Assembly (NCBI GenBank): GCA_034429745.1
Contig: DAOUFY010000108.1
Location: 4,136-68,135, forward strand
Length of the DNA: 64,000 nucleotides
Direction: 5' to 3'
Origin: Anaerolineales bacterium
Lineage (GTDB): Bacteria > Chloroflexota > Anaerolineae > Anaerolineales > DRKV01
Part shown: positions 1 through 64,000 of the stretch, piece by piece
Position numbering within the stretch: position 1 is the first letter of the stretch
Layout: each line of letters opens with the position of its first letter
Translations under genes and position numbers: made by a program
The notes under the pieces: generated by a model
Databases searched by the model: none
What the model was told of the DNA's origin: nothing
What the model saw: the letters and a program-made list of their open reading frames with translations, nothing else

Positions 1-483
1 ACGACCGAAAAAGCTTCTAGAAAGCAAGCACCTGCTTCGCCAGCTAATTGGTGGGCAGCTATTGGTGTTGGGGTGATTGTGCTGTTTCTATCTATAGTAA
101 TAAATATAGGTATATTAGCAGCATTGAATGGAGGCCTGCGCTATGTTTCTGTGTCAGAGTTTGTTGTTGCAAGGCAAGAGGTTGATTCGATCGGAGATCG
201 TTTGCAAGGAATCCGCAGCAATTTAGGATCTCTGCAGGAACGGTTGGATAACTTGCAAGGATTAAGTGGACGAATGGACAATCTCGAAAGCAATCAGAAA
301 GACTTACAGAATCAGCTTGCTGAAAGCATGAACGAAATTAAACAAGTTCAGTCCAACGTCGAAGATATATCGAAGGAAATCGAACAATTATCTGATCAAG
401 TGCAAGAAGCTCAGAAACGAGCCGTACTTTTTGAAGACTTTGTTTCGGGACTTAGAAAATTGTTGGAGACGCTCCAACCATAG
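1..483 (+). CDS. Membrane-anchored coiled-coil protein, 5'-truncated by the window edge
   Basis: Frame 1 is open from base 1 with no stop before the tracked Met at 73, so the ORF probably enters from upstream. It has a hydrophobic segment (WWAAIGVGVIVLFLSIVINIGILAAL) followed by a Q/E/L-rich heptad-like region. No family recognised. Confidence 0.5.
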   Translation, partial: TTEKASRKQAPASPANWWAAIGVGVIVLFLSIVINIGILAALNGGLRYVSVSEFVVARQEVDSIGDRLQGIRSNLGSLQERLDNLQGLSGRMDNLESNQKDLQNQLAESMNEIKQVQSNVEDISKEIEQLSDQVQEAQKRAVLFEDFVSGLRKLLETLQP

Positions 484-543
484 ACCTTATTATACTAAGA
501 TACCAACGGGTAACTATTATATTTATATATAGGAGGAAAAGCA

Positions 544-981
544 ATGGATGAATTCATGAAAGCAGCCATAGAAGAAGCTAAATTAGGCTTGCAAGAAGGG
601 GGCATACCGATCGGTTCGGTATTGGTGATTGATGGAAAGATTGTCGGCAGAGGGCATAACCGGCGCGTCCAAAAAGGAAGTGCGATTCTGCATGCAGAGA
701 TGGATTGCATTGAAAATGCCGGTCGTCTAAAGGCTAAGGATTACCAGCGGGCAGTACTTTATTCCACGCTTTCCCCGTGTGATATGTGCAGCGGGACTGC
801 TTTGTTATATAAAATTCCAAAGATTGTCATTGGCGAGAACAAAACGTTTCAAGGACCTGAAGAGTATTTGCGCTCGCGGGGTGTGGAATTGGTCATATTA
901 AACAATGAGGAATGCATTAAACTTATGGAGGACTTCATTGCTGCTCGACCAGAGTTGTGGAATGAGGATATTGGTGTGTAA
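544..981 (+). CDS. Cytosine deaminase, yeast FCY1-like (CDA/dCMP deaminase zinc-binding fold)
   Basis: 145 aa. Zinc-deaminase signature HAEMDCIENAG ... LSPCDMCSG. Near end-to-end resemblance to yeast-type cytosine deaminase, including GRGHNxRxQKGSA and the C-terminal WNEDIG. AGGAGG Shine-Dalgarno (SD) sequence just upstream. Confidence 0.85.
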   Translation: MDEFMKAAIEEAKLGLQEGGIPIGSVLVIDGKIVGRGHNRRVQKGSAILHAEMDCIENAGRLKAKDYQRAVLYSTLSPCDMCSGTALLYKIPKIVIGENKTFQGPEEYLRSRGVELVILNNEECIKLMEDFIAARPELWNEDIGV

Positions 982-1086
982 TTTTGGGATTGGTATGAGA
1001 GAGGAGGTGATGAAAAAAGGGCTTTGTGATTTTTTTCTTGATAAGCTAAACTATGGGCTAAATTTTGAAAAGATAAGGAGAGAAAT

Positions 1087-2106
1087 ATGTTGAAAAGAAC
1101 CGTTTACTTAGTTTTGGTAAGTCTCATATTGCTGTCTATTGTTGCTGCTGCTTGTTCGGCGCCTGCAACTCCAGCTCCTAAAGCTGAAAAGAAGTTAAAG
1201 GTATTTGGGGCATTTGCGACTCCTATTGAAGAGCCGTGGGATGGAGTAATTCATGCAGCTCTTCAAAAAGCTAAAGAGGAAGGCAAGATCGAATATACTT
1301 ATACCGAAAACATCGGTTATGCGGGTGACATGGAGCGTGTATTGCGCGAAGTGTGCGAGCAGCAAAAGCCGGATTTAATCATGGGGGATGCTTTCGGGAA
1401 TGAAGAAGCTGTTCGACGCGTAGCGAAGGATTACCCTGAGATTGCCTTTGCCTTTGGTTCAGGGTTAGGTCCTACGGAACCAAATGTTGCGGTATTTGAC
1501 AACTGGATTCATGAACCGGCATATTTGCTTGGTATGCTGGCTGGAGGTTTAACCAAGACGAATAAAGTTGGGGTTGTAGGTGGCTATCCTGTACCGGAAG
1601 TAAACCGTCTTGTTAATGCTTTTATTGCCGGAGCTAAAGAAGTGAATCCGGATGTTACCGTGCTGGTTACATTCATCAATAGTTGGTTCGATCCGGCAGC
1701 GGCAAAAGAAGCTGCTATAGCCCAAATTGACAACGGCGCAGATGTGTTGTTTGCGGAACGTTTCGGTGTCATTGAAGCAGCTGCGGAAAAGGGCTTGTGG
1801 GCATTTGGGAATATGTCTGACCAAAATTCACTTGCGCCAGATTATGTCGTAAGCAGCGCAGTGTGGAACATGAAACCAACGGTTGATTATCTCATCCAGC
1901 AGGTATCAGCGGGAACTTTTGTTGCGCAAGATTTGAAGGACTTCAGCATGGTAGCCAAAGGTGGAGCTAGCTTAGCTCCATTCCATAACACAGAATCTAA
2001 GCTCCCGCCAGATTTGGTCAAGAAGGTAAGAGAACGTGAAGCACAAATCAAGGATGGTAGCTTTAGAGTAGATATTGATGAAGCGCAACCTCAGCCAGTG
2101 AATTAA
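1087..2106 (+). CDS. BMP-family (PnrA-like) ABC transporter substrate-binding lipoprotein, probable nucleoside binding
   Basis: Signal peptide with lipobox (IVAAAC|S). The length and motifs are typical of basic-membrane-protein family binding proteins. It is followed by a two-domain ATPase and two permeases. Confidence 0.85.
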   Translation: MLKRTVYLVLVSLILLSIVAAACSAPATPAPKAEKKLKVFGAFATPIEEPWDGVIHAALQKAKEEGKIEYTYTENIGYAGDMERVLREVCEQQKPDLIMGDAFGNEEAVRRVAKDYPEIAFAFGSGLGPTEPNVAVFDNWIHEPAYLLGMLAGGLTKTNKVGVVGGYPVPEVNRLVNAFIAGAKEVNPDVTVLVTFINSWFDPAAAKEAAIAQIDNGADVLFAERFGVIEAAAEKGLWAFGNMSDQNSLAPDYVVSSAVWNMKPTVDYLIQQVSAGTFVAQDLKDFSMVAKGGASLAPFHNTESKLPPDLVKKVREREAQIKDGSFRVDIDEAQPQPVN

Positions 2107-2174
2107 CTCTAGTAAATTAGGGAAGGATGTACTGTGTTGAGGGCTGAATAGTATTATATTGAAGGAGAAAAAGG

Positions 2175-2211
2175 CTGTCGCCGCCTTTAGGCGGCGACAG
2201 GTGGTTTTTTT
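2175..2211 (+). terminator. Intrinsic terminator/attenuator between the binding-protein gene and the ABC ATPase
   Basis: Perfect 10-bp GC-rich stem CTGTCGCCGC / GCGGCGACAG (2175-2184 / 2191-2200) with a 6-nt loop, followed by GTGG and a T7 run. Confidence 0.7.
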
Positions 2212-2224
2212 GTGAGGTAGCTGC

Positions 2225-3748
2225 ATGGTTGCTGTACAATTGCGAGGGATTGTAAAACGGTTTGGAGATTTGGTGGCTAACAATGCCATAGATTTTGAAT
2301 TGTTAAATGGAGAAATTCACGCTCTTCTGGGAGAAAATGGCGCCGGCAAGACAACATTGATGAGAATATTATATGGGTTATACCATGCTGACAGCGGTGA
2401 GATCTTTGTGCGTGGAGAGAAGGTGCATATTGCTTCCCCAAGAGATGCGATTCGGCTGGGAATTGGCATGGTGACCCAACATTTTACTCTTGTCCCGACT
2501 CTGACGGTGGCTGAAAATATTATTTTAGCTGAGACTAAAGGGTTTATTCTGAATAAAAAAGAAATTCAAGCACGCGTTGCAAAGGCGGCTGAGCAATTTG
2601 GCATCGCGGTTGATCCAAATGCTTTAGTAAAACACCTTTCTGTCGGAGAAAAGCAGCGGGTAGAAATTCTCAAGGCTTTGTATCATAATGCGCGTATTCT
2701 TATACTGGATGAACCGACGGCGGTGTTAGTTCCACAAGAAGTAGAGGTTTTATTTGAATCGCTGGAAAAGCTGCGTAAAGATGGATTGTCTATCATCTTT
2801 ATCAGCCATAAGCTAAATGAAGTGATGAGGATTTGCGATCGGATCTCAGTCCTAAGGAATGGCAACCTCATTGCCACAGTTAACAAGAATGAGACTAATC
2901 CGCGTTTGTTAGCTCAAATGATGGTTGGCAGAGAAGACTTTGGAGTCAAGCGAGCGGTTGAGCATAAGCCAGGGAAAAGGTTGCTTGTTGTAGAGAACGT
3001 CAGTGTATTCGATAGAAAGGGGTTACCAGCATTGAAGGATGTGAGCTTTGAAGTGCACGCCGGGGAAATATTAGGAGTTGCTGGAGTATCTGGCAATGGG
3101 CAATCAGAACTTTCTCAAGTACTTTCTGGGATGTTAAAACCGAATAGCGGCAGAATTATCGTTGACAACCAAGAACTTACCGCTGCTCAGCCGGCACAGT
3201 TTACCGCAGCTAAAGCTTGCTGTATCCCTGAGGATCGGCACACAGCAGTGGTAAATGAATTAAGTGTGGCAGAAAATATAGCTCTGCCTCATCTAGATTC
3301 GTTTTCTTCTTTTGGTTTTCTTGATTATAAAGAAATGAAAGAAAACGCTCAGCGGCTTATAGAAGATTATCAAATTAAAGCCAAGTGCGACGATTGCATT
3401 CGCACCCTTTCGGGGGGAAACATGCAAAAAGTGATCCTTGCTCGTACGTTTTCACAACACCCTAAAGTGGTTATTGCGTCACAGCCAACGCGAGGGTTAG
3501 ACGTAGGAGCAACGGACTACGTTCGCAGCAAGCTATTGGAGCAGCGCGATCGAGGAGCAGCGGTGCTGCTTATTTCAGAAGATTTAGATGAAATACTTGC
3601 ACTTTCTGATCGAATCGCGGTAATTTATGAAGGGAAAATTATGGGTATTGTCTCAGCAAAGGATGTGAATATTGAACAATTGGGATTAATGATGTCAGGA
3701 AGCTTGACATTAAGCGGGGAGGTACAGCATGTTGGGATTTCGGATTGA
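2225..3748 (+). CDS. ABC transporter ATP-binding protein with duplicated ATPase domains (sugar/nucleoside type)
   Basis: Walker A GENGAGKTT, signature LSVGEKQR, Walker B ILILDEPT. The second half has LSGGNMQK and a degenerate P-loop (GVSGNGQSE), as is usual in this family. Confidence 0.9.
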   Translation: MVAVQLRGIVKRFGDLVANNAIDFELLNGEIHALLGENGAGKTTLMRILYGLYHADSGEIFVRGEKVHIASPRDAIRLGIGMVTQHFTLVPTLTVAENIILAETKGFILNKKEIQARVAKAAEQFGIAVDPNALVKHLSVGEKQRVEILKALYHNARILILDEPTAVLVPQEVEVLFESLEKLRKDGLSIIFISHKLNEVMRICDRISVLRNGNLIATVNKNETNPRLLAQMMVGREDFGVKRAVEHKPGKRLLVVENVSVFDRKGLPALKDVSFEVHAGEILGVAGVSGNGQSELSQVLSGMLKPNSGRIIVDNQELTAAQPAQFTAAKACCIPEDRHTAVVNELSVAENIALPHLDSFSSFGFLDYKEMKENAQRLIEDYQIKAKCDDCIRTLSGGNMQKVILARTFSQHPKVVIASQPTRGLDVGATDYVRSKLLEQRDRGAAVLLISEDLDEILALSDRIAVIYEGKIMGIVSAKDVNIEQLGLMMSGSLTLSGEVQHVGISD

Positions 3749-4781
3749 AAAAGCTCCTGCCCCTATATGGGTTCGTTTTCTTATACCTATTATGGGCGTG
3801 ATAATAACGTTTATTCTAACATCGGTATTAATTCTTTGGGCTGGAGCTAATCCTTTTGAAGCATATTATTACTTTCTTATTGCACCGCTATCCAGTCATG
3901 TTAGTGCGATAGAGGTTTTAGTTAAATCTACCCCATTATTGCTGACCGGCGCAGCAGTTACTTTTGCATTTTCAGCGAATTTTTGGAATATTGGAGCTGA
4001 GGGGCAAATGATTGCCGGAGCTATGGTAGCTGCGTGGCTGGGTATAGTTTTAAAAGATGTTTCCCCCGCTGTTGGAATTCCAGCAATGATTGTAGGTGGG
4101 TTTATTGGAGGAGTACTGTGGGTACTTATCCCGGCAGTCCTTAAGGTGAAACTTGAAGTAGATGAAGTAGTAACGACTCTGTTGATGAATTCTGTGATTC
4201 TTTTTATTGTTAGTTACTTTCTAAATGGTCCTTGGCGCGATCCCATATCCGGCTGGCCTCAATCGCCTGAGATAGCCTCGGGAACGATGTTTGTGAAGCT
4301 GATTCCACGCACAAGATTGCATTTGGGTTTCGTAATAGCTCTATTTGTGATATTGCTTGAATGGCTTGTACTGACTCGGACGACTTTTGGCTTGCGCATG
4401 CGTGCTGTTGGTCTGGGTAAAGAAGCGGCTCGCTTTTCGGGCATCAATATCCAACGAACAATGCTCATTTCAGCCTTGGTCAGTGGTGGAATCGCTGCTG
4501 TAGCCGGAGCAGGAGAAGTAGCGGGTATTCATTATCACCTTATAGAAGCGATATCCGGTGGTATAGGTTATAGCGGTATTATTATTGCAACTTTAGCAGG
4601 ACTAAACCCATTAGGGGTTATTCCAGCAGCTTTATTTATTGGTTTGATTGACACAGGAGCACAGTCAGTCAGCCGTTCCCTAGGTGTGCCGATTTATTTA
4701 GGAGATGTTGTGCAAGCTGCACTATTATTAGTTGTGTTGGCACTTTTTGTTTTACAGAATTATCGCATTCGGAGAGCATGA
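3729..4781 (+). CDS. ABC transporter permease
   Basis: 350 aa polytopic membrane protein. It overlaps the ATPase gene by 20 nt and the next permease by ATGA. Confidence 0.85.
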   Translation: MLGFRIEKAPAPIWVRFLIPIMGVIITFILTSVLILWAGANPFEAYYYFLIAPLSSHVSAIEVLVKSTPLLLTGAAVTFAFSANFWNIGAEGQMIAGAMVAAWLGIVLKDVSPAVGIPAMIVGGFIGGVLWVLIPAVLKVKLEVDEVVTTLLMNSVILFIVSYFLNGPWRDPISGWPQSPEIASGTMFVKLIPRTRLHLGFVIALFVILLEWLVLTRTTFGLRMRAVGLGKEAARFSGINIQRTMLISALVSGGIAAVAGAGEVAGIHYHLIEAISGGIGYSGIIIATLAGLNPLGVIPAALFIGLIDTGAQSVSRSLGVPIYLGDVVQAALLLVVLALFVLQNYRIRRA

Positions 4782-5698
4782 TGGAAGTGGATATTTTTCT
4801 TATCGGGTTAATTGCAGCAACACTGCGGGTGGCTACCCCATTAATATTTGGAACATTAGGAGAATTGTTTGCAGAGCGCGCGGGCGTATTGAATTTGAGC
4901 ATTGAAGGAACGATGTTCCTCGGTGCATTTGTAGGTTTTGCGGTGGCAAGTTTGAGCGGCTCGCTTTGGTTGGGTTTTTTTATTGCTGTCCTTGCTGGGG
5001 CGATCTGCGGATTAGTCATGGCTTTGTTGGCAGTTTGGCTTGGGGTTAATCAACATGTTTCAGGACTTGGGGCGACACTATTGTGGAGTGGTGTATCTCT
5101 TTATGGTTTTCGTTTAGTATTCGGTGAACCTGAAGTACCACCTTCCATACGTCCCTTTGTGCCAATATCACCTTTTGGTGATGTGCCCATTGTAGGTCCA
5201 ATATTCCAACAGCATATCCTTACATATGTTGCTCTTGCTTTAGTACCTATAACTGCTTGGTTGCTGTACCGTACTCGGTTTGGGTTAGCCATCCGTGCAG
5301 TGGGTGAAAATCCGGAAGCAGTAGATGCTGCCGGGTTGAATGTCTATGCTATCCGTACAGTTGCTTTGGTCATTGGCGGGATTTTAATGGCGGCTGGTGG
5401 AGCGTTTCTCGCTTTAGCACAGTTGGGTGCTTTTACATATGGCATTATAGCAGGCAGAGGCTGGGTATGCATTGCTTTGATAATCTTTGCTAATTGGCAT
5501 CCTTGGGGTGTTTTTTGGGGTTCTATACTCTTTGGCGGGATTTCTGCATTGCAACTGCGGTTGCAGGTATCCGGTTTATCATTACCTTATGAATTCTTTT
5601 TAGCTCTACCTTACTTGGTTACCATTCTAGCGTTGGCAATTGCTGGAAGGAATGCTTCAGCTCCTGCTATGCTGTTAAAACCTTATAGACGGGAGTAA
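4778..5698 (+). CDS. ABC transporter permease
   Basis: 306 aa polytopic membrane protein, translationally coupled (ATGA) to the preceding permease. Confidence 0.85.
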   Translation: MMEVDIFLIGLIAATLRVATPLIFGTLGELFAERAGVLNLSIEGTMFLGAFVGFAVASLSGSLWLGFFIAVLAGAICGLVMALLAVWLGVNQHVSGLGATLLWSGVSLYGFRLVFGEPEVPPSIRPFVPISPFGDVPIVGPIFQQHILTYVALALVPITAWLLYRTRFGLAIRAVGENPEAVDAAGLNVYAIRTVALVIGGILMAAGGAFLALAQLGAFTYGIIAGRGWVCIALIIFANWHPWGVFWGSILFGGISALQLRLQVSGLSLPYEFFLALPYLVTILALAIAGRNASAPAMLLKPYRRE

Positions 5699-5740
5699 TA
5701 ACCTTTTCTTTTTATTTACTGATTTTAAGGAAAGTATGTC

Positions 5741-6367
5741 ATGAATCGGCGCAATGAGAAACAAGGATTAGAGGCTTTATTGAAAGCCTTGGCAGAAAAA
5801 CAGCTTCAATCAAGTGCCAAAACGCCTGTTTCATCCTCAACCCATTCAGCTAAAGGGAAATCCGCATCAATTCGGCGCGAGCAGTGGATTAAACATATAG
5901 CCGTCGAGCAGATCAATCGCGAACCATGGGAAGTGCGCCGCCGCTATCGTTACCCTCCAGTCATACCTGAGGATATTGTTCAATCTATCAATACGGGTGT
6001 ATCTAGAGGTGTGCTGGAGCTGGATTCTGATCCAATTGCAGCCAGTTTGGCAGATGCCAATGAAATACGAAAAATGATTGATATGGGGAGGATGGACGCG
6101 TCTGAGCTCCCTTTGTTAAAATATCGAATTGATAAGATTCTTGGATTGACCAAGCGAGAACACCCGCCAGATGGGCGGGAAATGCTTTCCTCATTAGCAT
6201 ATTATTACCGTGGCTCAATAGAGAAACTCAATCAAATACGAGCCGATGCTTTAGCAGATATGATGGATGATTATCAAAGATCGCTGATCACAAAAGAAGA
6301 ATTGGAAAGATATCAACAGGAGCTGAATGAGATTATTGACCAATACTTGCCAGCGCAAGGTAAATAA
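5741..6367 (+). CDS. Hypothetical soluble protein, helical and charged
   Basis: 208-aa ORF with no competing frame and no recognisable motif. It lies directly upstream of the flagellin promoter. Confidence 0.5.
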   Translation: MNRRNEKQGLEALLKALAEKQLQSSAKTPVSSSTHSAKGKSASIRREQWIKHIAVEQINREPWEVRRRYRYPPVIPEDIVQSINTGVSRGVLELDSDPIAASLADANEIRKMIDMGRMDASELPLLKYRIDKILGLTKREHPPDGREMLSSLAYYYRGSIEKLNQIRADALADMMDDYQRSLITKEELERYQQELNEIIDQYLPAQGK

Positions 6368-6406
6368 TGGTTTAATTAATTTACGCATAATTTACGCTTG
6401 AAAAAC

Positions 6407-6433
6407 TAAAGCCTGTATAAAGAAATCCGATAA
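6407..6433 (+). promoter_or_regulatory. Sigma-28 (FliA/SigD)-type promoter for the flagellin gene
   Basis: TAAAGCCT-N11-TCCGATAA compared with the consensus TAAAGTTT-N11-GCCGATAA (that is, TAAA-N15-GCCGATAA). It lies about 100 nt upstream of the flagellin ATG. Confidence 0.6.
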
Positions 6434-6448
6434 GAGGAGTGTAATCAA

Positions 6449-6526
6449 GTTTGCAAGTTTAGTATTTTTGCAAACAAATCAAAAAATCAATGGGGAAGGA
6501 AAACCCCACAAAATTAAACAAGGAGG
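6449..6526 (+). promoter_or_regulatory. Structured flagellin 5' leader: a 5' stem-loop, a GGA-loop hairpin and a GGA-containing SD (CsrA-type sites)
   Basis: Stem GTTTGCAA/TTGCAAAC (6449-6456 / 6468-6475). Hairpin TGGGG-AAGGAAAA-CCCCA (6491-6508) presents GGA in its loop. A second GGA lies in the SD AAGGAGG (6520-6526). Confidence 0.45.
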
Positions 6527-6532
6527 TTTAAA

Positions 6533-7426
6533 ATGGCAAGTGTAGATGTAACTCGTGTAGCAGGGAATATTGGTGCTCTCAATGCGTTGAACTCATTGAA
6601 CTATGTGAATGGTGAGCTGGCATTGCACCAGACTCGATTGGCGACGGGCAAGCGCATTAACTATGCGTATGAGGACCCGGCAGGATTGAACTTAGCGACG
6701 ACCTTTGATGTGCGTAGGCAAGGGCTGCAGGTAGCGTTGAACAGCATTGGAGACTCAAAGAACATGCTAGCGACCGCTGAAGGTGGGTTGCGCAAGATTC
6801 AAGACATATTGGTGAAGATGAAGAACAAGGCAATGGAAGCCATTGGCGACACCATTGGTCAAAGCGAGCGCGATGCTGTTGCTGCCCAGCTTTTGGACTA
6901 CGCCGCAGAAATCAATAACATTGCTGATCAAACTCAATGGAATGCTACTCGTCTGATTTCAGGTTCTGGTGCCAGTGGTTATGGAACTGGTGTTTCACAG
7001 CTTTCGTTCTTGGTGGACTCGTCTGGAGGCAGTGTTGGTTTCAGCTTCACTAATGATTCAAACGGCGGCTTTGGACTGACAGGGTTAGGTTTAACAACCG
7101 GCAGCAGCGGAACAGGTGCAGTCGCAAGAGTAGCTTCAGGTGGTTCTGTGGCATATACTGTTGCTCAAGAAATTGATACAGCTTTAGCTCGTGTCAAGCA
7201 AGGTGTTCGCGAAGTTGGTTCCTTCATGGCAAGACTGACCTTCAAAGAGGATTCTTTAACGGTTCAATATACCAACACAGAAGCAGCCTACAACCGTATT
7301 ATGAATGCTAACATGGCAGAAGAGCAAGTGAACGCCAGCAAGTACGCCATCCTGCAGCAAACGGCTACTGCAATGCTCTCACAAGCTAATGTGGCACCGC
7401 AGTTCATTCTCTCACTATTCAGATAA
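6533..7426 (+). CDS. fliC: Flagellin
   Basis: The N-terminal D0/D1 motifs (NIGALNALNSL ... RLATGKRINYAYEDPAGL ... ATAEGGL) and the C-terminal motif (ILQQTATAMLSQANVAPQFILSLFR) match the conserved flagellin termini. The central region is short and Gly/Ser-rich. Confidence 0.85.
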   Translation: MASVDVTRVAGNIGALNALNSLNYVNGELALHQTRLATGKRINYAYEDPAGLNLATTFDVRRQGLQVALNSIGDSKNMLATAEGGLRKIQDILVKMKNKAMEAIGDTIGQSERDAVAAQLLDYAAEINNIADQTQWNATRLISGSGASGYGTGVSQLSFLVDSSGGSVGFSFTNDSNGGFGLTGLGLTTGSSGTGAVARVASGGSVAYTVAQEIDTALARVKQGVREVGSFMARLTFKEDSLTVQYTNTEAAYNRIMNANMAEEQVNASKYAILQQTATAMLSQANVAPQFILSLFR

Positions 7427-7448
7427 TCATCAGTCAGTATATCATTCT

Positions 7449-7480
7449 GAGAGGGGAGCAAAGTCTATTGCTCCCCTCTC
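7449..7480 (+). terminator. Strong hairpin after flagellin (terminator or 3' stabiliser, no U-tract)
   Basis: 13-bp perfect stem GAGAGGGGAGCAA / TTGCTCCCCTCTC with a 6-nt loop. No T-run follows it. Confidence 0.4.
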
Positions 7481-7486
7481 ATTAGC

Positions 7487-7879
7487 ATGTGGTGCAAGGC
7501 AATGTTATCCTTACTCCCGGAATACATTCCCATGGATGTACTTTTAGGCATAGGATTAGGAACTATTAGCGGGTTATTAGCTGCAATTTTTTTGCCTCTT
7601 GGAGTAAATAAAAACCCCGCTGGATTTGTTGTAGTTATTGCCTTTGTTGGTTCACTTTTTGGATTTTATTTATTAGGAATTTTCCCATTAACGGTTGTCG
7701 TAGTAACTTTAGCTGTCTTAATCTTTTTGTGGGTAACTTTGCCGGTCTGGTTTGGCAAGGTAAAAACTGATAAAGTAATCACAGATATTGAAGAAAGGAT
7801 TGTGGAAGTTGTCTCGCCTGAAGGCAGGCAAGCAGTATTAGAGGAATTAGGTATTGTTCAGCCAATGGAGTTAAAGTGA
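7487..7879 (+). CDS. Small integral membrane protein
   Basis: 130 aa with three or four hydrophobic segments and a charged C-terminal tail. The start is uncertain because alternative in-frame Met codons exist. Confidence 0.5.
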   Translation: MWCKAMLSLLPEYIPMDVLLGIGLGTISGLLAAIFLPLGVNKNPAGFVVVIAFVGSLFGFYLLGIFPLTVVVVTLAVLIFLWVTLPVWFGKVKTDKVITDIEERIVEVVSPEGRQAVLEELGIVQPMELK

Positions 7880-7902
7880 GAGATTGGCTAATCTTGAAAC
7901 CT

Positions 7903-7942
7903 AAAAAGGGATAGGCAGAGGACCTATCCCTTTTTTTATTTT
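7903..7942. terminator. Bidirectional intrinsic terminator between convergent genes
   Basis: An A-run precedes the stem GGGATAGG (7908-7915) / CCTATCCC (7923-7930) and a T7ATTTT tract follows it. It serves the + gene ending at 7879 and pfp ending at 7941. Confidence 0.7.
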
Positions 7943-9161
7943 ATCCTTCGCTGGTCATGATGAACAGAGGCTTCATTTCAAAGGAACGGTATTGCGGGCG
8001 TAATCGCTCGGTGTTGTAATGCTCTTTCACGTTGACCACTTTCTTATGACTGGTTACTACTTCGATGGGCATGTTATCATATCGTCCATTCTTTAGAACC
8101 ACAAGGCGGCCATGTACTTTATTAAGGATAAGGTCTAAAGCTAGATTGCCATAAGCCATCGGCACAATGGAATCGATGGCATCTGGATCACCACTACGTA
8201 CAAGATAGCCTAGTTTTTGTGTAATTGTCTCGACCTTTTTGCCTTTGTTGAACTTTGGTGAAAGTTTTTTAAGTTCAGAAGATACTAGATCACCAATTCC
8301 ACCGAGTTTGGCATGTCCGTACGCGTCTGTTGTACGATCTTGGAACACCATTTCTCCACCTTCAAACATTGCCCCTTCGGAAACAATGACAATAGAGTAG
8401 CGGCTGGGGTTTTGTTCGCGATCGTAAGAAAGCAACTCCGTGAGGTGTTCCATATTGAATTTATATTCTGGTATTACACAGCGGTGAGCAGCGCCAGCCA
8501 TGGTTGGGAGCATAGCAGTGAAGCCAGCGTAGCGACCAAATACTTCAATGACGAGGAAACGTTCATGAGAGCCGGCAGAAGTACGCAAGGTGTTTACCAT
8601 GTTGATCGTCCGAGTAACACAGGTGCTGAAACCAATGCAGTAATCGGTGCCGGGAACGTCGTTATCCATTGTTTTAGGTATCGCGATTACTTTCACGCCT
8701 TCCTGGAACAAACGAACTCCGTAGCTAAGGGTATCATCTCCACCAATGGGAATAAGATAGTCAATGCCTAAGTAGTCAAGATTTTTCAACACTTCAGGAG
8801 TAAGGTCGTTCTTTTCGGCAGTATAGACATCTTTAAGGTGATCGGGAACGTTTTCCTTTGAGACGTTGCTTGGGTTAGTGCGGGAACTGTGCAGAAAAGT
8901 GCCTCCGGTTCTCCCAGCACGATTTACAACATCGCTGGTTAGGTATTGGTAGCAATTGCTGTTGTCAGCGTTTTTGTCGCGTATCATCTCTACCAAACCC
9001 GCCCAGCCGCGGCGAAAACCAATTACTTGGTAACCTTCACGAGCAGCCCGGATGGTTACTGCTCGGATGGCGGGGTTTAATCCAGGCACATCACCACCCC
9101 CGGTCAGGATGCCAATCACCCCTTGTTTCTTTTTTATGTTTACAGTAGGATTAGTCATCAT
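7941..9161 (-). CDS. pfp: Pyrophosphate-dependent 6-phosphofructokinase
   Basis: PFK family motifs GILTGGGDVPGLNPAIR and PKTMDNDV. The GGDDT motif (rather than the GGDGS of ATP-PFK) indicates PPi dependence. Confidence 0.9.
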   Translation of the reverse strand: MMTNPTVNIKKKQGVIGILTGGGDVPGLNPAIRAVTIRAAREGYQVIGFRRGWAGLVEMIRDKNADNSNCYQYLTSDVVNRAGRTGGTFLHSSRTNPSNVSKENVPDHLKDVYTAEKNDLTPEVLKNLDYLGIDYLIPIGGDDTLSYGVRLFQEGVKVIAIPKTMDNDVPGTDYCIGFSTCVTRTINMVNTLRTSAGSHERFLVIEVFGRYAGFTAMLPTMAGAAHRCVIPEYKFNMEHLTELLSYDREQNPSRYSIVIVSEGAMFEGGEMVFQDRTTDAYGHAKLGGIGDLVSSELKKLSPKFNKGKKVETITQKLGYLVRSGDPDAIDSIVPMAYGNLALDLILNKVHGRLVVLKNGRYDNMPIEVVTSHKKVVNVKEHYNTERLRPQYRSFEMKPLFIMTSEG

Positions 9162-9243
9162 TAAACCTCCGAATATAAATAAATCATTATGAAAGAATAA
9201 TAATAATAAAAATAGTGTACTCTCATATTGGAGAGGAATACTA

Positions 9244-9867
9244 CTACTTCAAATGTGGATCACCATAACCACAAACAAATAAATCAACTTCACCATCTGC
9301 GGCGTCTAAACCCCATGGATCACAGCCGCATTCGTGAATGTTTTTTGTGCAAGAGGAACATGTTTGTACTTGGCACCAGTCGTAGCACACTTGCGCTTCA
9401 TAAGCAGTTCGAAAACTTTTGCAAGTGATATTGGTCGCTTCACAATCGCACTCTCCCTTCACTGAGACCGGGGTAATTAATGCCGCAGCAGAAATACATT
9501 TTCCTTCCGGATCTTTTGTACATTCTGTAGGTTGTGAGGCTGGAATGTAAATTCGGGTAGGAGTTGGGATGAGGGTTGGAGTATTGGTTGGCAATGGTGT
9601 ACTGGTAGGAAGCGGGGTGTTGGTAGGAGTTGATGTGGGCAGCGGAGTATCCGTGGGAAACGCAGCTAGCGTTTCTGCTATGGCAGTTTCAGCAAAGCCG
9701 GCCGGCAAGGGTGTTTTGGCTGCTGAAAAGGCGCTGCCAATTGCTGAAATGATCAAATAAATGACCACTACGAACACGATGAGTGATATGCTGCCTATGG
9801 CTATCACCACCGCAATATTTTTCTGGTTTGTTTTTTGGCTTCTAATCATACTTGTTGTGTTCTCCAA
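9244..9867 (-). CDS. Membrane-anchored secreted protein: Pro/Thr-rich linker plus a Cys-rich Excalibur-like domain
   Basis: N-terminal TM segment (IAVVIAIGSISLIVFVVVIYLIISAIG) and a degenerate TPLPTSTP repeat linker. The C-terminal roughly 95 aa contain many Cys plus CKSFRTAYEAQ ... DPWGLDAADGE...C, which resembles the Excalibur Ca-binding motif. Confidence 0.55.
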   Translation of the reverse strand: MENTTSMIRSQKTNQKNIAVVIAIGSISLIVFVVVIYLIISAIGSAFSAAKTPLPAGFAETAIAETLAAFPTDTPLPTSTPTNTPLPTSTPLPTNTPTLIPTPTRIYIPASQPTECTKDPEGKCISAAALITPVSVKGECDCEATNITCKSFRTAYEAQVCYDWCQVQTCSSCTKNIHECGCDPWGLDAADGEVDLFVCGYGDPHLK

Positions 9868-9898
9868 AACATGATTCTAACTTTATTATAGCACATTG

Positions 9899-10621
9899 TT
9901 ACATAGAATTTTTACGGATTGAATAAATATCTCTTATCATCTGAATGGTATCTCGAACAAGGTTCAGCTTGCTTTCGGGATTAAAGTACCAATGAATGGG
10001 TACTTCGACAATTCTATAGTGATGTTTACGGGCAAGAAAAAGAATTTCAACGTCGAATGCCCATCCCATTTGAGTCTGTAATTTAAAAAGGTTTTCTGCA
10101 GCTTGAGCTGTAAAGCACTTAAACCCGCATTGAGTATCCCGTAATCCTGGTAAAGCCAACCAACGAATGAGTAGGTTAATAAACCTGCCTCCCCAGTGAC
10201 GATAGAGAGGTTCGTTGTATCTAACTGCTCCATTAGCTTCACGCGAGCCAATAGCAACATCATAGTTATTTAATAATGGAGGCAAGAAAAGGGAAATTTC
10301 TTCAATCGGCATGGAGAGATCGGCATCGGCCATGAAACGATAAGCACCTTGGGCAGCAAGCATACCGCGCTGAACAGCCCGTCCTTTGCCTTTTTGCTCT
10401 TCATGAATGGCTGTGATGGTAACTTGAGCATTAGATAGGTTCTGGCTGGCATGTTGAGCAATGCGGAATGTATCATCCTGACTTCCATTTTCAATAATCA
10501 ACACTTCAGAAGTGTAGTTCTGCTGCTTAAGGAAACTGAGGATTTTTTCTAATGTGCTAGGCAAGCGCTTGGCTTCATTGTGAGCTGGGATAATAATTGA
10601 AAGATAGATATCCTTATTCAT
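9899..10621 (-). CDS. Family 2 glycosyltransferase (polyprenyl/dolichyl-phosphate hexosyltransferase-like)
   Basis: LSIIIPAHNE start, a DADL (DxD-type) motif, and QCGFK, typical of GT2 Dpm1/Alg5-like enzymes. Confidence 0.85.
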   Translation of the reverse strand: MNKDIYLSIIIPAHNEAKRLPSTLEKILSFLKQQNYTSEVLIIENGSQDDTFRIAQHASQNLSNAQVTITAIHEEQKGKGRAVQRGMLAAQGAYRFMADADLSMPIEEISLFLPPLLNNYDVAIGSREANGAVRYNEPLYRHWGGRFINLLIRWLALPGLRDTQCGFKCFTAQAAENLFKLQTQMGWAFDVEILFLARKHHYRIVEVPIHWYFNPESKLNLVRDTIQMIRDIYSIRKNSM

Positions 10622-10825
10622 AAATAAGCGTTGTGTTTTTTATGAAATTGTGTTGGTTTAAAAAAGGTAAACTAACTCATATATTATGCAGAGCAAATTT
10701 TGATGCTCATTATATCATGATATCATGAAAAAACTTGAGCATAAGTAGAAACCAGCGGCATAGGTTGATGAGGTTTTTTGCATCTCGCTCTTTCCCTAAG
10801 AAGGAAAACGTGTTAGACTAAACAT

Positions 10826-11812
10826 ATGGGTGCCCAAGCTGTTGCTCTTTCAGTTTTGCCGAATAGGCATCTTCGTCCTCTTGACCGTAAGCGGGATTTG
10901 CATGCTGTGGCTGACCTCATTGAATTGTGTTTTGCAGATACATTGGATGAAGACGGGCGCAATTATATAAAACGCATGCGCTTTCTCTCTACTCAACAAA
11001 ACTCCGCTCTATCTGCATGGAATGATGAAAGCATGAGGATGGGGGGATATGTTTGGGAAGTTGATGGAAAGATTGTAGGGAATTTGAGTGTGCTTTCTTA
11101 TGCAGGTATTTTGTATCCTTTTGATTTGAAAGTGATGATGATTGCTAATGTAGCCGTGCATCCTCAATACAGGCGCCAAGGTATTGCTAGACAGTTGACC
11201 CAAAGAGCTGTAAATGATTTGAGGCGGCTGGAAAATGTGCCGATCTGGCTGCATGTGAGGGCTGAGAACCGTTCAGCTTATAACCTGTATGCTTCATTAG
11301 GGTTTGAAGAACGTTTTCGCCGCACGCTTTGGATTCATAAATCGCCTTTGGAGATGATTGATCTTGAAAAGCCACACACAACCGTTGCTGTAAAAGAACG
11401 AGCTAAAAAAGATTGGCAACAGCAAAAGGATTGGTTTCTACGGACATATCCGCCTGATATGTGGTGGTATTATGCAGTAACACCGCGCTTGCTTAAGCCC
11501 GGTTTCATTGGATTGATGTACAGTCTCCTATCAAACATTAGTGTATTTCAATGGTCGGTATTTTTAAAAAAGCAATTAATTGGTGTTGCAGCTTGGCAGC
11601 CTACTGCACATGCGGCAGATTATTGCTGGCTGATGGTCGAACAAGAGCATGAAGAACAAGCGTTATCCATTGTACTCCCTTATTTAGCTTCTAGGGTTGG
11701 CAGCCGGAAGCCCTTTATGATAGATTATCCGCTTCAAAGAGGGACGGAAGTGCTTCAAAGGCTAGGATTTCGTCCGCATCAAACGTTGATTTGGATGAGT
11801 TATCGTCAATAA
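10826..11812 (+). CDS. GNAT-family N-acetyltransferase with a C-terminal extension
   Basis: Acetyl-CoA binding motif VAVHPQYRRQGIARQL and LYASLGFE. The second half is of unknown function. Confidence 0.75.
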   Translation: MGAQAVALSVLPNRHLRPLDRKRDLHAVADLIELCFADTLDEDGRNYIKRMRFLSTQQNSALSAWNDESMRMGGYVWEVDGKIVGNLSVLSYAGILYPFDLKVMMIANVAVHPQYRRQGIARQLTQRAVNDLRRLENVPIWLHVRAENRSAYNLYASLGFEERFRRTLWIHKSPLEMIDLEKPHTTVAVKERAKKDWQQQKDWFLRTYPPDMWWYYAVTPRLLKPGFIGLMYSLLSNISVFQWSVFLKKQLIGVAAWQPTAHAADYCWLMVEQEHEEQALSIVLPYLASRVGSRKPFMIDYPLQRGTEVLQRLGFRPHQTLIWMSYRQ

Positions 11813-11853
11813 TTGAATAGAGAGAAAAGGGGAAAAAAATTTTTTATCATCTC

Positions 11854-11882
11854 TTGACAAGCTGAGCAGAAAAACATATAAT
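11854..11882 (+). promoter_or_regulatory. Consensus sigma-70 promoter for tRNA-Asn
   Basis: TTGACA (11854-11859), an exact 17-nt spacer, then TATAAT (11877-11882). The tRNA starts 14 nt downstream. Confidence 0.7.
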
Positions 11883-11895
11883 CAGTATGGATTGT

Positions 11896-11968
11896 TCCTC
11901 GGTAGGTCAATCGGCAGAGCAATCGGCTGTTAACCGATGGGTTGCAGGTTCGAGTCCTGCCCGGGGAG
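11896..11968 (+). tRNA. tRNA-Asn (anticodon GTT)
   Basis: Hand-folded cloverleaf. The acceptor stem is UCCUCGG/CCGGGGA with one U-G pair. The anticodon arm is AUCGG-CUGUUAA-CCGAU and the T arm is GCAGG-UUCGAGU-CCUGC. The D stem GGUC/GAGC has a G11-G24 mismatch. No CCA is encoded. Confidence 0.85.
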
Positions 11969-11977
11969 CTGATCTTT

Positions 11978-12035
11978 ATGCCCTCAACGTCAGATGACCA
12001 ATTGCCAAAAATTGATGTAGAGGGCATTTTTATTT
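11978..12035 (+). terminator. Putative terminator after tRNA-Asn
   Basis: ATGCCCTC (11978-11985) pairs with GAGGGCAT (12020-12027) across a long, partly paired loop, followed by TTTTATTT. Confidence 0.5.
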
Positions 12036-12049
12036 AAGAAGTAAAGGTT

Positions 12050-12772
12050 ATGAGCAGTATTCCAAGTGAAAAGAAAGTCATTATTGTTGATCCTGACCCA
12101 AAATATGGGAATCTTATCAGTCAGATATTAAAAGGGGAAGGTTTTACACCTATCGTTGTACAGAAAGGTGAAAAAGCCCTCCGAATTGCTGCAGATGAGG
12201 GCCTATATTTAACCATCACCGAAATAAATCTTTTAGGTGAGATTGATGGTTACGAGCTGGCGCGCCGAATTCGTACATTTTCTGAAATGCCAATACTCTT
12301 TGTTTCCGCTCAGGATGAAACGCAAGCTGTCTTATGGGCTTTTGAGTCTGGGGCAGATGATTTTATTACAAAACCATTTGATGCCAGAGTGCTGATAGCG
12401 CGTATAAAAGCGCATTTGAAGAGGAGCAGCGGAACGAGTGTTCAGGCAACTGAATTGACTTTTCAGCATATTACTATTCATTTAGCAACTCGGCAGGTAA
12501 CTGCTGATGATCAGCTGGTCTATCTCACTGAGACGGAATACAATCTTTTGTTGGAGTTAGCAAAGAATCACGATCGAGTTTTGACACATGAATATTTATT
12601 GAATGCTGTATGGGGTAATGCTTATAAAGACGAAGTAAATTATTTGCGCTCATACGTACACAATCTAAGACGCAAGCTGGAACGAGACCCAGCAAACCCG
12701 CAGCTGATACTCAGCCGCATGGGAGTGGGTTATATGCTTGTTTCTACTGCGCCAGCCGATGGAGGAGGTTGA
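12050..12772 (+). CDS. OmpR/KdpE-like response regulator with an atypical receiver (Glu at the phospho-acceptor position)
   Basis: Receiver plus winged-helix domain (C-terminus LRSYVHNLRRKLERDPANPQLILSRMGVGYML). The end of beta-3 reads YLTITEINLLGEIDG, so Glu replaces the conserved Asp. The N-terminal acidic pair reads VDPDP. The conserved S (FVSA) and K (TKPF) are retained. Confidence 0.85.
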   Translation: MSSIPSEKKVIIVDPDPKYGNLISQILKGEGFTPIVVQKGEKALRIAADEGLYLTITEINLLGEIDGYELARRIRTFSEMPILFVSAQDETQAVLWAFESGADDFITKPFDARVLIARIKAHLKRSSGTSVQATELTFQHITIHLATRQVTADDQLVYLTETEYNLLLELAKNHDRVLTHEYLLNAVWGNAYKDEVNYLRSYVHNLRRKLERDPANPQLILSRMGVGYMLVSTAPADGGG

Positions 12773-12776
12773 TTTT

Positions 12777-14066
12777 ATGCTACCTGGAACTACAGTAAAC
12801 CTGTTTGAAATGGCACAAAAGCAATTTGATCGGATAGCAGATATGCTTGGGCTGGATCAACCCACACGTGATTTTTTGCGTCAGCCAATGCGCGAGACTC
12901 AATTTAGTTTACCAGTGTTTCTTGATAATGGAGATACAGTGGTTTTGCGCGGGCATCATATTCAGCACAATGACAGCCGCGGTCCAACCAAGGGCGGAAT
13001 ACGTTTTCATCCACAAGAAACAGTGGATACAATTCGCGCCTTGGCGATGTGGATGACGTGGAAATGTGCAATTGCCAATTTGCCATTAGGAGGCAGCAGC
13101 AGTGGGGTAGCCTGCGATCCGCATAGCTTAAGCCCGATGGAAATGGAAAGAGTATGTCGCGGTTTTATGCGTAAGTTAGCTCATTTTGTCAATCCACAAG
13201 GGGATATCTTAGGACCTGATATTATGGTGGGCCCTCAGCAACTTTTGTGGATGCTGGATGAATATGAGGTTATTCACGGCAGGAAACAGCCAGGTGTGAT
13301 TACAGGCAAGCCAATCCACCATGCCGGCTCTAAAGGTAGCAAGGAAGCCCCAGGCTTTGGGGTTATGATCACAGTGCGCGAAGCTTTGAAGGATATGGGC
13401 ATTCCTATCGAGCAGACCAAAGCGAGTATCCAAGGCTTTGGCATGGTTGGCAGACATGCTGCTCAACTTTACAGCCAAATGGGCGGCAAAGTTGTCTGTG
13501 TAGCTTGCTGGAATCATGATGATCATACAGCGTATGCTTTTTATCATAAAGAAGGGTTGGATATTGGACGATTGATTGCTATAACAGACGCGTATGGCGA
13601 AATAGATAAAAGAAAAGCAATTGAAATGGGATATGAATGTCTGCCGGGTGAATCTTGGATTGAGCAAGATGTAGATATTTTGGTTCCAGCTGCCCTTGAG
13701 AACCAGATTCGGCACGATAATATCGAGCGCATCAGCATGCGCGTGAAAATTATAGCCGAAGCAGCTAGCGGACCAACAGATCCGGATGTTGATCCTCTAC
13801 TGCAGGAGAGAGGTATTGTAATTATCCCCGACATATTAGCCAATTGCGGCGGAGAGGTATGCAGTTATTTTGAGCAAGTGCAGAGCAATATGAATTATTA
13901 TTGGAGCCAAGATGAGATTCTTAGCAGGCTGGATTCAATTATGACTTCAGCTTACATAGATGTGAGCAAATTTGCTCATGAAAATCAATTGCAGCTGCGC
14001 GAGGCTGCTTATTTATTGGCAGTTGAGCGGGTGGCGCGGGCTTGCCATGAACGCGGCTGGATATAG
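12777..14066 (+). CDS. Glu/Leu/Phe/Val-dehydrogenase family paralogue with a substituted catalytic motif (GDH-like, probably non-canonical)
   Basis: GDH motifs GPTKGGIRFH, MTWKCA and GFGMVG (Rossmann) are present, but the Gly-rich catalytic turn reads LPLGGSSSGVACDP instead of GG[GA]KGG. I prefer the ATG at 12777, 8 nt after GGAGGAGG, over the tracked 12738 start, which overlaps the upstream gene. Confidence 0.85.
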   Translation: MLPGTTVNLFEMAQKQFDRIADMLGLDQPTRDFLRQPMRETQFSLPVFLDNGDTVVLRGHHIQHNDSRGPTKGGIRFHPQETVDTIRALAMWMTWKCAIANLPLGGSSSGVACDPHSLSPMEMERVCRGFMRKLAHFVNPQGDILGPDIMVGPQQLLWMLDEYEVIHGRKQPGVITGKPIHHAGSKGSKEAPGFGVMITVREALKDMGIPIEQTKASIQGFGMVGRHAAQLYSQMGGKVVCVACWNHDDHTAYAFYHKEGLDIGRLIAITDAYGEIDKRKAIEMGYECLPGESWIEQDVDILVPAALENQIRHDNIERISMRVKIIAEAASGPTDPDVDPLLQERGIVIIPDILANCGGEVCSYFEQVQSNMNYYWSQDEILSRLDSIMTSAYIDVSKFAHENQLQLREAAYLLAVERVARACHERGWI

Positions 14067-14078
14067 CCATCTTGTTAA

Positions 14079-15812
14079 ATGTTAACCATAGCACCGAATT
14101 TTCATCTCATTACTCTACGCAAAGGATCTCATAAAACTCAAGCTTTGCTGGAAGGACAAGAAGAATTGGGCGGCAAAGCTCATGGATTGCTTTCGGTTCG
14201 ACATGTGTTGGAGGATCTCCGCCCTCAATTTTTGTCTCAATTGATGCTTGATATACCCAAGCTGACTGTGTTGGGGACAAGTGTGTTTGAAGCATTTATA
14301 GAACGCAACAATTTGCTCGGGATTGCTCTATCGAAATCATCTGACGACCGTATTGCTAACGCGTTTTTGCGAGCAGATATGCCCTTTGAGGTACTGGGAG
14401 AACTGCATAATTTGGTAGAGAATTGGAAAACGCCTCTAGCTATACGCTCTTCCGGCTTGCTGGAAGATACAACCCGCCGACCTTTTGCTGGTGTATATGT
14501 AACAAAGATGATTCCCAATAATCAAGCGAATATCAATGTGCGCTTGCAAAAATTGCTTGAGGCAGTGAAGTTCGTTTGGGCATCTACTTATTTCAAAATT
14601 GCTAAGGATTACTGTAAAGCCACACAACTTGGCATTGAAAGCGAAAAGATGGCAGTCATTATTCAAGAGGTGATTGGCAGAAAACATGGGTCGCGTTTTT
14701 ACCCTGATCTCTCCGGAGTTGCTCGTTCTTATAATTTTTATCCATTCCCACCTGCTAAAACCGAGGATGGAGTCGTCAATTTGGCATTGGGGTTGGGAAA
14801 GACCATTGTTGATGGAGGAAAAAGTTGGATTTATTCGCCTGCATATCCGCATCACCCACCGCCATTTTCTTCTGTTCAAGAACTGCTGGATAAGACTCAG
14901 ACCCATTTTTGGGCAATTAATTTAGGTGAACCGCCGCAGTATGATCCTCTTAAAGAAGCAGAATTTATGCAGCGTGATCATCTTATGACAGCAGATAAAG
15001 ATAGGGTTCTGGCGCTGCTTGCCTCAACATATGATCCGCAGTCAGAACGGGTGAGCATGGGAACTTCAGAAAGAGGACCTAGAATATTGAATTTCGCTCC
15101 CTTGATCACCATGAAAGAGATACCGTTTAATGAGTTGTTGATCAACCTTATGAAGAAGTGTGAGAGTGAGTTTGGCATGCCGGTAGAGATTGAGTTTGCA
15201 GCGACTTTTGAGCCTAATCGGTTTGGTTTCTTGCAAGTTCGCCCAATGGCTATGCCGCGTGGTGATGTGAAAGTTTCAACTAGCGAATTGGCAGGGGATA
15301 ATGTACTCGTCGCTTCGGATGTGGTGCTTGGCAATGGAGTCATTGATGAGATTCAGGACGTGGTGTATGTCATACCAGAGCGTTTTGATCTGAAATATAC
15401 GAAGGATATAGCTGTTGAGCTTGAAGAACACAACAATGCTTTGCTTAGCCTTCAGCGCCCTTATGTGCTTATTGTCTTTGGCAGACTTGGTACATTGGAT
15501 CCATGGCTTGGGATACCCGTGGCTTGGGGGCAAATATGCGGGGCAAAGGTGATAGTAGAAGCTACTCAGAGTAATGTGAGGGTTGAATTAAGTCAAGGTT
15601 CACATTACTTCCATAATATCATCAATTTGGGGGTACTTCATTTTTCCATACCCTTCACAAAACCTTATCATATTCGCTGGGATTGGTTGAAAGAACAGCC
15701 GCTGATTGCAGAAAAAGAATACACCCGGCATGTCTGTTTTAAATCACCTTTGCTGGTTAAAGTTGATGGCCGCAGTGGGCGAGGAGTGATCTTACGCACT
15801 TCTTTAGGTTAA
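14079..15812 (+). CDS. PEP/pyruvate-binding (PPDK N-terminal ATP-grasp) domain protein without a phosphohistidine swivel domain
   Basis: GGKAHGL ... LAIRSSGLLED ... FAGVY, typical of the PPDK_N nucleotide-binding domain. No GGxTSHAAI-type mobile His motif was seen. The C-terminal roughly 200 aa are uncharacterised. Confidence 0.8.
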   Translation: MLTIAPNFHLITLRKGSHKTQALLEGQEELGGKAHGLLSVRHVLEDLRPQFLSQLMLDIPKLTVLGTSVFEAFIERNNLLGIALSKSSDDRIANAFLRADMPFEVLGELHNLVENWKTPLAIRSSGLLEDTTRRPFAGVYVTKMIPNNQANINVRLQKLLEAVKFVWASTYFKIAKDYCKATQLGIESEKMAVIIQEVIGRKHGSRFYPDLSGVARSYNFYPFPPAKTEDGVVNLALGLGKTIVDGGKSWIYSPAYPHHPPPFSSVQELLDKTQTHFWAINLGEPPQYDPLKEAEFMQRDHLMTADKDRVLALLASTYDPQSERVSMGTSERGPRILNFAPLITMKEIPFNELLINLMKKCESEFGMPVEIEFAATFEPNRFGFLQVRPMAMPRGDVKVSTSELAGDNVLVASDVVLGNGVIDEIQDVVYVIPERFDLKYTKDIAVELEEHNNALLSLQRPYVLIVFGRLGTLDPWLGIPVAWGQICGAKVIVEATQSNVRVELSQGSHYFHNIINLGVLHFSIPFTKPYHIRWDWLKEQPLIAEKEYTRHVCFKSPLLVKVDGRSGRGVILRTSLG

Positions 15813-15857
15813 GGTAAAAATTTCATTTACCTTATTTCCCTTATTATTGTTTTTTTG
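15811..15857 (+). terminator. Putative terminator ending the RR/GDH-like/PPDK_N operon
   Basis: AAGGTAAA (15811-15818) / TTTACCTT (15826-15833) form a perfect 8-bp stem, followed by a T-rich tail ending in T7. Confidence 0.5.
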
Positions 15858-15902
15858 ATGAAATCTTGATACTATTGGCGCAATTTTGATGATATCTTAA
15901 TA
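15853..15902 (+). promoter_or_regulatory. Direct repeat pair upstream of gdhA (candidate operator)
   Basis: TTTTGATGAAATCTTGATA (15853-15871) and TTTTGATGATATCTTAATA (15884-15902) match at 17 of 19 positions. They are 31 bp apart start to start and lie about 60-110 nt upstream of the gdhA ATG. Confidence 0.35.
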
Positions 15903-15959
15903 GTTCTTGTGTTATAAAGAACCTATCTAAACTATATTGACTTAAGGAGGTTTTAGGTT

Positions 15960-25492: not shown

Positions 25493-26554
25493 GTGGCACA
25501 GGAAAACAACAGCATAGAGAATGATATTCAACTGCCGCGTTTTTTAGCGGCTTGTCGGCGTCAGGCAGTAGATGCAACGCCAGTTTGGTTTATGCGTCAA
25601 GCCGGCCGATATATGCAGGAATATCAGGCTATACGCGCCAAAGCCAGCTTGCTTAAGATCTGCCAAACACCTGAATTGGCAGTAGAAGTTACTCTTCAAC
25701 CGCTGCGAGTATTAGGGGTAGATGCAGCTATTCTGTTTGCGGATATTCTCTTGCCGGCGATCCCGCTGGGCGTGGGTGTTTCTTTTGTCGAAGGTAAGGG
25801 CCCGATCATTCATCGCCCAATTCGCAGTATAAAAGATGTGCAAGCATTGAAACCATTTGATCCAAACGAAGAATTAAGCTATGTGTATGAAACTATTCGC
25901 TTGCTGCGCGCTGAACTGAAAGGAATACCATTGATCGGGTTCTGTGGAGCGCCTTTTACTTTTGCGGCGTATCTCATTGAAGGCGGGACTTCGCGCAATT
26001 TTATTCTGACAAAAACAATGATGTATGCTGCCCCGGAAACATGGTTTGCTCTATTGGAGGGGCTTACAGATGTGTTGATTGAATACTTGACGGCACAAAT
26101 TCGAGCAGGTGCGCAGGCGGTGCAGGTCTTTGATTCATGGGTAGGGATGCTTTCGCCGGATGATTATCGCAATTTTGTTCAACCATTTTCGGCGCGTTTG
26201 TTGAAAGCCGTAGAAAGGGAAGGAGTGCCGGTAATTCACTTTGGCACTCAAACCAACACCTTGTTGAAGCTGATGAAAGCAGCCGGCGGTACGGTGTTGG
26301 GCTTGGACTGGCGGATTCCCTTGGATGAGGGGTGGCAATTGCTGGGTGATGACGTAGCGGTGCAGGGAAATCTCGACCCGGTTGTGTTGTTTGCACCGCT
26401 CAAGGAGATAAAGAAACGGGTGGAGGATGTACTGCGGCGGGCAAATGGGCGCAAGGGGCATATTTTTAACCTTGGACATGGCATTTTACCGCATACTCCT
26501 GTAGATCATGTAAAAGCAGTAGTGGAGATGGTGCATGAATTTCGCAATGAGTGA
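25493..26554 (+). CDS. hemE: Uroporphyrinogen decarboxylase
   Basis: PVWFMRQAGRYM, AILFADIL and NLGHGI. GTG start preceded by AAGGAG. Confidence 0.92.
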   Translation: MAQENNSIENDIQLPRFLAACRRQAVDATPVWFMRQAGRYMQEYQAIRAKASLLKICQTPELAVEVTLQPLRVLGVDAAILFADILLPAIPLGVGVSFVEGKGPIIHRPIRSIKDVQALKPFDPNEELSYVYETIRLLRAELKGIPLIGFCGAPFTFAAYLIEGGTSRNFILTKTMMYAAPETWFALLEGLTDVLIEYLTAQIRAGAQAVQVFDSWVGMLSPDDYRNFVQPFSARLLKAVEREGVPVIHFGTQTNTLLKLMKAAGGTVLGLDWRIPLDEGWQLLGDDVAVQGNLDPVVLFAPLKEIKKRVEDVLRRANGRKGHIFNLGHGILPHTPVDHVKAVVEMVHEFRNE

Positions 26555-26927
26555 ATGGAATATGGTGGGCATCGCTGCTGCATTTGCAACTTTGGCAGGC
26601 ATTTGGTTTGGGCATGTCGCTGTGCGCTGGATTGAGTTCCGCACAGCCAACCTCAAACTGCCTGTATTTTTGGCGGTGCTATTGGGATTGTGTTTGGAGA
26701 TCGCCTCGCTTGCTGCTTCAGCCCGTTGGCTTTCGGCTGGCTTAGGCATTTTGGGAGTTACCTTTTTATGGGACGCTGTTGAACTGTTCCGTCAGGAGAA
26801 GCGCGTAAAGCGCGGGCACGCGCCGGCAAATCCCCATAACCCGCGTCATCAGCGCATATTGGCAGAATACCCCACGGCGACTGTTGAAGACCCTTTTCAA
26901 CGATTGGAAAGAGATAAAAATGAGTAA
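26535..26927 (+). CDS. Small 3-TM membrane protein, paralogue A
   Basis: 130 aa, overlapping the hemE end. In-frame alternative starts lie at 26547 and 26562. It shares the motif W..xELxxQExRxK and its TM topology with the next ORF. Confidence 0.5.
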   Translation: MNFAMSEWNMVGIAAAFATLAGIWFGHVAVRWIEFRTANLKLPVFLAVLLGLCLEIASLAASARWLSAGLGILGVTFLWDAVELFRQEKRVKRGHAPANPHNPRHQRILAEYPTATVEDPFQRLERDKNE

Positions 26928-26940
26928 ATTCTCTTGAAGC

Positions 26941-27282
26941 ATGAAAATGGCTGAAAAATTTGCCGTATTGGATTTTTTTGGAATAGTTGTAGGCATGATC
27001 ACATTATTGATCATCGGCTTAGGTTTTGTTTGGGTTATTTATGGTGAGCGTTATTTTGGGGCTGCTTGGTCGGGTGTGGTGCTGGGGTTAGGAATGGTGA
27101 TCATTCTCCTTTCTGGTCTGATTCAAAATGATTGGATTGCGGCGGTAGTCGGTATATGGGGGGCTTCGTTGGTTTGGGGCAGTACAGAACTTAAAGCTCA
27201 AGAACGACGGGCAAAATTGGGGTGGTTCCCAAACCGTGAAAAGAAGATATCGTTTCCTTTTGCGCACACCCGCAGGAGTTAA
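26941..27282 (+). CDS. Small 3-TM membrane protein, paralogue B
   Basis: 113 aa. It aligns with the preceding ORF across the TM segments, and LVWGSTELKAQERRAKLGWFP matches FLWDAVELFRQEKRVKRGHAP. Confidence 0.5.
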   Translation: MKMAEKFAVLDFFGIVVGMITLLIIGLGFVWVIYGERYFGAAWSGVVLGLGMVIILLSGLIQNDWIAAVVGIWGASLVWGSTELKAQERRAKLGWFPNREKKISFPFAHTRRS

Positions 27283-27303
27283 TCCTCCAATAAGGATAAG
27301 CTG

Positions 27304-28800
27304 ATGGAGATTTACCGCGAGACGAACGGGAAATATAATCATCCGCAGCAAGCTGCATTAGCGGTTGTTGGGGGGGGAATTGCAGGTTTGGCAGCAGCTT
27401 ATTATGCCATGCGTTACAGCCGAGAAAACCATCTGCCCTTGCGAGTGATGCTGTTTGAAGCGGAGGCAAGGTTTGGCGGAAAGATTGTTACAGAACGCGT
27501 GGCTCATGATGGCGGGCATTTTATCATTGAAGGCGGACCAGATACTTTTTTGGCGACGAAGCCGGGCGGCGTTGCGTTATGCAAAGATCTAAACTTGTCT
27601 GAGAGACTGCAAGGCACAAACCCCAATCAAAGAAATACGTACGTACTTCACAGAGGAAAGCTGCTGCCTTTGCCGGATGGGCTAGCCCTGATGATTCCGG
27701 CGGATATACCATCAGTGCTGCGCTCGCAGCTGCTGACATGGGGAGAGAAAATACGGATGGGGGCGGATTTTCTATTGCCGCCGCGAAACGGAAATGAGGA
27801 TGAAAGCTTGGGCGCATTTATCAGCCGCCGTTTGGGACGAGCTGCCTATGAAAATTTGATTGAACCACTAATGTCCGGCATTTATGCCGGGGATGGTGAT
27901 CAGCTTAGCTTAGCTGCAACTTTTCCTACCTTGCGCGATTTGGAAAGAAAGTACGGTTCTTTAGCGCGCGGCGCGTTGAAAATGCGCAAAGCTATGGGGA
28001 GCAACCAAAAGTCAGGCTGGCGTTCTTCTTTTTTAACCCCCTTGACAGGGCTTGGCGAAATTATAGAAACTTTGGTGCAGGAGCTTTCTCGCTTAGGTGC
28101 AGAGCTTTACCCAAGTTCTCGCGTTATTAGCATTGAACGGGGAAAAAGCACTGGCAGAGGCGGTTTTATCTTAACCGTTGAGCCTAACAAAGCATTTTCT
28201 GTGGATGGATTGATTTTGGCGGCTAATGCTTTTCAAAGCGGACAGCTGCTGAAAACGCTGAATGCTGAGCTAAGTGAGCTGCTGCAAAGTATTCCATACA
28301 CATCAACGGCGACGATCTCTTTAGCTTATCGGGCGGACGATTTGCCGCGCCCTTTAGATGGCTATGGGTATGTCATACCGCGTCGCGAGAAACGGCGGGC
28401 GCTTGCCTGCACATGGACAAGCACTAAATTTCCGCATCGCGCTCCGCCGGGTTATGTCCTGCTACGTGTGTTTGCCGGCAGAGCCGGTGAAGAAGCTGAG
28501 CTGCCAGATAGTGAAGACGCCTTGCTTGAGATCGCAAAAGAGGAACTGCGTTTATCTTTGAAGATCACCGCTGAGCCGCTGCTTCATAAGGTTTTTTATT
28601 GGGAAAAAGCTATGCCACAATATAATCTTGGACACTTGATGAAATTGCAGCGCATTGACGCGATCCTGCAAAGCGAATCAGCACTTGCCTTGGCTGGCAA
28701 TGGTTACCGCGGCATAGGCATTCCCGATTGCATTGTCTCAGGGGAACAGGCGGTAAATAGGGTGATGAGCAGTATAAAGGAGAAGGTTTATGAAGATTGA
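27304..28800 (+). CDS. hemY: Protoporphyrinogen/coproporphyrinogen III oxidase, HemY (CgoX) type, FAD-dependent
   Basis: Dinucleotide fold [14 protein letters not shown]. The length and the C-terminal motifs ([25 protein letters not shown]) are typical of HemY. Confidence 0.85.
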
Positions 28801-30076
28801 GCGATCGGAACAGTATTATAAAAAAGCACAAACGTTATTTCCGGGCGGTGTGAATTCACCGGTGCGCGCCTTTCGTGCCGTAGGTGGACAGCCGCTGTTC
28901 ATAGAACGCGGTACAGGAGTGCATCTCTATGATGTGGATGGAAATCGTTATATTGATTATGTGCTTTCGTGGGGTCCGCTTATCGCCGGACATGCTCACC
29001 CGGCAGTTGTAGAGGCATTGGTGCAAGCTGCAGCAAAAGGCACTTCTTATGGAGCACCCTGCCCATTGGAGGTTGAGCTTGCATTAAAAATCCAATCTTT
29101 TATGCCTAACCTTGAAATGCTGCGCTTTGTCAATTCGGGCACTGAAGCGACGATGTCGGCATTGCGGTTGGCGCGGGCTTATACCGGACGCGATAAAATC
29201 ATCAAGTTTGAGGGCTGCTATCATGGTCATGCGGATATGCTGTTGGTGCAAGCAGGATCTGGGGTGGCTACACTAGGCCTGCCGGATTCACCTGGTGTTC
29301 CTCATGATATAACCAAGAATACGTTGGTTGCTAGGTATAATGACTTGGAATCGGTGCAGGTGCTGTTTGAGGCTTATCCGCATCAAGTTGCGGCAGTAAT
29401 TGTTGAGCCGGTAGCTGGAAATATGGGCGTTGTGCCGCCGCTCTCGGACTTTTTAGACGGGCTGCAGCAGCTTGCCCATCAATATGAGGCGTTGTTGATC
29501 TTTGATGAGGTAATGACAGGCTTTCGGGTTCATCCAGGGGGAGCGCAAGCTTTGTATGGAGTTCAACCTGACTTAACCACTTTAGGCAAAGTAATTGGAG
29601 GCGGGCTGCCCGTAGGCGCTTATGGCGGGAAACGCGAGATTATGGAACTTGTAGCACCGGCTGGGGCGATGTATCAGGCCGGAACATTATCTGGTAATCC
29701 ATTGGCTATGAGTGCCGGCTTGGCAACATTAAGTCTGCTGGAAGAACGAGCAGTGTGGGATGAGATGGAGAAACGCGCTCAACAATTAGAAGAAGGTATT
29801 GCTTTAGCTGCCCAAAAAGCTGGAATTCCTATTCAGCAAACTCGAGTAGGCACAATGTTCACAACGTTTTTCATGGAAGCAGAGCCACGTGATTGGGCAA
29901 GTGTGAAAACAGCAAATCGGGAAAGGTACGCTGCCTATTTCCGCAACATGCTGGAGAATGGAGTGTATTTAGCACCCTCGCAGTTTGAAGCTGGATTTCT
30001 TTCAATCCTGCATGATGAGGAAGTGATAAATCAGACAATTGCTGCTGTGGAAAAAAGCTTCAAGGAACTTGCGTGA
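28790..30076 (+). CDS. hemL: Glutamate-1-semialdehyde 2,1-aminomutase
   Basis: [27 protein letters not shown] and TLGKVIGGG (PLP Lys). It overlaps the hemY end by 11 nt. Confidence 0.92.
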
Positions 30077-30280
30077 AAAGGCTATTGCCTCATCCCTTAC
30101 TTCTTTTTTCTGCTTGAACAGAGGAAAAAAGAGAGCGCAATGACGCAAACCTAATGAAAGAAGGTGGCGGAAGGGTTCATTTGAAAAAAGTTTCTGATAA
30201 AAAGGATAGATAATTTATCTTAATTGTTGTATAATTAATGTAATTTTTTAACTACATATTAAGAGGCAGGGGATTGCCTA

Positions 30281-33200
30281 ATGGATGATGATCAGAATAT
30301 TGCTTTTCATATTGTAGGTATTGGAGCCTCAGCAGGGGGATTAGAAGCGTTAGAGAAATTTTTCAGCCATGTACCCGAGAACAGCGACTTAGCGTTTGTT
30401 GTAGTACAGCACCTTTCGCCGGATTATAAAAGCTTAATGGGAGAGCTGCTTTCAAAATGGACTCCGCTTCCTATACATGTGGCACAGGATGGGATGGAAT
30501 TACAGCCCAACCATGTATATTTAATACCGCGCAATAAAAACCTCACGGTTTTTCATCAAAAATTGTTTTTAGCTGAACGCGATCAGGATCAGCTTAATTT
30601 GCCGATCGATATATTTCTTCAATCAATGGCTGAAGATTTAGGGGAAAAAGCGATCGCTGTCATCCTTTCTGGAACAGGCAGTGATGGAACGCGCGGCATT
30701 CGTTTTATTAAAGAACAAGGGGGAATGGTAATGGCGCAGGACCCGAAAACGGCAAAGTTTGACGGTATGCCCCGCAGTGCTATTTCAACTCAGCTCGTAG
30801 ATTATATTCTGCCTCCCGAGCAAATGCCGCGTGAAATATTGAATTATGTTCAGCACCCTTGTTTGACGGGGGATTCCTCTTTAAGGGTGGTATTGTCCGG
30901 CGATGAGGATACGCTTTCGAAAATTTTTGCACTTCTGCGCAGCCAAAGTGGGGTGGATTTTACATATTACAAGCAGAATACGATGGTACGCCGCATTGAA
31001 CGACGGATGAGTATCAATCAGATAAAAAAGATAGGAGATTATCTGCATTACTTATATGAAAACCCGATAGAATTGAACCTGTTGTTTAAGGAGTTGTTAA
31101 TCGGTGTTACTGGGTTTTTCCGAGATCCAGAAGCATTTGATGTGATCAGGAAAAGAGTATTGCCTCAAATTTTTGAAGGCAAGGATCGCGGTGATCAAAT
31201 TCGCGTTTGGGTGGCAGGCTGCTCTACGGGAGAAGAAGCATATTCGCTGGCGATTCTGCTGAGTGATTATATGGAAAAGACCGCGAAATTCCTTGATGTG
31301 AAAGTATTTGCTACCGATTTAGATAAAGATGCATTGGAACAAGCCGGCAAAGGAATATATTCAGAAAGCATTGTTGCAGATATACCAAAGGAATATTTTC
31401 ACAATTACTTTGTACGGCGCGGCGATAGCTATGAAATATTGCGCCGGGTACGCGAGATGGTGATTTTTGCTCAGCAAAATATCATTGATGACCCGCCTTT
31501 TTCAAAGATTGACTTAATTTCCTGCCGAAATGTGCTGATTTATTTGCAGCCTGTGCTCCAAAAGAAAGTGCTTGATGCGTTTCAGTTCTCGCTTAATCCA
31601 GGAGGTTTTCTGTTTTTGGGAACAAGTGAAACCGTTGGGGATATGGGGGACTTTTTTACGAGTTTTGATAATAAATGGAAGATATATCAATATAAAGGTG
31701 GTTTGCGCGGGCATTTGAACGGCAGTGTTATTGCACGTACGATGGGGGACTATCCTTCGACGCGCTTAGCGCCGTACCGCCGCGGCCGTTTTGGTGATGG
31801 AAAACTAGTCGGCGAGGATATGTATCGCTACCTCATTGAGATGTTTTTACCTCCTACTGTTATTATTGATGAGCAAAGGCAGCTATTGCATGCTTTTGGC
31901 AATGTGGATCAATTTTTGCAGGTACCTTCAGGTGGACGAGTAAGTTTGGATTTGTTAAAGATGGTTCGCGAGGGCTTATCTATTCCTTTAAGCACAGCTA
32001 TCCATAAAGTGCTTAAAGACGATCAAGAAGATATTTTGTATAAAAATGTTGCCTTAAGTGAAAAACTGGTCTCTTCCTCTGGGGAAGAGGAAACAGAGGT
32101 AACGTGGATTGATATTTTTGTGAAACCTCTACGCGACCCCGTAACGAAGCAAAAGCAAATTCTTGTTCAGTTTCGCAAAGCACAAACTCAGGAGGAATTA
32201 TCAAAACACGTCGAAACTTTTGATGCAGATGTGAACGCGCTGCAGCGGATTGCTGATCTGGAGCAGGAATTGCAGTTCACCCGCGAATCGCTTCAGGCTA
32301 CTGTTGAGGAATTGGAAACTTCCAATGAGGAGCTGCAAGCGACTAATGAGGAATTGTTGGCTGCGAATGAGGAACTGCAGAGCACCAATGAAGAGCTGCA
32401 ATCCGTCAACGAAGAATTGGTTACTGTGAATGCAGAATATCAAGCGAAGATCCAGGAATTGATGGACTTAAACGCTGATCTAAATAACCTGTTCAGCAGT
32501 ACAGATGTTGGCACCATCTTCCTTGATCGCTTCCTGCGTATTCGTCGTTTTACTCCGGCAGTGCAGCATGAGATTCATCTACTGGAGCAGGATATTGGCC
32601 GCCCGTTGGCACATATTTCGCATAACTTCGTTGGCATTGATCTTGCTTACGAGGCTCAAAGTGTTATTAAGAGTTTATCCGTGAGAGAGATTGAGGTGCA
32701 GAGTGTTCAAAAGCGCTGGTACCTTATAAAATTCCACCCCTACTATACGCTGGATAGGAGACCGGATGGAGTGGTAATTTCACTGGTGGATATCACTGAT
32801 CTAAAGGCTAGCGACGAGCAGGCTATGATGCTTTCTGCTGCGCTTGAACAAAGCCCCTTGTTGAAATTATTAATTAAATTAGATGGCAAGATCATGTATA
32901 TTAACCCGCGAGTGAGAGAAATAACCTCTTATGTGCCAAAAGAAGTACTTGGGTTGTCATGGGAAGAATTTTTGCTCAACCGGTTGAAGGTGAAAGCGGA
33001 TGAACAGAATGCTCATGCCTTATTACAAGAAATTCAAAAAGCTTTTATAAGTGGTGGAATTTGGAAAGGAGATTTATTATACACCAACAAACAGGGGCAG
33101 CAATTTTGGGGTTATTCAATTTTCAGCACCATTTACGGAAAAGAAAGGCAGCCACTGTGTTACTTATGGATGATTGAGGATATCACCGATCGTAAAAAAG

Positions 33201-33979
33201 TGGAAGAGGAATTGCAGCAATCGGAAGCGAAATATGCCAAGCTGTTTTCAGAGATGACGCAAGGTGTGGTGTACCAAGATCAGGATGGGAAGATCATCTC
33301 TTTCAATCCGGCTGCGTTGGAGATTCTGGGATTATCTGAAGATGAGATATTGGGGCGCACCTCGTATGATCCGCGTTGGCAAGCGACTCATGAAGATGGC
33401 TCTGACTTTCCTGGCGATGAGCATCCGGCGATGATTGCCTTACAAAGCGGTAAAGATATCCGCGATATTGTGATGGGTGTTTTCAATCCCAAGGATAATC
33501 AGCATCATTGGATTTATGTCAGTTCTATGCCGCAATTCCGCCCAGGTGAAGATCGTCCATATCAAGTGATTTCCACTTTCACAGATGTAACGGCGTTATT
33601 TAAGGCGCAGAAGTCATTGAAAGAATTGAAAGAGCAACTGCTGGCGGTATTGGATACTTTTGAACTTCCCTTATGGATTGTAAATGACGAAGGGCAGATA
33701 CAAATATGCAATAAGAGCGCTTGCAGGACGTTTTTTGCTGGTCAGCAAGAGAGAGATATAGCAAACTGCATTGCATTCAATAAGTCAATAATCGAGTTGA
33801 TTCCAGCCGAAGGGCGTGAGGCATTTAACCGCTGTTTGCAGCAAGCATTACGGGGCGAGCCTTCTCAGTTATTGTTGCAAGGTCAAGGAATATCGTTGTT
33901 GTTTAAGCCTTTAATAACTTTTCAGGCTGCTGAGGCAAGCAGTGTGTTGATTGTAGGACAGGAACAGGGAAAAGAGTAA
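30281..33979 (+). CDS. CheB-like methylesterase / CheR-like methyltransferase fusion with a coiled coil and multiple PAS domains
   Basis: CheB_methylest motif ([13 protein letters not shown]), CheR SAM-binding motif ([28 protein letters not shown]), an EEL heptad coiled coil, then at least three PAS/PAC-like modules. There is no kinase core. Confidence 0.9.
32303..32446 (+). repeat. In-frame 21-bp periodic repeat encoding the heptad series xEELxxx
   Basis: Translates as [48 protein letters not shown]. The DNA shows imperfect AATGAGGA(A/G)(C/T)TG... units every 21 bp. Confidence 0.75.
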
Positions 33980-34009
33980 TACAGGAAAACGTGTGTTAAG
34001 GAGAATGAA

Positions 34010-35839
34010 ATGGAGAGGGAAGGCAATTTGGATGATTTGAATGAATTGCGCCAACTGGCTGAACGCAAGGTCAAATCCGAAATTGACGTAAAAGGTGTAG
34101 AGACCATCGAGGATGCGCGCGTATTGCTGCATGAATTGCAGATTCATCAAATAGAACTGGAGATGCAAAATGAAGAATTGCGCACCACACGGCAGATGTT
34201 GGAGGAAGAACGCAACAAATACGCGGATTTGTATGATTTTGCACCGATAAGCTATTTTACTTTAAACCCAGAGGGGATTATTCTCGAGATAAATTTAAAT
34301 GGTTCGATGTTGTTGGGCAGGGAACGCAGGTATCTCATCTCAAAACCTTTCGTGTCTTATTTGGCGAACGAATCTCATCAAGTGTTTTTCCAAGCTTTGC
34401 ACAATGCAGCAGCAACAAATGAACCTCAAACATGTGAAGTGATCCTACGTGAAGCTTCTTCTCAATACCCAACATCGAAGCCATCGTTGGGTGAGAAAGT
34501 ATTTTTGCAATTGAAAATTTCTCCATACTTTAGTAAGGAAGCAGAAAGATTTGCGTTGCGCTGTGCTGCAACAGATATCAGCTTGCTAAAGCAGGCTCAA
34601 ATAAAAGTGGAATATGAATCCCGCGTTAATGAAGCCTTGGCAAAGTTGGCAGGAGGAATACTGGTCTCAGATTCTATCAATACTCTAGCTGATGAGGTGC
34701 TCAAAATAGCCCTCAGTCTAACGGACAGCTGCTATGGATTTGTAAGTTACATTGACCAAGAAAAAGGAGTGATGATCGCACCAACTTTAACCAAAGAAAT
34801 ATGGGCTACCTGCAATATACCCCAAAAACAATTTGTATTTGATAAATATGGTGGGCTATGGGGATGGGTAGCAAAGAACAAAGCACCTTTGTTAACTAAT
34901 CAACCGGCCGCCGATCCGCGTTCTGGGGGTGTGCCGGATGGCCATGTTCCCATTCATCGCTTTCTGGGGGTGCCGGTTGTGGCAGGTGATCAATTGTTAG
35001 GCATCATCGCCGTTGCCAATGCTAATCGGGAGTATCAAGTTCAAGATCAGGATACGTTAGGTAGAGTGGCGGATCTATATGCTGTTGCTATACAGCAGTT
35101 CCGTGCGGCTGACTTGTTGAAAAAGCGCACGCAAGAACTTATCCGCTCTAATCAAGAATTGGAAGAATTTGCTTATGTAGCTTCTCATGATTTGCAGGAG
35201 CCCCTGCGGAAAATACGCAGTTTCACCGAATTGCTGCAGAAGCAGCTATACGTTAATATAGATGAGCGTTCGCGTAAGTATATGGATTATGTTGTGGATG
35301 CTGCTCAGAGAATGCAATTGTTGATCAACGACCTGCTGGAGTACTCTCGTTTAGGAAGACTCGAAATAACCTATAAATCGGTGGATATGGAAGCCTTGTT
35401 TAACAAATTGATTTCAGACCTATCACATTTGATTGAGGAAAGCGGCGCAGTCATTACCCATGATCCGTTGCCGCAGATAAAAGCCAACCCGATACAGATG
35501 GAACGTTTGCTGCAAAATTTACTGACGAATGCCTTAAAGTTCCGTACAAGTGAACCGCCGCGGATTTACGTTACAGCCCATCAACAACAGGTTGAGGCAG
35601 CGCAAGGTGATGTCAATGAATGGGTATTTTCTGTCAAAGATAACGGAATTGGCATTCATCCGGATTATCATGAGCGGATCTTTCAACTCTTTCAACGATT
35701 GCATTCGCGGGAGGAATACTCGGGCAGCGGAATGGGGCTGGCAATTTGCAAAAAAATTGTTGAAAAACATGGGGGAAAGATTTGGGTTGAATCGCAAGAG
35801 GGTAAGGGGTCAACCTTTTACTTTACTATTCCCGCCTAA
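34010..35839 (+). CDS. PAS-GAF sensor histidine kinase, cytoplasmic
   Basis: N-terminal coil LHELQIHQIELEMQNEELRTT, a PAS module, a GAF-like module, an H-box (YVASHDLQEPLRKI), and HATPase boxes (LLTNALKF, DNGIGI, GSGMGLA). It starts 30 nt after the CheB/CheR gene. Confidence 0.9.
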   Translation: MEREGNLDDLNELRQLAERKVKSEIDVKGVETIEDARVLLHELQIHQIELEMQNEELRTTRQMLEEERNKYADLYDFAPISYFTLNPEGIILEINLNGSMLLGRERRYLISKPFVSYLANESHQVFFQALHNAAATNEPQTCEVILREASSQYPTSKPSLGEKVFLQLKISPYFSKEAERFALRCAATDISLLKQAQIKVEYESRVNEALAKLAGGILVSDSINTLADEVLKIALSLTDSCYGFVSYIDQEKGVMIAPTLTKEIWATCNIPQKQFVFDKYGGLWGWVAKNKAPLLTNQPAADPRSGGVPDGHVPIHRFLGVPVVAGDQLLGIIAVANANREYQVQDQDTLGRVADLYAVAIQQFRAADLLKKRTQELIRSNQELEEFAYVASHDLQEPLRKIRSFTELLQKQLYVNIDERSRKYMDYVVDAAQRMQLLINDLLEYSRLGRLEITYKSVDMEALFNKLISDLSHLIEESGAVITHDPLPQIKANPIQMERLLQNLLTNALKFRTSEPPRIYVTAHQQQVEAAQGDVNEWVFSVKDNGIGIHPDYHERIFQLFQRLHSREEYSGSGMGLAICKKIVEKHGGKIWVESQEGKGSTFYFTIPA

Positions 35840-36007
35840 TGATCTATAAATAAGACTTATCGTACTTTTTAACAAATTCTTATCTTAGCCTTCTGAAAAT
35901 TGAGTTAAAATCGGGTGTATGGCAATCCACTTCTAATCAATCTGGAGTATAGCAGTAGAGGTGGTGAAGCCGGATATATTTTTGATTAAAGGGGTAAACT
36001 GTTTACT

Positions 36008-36688
36008 ATGAGGAAAAATAAACGATTGCTTTGCATTTTATCTATGCTTTTGATCACTTCGATGATGCTTGCTGCTTGTCAGGGACAACCGACTGCCGAT
36101 GCCTCTAAAATAATTGGAAAAGAATTGTATTCAGATGATTTTTCAAATGAGAAAAGCGGCTGGCAGGTGGTGAATACTGATCAAGGAGTTTTAGGGTATG
36201 AAGACGGCGCCTACCGTATGTTTTTGAATGTACCGGCGTTCACGTCGTTTGTGGGGGCTCAAAAGGCTTTCAACGATGTAGAAATAGAAGTAGATGTAAC
36301 CAAGACGGCTGGACCTGATGAGAGCGTATATGGAGTATTATGCCGCCAAGTAGATGAAGGTAATTTTTACCTCTTTGTCATCAGCAGCGCCGGGTATTAT
36401 GGCATCGGCAAGGTGTTTGAAGGCAAAGGAGTAACCTTTTTAGGGAGCGAAAAATCAGATATGCTGTTAGCCAGCGATGCTATTAAAAAGGGGAATGAAA
36501 CCAATCATCTCAAGGTTGTATGTGCCCAAAACACGCTTTCGATGGCAGTCAATGGCAAGCAGCTGCTTTCGGTGCAAGATACAGATATTGAAAGCGGTGA
36601 TATTGGTTTTATTGTAAAAACATTTGATAAACCCGGCATTGATGTAAAGTTTGACAACTTGGTTGTGCGATTGCCTAGTGAGCCATGA
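36008..36688 (+). CDS. Secreted lipoprotein with a LamG/DUF1080-like beta-sandwich pattern
   Basis: Lipobox MMLAAC|Q. Its body has the alternating-strand pattern seen in concanavalin-like domains (FNDVEIEVDV ... YGVLCR ... NFYLFVIS ... LKVVC..NTLSMAVNGKQL ... GDIGFIV ... VKFDNLVVRL). The fold call is tentative. Confidence 0.6.
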   Translation: MRKNKRLLCILSMLLITSMMLAACQGQPTADASKIIGKELYSDDFSNEKSGWQVVNTDQGVLGYEDGAYRMFLNVPAFTSFVGAQKAFNDVEIEVDVTKTAGPDESVYGVLCRQVDEGNFYLFVISSAGYYGIGKVFEGKGVTFLGSEKSDMLLASDAIKKGNETNHLKVVCAQNTLSMAVNGKQLLSVQDTDIESGDIGFIVKTFDKPGIDVKFDNLVVRLPSEP

Positions 36689-38058
36689 GAGTGTATGTAG
36701 ATACGGTTGGATGCCGTCTGAATCAAGCAGAAATTGAAATGATAGCCCAGCAGTTTGCCGCTGCTGGGCATGTTCTTGTTTCTGTACCTGATGAAGCGGA
36801 TTTGGCTGTATTGAATACATGCACGGTAACCGCCAAAGCAGATGCCGATTCGCGCAGTCAGGTGCGCCGCTTGCAGAGGGCCGGCGTAAAGCAAATCATT
36901 CTCACCGGTTGCTGGGCTTCGCTGCGGGCTGAAGAGGCTTCTGCCTTTGAAGGTGTGCAGCAAGTTGTGCTTAATTCCCAAAAAGATCGTTTAACTGAGG
37001 TAGTGTTAACACAACTGCATCAGCAAAATAAAGTTTTCGTTCTGCCGCAGACAGACGCTCCTATCCTCTATAAAGGATTAAGCGGCAAGAGACACCGCAC
37101 GCGAGCATTTATTAAAGTACAGGATGGCTGCGATGATCACTGCACATTTTGCATCACCCGCATTGCTCGCGGTCCTGTTCGCAGCCGAACTGTGGAAGAA
37201 GTGGTGGAAGAGGTGCGCAGTGCATTGGGGCGCGGCGCAAAAGAAGTGGTGCTCAGCGGTGTACAGCTGGCGGCGTGGGGAAAAGACCTGCATGATTTGC
37301 CGCCGAGCAGACGTCATTTGCGCGCCTTAATTGAGACAATAATGGAACAGACTGCTCCGCCTCGCCTGCGTTTGTCATCCTTGGAAGCTTGGCACCTCGA
37401 TAAATCGTTTTTTACTATTTTGAAGGATAAGCGCATTTGCCGCCATCTGCATTTGCCGCTGCAATCCGGCTGCAATGAGACATTGAAGCGGATGGGGCGG
37501 CGCACGCGCCGCGAGTCATTCGCTGCCCTGATGGAGGATGCTTTGCAGCAGTGCTCCGATTTGGCAATCACGACGGATATTATGGTGGGGTTCCCGGGAG
37601 AGACAGAAGAGGAATTTGCTGCAAGTCTTGAATTTGTGAAAGAAATGAATTTTGCGGGTGGACATGTATTCACCTATTCGGAAAGGAAAGGCACACCCGC
37701 AGCTGCATTTCCAAACCCGGTGCCTATTTCAGTGCGCAAAGAACGCAATGCACTTATGCGTGCAGTGCTTTTGCAATCTGCGCGCCGCTACCGTCAGCGG
37801 TTTGTTGGAACGGTACGTTCAGTGTTATGGGAACGTGCCGAACTCCTTTCAAAGGAGAAAAACAGCGCTTTGCTGAAAACCTCTGCATTTAATGAGTTTT
37901 CAGCGCAGGCAGCTTCTGCTTCTTTAGGAGAACGCGGCTGGAGACTGGAAGGGTTGACAGACAACTACCTGCGCGTCAAGGTACTATCTTCTCATAACCT
38001 TTGGAATGAAATTACAGAGGTTATGCTGGATGAAAACAACTTGTTTCTTGAAGAGTGA
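36685..38058 (+). CDS. mtaB: MiaB-like radical SAM methylthiotransferase (MtaB type)
   Basis: UPF0004 N-domain (TVGCRLNQAE ... NTCTVT), a radical SAM motif (GCDDHCTFC), and a TRAM-like C-terminus. ATGA overlap with the preceding gene. Confidence 0.85.
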   Translation: MRVYVDTVGCRLNQAEIEMIAQQFAAAGHVLVSVPDEADLAVLNTCTVTAKADADSRSQVRRLQRAGVKQIILTGCWASLRAEEASAFEGVQQVVLNSQKDRLTEVVLTQLHQQNKVFVLPQTDAPILYKGLSGKRHRTRAFIKVQDGCDDHCTFCITRIARGPVRSRTVEEVVEEVRSALGRGAKEVVLSGVQLAAWGKDLHDLPPSRRHLRALIETIMEQTAPPRLRLSSLEAWHLDKSFFTILKDKRICRHLHLPLQSGCNETLKRMGRRTRRESFAALMEDALQQCSDLAITTDIMVGFPGETEEEFAASLEFVKEMNFAGGHVFTYSERKGTPAAAFPNPVPISVRKERNALMRAVLLQSARRYRQRFVGTVRSVLWERAELLSKEKNSALLKTSAFNEFSAQAASASLGERGWRLEGLTDNYLRVKVLSSHNLWNEITEVMLDENNLFLEE

Positions 38059-38079
38059 TGAACATCTGTCGTGATGAGG

Positions 38080-39384
38080 TTAATCATCCATATGCTGAAT
38101 GATGGCATCACCAAATTCGGAGCATTTGACTTTTGTAGCACCTTCCATGAGACGATGAAAATCGTAAGTAACTGTTTTTGCCGCAATGGCACCTTTGATG
38201 CCCTTAATGATCAAATCGGCAGCTTCATGCCAGCCCATATAGCGGAACATCATCTCGCCGGAAAGGATCACCGAGCTAGGGTTGACCATATCCTTGTCGG
38301 CATACTTAGGCGCAGTGCCATGGGTAGCTTCAAAGACTGCGTGCCCGCTTTCATAATTGATGTTGCCGCCGGGTCCAATACCAATTCCCCCAACTTGGGC
38401 AGCTAAAGCATCGGATAAATAATCACCGTTTAGGTTCATGGTAGCAATAACGTCAAACTCTTGGGCGCGAGTGATTGTCTGCTGAAAGACAATATCGGCG
38501 ATGACATCCTTAATCAACAGTTTGCCGGCTTTTAGGGCTGCATCTTGTTCTGCGTTGGCGGCATCTTCGCCTTTTTCTTTCACGGTGCGTTCCCACTGTG
38601 CCCAAGTGTAAACTTGGTCTTTAAATTCTGTCTCCGCTAGTTCATAGCCCCAATTGCGGAAAGCCCCTTCGGTAAACTTCATAATGTTGCCCTTGTGCAC
38701 GAGGGTTACACTGCGCCGATTGTTTTCTAATGCCCAGCGAATGGCAGCCCGCACAAGGCGGTAAGTACCTTCTTTGGAGATAGGTTTAATTCCAATTCCG
38801 CAAGTATCGGGGAACCGTATTTTTTGGTATTCTTGAGGGAAATGTTCCTGCAATAGCCGTTTAAACCGCAGATTCTCTTCACTGCCGTTTTCAAATTCAA
38901 TGCCGGTGTAAATATCTTCAGTGTTTTCACGAAAGATGACCATGTTAACATATTCAGGATGCTTTACGGGAGAAGGTACGCCGGGAAAATATTGCACCGG
39001 CCGTTGGCATACGTATAGGTCAAGGTGTTTGCGCAAAGCAACATTGAGAGAGCGAATGCCCCCTCCGATCGGGGTGGTGAGAGGACCTTTTATACCCACT
39101 AAGTATTCTTGGAAGGCAGTGATGGTTTCATCTGGCAGCCACGATTGGCAAAGCTGAAAGGCTTTTTCACCGGCATATACTTCCATCCAATGGATTTTTC
39201 GCTTTCCGCCAAAAGCCTTGTGCACTGCTGCATCAAAGACGCGCACTGAAGCGCGCCAAATATCCCGTCCGGTGCCATCACCTTCGATGAAAGGGATGAT
39301 TGGCTCAGCCGGAACAACAAGTTTGCCGTTACTGACAGTGATTTTACTTCCTTGAGATGGGACTTTTATCCATTGATATGTCAT
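38080..39384 (-). CDS. icd: NADP-dependent isocitrate dehydrogenase
   Basis: 434 aa. [42 protein letters not shown] and GTAPKYA are typical of prokaryotic Icd. Confidence 0.93.
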
Positions 39385-39619
39385 AACTTTCTCCTCAATT
39401 CATTAAAGTTGGTACAACGCTTCTGTGCTTATACCAAGCAGCCAGGAAAGCGCATTTTTCAAGGAATACGATCATAAAAACAAGAGTTTACTCCTTCTGA
39501 TGTCAAATAGGGGTATTATAGCATAGGCTGGTCGGAATAGGGAAAATGACATTTTAAAAAATAGACCCTTACTGGTATAATAATCTAAAGGATGTTGATT
39601 TTTTAGTGGGAGGTGCACT

Positions 39620-40642
39620 GTGAAGATAAAACAAAAAACAGGTTTCTCCAACAATATGATGAAAGCATTCAAAGTGGGTATATTCAGTGCCATCCTGCTG
39701 CTTAGTCTGAGCGCTTGTTTGCTTTTTCAAGCCGATCGTTCTAAACCTACAATTGTGGTTGTCAAGGAAGAAATGTCATTGGAAGAAGCGATGACGCTGG
39801 TTGCTGAAGCAACTGCTGAAGGGATAGGGTCTTTGAAATCAGAAGGAGAAGCCGCTGCCTCAGCAACGCCCTACGTGAATAGCATGGAGCAAGGAGAAAG
39901 CTTACCACCAGCCCAAGCAGCAACCGCCAAAGCGCTTGGTGTTCAGGCAACTCAAGCGGTGCAAGCTGCACTGAATCAACTTTCTACAGCGCAGGTGTTG
40001 CTAAGCACTCAAACTCAGGTGATTCGCCAAAGAACCTTGCAGCCAGTAAGCACACTGGCTTTTACGGAAACGGCTTGGCCCTCGCCGGTTGCCACCAACC
40101 CGACAACATTTTTCCGCAATACGTTCACGCCTAAGCCAACGCACACTTTTACTCTTACTCCAACGGAGACTTTAACTGCCACCCCTATACCGCCGGGGCT
40201 GCGCGGTTTGACAGTTGATCAAGTGAAGGCCGCGTTAGCAGCAAAGGGAATTACACAGTGCCGGGAAGAAACCGATAACTGGGTGAAGATGACTGTTTGC
40301 GAATCTCAAACTGCGGATAGAAAAAATTGGTATTATGCAGAGATTTATAGTGTGCCCGCCCTGCAGATTGACGTCAATAACGTGATAATGGCAGTGTTTC
40401 AAACTGATCCAAATGATGAAGTAACTTTGGATAAACTGAGGGCATTAGCAGAATTAAATTATGTCGGTTCAGACGCAGCGGCAGCGCGAGCGTGGCTTGA
40501 ACAGAACTTGCCTTCCTTGGGGAATGAGAATGATAAGCGTAAAAATCTTTTTGGAGGTGTGTGGTTTGTGCTTTATGGACCAAAGAATGGGGTGCGTTTA
40601 GAGATTGGTTCACCGCCTCCTTACCCAACTCCACCTAGTTAA
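39620..40642 (+). CDS. Hypothetical lipoprotein with a Thr/Pro-rich linker
   Basis: GTG start 6 nt after GGGAGG, and lipobox LSLSAC|L. An extended -10 (TGGTATAAT, 39573-39581) lies upstream. No family recognised. Confidence 0.5.
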   Translation: MKIKQKTGFSNNMMKAFKVGIFSAILLLSLSACLLFQADRSKPTIVVVKEEMSLEEAMTLVAEATAEGIGSLKSEGEAAASATPYVNSMEQGESLPPAQAATAKALGVQATQAVQAALNQLSTAQVLLSTQTQVIRQRTLQPVSTLAFTETAWPSPVATNPTTFFRNTFTPKPTHTFTLTPTETLTATPIPPGLRGLTVDQVKAALAAKGITQCREETDNWVKMTVCESQTADRKNWYYAEIYSVPALQIDVNNVIMAVFQTDPNDEVTLDKLRALAELNYVGSDAAAARAWLEQNLPSLGNENDKRKNLFGGVWFVLYGPKNGVRLEIGSPPPYPTPPS

Positions 40643-40651
40643 TGATAAATT

Positions 40652-43480
40652 ATGCAGACAATTGTAGCACTTGATATTGAAACAACGGGATTGAAAGCTG
40701 AAACTGACGTAATTATTGAGTTAGGTGCGGTAAAGTTTAAGGAAAATCATATAGAAGATGAGTGGACTAGCTTAGTTAACCCTAAAAGGCCAATACCGCT
40801 GGCAATTACCCAAATGACTGGGATTACCAGTGAAATGGTAGCGTCTGCCCCAACATTGGATGAAGTGTATGATGAATTTTTGGAATTTATTGGCAACGCG
40901 CCGATTGTCGGGCATAACATTTCTTTTGATTTAAGCTTTTTGCGCCGGCTTGGCGGGCTGCGAAGCAACCCAGTTATTGATACATACGAGATGGCAATGG
41001 TGCTTTTGCCGGGAGTGGAACGGTATGCGTTGAATGTGTTGGTAAAAGCTTTGGAACTACCGGAGCCACCCTCTTATCGCGAACATGGAGCTCATTGTGC
41101 TTTGGTTGATGCGCGTTTAACCCAGCAGCTTTTTGTGCATTTGTATGAAAAAGCGGTGGCTTTGCCGTTAGAACTGCTGGCTGAGATAAATCGTTTAGCG
41201 AAGCAAGTTGAATGGGATGGAAGATGGGCATTTGAGCAGGCTTATCAGCATGCATTGCAGCAGCCATTGAGAAATCCTAAACTCAAAGGAAAGGTATCGG
41301 ATCTATCCTACGCGCCGGTATTTGAAAAGAAGCTGAGACCGGCGATGGTTAAACCGTTGCAGCCGCGCGAAGAAACGCTGCCACTTGACATCGAAGAAGC
41401 TGCAGCCCACTTGGAGCATGGGGGAACATTTGCGCGCTATTTTTCTGCTTTTGAACACCGCCCCGAGCAGGTGGAGATGTTGAAAGCAGTAGCCCGAGCT
41501 ATCTCTGAGGAAAGGCATTTGCTGGTAGAAGCAGGCACAGGAACGGGAAAATCCCTGGCGTATCTGGTGCCGGCAGCTCTTTTTGCGGTGCAAAACCAAA
41601 AACGAGTTGTGATTTCAACCAATACCATCAACCTGCAGGAGCAGTTGATCGAAAAAGATATTCCGGATATTAAAGCTGCCTTGGGGCTGGATTTAGAAGC
41701 AGTTGTGCTTAAGGGTAGAGCAAATTATATTTGTCCACGCCGTTTAAGAGGCATGCTGCACCAACGGTTGGAAAATGCCGATCAGGTACGCATGTTAGCT
41801 AAAGTGCTGGTTTGGCTGCTGAATACCCACAGCGGCGATCGCAGCGAGCTTTCTTTTAATCGTCCGCAAGATAATCAAGTATGGCAGCGGATATCTGCCG
41901 ATGATGAAGGGTGCACCATAGAAGCTTGCTTAAAGCACAGCGGCGGCGGCTGTCCGTTTTACCGCTCGCGTTTGTTAGCTCAAGGAGCACACTTGATTGT
42001 TGTCAACCATGCGCTCTTACTTTCGGATGTGGCTTTGGCACAGCGAGTTCTGCCGGAATATGACTATTTGATCATTGACGAAGGGCATCATTTGGAAGAG
42101 GCTACAACGAATGCGCTGAGTTTTAAAATCAATCAACAGGACATTGAACGGATGATAAAAGAATTGGGCGGGCGCAAATTTGGTCTTTTAGGTTATATGA
42201 TGAATAAATTGCAGGGATTGGTGGCACCCGACATTTATGGGGCTTTTGACCATTTGGTAGAGCAAAGCAGCGATCTAACATTTAGGTTTTTGCAGCGCAA
42301 CAATGAATTTTTTGTTATGTTGGGGCAGTTTCTCTTTGAACAGCGCCAAGGAAAACATTTAGGGCAATATGCACAACAAGAACGAATTGTGGCGGCTACA
42401 CGCTCGCAGCCTGCGTGGGTGGAAGTTGAGATGACATGGGAAACCTGCGAACAGACTTTTAAAGCACTTATAGAGACAATTAATAAAATCATCCAATTGC
42501 TGGCTGAGACAGCTGCTCAAGAATTAGAAGAAATTGAAGAACTGTTTTCCAGCTTAAGTGATTTGCGTCGCCGGCTAGGAGAAGCCTTTAAAGGGATTCA
42601 TCAGCTGATGTTTGAACCTGATCCAAACCAGGTGTATTGGATAGAAGTACAGCCCAACGGCAGTCGCTTGACTTTGCAAAGCGCACCGCTGCGCATTGGT
42701 TCTCTGATGGAGCGCTATCTTTGGTACAGTAAATCTTCCGTAATTGTAACCTCAGCAACCTTAACCGCCGGAGGAGAGTTTGAATATCTCAAGGATCGCT
42801 TAGCAGCTTATGAGGCTGAGGAATTGGCATTAGGTTCTCCATTTGATTATGAAAATGCAGCGCTGCTCTATTTAGTAAATGACATTCCAGAACCAAATGA
42901 ACCCGGCTACCAGAAAGCCCTGGATAAGGGATTGGTAGAATTATGCAAAGCTACTGGCGGCAGAACGTTGATTCTTTTCACTTCATATCATCAGCTGCGG
43001 CTTACTGCACAAAACATAACGCCTTGGCTGCTTAAGGCCGGTATTCGGGTGTTGGAACAAGGTGAGGGTAGCTCGCGGCATGCGCTGCTGAATACTTTTC
43101 GCGAAACCGAGCAAGCGGTGCTGCTTGGCACGCGCTCCTTTTGGGAGGGTGTAGATGTCCCCGGCGAGGCACTTTCGGTGTTGGCGATTACCAAACTGCC
43201 TTTTGGAGTGCCGACAGAACCCATCATTCAAGCACGGGCTGAAACGTTTGATGATCCCTTCAATCAATATCACTTGCCGGAAGCTATCCTACAGTTTCGA
43301 CAAGGTTTTGGACGTTTGATCCGTTCCCAAACTGACCGCGGGGTGGTCATTATCTTTGATAAACGAGTGCTGTCAAAAACGTATGGCAAGCAGTTTCTGG
43401 ACTCTTTGCCATCATGCACCAAACGAGTAGGTTCGCTAGCTGAAATGCCGCGTGCAACGGTGCAGTGGCTGAACCTTTAG
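40652..43480 (+). CDS. dinG: DnaQ-like 3'-5' exonuclease fused to a DinG-family (XPD-like) helicase
   Basis: Exonuclease motifs ALDIETTGL, GHNISFDLSFL and HCALVDA. Helicase motifs AGTGTGKSLAYL and DEGHH. Four Cys in the Fe-S insert region (YICPRR, EGC, EAC, GGGCPFY). Confidence 0.85.
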   Translation: MQTIVALDIETTGLKAETDVIIELGAVKFKENHIEDEWTSLVNPKRPIPLAITQMTGITSEMVASAPTLDEVYDEFLEFIGNAPIVGHNISFDLSFLRRLGGLRSNPVIDTYEMAMVLLPGVERYALNVLVKALELPEPPSYREHGAHCALVDARLTQQLFVHLYEKAVALPLELLAEINRLAKQVEWDGRWAFEQAYQHALQQPLRNPKLKGKVSDLSYAPVFEKKLRPAMVKPLQPREETLPLDIEEAAAHLEHGGTFARYFSAFEHRPEQVEMLKAVARAISEERHLLVEAGTGTGKSLAYLVPAALFAVQNQKRVVISTNTINLQEQLIEKDIPDIKAALGLDLEAVVLKGRANYICPRRLRGMLHQRLENADQVRMLAKVLVWLLNTHSGDRSELSFNRPQDNQVWQRISADDEGCTIEACLKHSGGGCPFYRSRLLAQGAHLIVVNHALLLSDVALAQRVLPEYDYLIIDEGHHLEEATTNALSFKINQQDIERMIKELGGRKFGLLGYMMNKLQGLVAPDIYGAFDHLVEQSSDLTFRFLQRNNEFFVMLGQFLFEQRQGKHLGQYAQQERIVAATRSQPAWVEVEMTWETCEQTFKALIETINKIIQLLAETAAQELEEIEELFSSLSDLRRRLGEAFKGIHQLMFEPDPNQVYWIEVQPNGSRLTLQSAPLRIGSLMERYLWYSKSSVIVTSATLTAGGEFEYLKDRLAAYEAEELALGSPFDYENAALLYLVNDIPEPNEPGYQKALDKGLVELCKATGGRTLILFTSYHQLRLTAQNITPWLLKAGIRVLEQGEGSSRHALLNTFRETEQAVLLGTRSFWEGVDVPGEALSVLAITKLPFGVPTEPIIQARAETFDDPFNQYHLPEAILQFRQGFGRLIRSQTDRGVVIIFDKRVLSKTYGKQFLDSLPSCTKRVGSLAEMPRATVQWLNL

Positions 43481-43486
43481 GAGGTT

Positions 43487-46400
43487 ATGATTCAGTTAGA
43501 AGGATTTAAACAAACACCTGCCTTTCAACAATTAAAACATCTTCTTCAGCAGGGCTATTCATTAGCTAACCTGAGGTTGGCGCGCGCACCGCGCTTGGCT
43601 GTGTTAGCAGCATTATGGCAGGAACTGCAGAGACCAGTGGTGTTTCTTGCTGATCGCATGCCGCGGGTGCTCTCCGCCATGGAAGAGCTTGGTTTGTATT
43701 TGCCGCAAGCAGAGCGCATGCTCTTTTCAGAGCCAAATGCGTTATTCTATGAGCCTTTGCCTTGGGGCTTAGGAACGCGCCAAAGCCGCATTACCGTGCT
43801 GAAAAAATTGGCTTTTGATTCGTTGATTGCTGACAGCAGGCAGGAAACACCCCCACCTATCATTTTTACCTCAATCCGTGCATTGATGACCAAGACGATG
43901 CCGCGCCGTGATTTTGTGCGCTCAACGCTGGCTTTAAAGCGCGGTAAGCGCCTTAAGCTTAATGATTTATTGCACCAACTGCTAAGCTTGGGCTATCAGC
44001 CGGTCAACACCGTGGTAGAAATTGGGCAGTTTGCCCATCGAGGGGGATTGGTTGACGTATGGTCTATGTCTGAATCATTCCCGGCGCGGTTGGATTTTTT
44101 TGATGATGAAGTTGACACCCTGCGCTGGTTCGATGCTTCAACCCAACGAACTATGGAGGCAGCTCATCAAGTGGTGATCAGCCCGGCGAGGGAATTCATT
44201 TGGGACTCCCTTCAAAAGCCACCTTGGACTGGAGAACGCCCCTTGTGCGAGATGGATATTCCTAAACTTTACCCGCAAGGAGCTTGTCTGTTGAATTATT
44301 TGCCTGCAAACACCCTCTTGTTTGTAGATGATGAAAATGCCATTTGGGAAACAATGGATGAACTGGAGCGGCAAGCTCTAGCACTGCGAGAAGATGCGAT
44401 CCAGAATCTGCTTATCACAGAAGATTACCCCTTGCCATTTTTACCGCGTGATGAAGTTCAGCCGTTGGTGGCGAAGACTCAACATCTGGTGTTGGGAACT
44501 TCATATAGTACTGACATTGAGAATGAGGCTGATAATGCTGGAGAGGTGGTTGGAGAGGCAATAAGAGGGTTATTTGAGCAGCATGAACGCTATGGGGGAC
44601 GGATAAAGCCGCTCTTGGAAAAACTTGCAGATGACATAATACGCGGAACGAATGTGATCATCGTTACTCGCCAAACAAGCCGACTGCAAGAACTATGGGA
44701 TGAACAGCGTCAGCTCTACCCCGAGCTTGAAAGAAAAAGCCCACAGTTCATTCAAGGCAGTTTAGCGGAAGGATGGGTGTTCAAACCTCCTGCGGAATTG
44801 GGGCTGCCATCAACGATATTATTATCGGATGGAGAAATATTTGGCTGGCAACCGCCTCAGCCGCGGCGCCGCACCCGCCCAGCCGTAGAGGACCCCGAAG
44901 CCGTTTATGCTGATTTGCATTTGGATGACTACGTAGTCCATGTGGATTATGGTGTTGGGGTTTATCGCGGCTTGGTGCGCCGCACCTTGGAAGGCATAGA
45001 AAACGAATACCTATGCATTGAATATGCTCAGGGTGATCAATTGTTTGTCCCTGTTTATCAAGCCGATCGGGTAATGCGCTACGTGGGTGTTGATGGACGG
45101 TTGCCTTCTTTGCATCGTCTTGGCAGTGCAGATTGGCAATCCATAAAGCATCGAGTGAAAGAGAGTGTAGAACAAGTAGCTGAGGAATTGCTGCAGCTTT
45201 ATGCACTGCGTCAAGTGATAAAGGGACATGCTTTTAAAAAAGATACCCCTTGGCAGCAAGAGCTGGAGGCAAGCTTCCCATACACGGAAACCCCCGATCA
45301 GCTGCAGGCGTTGGCGGATGTGAAGCGCGATATGGAGAGTGAACGGCCTATGGACCGTTTGATCTGTGGTGATGTGGGGTATGGAAAAACAGAAATTGCC
45401 TTAAGAGCAGCTTTTAAGGCAGTGATGGATGGCAAGCAGGTGGCTATGCTGGTGCCAACCACTGTATTGGCACAGCAGCATTATCAGACCTTTTGTGAAC
45501 GCCTTGCGCCATTTCCGGTTACCATTGAAATGCTTTCACGCTTTCGCACACTTCAGGAGCAGCAGGAAATTATAAAGCGCTTGAAACAAGGAGGAATTGA
45601 TATTATCATTGGCACTCATCGCTTGCTTTCTGGGGATGTAGAATTTAAGGATTTGGGGTTACTGATTATTGACGAAGAGCAGCGTTTTGGGGTTACACAT
45701 AAGGAAAAGCTGAAGAAAATGCGTCAGGGGCTGGATGTTCTCACATTGACTGCTACACCTATCCCGCGAACCTTGTACATGGCACTGACAGAACTGCGAG
45801 ACATTTCTATCATCAATACACCGCCAGCCGAAAGATTGCCGGTGATCACTCATGTAGGACCTTATTCACCGCGCCTAGTCCGTCAAGCCATTTTACGCGA
45901 GATGGAACGCGGCGGGCAAACATTCTTTGTTCATAACCGCGTGCAAACCATTGAGGCAATGTACAAGCATTTGAAAAAGTTGGTTCCCGAAGCGAAAATT
46001 CTGGTGGCGCATGGGCAAATGGCAGAGCACTTGCTTTCAAAGCGCATGCAGGCTTTTGCAAACCCAGAAGAAGAGGATGAAAAGGTTGATGTGCTGCTTT
46101 CGACTTCCATCATCGAATCGGGGCTTGATATTCCTAATGCCAATACGCTCATCGTGGATCGGGCAGATACCTTTGGCTTAGCTCAGCTCTACCAACTGCG
46201 AGGCAGGATTGGGCGGGGTTCGCAGCGCGCTTATGCTTATTTTTTCCGCCATCGAAAGATTACCCCAACGCTTGAAGCCCGACAGCGTTTGGAAACCTTA
46301 GCGGAATACACTCATTTAGGGGCTGGCTATGCGATTGCCATGCGCGATTTGGAGATCCGCGGTGCAGGTGAAATCCTTGGGACTCAACAGCATGGGCAGA

Positions 46401-47017
46401 TCGCGGCAGTGGGTTTTCATCTGTACACGCGCTTGTTAGCTGAGGCAGTGCGTAGGCTGAAGAAACAATATGGTGTTAAAGAAGAAACTTCTGAGGCAAG
46501 TCATGCGGCAGTGAAGAGGAGTGCTAGTTTGCCATTGTCCGTAGCTGTCGATTTGCCTTTGTCAATCAGTATTCCAATTGATTATATAGCTGACAAAACG
46601 GTGCGTTTGGGGTTGTATCGTCGCCTGGCGGAGCTGCGCGAACTCAGTGAAGTGGACAACTTAGAAGAAGAATTCGCTGATCGTTTTGGCCCTTTGCCAC
46701 AAGAGGTGATTAACTTATTCTATCAGCTGCGCATCAAGCTGATGACAGAAAAAGCCGGACTTGCTTCGATTTCAACAGAAGGCAACCTCTTGGCGCTGCG
46801 TTTTCCTGCACTGCCAAAAGAACTGCCTCAACGCGATTTTCCATCGTTTGATAAGGAAGTTCGCGTGGGTAAAAATACCTTGTGGATTGAATGGCAAAAG
46901 AGAGATGATTGGCAATCTTTGTTAATGAATGTGCTGCAAAAGTTAATCCAACATGCTGATGAAAAGGGGATAACAGTAGAAGAAAGAAATGACGCAATGT
47001 TGGAGACAAGCAGATAA
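43487..47017 (+). CDS. mfd: Transcription-repair coupling factor
   Basis: 1176 aa. A CarD-like segment (VVHVDYGVGVY), helicase motifs (GDVGYGKTE, DEEQRFGV, LTATPIPRT), the TRG motif region and a C-terminal D7-like domain. Confidence 0.93.
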   Translation: MIQLEGFKQTPAFQQLKHLLQQGYSLANLRLARAPRLAVLAALWQELQRPVVFLADRMPRVLSAMEELGLYLPQAERMLFSEPNALFYEPLPWGLGTRQSRITVLKKLAFDSLIADSRQETPPPIIFTSIRALMTKTMPRRDFVRSTLALKRGKRLKLNDLLHQLLSLGYQPVNTVVEIGQFAHRGGLVDVWSMSESFPARLDFFDDEVDTLRWFDASTQRTMEAAHQVVISPAREFIWDSLQKPPWTGERPLCEMDIPKLYPQGACLLNYLPANTLLFVDDENAIWETMDELERQALALREDAIQNLLITEDYPLPFLPRDEVQPLVAKTQHLVLGTSYSTDIENEADNAGEVVGEAIRGLFEQHERYGGRIKPLLEKLADDIIRGTNVIIVTRQTSRLQELWDEQRQLYPELERKSPQFIQGSLAEGWVFKPPAELGLPSTILLSDGEIFGWQPPQPRRRTRPAVEDPEAVYADLHLDDYVVHVDYGVGVYRGLVRRTLEGIENEYLCIEYAQGDQLFVPVYQADRVMRYVGVDGRLPSLHRLGSADWQSIKHRVKESVEQVAEELLQLYALRQVIKGHAFKKDTPWQQELEASFPYTETPDQLQALADVKRDMESERPMDRLICGDVGYGKTEIALRAAFKAVMDGKQVAMLVPTTVLAQQHYQTFCERLAPFPVTIEMLSRFRTLQEQQEIIKRLKQGGIDIIIGTHRLLSGDVEFKDLGLLIIDEEQRFGVTHKEKLKKMRQGLDVLTLTATPIPRTLYMALTELRDISIINTPPAERLPVITHVGPYSPRLVRQAILREMERGGQTFFVHNRVQTIEAMYKHLKKLVPEAKILVAHGQMAEHLLSKRMQAFANPEEEDEKVDVLLSTSIIESGLDIPNANTLIVDRADTFGLAQLYQLRGRIGRGSQRAYAYFFRHRKITPTLEARQRLETLAEYTHLGAGYAIAMRDLEIRGAGEILGTQQHGQIAAVGFHLYTRLLAEAVRRLKKQYGVKEETSEASHAAVKRSASLPLSVAVDLPLSISIPIDYIADKTVRLGLYRRLAELRELSEVDNLEEEFADRFGPLPQEVINLFYQLRIKLMTEKAGLASISTEGNLLALRFPALPKELPQRDFPSFDKEVRVGKNTLWIEWQKRDDWQSLLMNVLQKLIQHADEKGITVEERNDAMLETSR

Positions 47018-47108
47018 CTTGCTGGAACTGCAGCTTGTCGTTATTGAGAAAACCTTTAGAGCAAGGCAGCCGGGTGAAGGCTTAGCTCTCGCTTGCAAGT
47101 GAAATGCT

Positions 47109-48650
47109 TTATTTTAGCTGTTTTAAAGCTTCTTGCACCCGGCTGCGCATGGTTTTATCGGGGTTAAGGCGCAGGATGGCTTCTAAATCGGCTTTAGCTT
47201 TTTCCTTCTCACCCATGGCGATGTAAAGCGAGGCGCGTGTGTCTAAAAATTCGATTGTCTTAGGTGAAAGAGATAAAGCTTGATTGCAATCAGCCAGCGC
47301 TTTTTGAAATTCCTTTAATTGTGTATAGAGCCAGCAGCGGTTGTTGTAATCTATGGCGTGGTCAGTAACCCGCTGCAATACTTGATCATAATCATCAAGG
47401 GCTTTTTGATAATTACCTTGTTCAGCATGGATTGCAGCGCGGGCGCGGTAAGCCCAAACTTCATTGGGATTCAGCTCAATAGCTTTGGAGAAGTCGTTGA
47501 GTGCTTTTTCCATTTCACCCATGTTTTGGTAGGTGTATCCGCGGTATAAATAGGGCTGAGCGTCGGTCGGGGCGTTTTGTATGGCTAGTTGAAAGTCGTT
47601 TATGGCGGCGGTGAAATTACCCAGTTCGCTTTGGGCGCGGGCGCGATACAAATAACCTTCAGCAGAAGAATAAGTGAGATTGCCTTCAATGGCTTGGTTA
47701 AGTAGTGTTACAGCCTGTGCGAAATTGCCCTGTTGAAAAGCTTGGATGCCTTGAGCCGTGAGAGCATCGGGAGTGGGACTGGGTTTGTAAAAAGCAGAAG
47801 TTGGAGTAGGTGTAGGCAATTTTTCATCCCCTATAGTCCAGCACTCAATTTGATCCATGTGTACGCGCAGGCCGTAATCTTTGTTTCTGCCGGAAGCAAG
47901 GGCAAAATTCAACCTGCCAGTGTGAAATTTTTCACTGCGCAGCAGTTCATCGCTGGTTTTTGCGACGAGCTTATTGTTAACAAAAAAAAGGATCTGCGGT
48001 TCCTCGACAACCAGCATCAAAGAAGCTTTTCCCTGTGGGAGATCAAGTTTTCCATAACGTTTGTAGTTTAGCCGTTTGAGGGAAGAGCCATTATCTTCAA
48101 CGCGAAAGATATCCACATAGCCATTCAGGAGCAAAAAGGCAGCATAATAACTTGTGCCATTATTTTCACGAAATACAAAGCCCATACCGCTCATATTCCA
48201 ATCGGCATTGGGACTGGCAGAATCCCAAGTAACATTGGTGCGTATAATAAAATTGCGCGGCCTATAGCCACTTGTCTGCCAGGCAAAATAGCCCCGTTTA
48301 GCTATTTGCTGTTCGACACTTGGAAGAGAAATAAAGCTGCCTTTATTTGTGCTGAGCAGTTTCTGCTCGTAGAGCTTCTGAACCACTTCTTCCAAAGAGA
48401 GAAGATTGTTAAATGGTTCAGTGGGAGCAGCTTCTGTTTGCCGAGCAGCAGGGGGCTTTGTTGCAGTTGAAGCGTTATGCAAAGAAGCAGTTGCGGTTGG
48501 AGTGGTGGATGCCGCAGCTGCTGGATTTTCAATGAAAAACTGAGAAGCTATGGTGCTCATCAGCAGTATAGCCAATAAATTCACAACTATAGCCATGAAT
48601 GGATGGTTGTTCAACCTATGAAGTTTCTGGGGCAGAAGTCTAATCATCAA
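47109..48650 (-). CDS. Membrane-anchored protein: beta-sandwich paralogue domain plus C-terminal TPR repeats
   Basis: N-terminal TM segment. The central domain (PRNFIIRTNVTWDSASPNADWNMSGMGFVFRE ... LMLVVEEPQILFFVNNKLVA ... MDQIECWTI) is homologous to the ORFs at 60306 and 61209. At least five TPR-like repeats follow. It overlaps the upstream kinase gene by 11 nt. Confidence 0.7.
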   Translation of the reverse strand: MMIRLLPQKLHRLNNHPFMAIVVNLLAILLMSTIASQFFIENPAAAASTTPTATASLHNASTATKPPAARQTEAAPTEPFNNLLSLEEVVQKLYEQKLLSTNKGSFISLPSVEQQIAKRGYFAWQTSGYRPRNFIIRTNVTWDSASPNADWNMSGMGFVFRENNGTSYYAAFLLLNGYVDIFRVEDNGSSLKRLNYKRYGKLDLPQGKASLMLVVEEPQILFFVNNKLVAKTSDELLRSEKFHTGRLNFALASGRNKDYGLRVHMDQIECWTIGDEKLPTPTPTSAFYKPSPTPDALTAQGIQAFQQGNFAQAVTLLNQAIEGNLTYSSAEGYLYRARAQSELGNFTAAINDFQLAIQNAPTDAQPYLYRGYTYQNMGEMEKALNDFSKAIELNPNEVWAYRARAAIHAEQGNYQKALDDYDQVLQRVTDHAIDYNNRCWLYTQLKEFQKALADCNQALSLSPKTIEFLDTRASLYIAMGEKEKAKADLEAILRLNPDKTMRSRVQEALKQLK

Positions 48651-51414
48651 ACCTCCCGTGAATAGTGGATTCGCTATCTTCTTCGCCTTTAGGTTCAGGA
48701 ATCATGGTGGAGATATCGGGTTTTTCTGGAAAGCGGATAGTAAATGTTGTGCCACGCCCTACCTCAGACTCGACGTTAATTTCTGCTTGATGAGCTCGCA
48801 CAATACCATGAACAACAGATAGCCCAAGACCTGTGCCTTCTCCAATTGGTTTAGTGGTAAAGAATGGATCAAATATTTTCTCTTTTACTTCATCGGGCAT
48901 GCCTTTGCCAGTATCTTTAACTTCCAGTACAATCCAACCTCCTTGTGCGTCATAGAAAGTACGAATGTATATTTCACCTCCGCTTGGCATAGCATCGCGG
49001 GCATTGGTAAGCAGATTAATGATAATTTGAGAGATTTTATCGCGGTCGCAGGTAATGGGGGGCAAATTCGCTGCCAGGAAAGAAACAATAGAAATGTTCG
49101 ACCAGCTGCGAAGCTGATGCTCGATAAGCAGCAAGGTATCTTGAATAATGTGGTTAAGGTCGGCTTGCTGAAAAGTACTGACTGGTGTACGGGCATAAGT
49201 GAGCAGAGAACGGATAATATCTGCTACCCGCCAGCCATTGCGGCGCACAGTATCCAAATATTTTTTTGCGCGTTCGGCGTCAAATTCGCCTTTTTCAAGG
49301 CGGGTAAGCAAGCTTTCAGCAATACCCAAGATGGTTTGGAGTGGGCTGTTGATCTCATGGGCAATGCCGGCAGCTAAAGTACCTAGAGTTGCCAGCTTTT
49401 GCGAAGAGACTAAAGCCGCTTCCAAATGTTTTTTCTCTGTGATATCTTCTTTTAAGGCAATATAGTGAGTGATGTTGCCATCTTTATCGAAAATGGGCGC
49501 TATCCACGCTTGTTCCCAATACAGCTCACCATTTTTCTTTTTATTGTGAAATTCACCGCGCCACTCTTTGCCAGAACTGATAGTTTGCCACATTGCTCTA
49601 TACTCTTCAGGGGGTGTTTCACCGGATTTTAGGATGCGCGGGTTTTGCCCAATAACTTCTTCAGAAGAGTAGCCGGTTATTTGAGTGAATTTAGGGTTGA
49701 CATATTCAATATCACCTTGCAAGTTGGTGATAACAATGGAAATTGGGCTTTGTTCAACGGCTTGATTCAGTTTGCGCAGTTGATTTTCGAGCAAAACGTG
49801 ATGGGTGATATCCCTCGAAATGCCAACAAGACCAATAATTTCCCCCTTGTTATTATAGAAAGGAGCTTTGGAAGCAGAAAGCCAACGCGGCTCGCCATTT
49901 TTCTTAGGGTTGTATTCAATCCGATTGATGATGGTTTTCCTTTGGTGAAAGATAAGTTCTTGCTCTTCGGAGTAAAAAATCTCAGCTAGATGAGTAGGCT
50001 GGATATCAAAATCTGTCTTGCCGATGATTTGGTCGGGATCCGGTATGTCCAAAATATTTTGAAAGCCCTTATTCACGCGAATAAATCGCGATTGGGTATC
50101 TTTGAAATAAATTGCATCGGGATGGTTTTCCATTAAGGCATTCAGCAGACTAGCTTCATAAGCGAGCTTTTCTTCAATTTGCTTTCTTTCTTCCAATTCC
50201 CACAAGTAGGCAATGTAATCGGCAACACCTTCCGCAAAGAATTTTTCTTCAAGGCTCCAAACACGATGGGTGCCAAAACGATCGATTCGCAAAATACCAG
50301 GTGTGGCTTCTTTGCAGTAAATTTGAACAGAGAGGGCAGAAAAAGGTTCCAGTGTATTGATGCTGCATGGACATACCCACCAATTATTCTGATCGGGCTT
50401 TTCACGAGGCGGAAAGAAGGATTCCAACGGCTCTTCCTTTAGTGAAGGCATAATAGGAACAATTGCGTGTAATGAGCATTCCTTTTCGTGTTGATGATTG
50501 TTGGTGCTGCGCGTATAGTGCTCATAGCACAGCAGTTTTTGCTGGTCTTCACTGATGCGCCAAATGCTCACTTGGTCTGTGCCAAAAAGCGAGCAAATGG
50601 TTTGTGCAATATCTTCAAAGGCTTCAGGAAGATTTGTGTAGGTTTGCTGATAGAACAATCGTAGAAAGTTTTGAAGTTTGCGCAATTGAGCTGCTTGATA
50701 ATTAGAACGTTCTTGTTCAAATAAGAGCAGATAGTAAAAAATAACCAGACTGCAAGCAATGAAAGTTATACTTAAAACGAAGAGACGCTCAACTTGTGAA
50801 AGTATCGAATAACCAAATTGTGAAGCAATCACGATGGTAAGCAGAAGAATTATAGTAAGGATTGCAAAACCGCTCATGTAATAGGGCAACCGATGCTTAA
50901 AGTAACTAATTCGGTAAGCAGGCAAGATGTTTTCGCGATAGTTCACAATCATATTCATGACGATAATAATAAGACAGAAAAACAGCAACAGGTGCAGAAT
51001 AATGGTTATAGAGAATGATAGTGCATTATTGAGAATGCTCAATGCATGAAGAAAGGATTGAAAGCTCGAGAGAAAAGCCAACAGAATCAAAATGCCTAGA
51101 GAGTAAAATAATGGCGGAGTGATTTTTTCTTGCCAGCGAACAGGGGCTGTTTTGCTTAGGAAAAATATTAAGCTAATGCAAGCTAAAGCAGCAAACAATG
51201 GATGGAGGTAGGTTATAGCGGGAGGGAGGTTTATCGTGTAGCGGATTAATTTTATCCAGTGGTAGATGGTTAATAACAGGCTGGCAATGCTAAAGGCTCT
51301 CCAAGGGACATGCCGATCGAGGTTTTTGAGGGAGAAGCTAAAAGAAGTAGCAAAAAGAAGAAAAAGGCTGTTGAATAAGGTAATGAAATCAAAATATAAC
51401 ACTAAATTCTTCAT
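48640..51414 (-). CDS. Sensor histidine kinase: polytopic membrane domain, GAF-like region and two PAS modules
   Basis: H-box [13 protein letters not shown], and HATPase boxes [16 protein letters not shown] and GEGTGLGLS. The kinase core closely parallels that of the kinase at 17346-20684. Confidence 0.9.
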
Positions 51415-51536
51415 CTAAAAAATTCACCTAAAATTGTGTGTATATTATATTATAATAGAACATTCGCTAAAAATAAGGTAAAGATCACTTGCAGAACCAA
51501 ATACAAGGGGTTACAATCGCCGTACTAGGCAGAAAT

Positions 51537-52904
51537 ATGGATTCATATCAAGCAGCATTAGATTATTTATACAGTTATATTGATTATAGCTTGCAGCGCG
51601 TTTTTCGGATGGCGCCGGAAAGGTTTGATTTGGGGCGCATGCGTACGCTGTTAAGAGCCTTGGGAGAACCGCACCAAGCCTATCCAACTATCCATATTGC
51701 CGGCACAAAAGGCAAGGGCTCGGTAGCAGCATTTTGTGCGGCAGCTTTGCAGGCGGCAGGCTACCGGGTTGGGCTTTATACTTCTCCTCACCTCATCAAT
51801 TACACGGAACGCATACGGATAAACTTTGAGGAAATATCCAAAACCGATTTTGTGCGTTGGGTTGAAGAACATAAGCATATTATTGAAACGATACCTCAGC
51901 TGACCACCTTTGAGATCACCACCGCCATGGCTTACAGCGTTTTTGCGCAGAAGAAAGTGGATGTGGCAGTCATTGAGGTTGGTCTGGGTGGTCGTTTGGA
52001 TGCGACAAATGTGATACGCCCGGTGGTATCCGTGATTACCTCCATCTCATACGACCATGCTGAAATTTTAGGGGATACGCTGGCAAAAATAGCCGCTGAA
52101 AAAGCGGGAATAATCAAAGAAGGGGTTCCGTTGGTCTTAGCGCCTCAGATGGAAGAAGCGCGGCGGGTGATAACCAAGATTGCAGCTGAGCGGAACGCAC
52201 CGCTTATTCAAGTGGGGAATGATTGGCTGTATGCCCCCCAAACTCATTCAATGGATAGCCAAAGCATGTTTGTTTGGTCAGCTCGAGAACAAGAGTTGGT
52301 CAATGAGTTTATAGAATCGGGCGGCAGCAAAGTATGGCAACCTACTCGTCTGCAGCTATCATTATTGGGTTATCATCAAGTGCAAAATGCGGCGACAGCG
52401 TATGCAGCCCTGCAAGTCTTCCGGGAGCGTTCTTTGCCTATTAATGAAGCTGCAATTCAAGAGGGTTTTTCGAAAACACAGTGGCAAGCCCGCTTTGAGA
52501 TTCTGCAGCGCAACCCGCCGCTAGTGATTGATGCAGCCCATAACCGCGATTCGGCAGCCAAGCTAAGCCGAGCAATTGGAGATTATTTTCCCGGCTTGCC
52601 GGTGGTATTGCTCTTTGGAGTTTCGGAAGATAAGGATATTGAAGGGATGTTTGCTGAGTTAATGCCTCGAGTGCGCCAAGTGGTTGCAACAAGTTCAACC
52701 CATCCGCGGGCGTTGAATCCCGATCGGATAGTGGAGTATGCCCATCGTTTCGGGAGACCGGCTAAAGCAATCTTGCCGCTTGAAAGTGCTCTGAACGAAG
52801 CACTGCGCATTGCTGCCGGAGAAGCGGTCGTACTGGCAAGCGGCAGTGTGTTCTTGGCAGCTGGTGTGCGTCAAGTATGGCTGCAAGGAGGTGCAAATGG
52901 CTGA
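51537..52904 (+). CDS. folC: Bifunctional folylpolyglutamate synthase / dihydrofolate synthase
   Basis: P-loop [10 protein letters not shown], plus ITSISYDH and DAAHN. The tracked ORF begins at a TTG at 51489. The ATG at 51537 ([14 protein letters not shown]) gives the usual FolC N-terminus. Confidence 0.88.
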
Positions 52905-55470
52905 AAAGAAGAACCGAGAAAGACGAATACATTACCTCTTAGATAATGACACTGAAGCATATACTGCAGAACATTTTACGGATGTCATCTACCAGCACGC
53001 AGATGAACTCTATGCCGTACCAAGCGCAACTCTCGATAAGGAAGGTTTGATTGATTGCCCCGTGCTTCCCTTAAGGGAGATGGTACTTTTCCCTCAGATG
53101 GTATTGCCTCTTTTCTTAGAAGAGGAGGATACTGAATTATGGCATTCCATAGAAATTGCTCAGAAGCGGGAACGTACAATTATTGCTCTCATGCTGAAAG
53201 ACCCTGAAAAAGAAGAATTAACGGCAGATGATTTTCTGCCGATTGGGGTTGAAGCAGCTGTTGGGCGGACTATTCAAGTGCCGGATGAGGCGTATGCTGT
53301 GTTGCTGCAAGCGCGGCAAAGGGTTGAAGTGGTGCGTTTGCGCCGCGATAGGCGCGGCTGGTACGCTAAGGCGCGACCGCTTTCAGAAACTGTGGAAATT
53401 AATCGCGAAGTGGAAGCAGCAATGCGTACCGCGGTGGATCTGTTTAAGCAGTGTGTTGACCTTAATCCTAACGTACCGGACGAAGCCTTTCATTATGCCA
53501 GCCAAATTGATGAGCCAAGCTGGCTGGCGGATATGATCATCTCAACTTTGCCGCTGTCTTTAGAAACGCGTCATGAGCTGCTGATGATGGCTGATCCATT
53601 AGCCCGTTTGCAGCGCGTCATTTCACTTTTGGCTAAAGAGATAGATGTTCTAAAGCTTGAAGGGGAAATTCAGGCTAGGGTTGCAAGTGAGGTGGATCGC
53701 TCTCAACGCGAGATGTATTTGCGAGAACAGATGCGCGCGATACAAACCGAATTGGGCGATGATGATATTTGGGAACAAGATATTGATGAATTGCGCCAAA
53801 AAATTGAAACAATTGGTTTGCCTGAAGAGGTTAAAGCTGCAGCAGAAAAAGAGCTCAACCGTTTGGCGCAGATGTCTCCTATGTCTCCGGAGTTGGGTGT
53901 TATCCGAACCTATTTGGATTGGATAATTGAGTTGCCGTGGAACAATGTAACCGAGGATAATTTAGACATCAAACACGCCGAAAAAGTGCTTGAGGCATAT
54001 CATTATGGACTGCCAAAGGTGAAGGAGCGCATCTTAGAATATATTGCTGTGCGCAGCCTTAAGCCGAAACGCATGCGCCACCCGATCTTATGTTTTGTAG
54101 GTCCCCCGGGCACAGGCAAGACCTCGTTGGGACGTTCGATTGCGGAGGCATTGGGGCGCAAATTTGTAAGGCTTTCTTTGGGCGGGGTGCGCGATGAAGC
54201 TGAAATCCGCGGCCATCGGCGCACCTATATTGGCGCTATGCCGGGCCGCATTTTGCAAACCATTCGGCGCGCCCAAACCAAGAATCCACTTTTCATGCTG
54301 GATGAGATTGATAAAATGGGCCAAGACTATCGCGGTGATCCTGCTTCGGCTTTATTGGAAGTGCTGGATCCAGAGCAAAATTCTACCTTTTCAGACCATT
54401 ACTTAGAGCTCTCTTTTGACCTTTCGCAGGTGATGTTTATTACAACGGCAAATATCCAAGATACCATTCCCCCGGCTTTGCTTGATCGAATGGAGATTAT
54501 TGAATTCCCTGGTTATACCGAAGAGGAAAAAATTCAAATTGCAAAAAGATTTTTGATCCCGCGTCAGTTGGAAGAAAGCGGGCTGGATGAGAAAAGTATC
54601 CAATTTTCGGCGAAGTCGCTGCAGAAGGTGATCCGCGAATATACTTATGAAGCAGGAGTTCGCAATTTGGAAAGGGAAATTGGGCGTATATGCCGCAAAG
54701 TTGCCCGGCTGAAAGCTGGAGGAAAGGCTTTTCCGCATCACATCACTCACTCCATTATTGAGCGTTTTCTTGGACCTCCGCAATTTTTTGATTTAGACGC
54801 TGAAAGGCAAGATGAAGTCGGCGTGGCAACTGCGTTAGCTTGGTCGCCAAATGGAGGGGAGATTATGCCGGTAGAAGTATTGCTGATGGAGGGCAAAGGA
54901 AACCTGCAGATTACTGGCCAAATTGGGGATGTAATGCAAGAATCCGCTCAGGCTGCCATGTCCTATCTAAAATCACGGGCAGCAATGCTCAATATAGATC
55001 CACAAGTATTTGAGAATATGGATGTACATATTCACGTGCCGGAAGGGGCTATTCCTAAAGATGGTCCAAGTGCCGGTATTACTATTGCTACAGCATTGGT
55101 TTCGGCTTATACACAGCGCAAGTGCCGCAAAGAAGTAGGCATGACTGGTGAGATCACTTTAAGGGGGCATGTGTTGCCAGTTGGAGGGATACGTGATAAA
55201 ATCTTAGCTGCTCATCGCGCTGGGTTGAAAGTTGTGATCATTCCCAAACGCAATGAAAAAGACTTGATAGATATATCGAAAAAGGTGCGCAATGAGCTGC
55301 AGATTATTAAAGTAGAGCACATTGACGAAGTGCTGCGGGTTGCCTTAACAGCACCGGAAGTAAAACCTTATGCTCTACTACCGCGGCGCAAACGAAGTCC
55401 TTCCCGCCGTCATCGCCCGCTGCGACCTTCCTTATACTCGCGGATAGCGCGCTCCTCACCAGCAGGATAA
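52897..55470 (+). CDS. lon: ATP-dependent Lon protease (LonA)
   Basis: LON N-domain ([12 protein letters not shown]), AAA+ motifs ([17 protein letters not shown]), and protease motifs ([23 protein letters not shown]). The ATG at 52897 is preceded by AAGGAGG, and the tracked start at 52810 lies inside folC. The protein ends in a basic tail of about 35 aa. Confidence 0.92.
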
Positions 55471-55477
55471 AAAGTAT

Positions 55478-56080
55478 ATGTCTGAATGGAAACGATTGTT
55501 CTATTATCTTCTGCTCAATATTGTGGTCTCGGCTGCTACCACTTTTGCGGTGCTGATGTTTTGGGAAAAAATGCACCTTTCGGATCTCAGCTTTACTCGC
55601 GCCTTCTTCTCTTCTCAAGAAGAAAACCAACCCACAATCGTGCTTCCTACGCTGGCTTCACCTAATGCGAAAATGACCCAAGCGGTAACGTCAGCAAAAG
55701 TTGCTGCTGAGCAGCCAACAGCACGTACCTCTCAAACAGCGCCGGCGTTGGCAGCAACTGCACCAACTTCGACAGTTGTGATTGAAGCAGTCATCGGTGC
55801 AGGAGATTTGGCTAATGAAAAGGTAAGGATTAAGCATACCGGCAATGGCGCAGAATTATCGCTTGCAAATTGGCGCTTAGTGAGCAAAGGTGATTTGGTC
55901 TATACTTTTCCCCAGTTAACCTTGCACAAAGGAGGGGCGGTGGATGTCTATACAATGAAAGGATCAGATACTGTCATTGCCTTATATTGGGGAAGAGATC
56001 AAGCTGTTTGGCAAAGTGGTTCTGTAGTAAAGTTGTTAGATGCTGAAAACCGCGAACAAGCAAGTTATGTGGTTCCTTAA
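55478..56080 (+). CDS. Membrane-anchored lamin-tail-domain (LTD)-like protein
   Basis: N-terminal TM segment and an Ala/Thr-rich linker. The C-terminus (VVIEAVIGAGDLANEKVRIKHTGNGAELSLANWRL ... VWQSGSVVKLLDAENRE) fits the LTD beta-sandwich pattern. Confidence 0.6.
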   Translation: MSEWKRLFYYLLLNIVVSAATTFAVLMFWEKMHLSDLSFTRAFFSSQEENQPTIVLPTLASPNAKMTQAVTSAKVAAEQPTARTSQTAPALAATAPTSTVVIEAVIGAGDLANEKVRIKHTGNGAELSLANWRLVSKGDLVYTFPQLTLHKGGAVDVYTMKGSDTVIALYWGRDQAVWQSGSVVKLLDAENREQASYVVP

Positions 56081-56116
56081 CTGGTTGAAATAAATACAAA
56101 AGTAAGGAAATACACG

Positions 56117-57730
56117 ATGGCTTTAGCGTTATATAGGAAATGGCGTCCTCGCCGTTGGGAAGATGTGGTTGGTCAGCAACACATTGTGCAGACTCTACGC
56201 AATGCGGTGGCGGCTGAAAAAGTAGCGCATGCCTATTTGTTTGCTGGTCCACGCGGCACCGGCAAGACAACTACTGCCCGCTTGCTGGCTAAAGCAGTTA
56301 ATTGCTTGCATAAAGACTTAGCACAACGACCATGTGATACATGCGAGCCCTGTATTGCCCTCCAAGAAGGTCGCTTTTGGGATTTAATTGAAATTGATGC
56401 AGCTTCAAACACCAGCGTTGATGATGTTCGCGCGCTGCGGGATAAAATCCATTTTGCTCCAAGTCAAGGAAGGTATAAGGTATATATCATTGATGAGGTG
56501 CATATGCTTTCCACGGCGGCTTTCAATGCATTGCTGAAAACGCTTGAAGAGCCGCCTGCCCATGCGCTCTTTATTTTGGCGACTACAGACGTGCATAAAG
56601 TGCCCGCTACTGTGCTTTCACGTTGTCAACGGCATGAATTTCGCAGAATTCCCCTGAATGAAATGGTGAATTATTTGAGCTTGAAAAGTAAGGAAGAGGG
56701 CTTGAAAGTGGAACCCGCTGCTTTGCAGCTTATTGCGCGCCAATCCAGTGGTTGTTTGCGGGATGCCATTTCTCTTTTAGATCAAATAGCTAGTGGGGCT
56801 GAAGAGATTGATCTGTCGTTGGTGCATTCGGTCTTGGGAACTACCACTAGTCAAGACATTATCACCTTGCTGGAAACATTGAGGACTAGAGAATATGCAA
56901 AGGGTATAGCAGTTATTCAACAGGCTTTGGAGCGCGGTGTGGACCCCAAGCAGTTCGCTCGTCAATGGATAGATTTTCTGCGCATGGTGTTGTTAGTGAA
57001 AATGGGTGATGCCATAACTCTGGATGTCAGTCCGGAAGTCCTTAAGGAAATTCAGAAATATGCTCAAGCATTTACTATTCCCACTTTATTGGGGTATATA
57101 AAAGCGGTGAACCAAGAAGATAATGAAAGGCGCAATCTCTGGCTGCCTTCTTTGCCGCTTGAAATGTCTTATGTTGAGTGCATGCTGATTGAGGAGAAGA
57201 AAAGCCCTATAGCTGAAGACGCCGGGGTTGCTTCTCAAGCTGCAAAACCTGCACCATCAGTCAGTCAGCCGGCCGGCAGTGTGCTGTCTGCTGAAGGAAG
57301 AGAAAAACACCCAACCGTTGCCTTAAAAACTGCTCCACCTACACCTGCAAAGGATTTTACTCCGCTTGAGGAAAAGCCGCTTTTTGATAAGGTACGCCAA
57401 CAATGGCGGGCTATTCTTGCAGCTGCCCGCAAGATGAACCCGCAGACTCAAGCTTTGCTGAATTCTGTCAAACTGGTTGGAATGCGGGATGGAGCATTAA
57501 CAATAGATTGTCTCAGTGAGTTTATTAGAGCGAAAATTGAAAGTGATGATCATCTGGCTATTGCTCGGCGCGCAATTAAAGAAGTGATTCAACAGGAACT
57601 AAAGCTGCATTGTGTAGTGCTTGGTGAACAGGTGGCTCAGCTTCCCGAAGATGTTGAGCCGGATGGTATGATTGCTGTAGCGGTTAATGAATATGGTGGT
57701 AAAATTGGAGAGGTTATTGAAGAACAATAG
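56117..57730 (+). CDS. dnaX: DNA polymerase III subunit gamma/tau
   Basis: GPRGTGKTT, the Zn module CDTCEPC, IIDEVHMLS and SRCQRHEF. Confidence 0.92.
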   Translation: MALALYRKWRPRRWEDVVGQQHIVQTLRNAVAAEKVAHAYLFAGPRGTGKTTTARLLAKAVNCLHKDLAQRPCDTCEPCIALQEGRFWDLIEIDAASNTSVDDVRALRDKIHFAPSQGRYKVYIIDEVHMLSTAAFNALLKTLEEPPAHALFILATTDVHKVPATVLSRCQRHEFRRIPLNEMVNYLSLKSKEEGLKVEPAALQLIARQSSGCLRDAISLLDQIASGAEEIDLSLVHSVLGTTTSQDIITLLETLRTREYAKGIAVIQQALERGVDPKQFARQWIDFLRMVLLVKMGDAITLDVSPEVLKEIQKYAQAFTIPTLLGYIKAVNQEDNERRNLWLPSLPLEMSYVECMLIEEKKSPIAEDAGVASQAAKPAPSVSQPAGSVLSAEGREKHPTVALKTAPPTPAKDFTPLEEKPLFDKVRQQWRAILAAARKMNPQTQALLNSVKLVGMRDGALTIDCLSEFIRAKIESDDHLAIARRAIKEVIQQELKLHCVVLGEQVAQLPEDVEPDGMIAVAVNEYGGKIGEVIEEQ

Positions 57731-57756
57731 CGTGAGAAGAGAAAGGACGCAGCAGT

Positions 57757-58104
57757 ATGGCAAAAGGATATAAGGGCGGATTTCAAAGGGGGGGCGGCTT
57801 TGGTGATCCCATGGGTATGATACAGCAGTTGCAGAAGCAACTGAACGAAGCCCAGCAAAGTCTTGAAGAAGAACTTGTAACTGCTACTGTTGGCGGTGGA
57901 GCTGTAAAGGTAACCATGACGGGAAGCCAAGTGTGCAAATCGGTTGAAATTAGTCCCAGCGTGTTTGAAGAAGGCGATGTAGAAATGCTGCAGGACTTAA
58001 TTTTGGCTGCCTTTCAGCAAGCTCAAGAGAAAGCAAAAGCTTTAACTGCCGAACGATTAGGTCCCCTTACAGCCGGGCTTGGTGGTTTGCCGGGGCTGTT
58101 CTAG
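57757..58104 (+). CDS. ybaB: YbaB/EbfC-family nucleoid-associated protein
   Basis: 115 aa in the conserved position between dnaX and recR. The core MIQQLQKQLNEAQQSLEEE...TATVGGGAVKVTMTG is typical of the family. Confidence 0.88.
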   Translation: MAKGYKGGFQRGGGFGDPMGMIQQLQKQLNEAQQSLEEELVTATVGGGAVKVTMTGSQVCKSVEISPSVFEEGDVEMLQDLILAAFQQAQEKAKALTAERLGPLTAGLGGLPGLF

Positions 58105-58116
58105 TGGAGGGCAACA

Positions 58117-58725
58117 ATGCTCTTGCTGCCACAGCCAGTCCAAAACTTGGTGGATGCGTTTTCCAAGCTGCCGGGGATTGGGCCTAAAACAGCTTCGCGG
58201 TTAACTTTTTTTCTGCTTCACGCGCCAGATTCTCTATCGCTAGAGTTAGCGGATGCGCTGAAAGCCCTTAAGGAGGGCACAACTCAATGCAAAAATTGTT
58301 TTCATATCACTGCAGCCGGGAGGGAGCTGTGTGAGATTTGCAGTGATCCGAGCCGCGAGCGCGAGATGATCTGTGTTGTTGAAGACGCGCTAGATGTTAT
58401 CGCATTAGAACGAGTAGGCGGCTACCGTGGATTGTACCACGTTCTCCAGGGTGTCCTTTCTCCGATTGAGGGCGTGGGGCCGGATGACTTACGAATAAAA
58501 GAATTGCTGCAGCGAGTACACGGCAGTGAGCAAATTAAAGAAGTGATCTTGGCGACTAACCCGAGTTTGGAGGGAGATGCTACAGCCATGTATCTCAGCC
58601 AGCAATTGGCGAGTTGCAACGTAAGGGTTACTCGTTTGGCACGCGGCTTGCCTATGGGCGGAGATTTGGAGTATGCAGATCAGACCACCCTGCTGCGAGC
58701 CTTGCAGGGACGGCAGGAGATTTAA
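58117..58725 (+). CDS. recR: Recombination protein RecR
   Basis: HhH motif (LPGIGPKTASRL), Cys4 zinc finger (CKNCFH...CEIC), and a Toprim domain (VVEDALDV). Confidence 0.93.
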   Translation: MLLLPQPVQNLVDAFSKLPGIGPKTASRLTFFLLHAPDSLSLELADALKALKEGTTQCKNCFHITAAGRELCEICSDPSREREMICVVEDALDVIALERVGGYRGLYHVLQGVLSPIEGVGPDDLRIKELLQRVHGSEQIKEVILATNPSLEGDATAMYLSQQLASCNVRVTRLARGLPMGGDLEYADQTTLLRALQGRQEI

Positions 58726-58748
58726 GGATCAGAAGAGGCGGATGAGCT

Positions 58749-60131
58749 ATGGCGCAAAAACCACCTTTAGCAACCGGCACTTTGCTTAACCGCCGTTATC
58801 GCATTGTGCGCTTGTTAGGGCAAGGGGGTTTTGGCGCTGTGTATCGAGCCTGGGATTTAAACCTCAATCGCCCTTGTGCGGTTAAAGAAAATACCGATGT
58901 TTCTCTTGAAGCGGTGCGCCAATTTAGTCGCGAAGCTTCTCTGCTTGCCAATTTAAGCCATCCGAATTTGCCGCGAGTTACCGATCACTTCAGCATCCCC
59001 GGTCAGGGGCAGTACCTAGTGATGGACTTTATTGAGGGTGAAGATTTAAGGGAGATGGTGGAAAAGTCCTTTGAACCGTTGCCCGAAGAGCAAGTACTGC
59101 CTTGGATCATTCAAGTTTGCGATGCGCTTTCCTATTTGCACTCATTACCCCAACCAATTATTCATCGCGACCTTAAGCCGGCAAATATCCGCATTACCCC
59201 GCAAGGAAAAGCCTATTTAGTTGACTTTGGAATTGCTAAAATTTATGACCCTCAATTGCACACAACTTCTGGAGCAAAAGCTCTTTCGCCCGGCTATTCA
59301 CCCCCCGAACAATATGGGCAAGGAAGAACAGATGCCCGTTCGGATGTTTATGCACTTGGGGCAACTCTCTACACCCTTTTGACAGGTCAAAGACCGCCGG
59401 ATAGTGTGGACTTGTTAACTGCAACTGCCCCAAAGTTGCCCTCAGTGCGCTCGTTGAACCCTAAAGTATCGCCGGCGTTAAGCATGGTGATTGAAAAAGC
59501 CATGCAGCTTGATAGAAACCTGCGTTTTCAAAATATTGAAGAATTCAAAGAAGCCCTGCTTAGCATTATGGAAGCTAAGCAAAAGAACAAAAATCGCTGG
59601 CAAAGAATAGGAATTTGGGCCGGTTTAGGCTTTGGGCTGCTATTGCTTGTAATGGCTGTCTTCAGTGTAAGGGGCTGTCAGCGGATTACACCCGGCGCGG
59701 GAACACCAATAAATGCACCAACAGTGCAGCCACTCTTGACTGGAATTATGCAGCGCATTAGTGGTTCACTGACCCCTCAAGAAGGATTAGAAGAGAGCAC
59801 CCCATCCCCAACGCCTTCAGGAATACAGGAAGAGATTGTCTCTCCAACTGTAGAGATACAGCCAACACAGCCCTATCTCATTTATGTGCGGGAAGGACCA
59901 GGACGAGAATATCCTGTCATCGGAGAGATTCGCAATGAGACTCGTTTTAATGTCATTGGGCGCAATCGCGAAGGTGATTGGCTGTATATTATGCTTTCCA
60001 ATGGTGAAGAAGGATGGGCATTTGCGGAAGTGATCACGTATTACACGGGCTATCAAGGTGATGTTGAGGCTTTGCCAACTGTTAAACCCATCGTTACTCC
60101 TCCTGCGACAACAACAAAACCTCCACCTTAA
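58749..60131 (+). CDS. Hanks-type Ser/Thr protein kinase with one TM segment and an extracellular SH3b-like domain
   Basis: GQGGFGAVY, VAVK-type Lys (CAVKE), HRDLKPANI, DFGIA and SPGYSPPE. A TM helix (IGIWAGLGFGLLLLVMAVF) is followed by YVREGPGREYPVIGE...GDWLYI...GWAF. Confidence 0.9.
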   Translation: MAQKPPLATGTLLNRRYRIVRLLGQGGFGAVYRAWDLNLNRPCAVKENTDVSLEAVRQFSREASLLANLSHPNLPRVTDHFSIPGQGQYLVMDFIEGEDLREMVEKSFEPLPEEQVLPWIIQVCDALSYLHSLPQPIIHRDLKPANIRITPQGKAYLVDFGIAKIYDPQLHTTSGAKALSPGYSPPEQYGQGRTDARSDVYALGATLYTLLTGQRPPDSVDLLTATAPKLPSVRSLNPKVSPALSMVIEKAMQLDRNLRFQNIEEFKEALLSIMEAKQKNKNRWQRIGIWAGLGFGLLLLVMAVFSVRGCQRITPGAGTPINAPTVQPLLTGIMQRISGSLTPQEGLEESTPSPTPSGIQEEIVSPTVEIQPTQPYLIYVREGPGREYPVIGEIRNETRFNVIGRNREGDWLYIMLSNGEEGWAFAEVITYYTGYQGDVEALPTVKPIVTPPATTTKPPP

Positions 60132-60305
60132 ACAAAGCTTTAGAACAAGGCGCATCGTTACGAATTTCGAACAATAAGCCCCATAGTTGTATTCTACCTA
60201 GTAGGAATAATCAAACTCCAATCAAGTGTTCGGTAGTACTGCCATTCAGGATGTTGGGATGGCAGTCATGAGTAATATTATTTTAATTTAGATAGGAGGT
60301 TAACG

Positions 60306-61091
60306 ATGAAAGGAAAACAAAAGCTCTTTGTCATTATAGGCTGCAGCTTGCTCTTGTGGGCCGGTTTTTGGTTGATGGCAGCACCAATGAAAACCCAAGG
60401 CAAAGGAGAGAATAGCGCGTCAAACTCATTGGCGGCGGCGACGAAAGCTTCTCCCACGGCTAAACCCGCCTCTGGAAAGGAAGGGATGCTGGCGTCTATT
60501 AAAAAGCTGCAAAAAGACAAAAAACTAGGCAGCGATGCAGAAAATGGAACTTTTTATGAGTTGGAGGATTTTGAAAGAAGTGAGGCGAGGCTACAATACA
60601 TTTTTTGGTACACCACAGATTACGCTCCTAAAAATTTTATCCTGAGAGCGGATGTGGAATGGGAATCAGCTAGCACAACAGCAAATTGGAAAGATTCCGG
60701 TTTTGGCATCGTGTTTCATGAGAGTGAGGACCAAAATTTTTTTTACTTAGTTCAGGTATTGCTGGATGGAAATATAAAAGTTTGGCGTATGAATTTGTTA
60801 GCAGAAAATTACCTTGGTAAAAGGTGGGTTTTATTGGCAGAAAAGTATTACGGAAAACCAGAAACTCCTAAAGGACAAACTCATTTAGATCTTGTTGTTA
60901 ATCAAGACCGAGTGTATGTTTACCTCAACAATAAACTGGCAATCAGTGCCTATGATCACCCTATGAAAACACATCCAATTTTTGGAGAAGGGAAGTTGGC
61001 GTTTACTGTTGTTTCTGGCACCAATGCTGGTTTTGGAACGTGGGTAAAAATGTCAAATATCGAATTATGGGAAATGAAAAGCTTGGATTGA
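60306..61091 (+). CDS. Secreted/anchored beta-sandwich paralogue 1
   Basis: N-terminal hydrophobic signal/anchor. KKLQKDKKL helix, then PKNFILRADVEWESAS..ANWKDSGFGIVFHE ... LDLVVNQDRVYVYLNNKLA ... MSNIELWEM. AGGAGG SD upstream. Confidence 0.55.
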   Translation: MKGKQKLFVIIGCSLLLWAGFWLMAAPMKTQGKGENSASNSLAAATKASPTAKPASGKEGMLASIKKLQKDKKLGSDAENGTFYELEDFERSEARLQYIFWYTTDYAPKNFILRADVEWESASTTANWKDSGFGIVFHESEDQNFFYLVQVLLDGNIKVWRMNLLAENYLGKRWVLLAEKYYGKPETPKGQTHLDLVVNQDRVYVYLNNKLAISAYDHPMKTHPIFGEGKLAFTVVSGTNAGFGTWVKMSNIELWEMKSLD

Positions 61092-61208
61092 GCCGAGCAA
61101 GCCATCATCAACAGAATGGATACATTCAGGCTACAGCTTATGCAGCTGCGAGCTGAATGGACCAATGGTTAATGGCAATCATACACAGCGATAAAATGAG
61201 AGGGTTAG

Positions 61209-61970
61209 ATGAAAAATGGTAACCGAATATTTATCATGCTGCTTGTCTTTGTGATCAGTGCGTTTGTCTTTGCTGGCCCAAAACCAATTGAGGCGGTGGA
61301 GGCGGAGAGGAAGGGTGGCATTTCAATGGCGCCAGTGATAACGAAAACTGTGGCGGCTCAAGAGGGTGAAAAGCGAATGGTGGAATTTGTTAAAAAGCTG
61401 CAAAAGCAGAAGAGACTTAACGCAGGTGCAGAAAAGGGAAATTATAAAAAACTTGCTGATGTTGAAATGACTGCTGATAAAATCCATGAATTTTCCAGAA
61501 AAGAAAGCGGGTTTTCTCCTAAAGATTTTGTTTTGCGTATGGATGCAACATGGGAATTGGCTAGCCCTAAAGCTGATATGAGCAAAGCTTCTTTTGGTGT
61601 TGAGTTTCATAACACTGATGACAAATATTTATATCATGTGCAACTATATTTTAGTAAAATAGTGTATATTGGAAGGTATAATGAATATAAACCTGAAAAA
61701 TCTCAATGGACTGCTTTAGATATCGAAAAGTATGGAAATTTGGGTGCTTCTGCAGGCGATGTTCATGTGGATATTGTTGTAAATCAAGGGCAAGTATATG
61801 TGTATCTTGACAATAAATATGTTGCCAGTGCCTATGATCCTGCCATGACATCTTCTAGTTTATTTGAAAAGGGCAAGTTAGCCTTTATAGGTTGGAGCGA
61901 TTCAAAAGCCGGTCCCGAAATCCGGGTGAAGCTGAGCAACGTTGAACTATGGGAGATAGCAGAAAATTAG
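61209..61970 (+). CDS. Secreted/anchored beta-sandwich paralogue 2 (tandem duplicate)
   Basis: Same architecture as the previous ORF: KKLQKQKRL, PKDFVLRMDATWELASPKADMSKASFGVEFHN, VDIVVNQGQVYVYLDNKYVA and LSNVELWEI. Confidence 0.55.
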   Translation: MKNGNRIFIMLLVFVISAFVFAGPKPIEAVEAERKGGISMAPVITKTVAAQEGEKRMVEFVKKLQKQKRLNAGAEKGNYKKLADVEMTADKIHEFSRKESGFSPKDFVLRMDATWELASPKADMSKASFGVEFHNTDDKYLYHVQLYFSKIVYIGRYNEYKPEKSQWTALDIEKYGNLGASAGDVHVDIVVNQGQVYVYLDNKYVASAYDPAMTSSSLFEKGKLAFIGWSDSKAGPEIRVKLSNVELWEIAEN

Positions 61971-61979
61971 GTTGGCTGA

Positions 61980-62876
61980 ATGAACATTGAATGGTTCTTG
62001 AATATGTTATTACGGGATTTAGCAAACCTGTGGGAACAAGTAATCCAGGGGCTGATGCCGGTTACAGGGTATTTTGACTGGATCCTTGCGGCGCGTCTGG
62101 TGCTAACACTGATTCTGTGCGGCTTAATTGGATTGGAGCGATCGGGGCATGAAAGTGCGACAGGATTTAGGCCGCATATTTTAGTTGGGTTAGGTGCCTG
62201 TCTGATGACAATGGCAGGCATCTATGCCCTGCCAGAAAGCAGTAGTATGCGCGACCCGATGCGGGTTGCGAGTTATGTGGTTTCAGGCATTGGATTTTTG
62301 GGCGCAGGAGCTATCCTGCGTCATGGGGCTATTGTGCAAGGAGTAACTACTGCAGCCAGTATATGGGGCTGTGCGGGAATTGGGATTGCAGTCGGTGCAG
62401 GCTTGGGAATGCAAGCCATTTTTTTCACTATGCTGGTGCTGTTTACCTTGGTTGTGTTGGAGTGGGTGGAGGAGCGCTTGACTCAGCGGGGAAGAGAAAA
62501 GTATTTGAACATTCACCTCAAAGATGCCAACCGAGCAGTAGGAAAAGTTCTAACGGCATTGAGCCGGCTTGGGGTAAAGGTGAAAAAAGCGAATGTTGTG
62601 CCGGCTGAAGGAGAGACTTCGCTGTTAATGGTTGAATTAACTCAGCCGATGAAAGCTCCGGCGATGGCAAACTTGGTTAAACAACTGCTTTTTCTTAAAT
62701 CAATTTTGCATGTTGATGTTGGGTATCTCACCAATGAACAACTGAGACAAATGGTGCTGGAACAAGATTCGATAAAAGATGATGAAAAGAGTGATACCGA
62801 TAAGCTAGAACAAGAAACAAAGGCTCTCTTTGAGGACCTCAATTTAGGTGATGAGGAACAGGATTTTCACCCGTGA
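61980..62876 (+). CDS. mgtC: MgtC/SapB-family membrane protein with an ACT-like domain and an acidic tail
   Basis: LIGLERSGHESATGFRPHILVGLGA and GIGFLGAGAI are typical of the MgtC N-domain. The C-terminal soluble domain ends in a D/E-rich tail. Confidence 0.8.
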   Translation: MNIEWFLNMLLRDLANLWEQVIQGLMPVTGYFDWILAARLVLTLILCGLIGLERSGHESATGFRPHILVGLGACLMTMAGIYALPESSSMRDPMRVASYVVSGIGFLGAGAILRHGAIVQGVTTAASIWGCAGIGIAVGAGLGMQAIFFTMLVLFTLVVLEWVEERLTQRGREKYLNIHLKDANRAVGKVLTALSRLGVKVKKANVVPAEGETSLLMVELTQPMKAPAMANLVKQLLFLKSILHVDVGYLTNEQLRQMVLEQDSIKDDEKSDTDKLEQETKALFEDLNLGDEEQDFHP

Positions 62877-62923
62877 AAATATCTTAGAGAAAGACCTCAT
62901 CAACTCTTCAAAAGCAAAATCTC

Positions 62924-62952
62924 TTGACTCTTGTTTTGTTTTTTTCTATAAT
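62924..62952 (+). promoter_or_regulatory. Near-consensus sigma-70 promoter at the start of a long non-coding leader
   Basis: TTGACT (62924-62929), a 17-nt spacer, then TATAAT (62947-62952). The next credible start codon is about 330 nt downstream. Confidence 0.5.
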
Positions 62953-63280
62953 TATCTATAAAAGGGATATTTCCCATGATTTGCCCCTTGGTAGAGTTAT
63001 ACTAGCTGATAGTCATTATCCAATAATATAGATGAATTAATTTATTGCCAATACAACACTAAACAAATTAGCTTTGACTCACATTTCAGCGAAAGCGAGA
63101 GTTGAAGGACGATAAAGGAATAACGTTTAGTAACAAAGAATTGGCATTGTGAACTTAGTTCCTCATTGTTTCCCTTTGTAAATACATCGCCAACATAATA
63201 ATACGTCTTTCGACGTCAAAGAGAACCTCATGACTCAAACCGATGTGAGGCTGAAAAGGTTTAAGAAGGGAGAGTCTGTT

Positions 63281-64000
63281 ATGTTAAACTTGCGGCCTTT
63301 AGGGAGATTAATTGTGCCCTGCATGCTGTTGGTTGTCATGATTGCTTTAAATGCTTGCTTTAGAGTGGAAAATCAGCCAAGAGTATGGATTGATTACCCG
63401 CGCGATGGTTTAACCCTGCCACCCCATACGCAATTAGAGATATTATCTCATGCCTATGCTCGCCGTGGGGTGGGTGAAGTGGTTCTTTTAGTGAATGGGG
63501 TAGAAATGCAACGTGGTCGTCCGTCAGGAGAGAATGCAAGCTCGGTCAAGATGAAGCATGTATGGAATCCTCCTGATGCCGGTTCTTATTCGTTAGAGCT
63601 TATTGCTTATGATACGGCGGGAAACCCAAGCCCGCCGGCATTGGTGCGAGTTGAAGTAAAAGGTATGAAGCCACAACAGCAAGTTGGTTCAATTGATATA
63701 GCTTTAGAAAAAGTTGAGCCTCTTGTAAGTGGATACAAAGGTGAATACCCGATATGCCAACTTGTTGTGGTTGCTCGCAATCGCGGTGATGCTGCAACCG
63801 ATAGAGATTTTCAAGCGCAATTGTATTACAACGGAGTTTTAAATCAATCTCGAGATATTGCCGCTGGCCTTCAGCCTCAAAGTGAAACTGTAGTGGATTT
63901 CAATTTTTCTTTTACTACCACAGCAACAATTGGAATTGTGCTGGACGCCGCTAATACCATTGCTGAAACAGATGAAAATAACAATTCAGTGGTAAAGACG
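63281..64000 (+). CDS. Lipoprotein with Ig-like and CARDB-like domains, 3'-truncated by the window edge (not in the ORF track)
   Basis: I translated this by hand. ATG at 63281 lies after GGGAGAG. The N-terminus MLNLRPLGRLIVPCMLLVVMIALNAC has a lipobox. The frame stays open to base 64000. An Ig-like segment (YSLELIAYDTAGNPS) is followed by a CARDB-like ending (LDAANTIAETDENNNS). Confidence 0.6.
   Translation, partial: MLNLRPLGRLIVPCMLLVVMIALNACFRVENQPRVWIDYPRDGLTLPPHTQLEILSHAYARRGVGEVVLLVNGVEMQRGRPSGENASSVKMKHVWNPPDAGSYSLELIAYDTAGNPSPPALVRVEVKGMKPQQQVGSIDIALEKVEPLVSGYKGEYPICQLVVVARNRGDAATDRDFQAQLYYNGVLNQSRDIAAGLQPQSETVVDFNFSFTTTATIGIVLDAANTIAETDENNNSVVKT

Follow-up and report, generated by a model that had tools for sequence, protein, structure and literature searches.

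Within the window (the whole stretch of 64,000 nt of Anaerolineales DNA that was analysed), a homologue of glutamate dehydrogenase (GDH) without the catalytic lysine, here called pGDH, is encoded at positions 12,777–14,066 of the forward strand. It is preceded by an OmpR-type response regulator (12,050–12,772, +; Pfam Response_reg and Trans_reg_C), whose stop codon lies 4 nt ahead of the pGDH start, and is followed after 13 nt by a 577-residue ATP-grasp protein of the PPDK_N type (14,079–15,812, +), 148 nt downstream of which lies a canonical NADP-type gdhA of 451 residues (15,960–17,315, +; Pfam, NCBIfam). A multi-PAS histidine kinase (17,346–20,684, −; Pfam) is convergent with gdhA and is given as context; it does not belong to the conserved cassette, being missing at that position in loci L001 and L003. 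The junction of response regulator and GDH recurs in L007/L008, L011 and L094/L095 and is absent from L001 and L003. Scanning 11,700–17,500 for promoters returned a single 12/12 match, a sigma-70-like TTGACA-17-TATAAT at 11,854–11,882 (+) upstream of the response-regulator gene; this candidate, found by consensus scan only, may be the promoter of the operon.

The pGDH reading frame encodes 429 residues from an ATG at 12,777, upstream of which the sequence is GGAGGAGG, and homologues are likewise 429 residues long. Both Pfam domains of the ELFV dehydrogenase superfamily are present (ELFV_dehydrog_N, PF02812, E = 5e-45, 152.8 bits against a cut-off of 25.3; ELFV_dehydrog, PF00208, E = 3e-59, 200.9 bits against 23.4) and, together with full-length alignment to solved GDHs, identify pGDH as a member of that superfamily. 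Consistent with the preliminary description of this DNA, which had reported a missing catalytic lysine, positions 13,080–13,106 read TTG CCA TTA GGA GGC AGC AGC AGT GGG, or LPLGGSSSG, so that the glycine-rich active-site loop (13,089–13,106, +) is GGSSSG in place of GG[GAS]KGG. In phmmer alignments against the PDB, the pGDH segment nlplggsssg pairs with nlpfgggkgg of Thermotoga GDH and dlpygggkgg of Pyrococcus GDH, which places Ser108 (13,098–13,100) in the column of the catalytic lysine, K125 of Clostridium symbiosum GDH (CsGDH); this column is Lys in 100% of 110 aligned Lys-bearing representatives and of 58 GDHs from the gene cluster described below. The absence of the lysine is not a sequencing accident: exactly the same protein has been recorded on 7 contigs, and the lysine is also missing from 119 of the 120 closest homologues (Anaerolineae, 62–100% identity). 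No compensating Lys was found, at the level of sequence, in the segments lining the pGDH active site, apart from E189K beside R188S. The protein scores under every GDH equivalog cut-off in NCBIfam (best 403.7 bits against 750, NF040817); the downstream gdhA, correctly described as canonical and carrying LPMGGAKGG, reaches 729.5 bits, above the threshold of 536 for the NADP-GDH equivalog.

The further claim that binding is intact was, for this protein, overstated. All of the motifs that had been listed are present, namely GPTKGG (K72), WKCA (K96), GPDI (D148), GFGMVG (220–225), EAASGP (S331) and SYFEQ (Q367), and pGDH keeps K72, K96, D148 and S363, but six other positions are substituted (A146G, R188S, T192P, N223M, N331S and V360E). 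R61 and G109 (now Ser109) are also altered, and R61, G109, A146, T192 and N223 are 98–100% conserved in Lys-bearing relatives. The substrate-binding residues of CsGDH are K89, K113, D165, S380, A163 and V377 (bioRxiv 10.1101/2024.12.26.630402). A146 occupies the position of CsGDH A163, and V360 that of V377 in the substrate pocket. Three of the substitutions are specific to the window's sub-lineage: Ser188 (13,338–13,340, +) replaces an Arg found in 95–100% of GDHs (the position of bovine R211 and CsGDH R205) and is also present in a 96%-identical relative, Ser331 (13,767–13,769, +) replaces the Asn of E[GA]ANGP, and Glu360 (13,854–13,856, +) replaces the pocket Val; the remaining clade has R, N and V there at about 97%. 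Across 117 Lys-less members, K72, K96, D148, R188, N331, V360 and S363 are each 96–100% conserved, and the Lys-less clade probably retains ligand binding. T192 and N223 (the Asn of GFGNVG), presumably positions that contact the nicotinamide, are variable in the Lys-less clade and 100% conserved in the Lys-bearing cluster GDHs, while the GxGxxG pattern itself is kept. The window lineage deviates from the clade consensus at 16 positions, compared with a median of 4 for the clade, and six of the 16 are at least 95% conserved in ordinary GDHs too. The glutamine of SYFEQ, which had been taken for drift from SYFEW, is not drift, because 100% of the subfamily, with or without the lysine, has Gln there. 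We conclude that pGDH is most likely no longer able to catalyse the GDH reaction.

The gene, called a GDH paralogue in the preliminary description, is not a duplicate of the neighbouring gdhA: the two proteins share 28% identity, and pGDH is assigned to a distinct GDH subfamily. A neighbour-joining tree (no support values) sets the cluster GDHs apart from ordinary GDHs as a single clade, which includes pGDH. Signature residues of this subfamily include T85, H116, C127, M150, L157, E164, the W245 insertion, W294, Q367, N371, N373, D386 and T390; of 45 such positions, the Lys-less clade retains 32 at 80% or more despite having lost the catalytic ones. The order of a GDH gene followed directly by a gene for a PPDK_N-like ATP-grasp protein (570 residues in the cluster) was found, co-directional and with gaps of 0–150 nt, at every informative locus (L001, L003–8 and L011–L090, wherever the upstream region is present). 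This pairing is ancient and spans Anaerolineae, Calditrichota, Bacteroidota, Ignavibacteria, Zixibacteria, Planctomycetota, Acidobacteriota, Gemmatimonadota and others; it is the decisive context, which the preliminary description had not mentioned. Downstream of the pair one usually finds a 1,055-residue protein combining ATP-grasp and nucleotidyltransferase parts (BIG, which carries NTP_transf_2) and then a metallophosphoesterase (MPE), and in most clusters the GDH has the lysine and all 13 tabulated active-site positions (98–100% conserved); the BIG and phosphoesterase genes are absent from the window's clade.

All-against-all clustering of the flanking reading frames at the fetched loci revealed no recurrent neighbours beyond these four core genes. 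Affiliation with a defence system was considered and rejected, since PADLOC gave only generic nucleotidyltransferase and phosphoesterase matches for BIG and MPE and none for the window's proteins. The literature yielded nothing on this gene cluster, nor on PF01326 together with GDH, and none of the family libraries and papers searched describes a cluster of GDH with a PPDK-type ATP-grasp protein. A physical interaction between pGDH and the ATP-grasp protein is conjectural; among six long GDH homologues scanned, none is a GDH/PPDK_N fusion, which counts against a partnership of the two proteins.

The ATP-grasp partner in the window was identified by Pfam (PPDK_N, E = 6e-34), a PDB sequence search, alignments, an AF2 model and Foldseek, which matched the model to 5HV1, 2OLS and 1KBL (rifampin phosphotransferase, PEPS and PPDK) at E = 2e-14 to 1e-10. 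Its ATP-binding motifs are intact (GGKA, IRSSGLLED, EIEFA and QVRP). The C-terminal domain (about residues 398–577) is conserved, with the invariant motifs GRLGxxDxWLGIPVxWGQ and SQGSHYFHN; it has no Pfam match at E ≤ 10, and its model (pLDDT 86, with one of five models good) has no fold match in the PDB by Foldseek (best E = 0.1, TM below 0.3). On the same results we rejected its identification as a PEP-utilizers swivel phospho-His domain (PF00391). A resemblance to the swivel exists at the level of motif only (SQGSH509YFHNIINLG against GGxTSHAAIVARELG, with L-G at +8/+9) and is kept as a lead.

Loss of the lysine in this subfamily has occurred in at least four lineages, with S, M, Q, T or N as the replacement, and after the loss the rest of the active site has drifted separately, with secondary changes that differ from one Lys-less lineage to another (K72W, K96E/R, S363D, N331D/S, V360A/E). 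In a sample of 80 of at least 589 loci, a canonical gdhA adjoins 8 of 11 Lys-less loci and 4 of 58 Lys-bearing ones (Fisher p = 8e-6 when loci are counted, and 0.003 when they are conservatively collapsed into lineages taken from a neighbour-joining tree without support values). It lies at a position like that in the window in L001, L003–5, L011 and L096, and was not seen within the sequence at hand in two or three Lys-less lineages (L014, L036 and possibly L090). Three further Lys-less representatives (P0221, P0152 and P0197) lie on contigs too short to show their gene context. Lys-bearing clusters with an adjacent gdhA also exist (L064/L066 and L076), and these look like an intermediate state before loss of the lysine.

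Selection on the gene has been strong. The shared loss of the lysine among the closest homologues, together with a dN/dS of 0.029 at dS 0.62 (against the 96%-identical relative, L094/L095), argues that pGDH is not decaying; the neighbouring genes have values of 0.12–0.19. Of the 120, 107 are exactly 429 residues long, and intact reading frames extend over more than 100 distinct homologues, the most remote at 62% identity. Averaged over alignment columns, conservation reaches 0.806 for the Lys-less clade, against 0.810 for the Lys-bearing cluster GDHs. Because the gene is conserved and strongly selected, the earlier suggestion of a pseudoenzyme, a sensor or a changed reaction was the right class of idea. 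On this evidence and that of its neighbours, pGDH most likely acts as a non-catalytic partner or sensor and is neither an enzyme nor a dead gene.

The explanation that we favour, with a probability of roughly 0.55, is that pGDH is a catalytically dead GDH that has been selected as a non-catalytic, probably ligand-binding partner of the ATP-grasp protein, while the chemistry is carried out by gdhA. Comparison of the loci shows an ancestral module, spread over many phyla, of an active GDH of this subfamily, two ATP-grasp proteins of the PPDK_N type (one with a nucleotidyltransferase domain) and a metallophosphoesterase. This module was joined by a canonical gdhA in the Anaerolineae line, after which the module's own GDH lost its lysine and began to drift at other active-site residues; the window's clade also dropped the large ATP-grasp/nucleotidyltransferase and phosphoesterase genes, leaving pGDH, the ATP-grasp protein and gdhA. 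Since pGDH keeps the fold and the surface specific to its subfamily, and most of the clade also has the dicarboxylate-binding residues, the protein could plausibly report glutamate/2-oxoglutarate status to its ATP-dependent partner, or serve as the scaffold or target of that partner. The role of glutamate/2-oxoglutarate sensor is weaker for the window's own protein, because three ligand-binding residues kept by the clade are lost there. By analogy with the action of an inactive GdhA and an inactive APRT homologue on GdhB in Thermus, pGDH and the ATP-grasp protein together might modulate GdhA or the flux of nitrogen and carbon. A kinase acting on GdhA is conjecture, because the C-terminal domain of the partner matches neither Pfam nor a PDB fold. 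One could go further and envision the pair and the ancestral cluster of four genes, which more than ten phyla carry, as an undescribed ATP-dependent system for the control or modification of GDH, a counterpart of GlnE/GlnD-PII in which the Anaerolineae GDH has become a non-catalytic sensor or adaptor directing the ATP-grasp protein to GdhA; this extension is speculative, and we would not presently expect it to be correct.

Alternatively, pGDH may be a neofunctionalised enzyme that still has a dinucleotide and a 2-oxo or amino dicarboxylate as ligands but performs a different reaction, independent of the lysine, in a pathway with the ATP-grasp protein beside gdhA; reduction of the 2-oxoglutarate carbonyl, or a step on a phosphorylated intermediate made by the partner, would be examples. 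The replacement is non-random within the S-clade (Ser108 93% and Ser109 89% conserved), and the Ser108 figure and very low dN/dS would suit a new catalytic role as well, which tells against a purely non-catalytic one; retention of K72, K96, D148, S363 and GxGxxG, and of the ATP-binding motifs of the partner, points the same way. However, independent lineages have replaced the lysine differently and have acquired different secondary changes, with no convergent new active site, and the positions most often lost are T192 and N223, which we take to hold the nicotinamide. Moreover, the appearance of gdhA alongside the Lys-less GDH suggests that a lost activity was replaced, not that a new one was added. 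We consider a new enzymatic role improbable.

A regulatory subunit of the kind known from Thermus, in which pGDH and the neighbouring GdhA would form a mixed hexamer that tunes activity and the ATP-grasp protein would be merely accessory, has a precedent in the GdhA4-GdhB2 heterohexamer of T. thermophilus and gains from the conserved position of gdhA beside pGDH in the clade. Mixed hexamers are made less likely by the 28% identity of the two proteins and their membership of different subfamilies (Thermotoga/Pyrococcus type against the PRK09414 NADP-GDH model); in addition, the older and more constant partner of the subfamily is the PPDK_N-like protein and not gdhA, and pGDH scores 320 bits against the catalytic GdhB of Thermus but 239 bits against its inactive GdhA. 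We regard this arrangement as distinctly unlikely. That pGDH became redundant on the arrival of gdhA and is a functionless relic heading for loss would account for the missing lysine and other active-site residues, the excess of deviations in the window lineage and the prior loss of BIG and the phosphoesterase, but it is contradicted by a dN/dS below that of the flanking genes, by the intact and nearly uniform reading frames and by the fixation of lineage-specific substitutions common to the 96%-identical relative, and has very little probability left.

If pGDH is indeed non-catalytic, its clade offers a natural experiment on which parts of a protein stay under selection after catalysis has been lost. 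The locus also points to an uncharacterised cluster, spread over many phyla, in which GDH is linked with ATP-grasp proteins of the PPDK type. Chloroflexota are abundant in anaerobic digesters and sediments, and regulation of GdhA by the pair, if true, would constitute a new module for the control of nitrogen status in this phylum. All of the proteins concerned should express easily, and direct testing is therefore possible.

With respect to known systems, the best matches of pGDH are hexameric GDHs of the Thermotoga/Pyrococcus/Bacillus type (2TMG, 1GTM and 1EUZ; E = 4e-104 to 1e-97, full length), with which it shares both Pfam domains, GPxKGG, WK, the catalytic Asp and GxGxxG. It differs from them in the replacement of Lys by Ser, in the changes at R61, G109, A146, R188, T192, N223, N331 and V360, in the subfamily insertion CW[DN]Q after beta-B, in W367Q and in falling under the NCBIfam GDH equivalog thresholds. 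The partner shares with the PEP-utilising dikinases and phosphotransferases the ATP-grasp domain and the motifs GGK, RSS..ED, E.E and Q.RP, but instead of a recognisable PEP-utilizers (swivel phospho-His) or acceptor-binding domain it has a conserved C-terminal domain of 180 residues without a Pfam or PDB fold match. The GlnE/GlnD-PII control of glutamine synthetase resembles the ancestral GDH cluster by analogy only, in that the cluster likewise includes proteins of nucleotidyltransferase (BIG) and phosphoesterase (Metallophos) type; homology was demonstrated only for the generic Pol-beta nucleotidyltransferase fold, modification of GDH is conjectural and, unlike the ancestral cluster, the cassette in the window has no nucleotidyltransferase or phosphoesterase genes.

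The closest precedent for pGDH is the catalytically inactive GdhA of Thermus thermophilus, which is reported to act in regulation of GdhB and not in catalysis (PMC9570180; bioRxiv 10.1101/2025.10.31.685773), in a GdhA4-GdhB2 heterohexamer (PDB 3AOE, chain E GdhA and chain A GdhB; PMC9570180). The Thermus system includes an inactive APRT homologue as a sensor of AMP. Like pGDH (where the lack of activity is judged from sequence), Thermus GdhA has the GDH fold without GDH activity, is encoded next to an active GDH and derives from the enzyme that it accompanies. The origins of the two are independent: pGDH is not an orthologue of Thermus GdhA, because it scores higher against the catalytic GdhB (320.6 bits, E = 1e-94) than against GdhA (238.7 bits, E = 8e-70). 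Chain 3AOE_E was not among the matches when the PDB was searched with a different Lys-less representative. Unlike in Thermus, the active GDH adjoining pGDH comes from another subfamily, and the Thermus system is without a PPDK_N-type ATP-grasp protein, which is the constant partner of pGDH. The Anaerolineae proteins would thus be a second, independent example of a pseudoenzyme derived from a GDH, and a far more widespread one, with more than 100 distinct homologues in that class and recurrence of the loss in other phyla.

The catalytic lysine of glutamate dehydrogenase (GDH), together with several further active-site residues, is missing from the 429-residue GDH homologue encoded by the open reading frame at 12777-14066 (+), here called pGDH. 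GGAGGAGG precedes its ATG at 12777, and the stop codon of an OmpR-type response regulator is 4 nt upstream of this start, a junction present in some relatives and absent in others; the product contains both ELFV dehydrogenase domains (Pfam). Nucleotides 13080-13106 translate as LPLGGSSSG, and in phmmer searches of the PDB this loop pairs with NLPFGGGKGG of Thermotoga GDH in a full-length match (E ~1e-104) and also aligns with the equivalent loop of Pyrococcus GDH. In a MAFFT alignment, the column of Ser108 is 100% Lys in 110 Lys-bearing representatives. The preliminary description was thus right about the missing lysine, and all the motifs that it named are present; the downstream gene that it called canonical is indeed an NADP-type gdhA (15960-17315 (+); LPMGGAKGG; 729.5 bits against a cut-off of 536). 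Its reading of SYFEQ (W367Q) as drift did not hold, as this is a trait of the entire subfamily, Lys-bearing members included, and the same is true of a CW[DN]Q insertion after beta-B. pGDH falls below every GDH equivalog threshold and is only 28% identical to the neighboring gdhA product, so its gene did not arise by recent duplication of gdhA. A compensating lysine could conceivably come from another part of the fold or from an adjacent subunit.

The constant genomic partner of this subfamily is a PPDK_N-type ATP-grasp protein, encoded in the window at 14079-15812 (+). An alignment of this partner was scanned against one genome per GTDB species, giving at least 589 loci, 80 of which were covered by cluster analysis (ORFs and BLASTP); these include Anaerolineae, Dehalococcoidia, Calditrichota, Bacteroidota, Ignavibacteria, Zixibacteria, Planctomycetota, Acidobacteriota, Gemmatimonadota, Eisenbacteria, Krumholzibacteriota, Cloacimonadota, Spirochaetes, and others. 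The recurrent arrangement is a cluster of four genes, found in more than 10 bacterial phyla (fetched loci L013 and L017-L090; e.g., L033, 4589-11912, and L007, 2207-9333). It consists of a same-subfamily GDH (53-60% identical to pGDH), a 570-aa PPDK_N-like protein, a protein of ~1,055 aa (BIG; an N-terminal ~340 aa without assigned domain, PPDK_N, the C-terminal domain type of the partner, and NTP_transf_2), and, mostly encoded on the other strand, a Metallophos phosphoesterase. Beyond these four, the fetched loci showed no conserved neighbors, and for the cluster we found neither a literature description nor a family in Pfam, NCBIfam or PADLOC. Neighbor-joining trees, which carry no support values, group the cluster GDHs as a single clade with respect to ordinary GDHs. 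The lysine is present in 58 of them, with all 13 tabulated active-site positions 98-100% conserved, so the ancestral module is predicted to contain an active GDH.

Among the 120 best pGDH homologues in 5.8 billion proteins (62-100% identity; exactly 429 aa in 107; those named come from Anaerolineae MAGs, namely Anaerolinea thermolimosa, Levilinea, Leptolinea, and Anaerolineaceae), 119 lack the lysine, the loop reading GGSSSG in 93, GGGSSG in 10, GGSMGG in 7, GGSSGG in 4, GGSSCG in 3, and GGSASG in 2. Within the Anaerolineae line, where Lys-bearing L006/P0119 is basal (neighbor-joining, no support values), the replacement is S in the window's clade, M in L007/L008, and Q in L014; elsewhere it is M in a Holophagae/Thermoanaerobaculales pair (L087, L090), T in one Bacteroidales genome (L036), and N in one Ignavibacteria genome (L052). 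Every Lys-less lineage has further changes at otherwise invariant active-site positions, in different sets: K72W in L087/L090; K96E in L011; K96R, N331D, and V360A in L007; S363D and N223K in L036; A146Y and N331S in L014; and R61H, A146G, R188S, T192P, N223M, N331S, and V360E in the window. T192 and N223, which we take to contact the nicotinamide in Clostridium symbiosum GDH (CsGDH), are the most often changed. Such a pattern would be expected of abandoned catalysis rather than of a new active site under construction. Roles for K89, K113, D165, A163, V377, and S380 (CsGDH numbering) have been described (bioRxiv 10.1101/2024.12.26.630402). Alternatively, one could envision pGDH catalyzing a changed reaction, as Ser108 itself is 93% conserved and selection on the protein is very strong. 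Of a wider sample, made up of the top 150 representatives (50% identity; P0121-P0270) of this GDH type, ~12-15% lack the lysine, and its replacements (M, Q, R, V, H, C, F, W, Y, and I) are scattered over the tree, so dead GDH paralogues appear to be common and under-recognized; in one representative, P0183, the K89 position (GPALGG) and the Asn are lost as well.

pGDH is under strong purifying selection: compared with a 96%-identical relative (L094/L095), its dN/dS is 0.029 at dS 0.62, against 0.12 for the response regulator, 0.116 for the ATP-grasp gene, and 0.19 for an upstream GNAT gene, which rules out a decaying gene. Mean conservation is alike in the Lys-less clade (0.806) and Lys-bearing members (0.810), and 32 of the 45 positions that set the subfamily apart from ordinary GDHs are kept at ≥80% in the Lys-less clade. 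In the Anaerolineae clade with Ser in the lysine column, conservation is 96-100% at each of K72, K96, D148, R188, N331, V360, and S363, so most of its members probably still bind a dicarboxylate; R188S (adjoined by E189K relative to the Thermotoga sequence), N331S, and V360E are additionally fixed in the window's sub-lineage and common to the 96%-identical relative. His116 (13122-13124), eight residues past the lysine position, is subfamily-specific (100% in Lys-bearing cluster GDHs, 91% in the Lys-less clade, mostly Lys in ordinary GDHs) and is a candidate contact or modification site.

The 577-aa partner has an intact PPDK-type ATP-grasp domain (Pfam, E 6e-34), in which GGKA, IRSSGLLED, EIEFA, and QVRP align with rifampin phosphotransferase and are invariant in 63 homologues; a Foldseek search with its AF2 model (pLDDT 84.8, pTM 0.85) hits rifampin phosphotransferase, PEP synthase, and PPDK at E values of 2e-14 to 1e-10. 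The C-terminal 180 aa (residues 398-577; 15270-15809) form a conserved domain with invariant GRLGxxDxWLGIPVxWGQ and SQGSH509YFH512N; the BIG paralogue has this domain as well (GRWGSRGDIKLGV...FGTHFF). The domain has no Pfam match and no PDB fold match, leaving a swivel phospho-His domain unsupported; a new fold and a phospho-His carrier are both possibilities for it. Neither NCBIfam nor PADLOC has a named family for the partner, and sources annotate it as "hypothetical" or "PEP/pyruvate-binding domain-containing".

The order pGDH, partner (571-589 aa, PPDK_N the sole Pfam domain), and 451-aa canonical gdhA recurs on independent contigs with differing flanks (L001, L003-5, L011, L096). In the window, 13 nt separate pGDH from the partner gene and 148 nt separate the latter from gdhA. 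A perfect TTGACA-17-TATAAT match precedes the response regulator (11854-11882; pattern match only). Upstream of the operon is a 328-aa GNAT acetyltransferase (10826-11812); L001/L002 and L094 likewise have a GNAT upstream, a hint of loosely conserved synteny. Metabolic enzymes are known to be regulated by protein acetylation, among other means. Elsewhere in the window are a 1,232-aa fusion of CheB methylesterase, CheR methyltransferase, and at least three PAS domains (30281-33979), followed by a GAF histidine kinase (34010-35839), and a 207-aa protein (9244-9867 (-)) with an N-terminal membrane segment, a Pro/Thr-rich repeat (TPTNTPLPTSTPLPTNTP), and a Cys-rich C-terminus.

The lysine has been lost repeatedly, and its loss is associated with the presence of a canonical gdhA next door, seen in the fetched flanks of 8/11 non-redundant Lys-less loci versus 4/58 Lys-bearing loci (Fisher p = 8e-6 by locus; p = 0.003 after conservative lineage collapse, 4/6 versus 3/~40). 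Lys-bearing clusters beside gdhA also exist (L064/L066, L076) and look like an intermediate state. BIG and the phosphoesterase are lost in the window's clade and kept in its M-type sister L007. In the most economical history, gdhA would have been recruited beside the module, the module's GDH would have become catalytically redundant and lost its lysine, and the Lys-less protein would have been retained together with the 570-aa ATP-grasp protein. In one Candidatus Eisenbacteria MAG, the canonical gdhA adjoining a Lys-bearing cluster appears split over two or three frames (L035, 12261-13642), through either an assembly error or, if the gene is a pseudogene, frameshifting.

We infer from sequence that pGDH lacks GDH activity and has been retained for a non-catalytic role that it plays together with the ATP-grasp protein (scaffold, sensor, or target); this role would bear on GdhA or on the metabolism of glutamate and 2-oxoglutarate. 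For an inactive GDH homologue in a regulatory role, the closest precedent is Thermus thermophilus, in which inactive GdhA and an inactive APRT homologue regulate GdhB (PMC9570180; bioRxiv 10.1101/2025.10.31.685773). pGDH is closer to Thermus GdhB than to the inactive GdhA and is thus not an orthologue of the latter. Unlike in Thermus, the active GDH beside pGDH comes from another subfamily, making a mixed pGDH/GdhA hexamer less likely here than in that system.

Follow-up and report, generated by a model that had tools for sequence, protein, structure and literature searches.

We describe here a CheB-CheR fusion sensor, CheBR, and a cytoplasmic histidine kinase encoded by the following gene. 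The two genes, found within the window (the whole 64-kb stretch of DNA analysed), are best explained as one operon-like unit of the CheB/CheR-fusion sensor family. The pair is an ordinary member of this very large and functionally unstudied family, which, as the best explanation of its gene neighbourhoods, works with two-component kinases and not with a chemotaxis receptor array. CheBR may be a self-contained methylation switch that acts on a built-in helix and tunes the partner kinase, a reading that we regard as close to evenly balanced, if slightly on the doubtful side. New here are the kinase linkage across loci, the acceptor-like helix and a tether that is conserved in length.

A CheB/CheR fusion and its neighbouring kinase

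All features of the gene pair given below lie on the forward strand (+). The CheBR gene (30281..33979) starts with ATG and encodes 1232 amino acids, and the kinase gene (34010..35839), also starting with ATG, encodes a PAS-GAF histidine kinase of 609 amino acids that has no receiver domain (both from reading frame and Pfam). These coordinates confirm the gap of 30 nt given in the first-pass annotation, an earlier reading made from the letters of the sequence. A Shine-Dalgarno sequence of the kinase gene, AAGGAG (33998..34003), was read directly in the gap. No terminator-like site was seen within these 30 nt, consistent with co-transcription of CheBR and kinase; the nearest one is a weak hairpin at 33926-33943, within the 3' end of CheBR. 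A promoter-like site, TAGATA-17-TATAAT (30207..30235; 10/12 matches), is located 46 nt 5' of the CheBR start, inside the 204-nt gap after hemL, and has to be regarded as a candidate only, because the promoter scan overall was not enriched compared to shuffles. Transmembrane segments were found neither in CheBR nor in the kinase.

Pfam and HMM searches bear out the domains assigned before, CheB, CheR and PAS in CheBR and PAS and GAF in the kinase. The CheB methylesterase domain comprises residues 12-186 (30314..30838; CheB_methylest, E 7.9e-60; aligned to 3SFT and 1CHD), and the residues of its triad, S17/H44/D135, fall on motifs of PDB 1CHD in the alignment (GASTGG, QHMPPGF and GMGNDG). C-terminal to CheB in the same chain, Pfam places CheR_N (residues 212-262) and the SAM-binding CheR domain (276-466; together 30914..31678; CheR E 1.2e-55), the methyltransferase part, which was aligned to 5FTW, 5XLX and 1AF7; its motifs, CRNVLIY among them, match those of 5FTW, 1AF7 and 1BC5. 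The catalytic residues of CheB and CheR are present and invariant among the aligned homologues, and the substrate-recognition helix of CheR, YKxxTxxRRIERR, is conserved and keeps its basic residues. At the sequence level, both catalytic domains of CheBR are intact. The CheB domain already begins at residue 12 and a Response_reg match by Pfam is absent from the protein; thus, phosphorylation of the CheA type cannot control the CheB part of CheBR.

In the 64-kb window, Pfam searches on 41 ORFs (the CheBR-kinase pair and 39 more) and six-frame phmmer revealed no MCPsignal, CheW, CheA or CheY, in line with the first-pass annotation. The sole receiver domain of the window belongs to an OmpR-type regulator at 12050-12772, and these scans found no response regulator or receiver domain in or adjoining the CheBR-kinase pair. 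However, the window also contains a flagellin gene (6533-7426; Pfam), from which we judge that the organism is probably motile and that che genes and conventional MCPs are likely encoded elsewhere in its genome. The earlier statement that the normal substrate is missing locally draws on these 64 kb.

The flagellin gene speaks against a self-contained switch, since conventional MCP substrates are then probably present in the genome. CheBR could instead be an auxiliary, PAS-regulated adaptation enzyme for MCPs encoded elsewhere, with its acidic helix (see below) serving as a dimerisation rod or as a pseudosubstrate covering the active sites as long as the PAS domains do not release them, and with a kinase that only shares the input signal. 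We consider this unlikely, but by no means negligible. The canonical active sites and the basic residues kept in the recognition helix of CheR would suit such a role. We know of only one genetic study of a CheB/CheR fusion. This study reportedly ties the fusion of Azospirillum brasilense Sp7 to a chemotaxis phenotype and to cyst formation (Wu et al. 2011, Microbiol Res 166:606), which counts in favour of distant MCPs and against the switch; the relatives include a locus from Azospirillum (L039).

Linkage to kinases across the family

The architecture had been said to occur in databases, and it does so with 13,098 representatives at 50% identity (HMMER, E<=1e-30) and more than 8000 CheBR clusters at 90% identity. 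Residues 4-479 are covered by a single HMMER stretch in 148 of the top 150 representatives. Almost all pattern matches in species genomes (597/600) are relatives; these stem from Chloroflexota, Desulfobacterota, Proteobacteria, Planctomycetota, Bacteroidota, Bacilli, Cyanobacteria and Methanolobus, so that the family is spread over numerous phyla of bacteria and includes one archaeon or more. The name used by JGI is 'two-component system CheB/CheR fusion protein'. Best relatives of the CheBR described here are 60% identical proteins from Chloroflexota/Anaerolineae MAGs. It carries the full set of features by which members are recognized: CheB_methylest with the triad, CheR_N plus CheR, and a NEEL heptad helix followed by PAS_10.

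Gene neighbourhoods were sampled at 80 species-level loci (1.36 Mb), 75 of them with downstream sequence. A kinase is fused to CheBR in cis in 19/80 loci. The next gene opens with a helix-PAS module in 38/75 loci, compared to 12/977 other genes of the same loci (binomial P about 5e-52), and either a fused kinase or a downstream partner is found in 57 of the 75. MCP matches occur in two of the 80 loci and CheW matches in none. A few representatives carry the partner module fused straight behind PAS_10, and kinases fused in cis mostly have no N-terminal helix-PAS module. Whether the pair recurs in other genomes had been raised in the first-pass annotation; across phyla CheBR is linked to kinases, which are either part of its own chain or encoded directly downstream, and a comparable link to che clusters was not seen. 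This cross-phylum synteny excludes a chance adjacency of CheBR and kinase. The same counts, with che genes almost never nearby and kinases in most loci, argue against an enzyme serving distant MCPs, as does the presence of the fusion in Bacteroidota genera such as Mucilaginibacter, which we take to be non-flagellated and without che systems. Adding to this, the chimeric CheB-CheR gene of Phaeobacter inhibens lies outside the CtrA-controlled che regulon and is not co-regulated with che (bioRxiv 10.1101/2025.03.24.645028).

The kinase of the window starts with the helix (LLHELQIHQIELEMQNEELRTT...) and PAS module that is common to CheBR partners across phyla (34115..34552), with the partner consensus LLHELQVHQIELEMQNEELRxxQxELExxRxRYxDLYxxAPVGYxTLD. 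Pfam recovers this PAS weakly (residues 78-181), followed by GAF_2 (221-362), HisKA (384-449, with H393; 1.5e-13) and HATPase_c (493-608; 2.7e-31; together 34670..35833); the H-box reads ASHDLQEPLR. Among 33 partners scanned (the window kinase plus 32 taken from other loci), outputs are HATPase_c in 28, REC in 17 and GGDEF in 4. Of seven helix-PAS proteins of the partner type that were sampled on long contigs, five had no CheBR within 6 kb, indicating that the module is not exclusive to CheBR neighbourhoods; this counts against the switch.

Partner proteins are only 19-33% identical overall, yet their N-terminal module is conserved, and it follows CheBR in half of the loci with downstream sequence. 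This would fit a scheme in which the kinase itself is the methyl acceptor, at c-position glutamates of its N-terminal helix (HEL / IEL / NEEL), and in which the CheBR helix docks there as a hetero-coiled-coil whose Asn residues at the a positions set the register. The window kinase reads NEELRTT, a match to EExx[AST][AST], and, as read from the sequence, the helix-to-PAS spacings of partner and CheBR differ by exactly one heptad. However, the partner consensus is NEELRR[AST], with a bulky basic residue at a place that is taken by a small residue in MCP sites; there is a single Glu-Glu heptad and no array; most cis-fused kinases do without the module; and the extreme conservation of six heptads in CheBR would be left unexplained. 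We therefore hold acceptance by the kinase to be improbable.

An acidic heptad helix as candidate methyl acceptor

AF2 predicts behind the enzymes a disordered tether, a PAS fold, one helix of 92 residues and PAS_10, in this order. The flexible tether (about residues 470-508; 31688..31804) has an identity to homologues of 0.12-0.17 and a pLDDT below 50 at 480-507. The segment 470-524, which includes the tether and the N-cap helix of the next domain, has a median length of 54 (range 48-61) in 127 representatives. Thus, the connection between enzyme pair and rod is conserved in length and not in sequence. The following domain, which we call MID (residues 509-633; 31805..32179), was missing from the first-pass domain list. 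It has no Pfam match, but is predicted with PAS topology (pLDDT about 90), is matched by Foldseek to the tandem-PAS sensors DosP, FixL and PpsR, and was detected in 68/80 loci. The single helix (residues 649-740, model residues 170-261; 32225..32500; pLDDT 94-98) runs from the PAS fold of MID to PAS_10 (734-839; 32480..32797; Pfam E 8.9e-25). A variable sensory tail completes the protein, with PAS_9 (865-970), PAS (985-1084) and the C-terminus (1100-1232; together 32873..33976; Pfam). Its conservation is low (0.02-0.5), and the C-terminus is probably PAS-like, judged by the appearance of its sequence.

The first-pass annotation lists the coiled coil only as a stretch between the enzymes and the PAS modules; no other part of CheBR is as conserved or as informative, with an identity of 0.85-0.93 compared to 0.70-0.83 in the catalytic cores. 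Its core consists of six N-E-E-L-x-[AS]-[TV] heptads that hardly vary from phylum to phylum and form a strongly acidic array (residues 675-723; 32303..32449) with glutamates at heptad positions b and c, the candidate methyl-accepting sites. Conservation extends over all seven heptad positions and does not spare b, c, e, f and g, which are exposed. In 138 representatives chosen regardless of the helix, the N/E/E/L positions are at least 93% and mostly at least 97% conserved, and where glutamate is replaced, the main substitute is glutamine (20/37). Residues 661-727 contain 18 D+E and two K+R. When 150 representatives were picked by their CheB-CheR part only, 138 had the helix together with PAS_10; the 12 without the helix are short, most ending soon after CheR or MID, and look truncated. 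Only these two sets and the search yielding 13,098 representatives are free of helix bias, while collecting homologues via a word index or by the NEELQ[AS]TN pattern favours proteins with a conserved helix.

In MCPs the methylation consensus is [ASTG][ASTG]xx[EQ][EQ]xx[ASTG][ASTG], with the second E/Q residue, at heptad position c, being methylated (PMC6829392). The register of CheBR (N=a, E=b, E=c, L=d) equals that of MCPs. The strict MCP methylation (Alexander-Zhulin) regex has no match in CheBR; each heptad agrees with four to five of the six specified positions, a near match, and the first position of the consensus is not matched. EExx[AST][AST] is matched by four of the heptads of CheBR. 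Arrays of at least three [EQ][EQ]xx[ASTG][ASTG] sites at heptad spacing are present in 53/76 CheBR proteins and in 1/1015 other genes of the same loci; Tar MH1 has three such sites. A match to MCPsignal (PF00015) was not obtained for the helix or the protein (E<=0.01). The helix is a plausible internal methyl acceptor; a surface for protein binding would account just as well for its extreme conservation. The self-contained, methylation-tuned input proposed in the first-pass annotation gains from this a putative acceptor and, from the neighbourhoods, a linkage to kinases.

A pseudosubstrate for enzymes acting on distant MCPs is not expected to retain true Glu-Glu pairs with an occasional Gln. 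Long inter-PAS helices are common in sensors, and Foldseek matches include DosP, FixL and LOV-PAS-HK, so the helix could be a purely structural signalling helix between PAS domains, with the enzymes acting on a third-party substrate or the pair being adjacent by chance. We consider this very improbable, because all seven heptad positions are conserved, exposed ones included, and a spacer needs none of that.

If CheBR is a self-contained switch, its built-in helix would be the methyl acceptor. The tethered CheR would add, and CheB would remove, methyl esters at the c-position glutamates, and the PAS domains would bias which of the opposing activities prevails. The resulting charge would then determine how stable the dimeric helix is or in which register it lies, similar to the effect of methylation in chemoreceptors. 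From the helix, this state would travel via PAS_10 and the PAS domains behind it to the kinase, in cis in the fusions and here in trans via the matching helix-PAS module of the kinase. It is possible, although we lean to doubt, that throughout the family the nearly invariant NEEL helix is a non-MCP methyl-accepting element that is written and erased by the tethered enzymes; short helix copies in other sensors (e.g. L033:3537-6725) would then be trans substrates. Against the switch stands that a parallel coiled coil of two helices is another substrate geometry than the four-helix bundle of MCPs. Our literature search found no paper proposing a self-methylation switch for CheB/CheR fusions, and in the available literature we found neither substrate nor mechanism for the family.

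To our knowledge, reversible glutamate methylation in bacteria is understood almost only as chemoreceptor adaptation, and here both enzymes occur apart from any receptor in a family of roughly 13,000 cluster representatives (50% identity). If it is the helix that accepts the methyl groups, memory based on methylation would reach into classical two-component and c-di-GMP signalling: ordinary kinases and some c-di-GMP enzymes would have a chemotaxis-style adaptation in thousands of species, among them perhaps lineages that lack chemotaxis. The substrate question of CheBR would then become directly testable. If the enzymes act on distant MCPs instead, the family would be a PAS-gated branch of adaptation, which is less new and still worth knowing.

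Relation to known methylation and PAS-kinase systems

CheBR shares catalytic folds and residues with CheR and CheB acting on MCPs in E. coli and Salmonella (1AF7, 1BC5, 1CHD, 1A2O), and, as proposed here, the logic by which glutamates of an acidic helix are methylated by one enzyme and demethylated by its opponent. In contrast to this pair, CheBR is one polypeptide in the order B then R, has no CheB receiver, lies outside a che cluster and almost never has an MCP nearby. The idea of tethering recurs, in MCPs by way of a flexible arm at the C-terminus with a pentapeptide at its end; the tether of CheBR is covalent, and as candidate substrate it has a two-stranded helix of its own chain. The output of the pair is a classical HisKA kinase and not CheA. 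In che operons, R before B is preferred (PMC2829493).

With the MH1 helices of Tar and Tsr, the CheBR array has in common an acidic character, heptad-spaced Glu-Glu at b and c followed by small residues, and an occasional Gln. Unlike MCP helices, it has no MCPsignal homology, carries Asn at every a position, comprises six far more conserved repeats and is probably a parallel dimer instead of an antiparallel four-helix bundle. CheR-TPR fusions such as FrzF, from chemosensory pathways of alternative function (PMC3447774), likewise combine CheR with an extra domain and are used outside flagellar chemotaxis, but they stay in che-like clusters with MCP, CheA and CheW and act on MCPs, while CheBR sits with kinases.

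The order of CheB, CheR, PAS-like domain, heptad helix, PAS_10 and variable PAS domains is that of catalogued CheB/CheR fusions, which we take to be KEGG K13924. The protein of the window differs from them in being at most 60% identical, in three more PAS-type modules and in its kinase, a separate PAS-GAF protein without receiver. Finally, FixL, DosP and the Brucella LOV-PAS-HK share with CheBR the rod of PAS, long helix and PAS and the HisKA kinase output; unlike CheBR, these sensors have neither enzymes of covalent modification nor an acidic repeat array.

The CheBR-kinase gene pair and its surroundings

The CheBR gene (30281..33979, +) encodes a CheB-CheR fusion protein of 1232 aa, and the gene of a 609-aa histidine kinase follows it on the same strand (34010..35839, +). 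The gap between them is 30 nt, with an AAGGAG ribosome-binding site 6 nt 5' of the kinase ATG. These ORF calls reproduce exactly the coordinates, the 1232-aa length and the 30-nt spacing of the first-pass annotation, and the domains that it proposed to check by HMM (CheB_methylest, CheR, PAS, HisKA and HATPase_c) were all matched by Pfam. CheBR carries CheB_methylest (residues 12-186, E 7.9e-60), CheR_N (212-262), CheR (276-466, E 1.2e-55), PAS_10 (734-839), PAS_9 (865-970) and PAS (985-1084), while the kinase consists of a weak PAS match (78-181), GAF_2 (221-362), HisKA (384-449) with the H-box ASHDLQEPLR, and HATPase_c (493-608). NCBIfam agrees with Pfam for both proteins at the domain level only, and no membrane segment was found in either. 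In alignments the CheB triad S17/H44/D135 corresponds to the GASTGG, QHMPPGF and GMGNDG motifs of Salmonella CheB (PDB 1CHD), and the SAM-binding motifs of the CheR part align with CheR of B. subtilis, P. aeruginosa and Salmonella. Triad and CheR motif residues are invariant among 24 aligned homologues. Both enzyme domains look active. CheBR thus joins a pair of intact enzymes of opposite action and has no receiver domain. A pseudo-enzyme reading was ruled out because all catalytic residues are present and invariant.

A Pfam scan of 41 window ORFs (the two focal proteins and 39 others), together with a six-frame phmmer scan probed with Tar, CheW and CheY, found no MCP, CheW, CheA or CheY in the 64-kb window, as had been claimed from the sequence alone. 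The sole receiver domain in the window belongs to an OmpR-type regulator (12050-12772). Directly 3' of this orphan response regulator, two Glu/Leu/Phe/Val dehydrogenase paralogues of 442 and 451 aa lie either side of a 577-aa PPDK_N-domain protein (12738-17315, +). A flagellin gene (6533-7426, +; Flagellin_N and Flagellin_C, 297 aa) stands alone, with an ABC transporter cluster on one side and a phosphofructokinase gene on the other. Because of this gene the organism is probably motile and che genes probably lie elsewhere in its genome, so the absence of che genes is valid for 64 kb only, not for the whole genome.

The heme-biosynthesis operon 5' of the pair (20842-30076: hemA, hemC, hemB, a radical-SAM gene, hemE, a hemY-like gene and hemL) is separated from CheBR by 204 nt. 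This gap contains the region's best promoter-like site; promoter and terminator scans gave nothing above shuffled expectation. A link of the pair to the operon is not supported, since the neighbors differ in the closest relative, locus L001. Between hemE and the hemY-like oxidase, the operon also holds the genes of two small, apparently paralogous membrane proteins of 130 and 113 aa (26535-26927 and 26941-27282, +). Further along, 40652-43480 (+) encodes a 942-aa protein in which an RNase_T-type exonuclease is fused to a DinG-like helicase (DEAD_2, Helicase_C_2), directly 5' of mfd. Within 30001-36000, G+C is lower in the CheBR-kinase pair (0.42-0.435) than in the heme operon (0.495-0.513) and the downstream genes (0.48), but other window parts are equally low and there is thus no clear evidence for horizontal transfer.

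The fusion family and its NEEL helix

The window locus belongs, as an ordinary member, to the catalogued CheB/CheR fusion family. The first-pass remark that the architecture occurs in databases is correct, and it is very common: an exhaustive HMMER search with only CheBR residues 1-480 returned 13,098 cluster representatives (50% identity, E<=1e-30), and a word-index search gave at least 8000 clusters at 90% identity, many of which bear the JGI name "two-component system CheB/CheR fusion protein". When a single genome was scanned for each species, relatives turned up in many phyla, namely in Chloroflexota, Desulfobacterota, Alpha-, Beta- and Gammaproteobacteria, Planctomycetota, Bacilli, Lachnospiraceae, Bacteroidota (Mucilaginibacter, Marinifilum, Chitinophagaceae), Cyanobacteria, Gemmatimonadota and Verrucomicrobiota, and in the archaeon Methanolobus. 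The closest relatives are proteins of Chloroflexota/Anaerolineae MAGs with at most 60% identity. A fragmented public contig, L081 (JGI 3300045909, Ga0496406_001111), comes from this organism or one nearly identical to it; there the kinase and its neighbors are broken into many short ORFs, presumably via assembly frameshifts. These split ORFs explain why nothing in the protein collection matches the window proteins over their full length. On one Verrucomicrobiota contig (L075) two CheBR genes lie divergently (3964-8877, -, and 9941-12640, +); one carries a fused kinase and receiver and gives two helix matches, and the other is followed by a helix-PAS partner. A full-text literature search found neither a study that defines a substrate of the family nor a paper in which the NEEL repeat is printed, and the S-helix paper nowhere mentions CheB or CheR. 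The only functional paper identified on the family, by Wu et al. in 2011, reportedly links a CheR/CheB fusion of Azospirillum brasilense to chemotaxis as well as to the development of cysts. In Phaeobacter, a chimeric CheB-CheR gene stands outside the CtrA-dependent che regulon (bioRxiv 10.1101/2025.03.24.645028).

The key feature of CheBR is the segment described at first as a coiled coil. Per-residue conservation over 121 sequences is highest in residues 661-720, where identity to the query residue is 0.85-0.93, compared with 0.70-0.83 in the catalytic cores and less than 0.2 in linkers and distal PAS domains. The helix is acidic: in residues 661-727, 18 are acidic and no more than 2 basic. 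The first homologue sets were built from shared words, one of them from the pattern NEELQ[AS]TN, and ascertainment bias was therefore possible; the result held when conservation was redone on the best 150 of the 13,098 representatives, which had been retrieved with the CheB-CheR part alone. Helix and PAS_10 are present in 138 of these 150. The remaining 12, at 525-821 aa, are short and look truncated, since most of them stop shortly behind CheR or the domain that follows it. In the 138 helix-bearing representatives, conservation is 93% or more at the N, E, E and L positions and 97% or more at most of them, and 20 of the 37 substitutions at 14 Glu positions are to Gln. That the helix is purely structural and the enzymes' substrate something else appears very unlikely to us. 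All seven heptad positions are constrained, exposed ones too, which is more than a spacer would require. An AlphaFold2 model of residues 480-850 (49 aligned sequences, mean pLDDT 87.5) predicts one unbroken 92-residue helix (649-740, pLDDT 94-98). The same model places a disordered start (480-507, pLDDT <50) and a previously unannotated PAS-like fold (MID, 509-633) before the helix, and PAS_10 as its fourth part. Foldseek matched it to tandem-PAS sensors such as DosP, FixL, PpsR and LOV-PAS-HK; no solved structure related by sequence was found for MID-helix-PAS_10 or the kinase N-terminus (best E 0.15).

Linkage to kinases and other signaling outputs

The co-occurrence of the pair in related genomes, a check suggested with the first-pass annotation, was followed in 80 loci in which ORFs were called and scored with the window's own domains. 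A kinase core is fused to the CheBR C-terminus in 19/80, and in 38/80 the next same-strand gene starts with the helix-PAS module of the window kinase (motif HQIELEMQNEELR). The contig ends in five loci, and nothing lies directly downstream in 18, at least five of which have a module-bearing gene nearby, either upstream, convergent or farther downstream (e.g. L007, L049, L033 and L027). The module thus occupies the directly downstream position in 38/75 loci versus 12/977 other genes of the same loci (binomial P ~5e-52, ignoring phylogeny). In a few representatives it is fused directly behind PAS_10. The partners are only 19-33% identical overall and share the consensus LRxxAE...LLHELQVHQIELEMQNEELRxxQxELExxRxRYxDLYxxAPVGYxTLD. 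Its short LRxxAE motif lies 20-35 residues upstream of the HELQVHQIELEMQNEEL helix in partner N-termini (L002-L079); the window copy is LRQLAER (kinase residues 14-20, 34049-34069). Outputs among 33 partners, the window's kinase and 32 from other loci, are HATPase_c (28), HisKA (24), Response_reg (17), GGDEF (4) and EAL (2).

Could this N-terminal helix of the partner itself be the acceptor or a docking site? Its recurrence next to CheBR would fit, but we hold such a role to be distinctly unlikely. The linkage does not run both ways: of seven partner-type proteins sampled on long contigs, CheBR lies directly upstream in only two, and no CheBR occurs within 6 kb of the other five, so the module is not exclusive to CheBR. 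Across the 80 loci (1.36 Mb), MCP matches occur in two and CheW matches in none. CheBR is associated with signaling outputs, not with che clusters. An action of CheBR on MCPs encoded far away, in which the helix would be a rod or pseudosubstrate, could draw on che genes elsewhere in the genome; set beside this association, we regard it as rather unlikely.

Resemblance to chemoreceptor adaptation

The reading we tentatively prefer, and consider quite possible as a whole, is that the acidic heptad array is the methyl acceptor of CheBR's own enzymes. The PAS domains would tilt the balance of methylation versus demethylation, the charge state of the helix would alter its packing, and this change would be passed on to the kinase. 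Marginal stability of the helix is expected, because it has Asn at every a position and lacks compensating basic residues. The earlier proposal of a self-contained, methylation-tuned input is thereby partly supported, namely by the kinase linkage and by a candidate acceptor inside CheBR; the lack of che genes on which it also drew holds for 64 kb only. For the methyl acceptor, whose absence was the main weakness of that proposal, there is now a specific candidate that can be tested.

MCP methylation sites follow the consensus [ASTG]-[ASTG]-X-X-[EQ]-[EQ]-X-X-[ASTG]-[ASTG], and the methylated residue is the second of the E/Q pair, at heptad position c (Alexander and Zhulin, as quoted in PMC6829392). 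The CheBR heptads, with Asn at a and Leu at d, have Glu-Glu at b/c and small residues at f/g, which is the MCP register. Each satisfies four to five of the six specified positions, position one always failing; the strict consensus regex has no match in CheBR, and EExx[AST][AST] is met by four heptads. At least three consensus-like sites at 7-residue spacing occur in 53/76 CheBR proteins versus 1/1015 other genes of the same loci. By the same score, Tar MH1 has three heptad-spaced sites. The sole non-CheBR gene is L033:3537-6725 (+), about 5 kb from the CheBR gene of that locus; it encodes a membrane-anchored multi-PAS protein without CheB/CheR domains, in which the CheBR-type heptad helix recurs in a short version (EELEATNEQLMASEEELKAADEE) and which could be a trans substrate. 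A hidden MCP within the CheBR helix was ruled out, as Pfam gave no MCPsignal match there. The likeness to MCP sites is a resemblance in possible working, not family membership. The preference for Gln as replacement of Glu echoes the Gln-encoded sites of MCPs, although the numbers are small. MCPs recruit CheR and CheB through a flexible C-terminal arm. In CheBR the stretch that leads from CheR to the PAS core is unconserved in sequence and narrowly kept in length (median 54, range 48-61 residues in 127 representatives). As modeled, this arm is flexible, keeps a fixed length and would hold the two enzymes beside a 14-nm rod, which recalls the MCP arm, with the difference that the link in CheBR would be covalent.

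What the first reader, a model, noticed from the sequence alone, without database searches (positions are those of the whole stretch)
32303..32446. The CheB/CheR protein's own coiled coil is a run of EExxA[T/S]-like heptads resembling MCP methylation sites
Between the CheR domain and the first PAS module the protein reads [42 protein letters not shown]. The classical receptor methylation consensus is Glu-Glu-x-x-Ala-Ser/Thr. EELQAT matches it exactly, and EELLAA, EELQST and EELQSV are one substitution away. The downstream kinase opens with the same element (QNEELRTT, about 34169-34189). A coil carrying five or six candidate acceptor Glu pairs in cis with both modifying enzymes suggests auto- or partner-methylation as the signalling memory.
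Basis: inference. Interest (0 to 1): 0.7.

Follow-up and report, generated by a model that had tools for sequence, protein, structure and literature searches.

The report
Methylation-site-like coil in CheB–CheR sensor protein
A sensor protein that carries both chemotaxis "memory" enzymes (CheR, which methylates glutamates, and CheB, which removes the methyl groups) also contains a very strongly conserved acidic helix of six heptads that look like the enzymes' normal target sites, so it may methylate itself; this has not been shown experimentally.

Summary
Window 32303-32446 encodes exactly the quoted peptide, inside a 1232-aa CheB-CheR-(PAS-like)-coil-PAS_10-PAS-PAS protein.

The six x-E-E-L-x-small-small heptads share the heptad register of E. 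coli Tar methylation sites 1-3 (LEETAAS, MEQLTAT).

I took 150 family representatives selected only by their CheB-CheR part.
- 134 of them carry at least 5 such heptads.
- Over 272 unique coils from all sets, the exposed b/c Glu-Glu pair is 98.7% Glu and position f is 99% Ser/Thr/Ala.
- The coil is the most conserved segment of the protein, more so than either enzyme domain.
- It has about 13 acidic residues and almost no basic ones.

Both enzymes keep their catalytic residues. The gene is almost never near MCP, CheA or CheW genes. In about half of 80 loci from many phyla it is followed by a sensor gene whose product opens with HELQVHQIELEMQNEELR, as it is here.

Best reading (confidence about 0.5): the coil is the methyl-accepting substrate of the fused enzymes, an MCP-like adaptation module built into a cytoplasmic PAS sensor. 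Methylation itself is untested. Asn(a) and Leu(d) are just as invariant, so a purely structural role is not excluded. I found no paper addressing this.

The parts
30281..33979 (+). ORF of the 1232-aa CheB-CheR-PAS fusion protein (no REC, no HisKA/HATPase)
   Evidence: The best homologues are 60-65% identical Chloroflexota/Anaerolineae-type proteins, which JGI names 'two-component system CheB/CheR fusion protein'.
30314..30838 (+). CheB methylesterase catalytic domain (res 12-186). Triad S17/H44/D135.
   Evidence: Pfam E=7.9e-60. Aligns to the E. coli CheB triad S164/H190/D286. These residues are invariant in 103 homologues. Model matches 3SFT with TM 0.87.
30914..31678 (+). CheR_N plus the CheR SAM-dependent methyltransferase domain (res 212-466)
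   Evidence: Pfam. R281/Y421 align to E. coli R98/Y235. The basic alpha2 residues K231, R238, R241, R242 align to K46, R53, R56, R57. All are invariant or at least 90% conserved. Model matches 5FTW with TM 0.89.
31805..32179 (+). Unannotated PAS-like alpha/beta domain ('X', res 509-633) between CheR and the coil
   Evidence: AF2 secondary structure with pLDDT about 85-93. No Pfam hit even at E<=10. The X-coil-PAS_10 part matches tandem-PAS proteins (DosP, FixL, PpsR).
32225..32500 (+). Single continuous 92-residue helix (res 649-740) that contains the repeat
   Evidence: AF2 with a 103-sequence MSA: helix 649-740, pLDDT 82-90.
32303..32428 (+). Six x-E-E-L-x-small-small heptads (res 675-716): [42 protein letters not shown]. 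These are the candidate methyl-accepting Glu pairs.
32480..32797 (+). PAS_10 domain (res 734-839), which immediately follows the helix
   Evidence: Pfam E=8.9e-25; AF2.
32873..33532 (+). Two further PAS domains (res 865-1084)
   Evidence: Pfam PAS_9, PAS.
34010..35839 (+). Partner sensor kinase, 31 bp downstream: N-terminal coil-PAS, GAF, HisKA, HATPase_c
   Evidence: A homologous N-terminal module lies directly downstream of the CheB-CheR gene in 38 of the 80 related loci (41 loci hold a match somewhere within the stretch fetched).
34127..34252 (+). Partner N-terminal coil LHELQIH QIELEMQ NEELRTT RQMLEEE RNKYADL YDFAP (res 40-81), holding a single NEEL heptad
   Evidence: Family profile: g-His 100%, a-Gln 93%, a-Asn 100%, c-Glu 78% / Gln 12% in the NEEL heptad.
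30207..30235 (+). Best sigma-70-like promoter match (10/12), in the 205-bp gap upstream of the CheB-CheR start. There is no convincing terminator between the two genes.
   Evidence: This is weak: the total number of matches does not exceed the shuffled expectation.

Best explanation
The six N-E-E-L-x-[A/S/T]-[T/S/A/V] heptads are the methyl-accepting segment of this protein.

Proposed mechanism:
- The fused CheR domain, from the same chain or the other chain of a dimer, transfers methyl groups from SAM to the exposed Glu at heptad position c, and perhaps b.
- The fused CheB domain, which has no receiver domain, hydrolyses the esters.
- The 42-residue stretch carries about 13 Glu and almost no Lys/Arg, and has Asn rather than a hydrophobic residue at five of six 'a' positions. 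The unmethylated coiled coil should therefore be only marginally stable.
- Graded neutralisation of up to 6-12 charges per chain would then tune the packing or rotation of the long helix that joins the PAS-like domain to PAS_10.
- This would tune the output passed to the downstream sensor kinase.

The result would be an MCP-style adaptation or memory device built into a cytoplasmic PAS sensor, outside any chemotaxis array.

Shown here: the sequence, its register, its extreme conservation, its near-obligatory cis linkage to catalytically intact CheB and CheR, and its non-che genomic context. Inferred: that the Glu residues are actually methylated, and everything about how methylation changes signalling.
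For: (1) Register match to real sites. E. coli Tar sites 1-3 read TEQ*QASA / LEE*TAAS / MEQ*LTAT, that is a-E-E*-d-x-small-small. This is the layout of [14 protein letters not shown] and the other heptads. [quoted passage not shown]

(2) Unbiased conservation. 150 representatives were chosen with the CheB-CheR part only. Of these, 134 have at least 5 consecutive xEEL heptads, with a mode of 6. Of the other 16, 12 have no coil: 11 are truncated or frameshifted and P0137 has a shortened coil without PAS_10. Four keep a shorter or interrupted run (P0182, P0233, P0179, P0224).

(3) Surface positions are invariant. Position b is E in 96-100% and c is E in 93-100%. Over 272 unique coils both are 98.7% E. 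Position f is S/T/A in 99% and g is T/V/S/A in 95%. Upstream heptads of the same helix show the ordinary pattern: d-Leu conserved and b/e/f at 2-3.7 bits.

(4) The coil is the most conserved part of the protein. Mean entropy is 0.81 bit, against 1.56 (CheB), 1.72 (CheR) and 1.98 (PAS_10).

(5) The enzymes look active. The CheB triad, CheR R98/Y235 equivalents and the basic alpha2 helix of CheR_N are invariant.

(6) The enzymes need a substrate that is not in a che cluster. An MCP signalling domain lies within 10 kb in only 2 of 80 loci. CheA and CheW are never found nearby. None of these is in the window.

(7) Charge. On average 12.9 acidic and 0.27 basic residues per 42 aa; 84% of coils have no Lys/Arg.

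(8) When b or c is not Glu it is most often Gln (21 of 44).

(9) There is precedent for CheR acting on a non-MCP at EE/ED pairs: PhoP (PMC8546571).
Against: There is no biochemical evidence.

Asn(a) and Leu(d) are as invariant as the Glu pair, which substrate recognition alone does not explain. MCP methylation regions are much less strictly conserved and vary E/Q freely, whereas here Q is 1% or less.

The helix is predicted as a single long helix, presumably a parallel dimeric coil. It is not the antiparallel four-helix bundle that CheR and CheB normally see.

The natural experiment is inconclusive. One CheB/CheR-less relative (L070) has a decayed coil, NEKHCCT NEESIAS. Another (P0057) keeps seven perfect heptads.

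Many organisms that carry this family also have MCPs, for example R. centenum and P. inhibens.
Confidence: 0.5

Rival explanations
1. The coil is a structural signalling helix, a dimerisation or transmission element between two PAS-type domains. Its outer face is conserved because it packs against another conserved surface: PAS_10, the PAS-like X domain, the enzyme domains acting as regulators, or the partner's N-terminal coil. On this view the CheB and CheR domains act on other proteins such as ordinary MCPs, and the PAS/coil part regulates them.
For: Asn(a) and Leu(d) are as invariant as the EE pair. This points to a precise structural unit, a polar Asn ladder, rather than just a recognition motif.

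The X-coil-PAS_10 part resembles tandem-PAS proteins joined by long helices, such as DosP, FixL and PpsR.

Gln at b/c is rare, unlike in MCP sites.

A CheB/CheR-less relative keeps a perfect coil (P0057).

Some hosts have MCPs. In L033 an MCP-domain gene sits directly upstream.
Against: Linker helices of tandem-PAS sensors are not normally the most conserved part of the protein. Here the coil is more conserved than either catalytic domain.

The stretch has about 13 Glu, no compensating Lys/Arg and no e/g salt bridges, which is a poor design for a purely structural coil.

The register coincides with real Tar sites.

78 of 80 loci have no MCP, CheA or CheW within 10 kb.

The P. inhibens chimera is not co-regulated with the che/flagellar regulon.
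Confidence: 0.27
2. The physiological substrate is mainly the partner protein encoded downstream, whose N-terminal coil carries one N-E-[E/Q]-L heptad. The cis NEEL repeat would then serve as a docking, heterodimerisation or competing pseudo-substrate element.
For: A gene whose product starts with HELQVHQIELEMQNEELR plus PAS follows the CheB-CheR gene in 38 of the 80 loci across phyla, and also in the window.

In the partner, the position equivalent to the methyl-accepting Glu is E in 78% and Q in 12%. This E/Q alternation is typical of CheR/CheB sites.

Both coils share the skeleton polar-a / Glu-c / Leu-d.
Against: The partner's +4/+5 positions are mostly Arg and Ala/Thr, so the MCP consensus is not kept.

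About half of the loci have no such partner within reach, and 26 of 80 have the kinase fused instead.

This reading does not explain why six cis heptads are kept invariant.
Confidence: 0.15
3. The resemblance is fortuitous: a low-complexity or recently duplicated repeat with no specific function.
For: Glu- and Leu-rich heptads are common in coiled coils. Pfam gives only sub-threshold generic coiled-coil matches.
Against: The DNA repeat units are only 68-70% alike, while the peptide is conserved across at least ten phyla. Exposed positions are nearly invariant in 272 unique sequences.
Confidence: 0.01

Closest known systems
Methylation helices of methyl-accepting chemotaxis proteins (E. coli Tar/Tsr sites 1-3)
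   Same: Heptad-spaced Glu-Glu pairs at positions b/c, followed by small residues at f/g (Tar LEETAAS, MEQLTAT versus [14 protein letters not shown]). An acidic helix served by CheR and CheB. Multiple sites in a row.
   Different: No MCPsignal domain. A single long helix rather than an antiparallel hairpin in a four-helix bundle. Asn at 'a'. Six contiguous sites. Far stricter conservation and almost no E/Q alternation. The enzymes are fused in cis instead of being recruited. No CheA/CheW context.
CheB/CheR fusion proteins with PAS_10 (the database family that JGI names 'two-component system CheB/CheR fusion protein'; from my own knowledge, KEGG K13924)
   Same: The window protein is a typical member: CheB_methylest-CheR_N-CheR-coil-PAS_10-PAS. 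The coil is a hallmark of the family.
   Different: Nothing in the sequence differs. The open point is function: I found no paper that assigns a substrate or discusses the repeat, only passing mentions in genome papers.
CheR methylation of the non-MCP response regulator PhoP in Salmonella (PMC8546571)
   Same: CheR acts on consecutive acidic residues (E8/D9, E107/E108) outside a chemoreceptor.
   Different: PhoP is a globular response regulator methylated by a free-standing CheR. There is no repeat, no coil and no fused esterase.
FrzCD/FrzF and CheR-TPR systems (cytoplasmic receptor methylation with a domain-extended CheR; PMC2535941, PMC3447774)
   Same: A CheR carrying extra domains works in non-flagellar, cytoplasmic signalling.
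   Different: The substrates there are still MCP-domain proteins, encoded in che-type clusters with CheA and CheW.
Helical linkers of tandem-PAS sensors (DosP, FixL, PpsR)
   Same: The PAS - long helix - PAS arrangement. The fold search matches this part of the model to them.
   Different: From my own knowledge, those linkers are not poly-acidic Asn-ladder repeats and are not fused to modifying enzymes.

Membership tests
CheB-CheR-PAS_10 fusion protein family | CheB_methylest, CheR_N, CheR and PAS_10 domains in one polypeptide, in that order | tested here: met
   Pfam E-values of 7.9e-60, 7.1e-15, 1.2e-55 and 8.9e-25. 116 homologues with the same Pfam set.
CheB-CheR-PAS_10 fusion protein family | Catalytic residues of both enzymes retained (CheB Ser-His-Asp; CheR Arg98/Tyr235 equivalents) | tested here: met
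   S17/H44/D135 and R281/Y421 align to the E. coli residues and are invariant in alignment A2.
CheB-CheR-PAS_10 fusion protein family | Run of x-E-E-L heptads immediately N-terminal to PAS_10 | tested here: met
   Six heptads at residues 675-716. Present in 134 of 150 representatives chosen without the coil.
Methyl-accepting chemotaxis protein (MCP) | MCPsignal (PF00015) cytoplasmic signalling domain | tested here: not met
   No PF00015 hit for the whole protein at E<=0.01. None among the 25 best families listed for the coil alone at E<=10, where 117 families matched.
Methyl-accepting chemotaxis protein (MCP) | Methylation helices arranged as an antiparallel hairpin in a four-helix bundle | tested here: not met
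   AF2 predicts one uninterrupted helix, 649-740. The oligomeric state could not be modelled.
Methyl-accepting chemotaxis protein (MCP) | [quoted passage not shown] | tested here: met
   EELQAT matches exactly and EELQST, EELLAA and EELETS are one substitution off. The register is the same as Tar sites 1-3.
Methyl-accepting chemotaxis protein (MCP) | Glutamates actually carboxyl-methylated by CheR and demethylated by CheB | not testable with these tools
   Requires mass spectrometry or radiolabel assays.
Methyl-accepting chemotaxis protein (MCP) | Genomic or functional association with CheA and CheW | tested here: not met
   No CheA or CheW within 10 kb in any of the 80 loci, nor in the 64-kb window.
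Canonical two-stranded coiled coil | Hydrophobic residues at both a and d positions, with variable b, c, f positions | tested here: not met
   Position d is Leu in 87-100%, but a is Asn in 85-100% in five of six heptads, and b, c, f are nearly invariant.
Signalling helix (S-helix) of Anantharaman, Balaji and Aravind (definition recalled from memory) | About 40-residue coiled-coil linker with a central conserved E-R-T signature | tested here: not met
   No E-R-T, and essentially no Arg, in residues 666-716. The definition was not checked against a paper.

The most novel reading that the evidence does not exclude
The NEEL coil is a genuine CheR/CheB substrate. The CheB-CheR-PAS_10 family would then be the first self-contained, MCP-independent glutamate-methylation memory module, with writer, eraser and multi-site acceptor in one polypeptide. 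It would give adaptation to ordinary two-component and c-di-GMP signalling (the partner kinases and GGDEF-EAL proteins that open with HELQVHQIELEMQNEELR) in many phyla, including lineages outside classical chemotaxis.
Probability: 0.45. Interest if true: 0.85.

Novelty: new variant of a known kind. Interest (0 to 1): 0.65.

Why it matters
Reversible glutamate methylation by CheR and CheB is the textbook mechanism of sensory adaptation, and it is regarded as essentially specific to chemoreceptors. This family is large: more than 6000 hits to the coil-PAS_10 query alone, spread over at least ten phyla. Its function is uncharacterised.

If its invariant acidic coil is the acceptor, methylation-based memory would also operate in cytoplasmic PAS sensors that feed histidine kinases and c-di-GMP enzymes. 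The system would be compact and could be reconstituted from one or two proteins.

The analysis gives a directly testable question. It names the residues to mutate (E676/677 through E711/712, S17, R281, Y421) and the partner protein to assay (ORF 34010-35839).

Tried and rejected
- **PAS_10-only homologue search.** The word index found nothing, so I could not ask whether PAS_10 ever occurs without the coil.
- **PDB sequence search with coil plus PAS_10.** It returned only chance coiled-coil hits (best E=0.079). There is no solved relative.
- **Homology of the coil to the MCP signalling domain.** Rejected.
- **Recent DNA duplication as the origin of the repeat.** Rejected: units are 68-70% alike.
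- **The first genome scan.** It used coil peptides as search patterns, so its conservation figures are biased. I therefore repeated the test with representatives chosen by the CheB-CheR part only.
- **Short 'stand-alone' coil-PAS_10 proteins.** I hoped they were natural split systems. P0011, P0026 and P0036 have CheB/CheR ORFs directly upstream. For P0036 the coil frame reads on upstream without a stop, which points to a frameshift. P0002 has CheR, X and CheB remnants around it. I make no claim of a genuine split.
- **CheB/CheR-less relatives as a natural experiment.** L070 has a decayed coil and P0057 an intact one. This is inconclusive.
- **AF2 model.** It gave secondary structure only. No coordinates or PAE were available, so the distance from the coil to the active sites could not be measured.
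- **Literature.** Ten searches found nothing on the function of this family or on the motif. Two papers I wanted (Alexander & Zhulin 2007; Wuichet & Zhulin 2010) are not held.
- **** was a malformed request and gave nothing.
Full report
**1. Observation**

This is residues 675-722 of ORF 30281-33979, which is 1232 aa.

Pfam finds these domains:
- CheB_methylest 12-186
- CheR_N 212-262
- CheR 276-466
- PAS_10 734-839
- PAS_9 865-970
- PAS 985-1084

There is no receiver domain and no kinase domain. The next ORF (34010-35839) starts 31 bp downstream. It encodes a coil/PAS-GAF-HisKA-HATPase_c kinase that contains QNEELRTT at 34166-34189.

The heptad register is a = V/N, b,c = E,E, d = L, f = A/S/T, g = S/T/A/V.

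[quoted passage not shown] EELQST, EELLAA and EELETS are one change away.

The strict pattern occurs 4 times in 21,203 residues of long ORFs in this window, and twice within these 42 residues. A relaxed pattern hits four heptads in a row. The underlying 21-bp DNA units are only 68-70% alike, so the repeat is kept at the protein level.

**2. Anatomy**

I ran AlphaFold2 on residues 1-860 with a 103-sequence alignment. It gave mean pLDDT 88.6 and pTM 0.62. The model shows:
- the CheB and CheR folds;
- a disordered linker (482-509);
- a PAS-like alpha/beta domain (509-633) that no Pfam model recognises;
- one uninterrupted helix (649-740);
- PAS_10.

The coil is therefore the linker between two PAS-type domains, not directly 'between CheR and the first PAS'.

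Foldseek matches CheR to 5FTW (TM 0.89) and CheB to 3SFT (TM 0.87). It matches the C-terminal part to tandem-PAS sensors (DosP, FixL, PpsR). No fused CheB-CheR protein has a solved structure.

**3. Comparison with real methylation sites**

E. coli Tar, read from MG1655, has its sites 1-3 in consecutive heptads: TEQ*QASA, LEE*TAAS, MEQ*LTAT. That is a-E-E*-d-x-small-small, the same register as NEELQAT and NEELQST. The resemblance holds for position within the heptad as well as for the motif string.

**4.

A search with coil plus PAS_10 found 6027 relatives. A genome scan returned 80 loci from Chloroflexota, Bacillota, Cyanobacteria, Planctomycetota, Bacteroidota, Gemmatimonadota, Spirochaetes, Desulfobacterota, Acidobacteriota and Proteobacteria.

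That scan used coil peptides as its search patterns. I therefore repeated the test on 150 representatives, each standing for one 50%-identity cluster, retrieved with residues 1-470 (CheB-CheR) alone.

Results from the unbiased set:
- 134 of 150 have at least 5 consecutive xEEL heptads (mode 6, maximum 9).
- Of the other 16, 12 have no coil: 11 are truncated or frameshifted, and P0137 has a shortened coil without PAS_10. Four keep a shorter or interrupted run (P0182, P0233, P0179, P0224).

Per-position conservation (n=112):

| Position | Conservation |
|---|---|
| a | Asn 85-100% (in five of six heptads) |
| b | Glu 96-100% |
| c | Glu 93-100% |
| d | Leu 87-100% |
| f | almost only A/S/T |
| g | S/T/A/V |

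Over 272 unique coils from all sets, b and c are each 98.7% Glu. Position f is 99% S/T/A.

Heptads further upstream in the same helix behave like an ordinary coil: d-Leu is conserved and b/e/f run at 2-3.7 bits.

In the biased set the coil has a mean entropy of 0.81 bit, against 1.56 for CheB, 1.72 for CheR and 1.98 for PAS_10.

**5. Linkage to the enzymes and context**

In 66 of 80 loci, CheB, CheR, coil and PAS_10 lie in one ORF. Twelve of the other 14 either have CheB/CheR directly upstream in another frame, or carry a CheR part or lie within about 1 kb of a contig end. L039 is a split gene. Only L070 truly lacks the enzymes.

The CheB triad (S17/H44/D135), the CheR residues R281/Y421 and the basic face of CheR_N (K231, R238, R241, R242) align with E. 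coli S164/H190/D286, R98/Y235 and K46/R53/R56/R57. They are invariant or at least 90% conserved. That the alpha2 basic face recognises the receptor's methylation helix is my recollection of published CheR work, not something I tested.

An MCP signalling domain lies within 10 kb in only 2 of 80 loci: L033, directly upstream, and L049. CheW and CheA are never nearby, and none of these is in the window. In the window the gene follows a haem-biosynthesis cluster.

The literature offers only passing mentions. One is a CheB-CheR hybrid outside the che clusters of R. centenum (PMC2890560). The other is a P. inhibens chimera whose expression does not follow the che regulon (bioRxiv 10.1101/2025.03.24.645028).

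**6. The partner**

In 38 of 80 loci the gene directly downstream encodes a protein whose N-terminus is homologous to that of the window's kinase. A further 26 family members carry a fused kinase.

The partners are histidine kinases, hybrid kinases or PAS-GGDEF(-EAL) proteins. Their N-terminal coil is itself highly conserved: L-H-E-L-Q-V-H / Q-I-E-L-E-M-Q / N-E-[E 78%, Q 12%]-L-R-x-[A/T/S].

Only N-E-E-L is shared, though. The +4/+5 small residues are not, so EELRTT in this window is a local coincidence.

**7. Interpretation**

The exposed b, c and f positions of a dimeric coil are normally free to vary. Their invariance across phyla means that this face is read by something present in every family member. 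The two fused enzymes, whose natural substrates have this motif in this register, are the simplest candidates.

The composition points the same way. The stretch has about 13 Glu, essentially no Lys/Arg (84% of coils have none) and Asn rather than a hydrophobic residue at 'a'. That predicts a marginally stable, strongly charged coil whose stability would respond to charge neutralisation. From general knowledge of MCPs, this is how methylation is thought to act on them.

CheR can also act outside MCPs at EE/ED pairs, as in PhoP (PMC8546571).

I therefore rank 'cis or in-dimer methyl-accepting coil' first, at about 0.5.

**8. Caveats**

- Nothing here demonstrates methylation.
- Asn(a) and Leu(d) are as invariant as the Glu pair, and Gln at b/c is rare. 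It is, however, the commonest replacement (21 of 44). The unit is thus more rigidly fixed than any MCP site. A purely structural explanation, with the outer face packing on PAS_10, the X domain or the partner coil, stays at about 0.27.
- The partner's N-terminus could be the main substrate, or an additional one (about 0.15).
- The natural experiment with CheB/CheR-less relatives is split. L070 has decayed heptads, NEKHCCT and NEESIAS. P0057 has seven perfect heptads.
- Apparent split genes have CheB/CheR ORFs directly upstream. For P0036 I confirmed a frameshift, because the coil frame reads on upstream without a stop. P0002 is a degraded locus.
- I had no coordinates for the model, so I could not test the geometry.

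**9. Novelty and verdict**

The protein is an ordinary member of a large, annotated but functionally uncharacterised family. The repeat is a hallmark of that family, not a peculiarity of this genome.

The idea that the repeat is the acceptor for the fused enzymes did not appear in any paper I could search. If it is true, this is a new variant of a known mechanism: CheR/CheB adaptation acting on a non-MCP, with the substrate in cis.

Interest is 0.65.

Noticed in passing
window 34010-35839; loci L001-L080 (downstream of each CheB-CheR gene): There is a conserved two-gene module. In 38 of the 80 loci across many phyla, the CheB-CheR-PAS gene is followed by a sensor gene (HK, hybrid HK or PAS-GGDEF(-EAL)). 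Its product opens with the highly conserved coil HELQVHQIELEMQNEELR followed by a PAS domain. In that coil the g-position His and Gln and the a-position Asn are 100% conserved. The second Glu of NEEL alternates with Gln (78%/12%).
   Followed up: partly
window 31805-32179 (protein residues 509-633): An unannotated domain sits between CheR and the coil. AF2 predicts it with high confidence as a PAS-like alpha/beta fold. It has no Pfam match even at E<=10, and it is the least conserved part of the family (mean entropy 2.65 bits).
   Followed up: partly
window 20842-30076: Immediately upstream, on the same strand, is a run of tetrapyrrole/haem biosynthesis genes: GlutR (hemA), porphobilinogen deaminase, ALAD, a radical-SAM enzyme, URO-D, a flavin amine-oxidase-type enzyme and a class-III aminotransferase (hemL-like). 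A multi-PAS sensor directly after a haem operon raises the question of whether one of its PAS domains binds haem.
   Followed up: no
L070 9545-13351 (Waterburya sp.); P0057 / L086 5001-5888: Two relatives lack CheB and CheR upstream. L070 is a hybrid kinase (X-coil-PAS_10-PAS-GAF-HisKA-HATPase-REC) with a degenerate coil (NEKHCCT NEESIAS, one heptad fewer). P0057 keeps seven perfect heptads. The two contradict each other as a natural experiment.
   Followed up: partly
L033 6696-7910 (Rhodoferax sp.): This is one of only two loci where an MCPsignal-domain protein lies near the CheB-CheR gene. Here it is 404 aa, ends 6 bp before the CheB-CheR start, and the downstream partner is PAS-GGDEF. It may be a hybrid arrangement that links the family to a soluble MCP.
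   Followed up: partly
P0034, P0036, P0038, P0040, L042, L046 and others (coil region): The heptad number varies (5 to 9, mode 6). One subfamily carries an extra heptad with Lys at 'a' (…[18 protein letters not shown]…), so the repeat can grow or shrink by whole heptads.
   Followed up: partly
L085 4900-5060 (Ca. Manganitrophus), L084, L082: Several assemblies call CheB, CheR and coil-PAS_10 as separate overlapping ORFs. In L085 the coil frame reads on upstream without a stop (…QRTLDLEQELNITKETLQ…), next to an A6 run. These look like frameshifts or annotation artefacts rather than true split systems.
   Followed up: yes
window 17346-20684 (-): A second large cytoplasmic multi-PAS histidine kinase (1112 aa, at least 4 PAS domains, HisKA, HATPase_c) lies about 10 kb upstream on the opposite strand. 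It has no NEEL or HQIELE motif.
   Followed up: partly
window 33533-33976 (protein residues ~1085-1232): The C-terminal ~150 residues of the CheB-CheR protein have no Pfam assignment beyond the edge of a weak PAS_7 match. This may be a further divergent PAS domain.
   Followed up: no
window 39620-40642 (+): A 340-aa ORF with no Pfam family at E<=1e-5, located next to a DinG-like exonuclease-helicase gene and mfd.
   Followed up: no

Follow-up and report, generated by a model that had tools for sequence, protein, structure and literature searches.

A 64,000-nucleotide stretch of an Anaerolineales contig (the window, by which we mean the whole stretch analysed) contains a Ser/Thr kinase gene followed on the same strand by two genes for similar, apparently secreted or anchored proteins, P1 and P2. 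The locus raises the question of whether such proteins are dedicated partners of the kinases beside them. An earlier note had pointed out that the same module recurs in two further window proteins, P3 and P4, and that each of the three module loci immediately follows a kinase gene in the same orientation, and this arrangement was confirmed for the Ser/Thr kinase (P1-P2), the histidine kinase HK2 (P3) and the histidine kinase HK1 (P4). Four kinases were present among about 50 genes of the window, and three of the four preceded a module while all three module loci followed a kinase. The chance of three such adjacencies was roughly 2e-4, a naive and post hoc figure, and adjacencies this unlikely by chance could reflect a real coupling in the lineage.

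The kinase gene (58749..60131, + strand) encodes a 460 aa Hanks-type membrane kinase with a kinase domain at residues 17-260, a single transmembrane segment by hydropathy (287-305), an extracytoplasmic Pro/Thr-rich linker and an extracellular SH3_3 (SH3b) domain at 379-428. Both domains exceeded their Pfam cut-offs (Pkinase 133 bits versus 31.7, SH3_3 39 bits versus 27), and the best, partial NCBIfam match was the Stk1 PASTA kinase model. The orthologue at the related locus L004 was 94% identical overall, with 99% identity in the kinase domain and 87% in the ectodomain. Between the kinase and P1 lies a gap of 174 nt (60132..60305, + strand) that includes an inverted repeat at approximately 60238-60266 (CTGCCAT...ATGGCAG) as well as AT-rich sequence, and P1 is preceded there by an AGGAGG ribosome-binding site. 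The arms of the repeat were kept and the loop varied in L004, L005 and L091, and the element may be a weak terminator, an operator or nothing. The folding energy of the hairpin was not significant (z -1.65 and 0.05), promoter and terminator counts across 57700-63300 equalled those in shuffled sequence, and an Rfam search of the whole window returned one tRNA only, with nothing in the gap. Downstream, a gene for an MgtC-family membrane protein (61980..62876, + strand; Pfam MgtC 116 bits, C-terminus weakly ACT-like) begins 9 nt past the P2 stop, a position kept in L004 and L001, and upstream the gap between recR and the kinase is 23 nt. The wider kinase-P1 gap with its own ribosome-binding site and inverted repeat, compared with these tighter junctions, suggests separate units. 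Gene order from the kinase through P1 and P2 to MgtC was kept in related contigs, all of them closely related to the window (P1 identity 72% or more), and the synteny is therefore not independent evidence of coupling between the kinase and P1/P2.

P1 (60306..61091, + strand, 261 aa) was predicted to consist of an N-terminal membrane anchor or signal (residues 7-25), a linker, a helix (57-70) and a concanavalin-A-like beta-sandwich at approximately 80-258. P2 (61209..61970, + strand, 253 aa) is its tandem paralogue, as had been claimed, with 33% identity over 257 aa by BLASTP (E 2e-46), and both proteins contain the motifs KKLQKxKxL, P[KR][ND]F[IV]LR, W[ED].AS, FG[IV].FH, VVNQ..VYVYL[ND]NK and SN[IV]ELWE that the earlier note had listed. 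Family-conserved positions have been lost from P2 in the alignment, namely the W of the ANW motif and the SGTN loop, which reads SDSK. P2 was 59% identical to its L004 orthologue compared to 94% for the adjoining genes. The dN/dS values against L004 were 0.13 for P1, 0.35 for P2 and 0.05 for their neighbours, and those of P1 and P2 were 2.5 to 7 times that of the Ser/Thr kinase. P1 and P2 are real genes under purifying selection, yet they are fast-evolving. All four module proteins of the window (P1-P4) have an N-terminal hydrophobic segment by hydropathy, in support of the extracytoplasmic location proposed previously and here predicted from these segments.

The beta-sandwich fold that had been suggested, LamG- or DUF1080-like, was borne out by an AF2 model of P1 (pLDDT 81.8, core >90), which formed a concanavalin-A-like beta-sandwich, and by its Foldseek matches. 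The best of these were CBM66 (E 2e-10), GH32 C-terminal sandwiches and DUF1080 structures, with 3U1X, 3H3L and 8V31 among the significant DUF1080 matches; 'putative glycosyl hydrolase' DUF1080 entries and a 3-keto-2-hydroxy-glucal hydratase were also matched. CBM66, the C-terminal fructan-binding module of the Bacillus subtilis levanase SacC (PDB 4AZZ, 4B1L, 4B1M), gave a target-normalised TM of about 0.69 at 15-18% identity, and was the sole meaningful match (E 0.011) of the family profile to PDB sequences. The two share the concanavalin-A-like sandwich and are about equally large, although the module has an extra N-terminal helix, and the likeness is one of overall fold and profile. While CBM66 is appended to GH32 enzymes, the module occurs either by itself, tethered to the membrane, or in fusion with TPR repeats, DUF1080 or a kinase, and a GH domain was found in none of the module architectures seen. 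PF06439, the 3keto-disac_hyd family formerly called DUF1080 and a member of the concanavalin-A-like clan, has a gathering cut-off of 26.8 bits that no window protein reached (P1 22.3, P4 26.4, no match for P2 or P3). P2 had no match in Pfam as a whole, and an NCBIfam search placed P1, P2 and P4 in no family. The module family differs from PF06439 in having its own signature (WESAS, ANW, SGCGFVFR, SGTN..FGTRC) and in being nearly confined to Anaerolineae.

A word-indexed protein search with P1 returned 7 relatives only, and the family was visible through an exhaustive profile search, which at E<=1e-3 gave 445 clusters (50% identity) and at the stricter E<=1e-10 gave 317. The family has no name in any curated library, matches in Pfam being below threshold and those in NCBIfam nil, and it occurs nearly only in Anaerolineae. 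The 80 genome loci were from Anaerolineae or other Chloroflexota except for one contig in a bin labelled Chitinophagaceae. A conserved Cys pair characterises the main clade and the window subclade is Cys-less. Both collection scans were single peptide patterns and yielded mostly the Cys-containing main clade; the pattern of the genome scan needs the main-clade Cys, and its loci included neither the subclade of the window nor the source genome. The metagenome scan for the Cys-less subclade used a pattern common to the main clade and added one new subclade locus, L091. A lipobox-like motif was present in about half of 155 family members and, like the Cys pair of the main clade, speaks for an extracytoplasmic location. 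The module usually occurred as a free-standing lipoprotein with no kinase nearby and often in tandem arrays, and fusions to TPR repeats, to canonical DUF1080 and to a Hanks-type kinase were also found.

Alignment of the family showed that nearly invariant residues were mostly Gly, aromatics, Cys and the SGTN loop. Nearly invariant His or Glu, as expected for catalysis or metal binding, were not among them, and it is from such conservation patterns that a putative role in binding rather than catalysis is drawn. The opposite reading takes P1 and P2 for enzymes, of the DUF1080 (3-keto-disaccharide hydrolase) or glycoside hydrolase kind, with sugars of the envelope or the environment as substrates. 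It could draw on the weak PF06439 matches of P1 and P4, on the DUF1080 and hydratase structures matched by the P1 model and on some relatives in which a further DUF1080 domain, of more canonical form, is fused to the module. However, the best structural and profile match was the non-catalytic CBM66, the PF06439 scores were all below cut-off, and P2 remains under purifying selection although its SGTN and Trp positions are gone. We consider an enzymatic function quite unlikely, and the module is most likely a non-catalytic domain of the cell surface that binds a glycan or a ligand in the cell envelope.

The module also forms the start of the TPR protein P3 (47109..48650, - strand, 513 aa), as had been noted, and P1 matched the N-terminal half of P3 at 34% identity (BLASTP, E 7e-35), with the P1/P2 motifs present in looser versions. 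P3 has an N-terminal anchor, the module at approximately residues 80-275 (47826-48413) and TPR repeats at approximately 294-510; hydropathy gave no second transmembrane segment and the whole protein is therefore predicted to be extracytoplasmic. HK2 (48640..51414, - strand) includes PAS domains, HisKA and HATPase_c by Pfam and at least six transmembrane segments by hydropathy. Its stop overlaps the P3 ATG by 8 nt with a GGGAGG ribosome-binding site within the HK2 coding end. The overlap, which was also seen in L152, implies coupling, and a functional coupling of HK2 and P3 as a translationally coupled pair is plausible. The pair was kept only in the close relatives L108 (histidine kinase 88% identical) and L152 (81%), and L108 was ruled out as an independent pairing of a histidine kinase with the module because it is the orthologue of the window locus. 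The order of module then TPR repeats was shared by P0009, P0013 and P0015, with kinase adjacency absent in P0013 and P0015, and farther TPR-fusion proteins of this architecture had a C1 peptidase (Peptidase_C1_2) upstream and no kinase.

P4 (36008..36688, + strand, 226 aa) is a lipoprotein with a LAAC lipobox and a DUF1080-like beta-sandwich. It was correctly described as a distant relative of the module: hhalign against the family profile gave a probability of 92% (E 6e-7), the family HMM gave E 5e-8 and BLASTP against P1 gave E 0.002. The adjoining HK1 (34010..35839, + strand) is a soluble histidine kinase (GAF-HisKA-HATPase_c by Pfam) whose gene ends 168 nt before P4 and begins 30 nt after a gene for a CheB-CheR-PAS fusion. 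No membrane segment was found in HK1, its sole hydropathy peak falling inside the GAF domain, and the P4 stop overlaps (ATGA) the start of a downstream radical-SAM methylthiotransferase-like gene (36685-38058). These features make HK1 and P4 implausible as an extracytoplasmic co-sensor pair, and functional coupling of the two is unlikely. A membrane or extracytoplasmic part within reach of such a partner is present in the Ser/Thr kinase (one transmembrane segment plus ectodomain) and in HK2 and is absent from HK1.

The neighbours of 149 family genes were surveyed across 132 related loci. No adjacent or fused kinase was found at 126 loci, five had an adjacent kinase and one a kinase fusion. One orthologous group accounted for four of the six kinase-linked loci and three of the five adjacent cases; the loci L013, L107 and L118 were ruled out as independent adjacencies, all three kinases being orthologues of P0102. 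Kinases occupied 5/235 adjacent positions versus 2/708 non-adjacent positions (odds ratio 7.7, one-sided p 0.012), and the commonest Pfam families among the neighbours were not kinases. The family members P0005 and P0010 had no kinase neighbour, P0010 being the nearest non-syntenic relative with its upstream region on the contig. Conservation of the adjacency across divergent lineages, as in accessory systems, was looked for and adjacency was conserved in close relatives only. The proposal of a kinase-adjacent family was therefore not upheld, and the outcome that the earlier note had named as speaking against it, most members lying away from kinases, was obtained family-wide.

That the whole paralogue family serves as dedicated extracytoplasmic co-sensors of Ser/Thr and histidine kinases alike would be consistent with the three same-strand adjacencies in 64 kb, the HK2/P3 overlap and the modest enrichment of adjacent kinases over the 132 loci. 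Against this stand the kinase-free majority of loci, the absence of a common kinase family among the neighbours, the cytoplasmic HK1, the translational coupling of P4 to the radical-SAM gene, the peptidase upstream of distant TPR fusions and the kinase-free surroundings of P0005 and P0010, and the idea is very unlikely, being largely refuted by the survey. Pairing with kinases does not characterise the family, and the three window adjacencies are real but lineage-specific. As the threefold adjacency does not generalise it is unfit to propagate as an annotation rule.

A narrower link to Ser/Thr kinases came from elsewhere in the family, where the module forms the ectodomain in two kinase lineages, P0102 and P0112. 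The kinase domain of P0112 was 58% identical to that of the window kinase compared to about 34% for other kinases, and in P0112 the module sits where the window kinase has SH3b; P0112 is set in a different genomic context and was therefore ruled out as a positional orthologue of the window kinase. The P0102 lineage also has a free-standing module copy directly upstream of the kinase, 60% identical to the ectodomain module of that kinase, and at L053 the gene after a module gene encodes an FHA-domain kinase. The order of kinase, one transmembrane segment and extracellular binding domain in the window kinase, P0102 and P0112 resembles that of PASTA kinases of the PknB/Stk1 type, with the difference that the ectodomain is PASTA in the latter, SH3b in the window kinase and the concanavalin-A-like module in P0102 and P0112. 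The window encodes the module separately from the kinase, unlike the single-protein PknB/Stk1 layout. In a literature search neither this module nor a concanavalin-like domain came up as a Hanks-kinase ectodomain. The accessory or co-sensor idea thus gained an independent Ser/Thr-kinase link from the P0102 and P0112 ectodomains and lost both the family-wide pairing and the HK1-P4 pair.

The arrangement proposed for the window had been called an undescribed pairing, which was not borne out. YycH and YycI, the partners of WalK (PMC7355866), and LpqB, the partner of MtrB (PMC5845573), are membrane-anchored proteins or lipoproteins whose extracellular domains are large; their genes come right after that of the kinase, whose activity they modulate. 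The gene arrangement is the same as that proposed for the window, while the folds and families are unrelated to the module. The known systems are also co-transcribed and conserved across whole phyla, whereas the window adjacency is confined to close relatives.

With these precedents P1 and/or P2 might act specifically on the membrane kinase encoded just before them, much as YycH/YycI or LpqB do, and modulate its activity by binding a ligand or the SH3b ectodomain. The conserved gene order, the exchange of SH3b for the module in P0112 within the same kinase subfamily, the free copy beside the P0102 kinase and the L053 locus all favour such a role. It is weakened by the restriction of synteny to close relatives, by the kinase-P1 gap with its strong ribosome-binding site and inverted repeat, by the different context of P0112, by P0010 having no kinase and by the faster evolution of P1 and P2 than of the kinase. 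A local accessory function is possible though doubtful; the kinase fusions elsewhere make coupling of the kinase with P1 and P2 plausible at roughly one in three.

The reading we favour, with a probability of about 0.6, is that P1 and P2 are membrane-tethered, extracytoplasmic duplicates of a beta-sandwich from an uncurated Anaerolineae family, that they bind a ligand at the cell surface, and that kinase pairing is not general. A flexible linker, together with an N-terminal anchor or lipid, would keep the module clear of the membrane, and the module is a portable domain that occurs free-standing, in tandem or fused. A bolder and rather improbable extension would give the module a dedicated part in the Ser/Thr-kinase signalling of Anaerolineae, as a sensor or co-receptor domain, with free copies pairing with the kinase ectodomain. 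Pairing would be module to module in the P0102 lineage and module to SH3b in the window, and would tune or diversify ligand sensing, the rapid evolution of the free copies mirroring changing ligands.

The analysis defines a sizeable unnamed domain family with its own signature and a confident predicted fold, which could enter domain databases. The module is also a concrete ectodomain candidate for the Ser/Thr kinases of a phylum in which signalling has hardly been studied, and the fusion proteins make the link to kinases testable. If the dedicated co-receptor role is true, bacterial Hanks kinases would have a split-receptor arrangement whose basis is a lectin-like domain that had so far escaped curation.

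The open reading frames described in the earlier note were all present at the coordinates claimed. On the forward strand were a Ser/Thr kinase of 460 aa (58749-60131) with an SH3b ectodomain, followed by P1 (60306-61091, 261 aa) and P2 (61209-61970, 253 aa), and the histidine kinase HK1 (34010-35839) followed by the lipoprotein P4 (36008-36688, 226 aa). The histidine kinase HK2 (48640-51414) and the TPR protein P3 (47109-48650, 513 aa) were on the reverse strand. P1 and P2 were, as proposed, unambiguous paralogues by BLASTP (33% identity across 257 residues, E 2e-46), and the N-terminal half of P3 likewise proved to be the module of P1 (E 7e-35). The motifs quoted for the family were found in P1 and P2, and P3 carried looser versions. 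P4, already described as a more distant version, was far further from P1, P2 and P3 than these were from one another, with a BLASTP match to P1 (E 0.002) and none to P3, and was recognised by the family profile (hhalign probability 92%, E 6e-7; HMM E 5e-8). At all three loci the module gene came directly after a kinase gene of the same orientation, and three of the four kinases among the approximately 50 genes of the window preceded a module gene.

Searches of Pfam placed P1 (22.3 bits) and P4 (26.4 bits) below the cut-off of 26.8 for PF06439 (3-keto-disaccharide hydrolase, formerly DUF1080) and gave no PF06439 match for P2, and NCBIfam matched none of the three. An AlphaFold2 model of P1 built on an alignment of nine sequences (mean pLDDT 81.8, above 90 for residues 50-258) was a beta-sandwich with one helix (57-70) packed against it. 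The best Foldseek match of the model in the PDB was the CBM66 of Bacillus subtilis levanase (E 2e-10), which was also weakly reached by the family sequence profile (E 0.011), followed by the C-terminal sandwiches of GH32 enzymes, DUF1080 structures and galectins; the modelled fold is therefore concanavalin-A-like. A hydrophobic segment occupied residues 7-25 of P1, P2 and P4, with a classic LAAC lipobox in P4. The anchor of P3 was also N-terminal and no later membrane segment was present, so its TPR part should be extracytoplasmic as well. Two other predicted envelope proteins in the window were a lipoprotein-like ORF of 340 aa (39620-40642) that had a long linker of low complexity and matched no Pfam domain, and a CARDB-domain ORF (63230-64000) continuing past the window end.

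An exhaustive profile search over 1.84 billion representative proteins returned a family of 445 clusters at E<=1e-3, 317 of which passed E<=1e-10. In a typical member of 270-320 aa, the module of ~190 aa formed the C-terminus and was preceded by a long low-complexity linker and, before that, a signal or lipobox. All but one of the 80 genome loci recovered were from Anaerolineae or other Chloroflexota, among them the isolate Leptolinea tardivitalis; the sole exception was in a bin labelled Chitinophagaceae. On the 1.8-kb contig from this bin (L013, JACFNM010000577.1), which was probably mis-binned, an Anaerolineae-type module gene preceded an orthologue of the kinase P0102, a kinase-module fusion. 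The main clade kept a Cys pair (SGCGFVFR ... FGTRC) plus an SGTN loop, and a subclade lacking the Cys pair brought P1, P2 and P3 together with about ten database proteins. Tandem arrays of two or three copies occurred at 13 of 77 genome loci. Other architectures included two-module proteins and the module combined with TPR repeats, with a canonical DUF1080 domain, with a kinase and a TM segment, with zinc-ribbon-like Cys motifs and a TM segment, or with an N-terminal region like TolB-type beta-propellers, the last two read by eye.

Genes were called on 139 related loci (1.06 Mb in total, orthologues of the window loci being left out) and a family gene was called at 132 of these. Kinases were sought among the called genes, and in some of the searches also in six-frame translations, using profiles made from the window's own kinases, and the neighbours of family genes were also checked against Pfam. 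Kinases were found in 5 of 235 adjacent genes versus 2 of 708 non-adjacent genes (odds ratio 7.7, one-sided p 0.012), and one family gene was itself a kinase fusion (L037, identical to P0102). Independent cases were few, since one orthologous group accounted for the fusion and for three of the five adjacent kinases (L013, L107, L118). The remaining 126 of 132 loci had no adjacent or fused kinase, and the proposed kinase-adjacent paralogue family thus did not hold across the family. The commonest neighbours were VIT1, DUF1786 and His_Phos_1 upstream and Lit, a giant adenylate-cyclase/AAA_16 protein and GcvP downstream. Among loci L009-L088, Lit (lipoprotein intramolecular transacylase, PF07314) was matched by 7 of 75 downstream neighbours, and PASTA domains with no detected kinase domain occurred in 3 of 69 upstream neighbours. 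A cytoplasmic protein of ~1,420 aa with adenylate/guanylate cyclase, AAA_16 and TPR regions adjoined or was near one family subgroup (L065, L070:6585-10910, L073, L076, L080, L081, L082, L084, L085, L086). Three compared copies were 73-75% identical and had no TM segment. The arrangement resembles a further case of conserved synteny with a signalling protein and is probably restricted to one lineage.

The module was the ectodomain in two kinase lineages, both arranged as kinase-TM-module: P0102 (637 aa) and P0112 (672 aa). The kinase domain of P0112 was 58% identical to that of the window kinase versus ~34% for the other kinases examined, so that one kinase subfamily bears either SH3b or the module outside the membrane. 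P0112 was ruled out as the positional orthologue of the window kinase, as the genomic context differs. It was present on 18 contigs, one of which (L158:8001-13437) carried a small kinase cluster with a Usp-domain gene and another Ser/Thr kinase, which bears WD40 repeats, downstream of the fusion, a context common to all four contigs examined. The kinase of the P0102 lineage had a free-standing module gene immediately upstream, whose closest paralogue was that kinase's own ectodomain module (~60% identity). At L053 a module gene preceded a Pkinase-FHA-TM protein, and at L083 a multi-TM GAF histidine kinase preceded a module lipoprotein. These fusions and neighbourhoods make a functional link between the module genes and the kinase at the window kinase locus plausible, though on balance less likely than not.

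The order YbaB-RecR-kinase-P1-P2-MgtC was shared by related contigs with P1 72-81% identical and by an assembly, rich in frameshifts, of what is essentially the window's own organism, contigs too closely related for this synteny to be independent evidence. In the last of these (L001, JGI Ga0496406_001111), a near-identical copy, the kinase, P1, Lon and DnaX were split into short ORFs, most likely by assembly frameshifts rather than as pseudogenes. The nearest non-syntenic relative with an upstream region on its contig (P0010) had no kinase upstream, and a further close relative (P0004) began at a contig end. Gaps were 23 nt for recR-kinase, 174 nt for kinase-P1 and 9 nt for P2-mgtC, and the P1-P2 gap was 117 nt in the window (61092-61208) versus 13 nt in the syntenic contig L004, the extra sequence containing short palindromes (CAGCTTATGCAGCTGCGAGCTG). 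The kinase-P1 gap contained a conserved inverted repeat with a variable loop (CTGCCAT ... ATGGCAG; window 60238-60266, L004 about 2727-2761) followed by an AT-rich stretch and a strong AGGAGG site. The folding energy of this hairpin was not significant, and promoter and terminator scans of the locus were uninformative. Between the window and L004, YbaB and RecR were 94-95% identical (dN/dS ~0.05), the kinase 94% (kinase domain 99%, TM and ectodomain 87%; dN/dS 0.05), P1 81% (dN/dS 0.13) and P2 (L004:3599-4360) 59% (dN/dS 0.35). P1 and P2 are real genes under purifying selection and evolve fast, as is common in surface proteins. P2 lacked a conserved Trp and the SGTN loop, positions kept across the family.

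The end of HK2, including its stop, overlapped the P3 ATG by 8 nt with GGGAGG shortly upstream, and the overlap was repeated in L152, which argues for translational coupling of the two genes. The pairing was confined to close relatives (HK 81-88% identical), and the more distant module-TPR proteins P0013 and P0015 had a C1 peptidase upstream and gyrA facing. HK1 was a soluble GAF kinase that lacked membrane segments, and the P4 stop overlapped the start of a radical-SAM UPF0004 gene; the direct extracytoplasmic co-sensing suggested for this pair is therefore implausible. A gene for a 1,232-aa fusion of CheB methylesterase, CheR methyltransferase and several PAS domains (30281-33979) ended 30 nt before HK1.

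The local adjacencies are thus real and a link at the kinase locus is plausible, so that the co-sensor interpretation is partly supported, and a family-wide pairing with kinases is not. Nor would such a pairing be undescribed, as YycH/YycI with WalK (PMC7355866) and LpqB with MtrB (PMC5845573) are extracytoplasmic accessory proteins encoded beside their kinases, a feature shared with the arrangement proposed in the earlier note. The best-supported reading of the module is a glycan or cell-envelope binding module, probably non-catalytic. This is suggested by the carbohydrate-binding module as closest match, by the family alignment, which showed no nearly invariant His or Glu such as catalysis would lead one to expect, and by the cell-wall-binding SH3b that the window kinase, sister of P0112, has at the equivalent place. 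The module would be a portable, surface-exposed binder in an uncurated concanavalin-A-like family that is nearly confined to Anaerolineae and has occasionally been recruited to Ser/Thr kinases, and an accessory role beside the window kinase, if true, would be a further instance of a known theme rather than a new principle.
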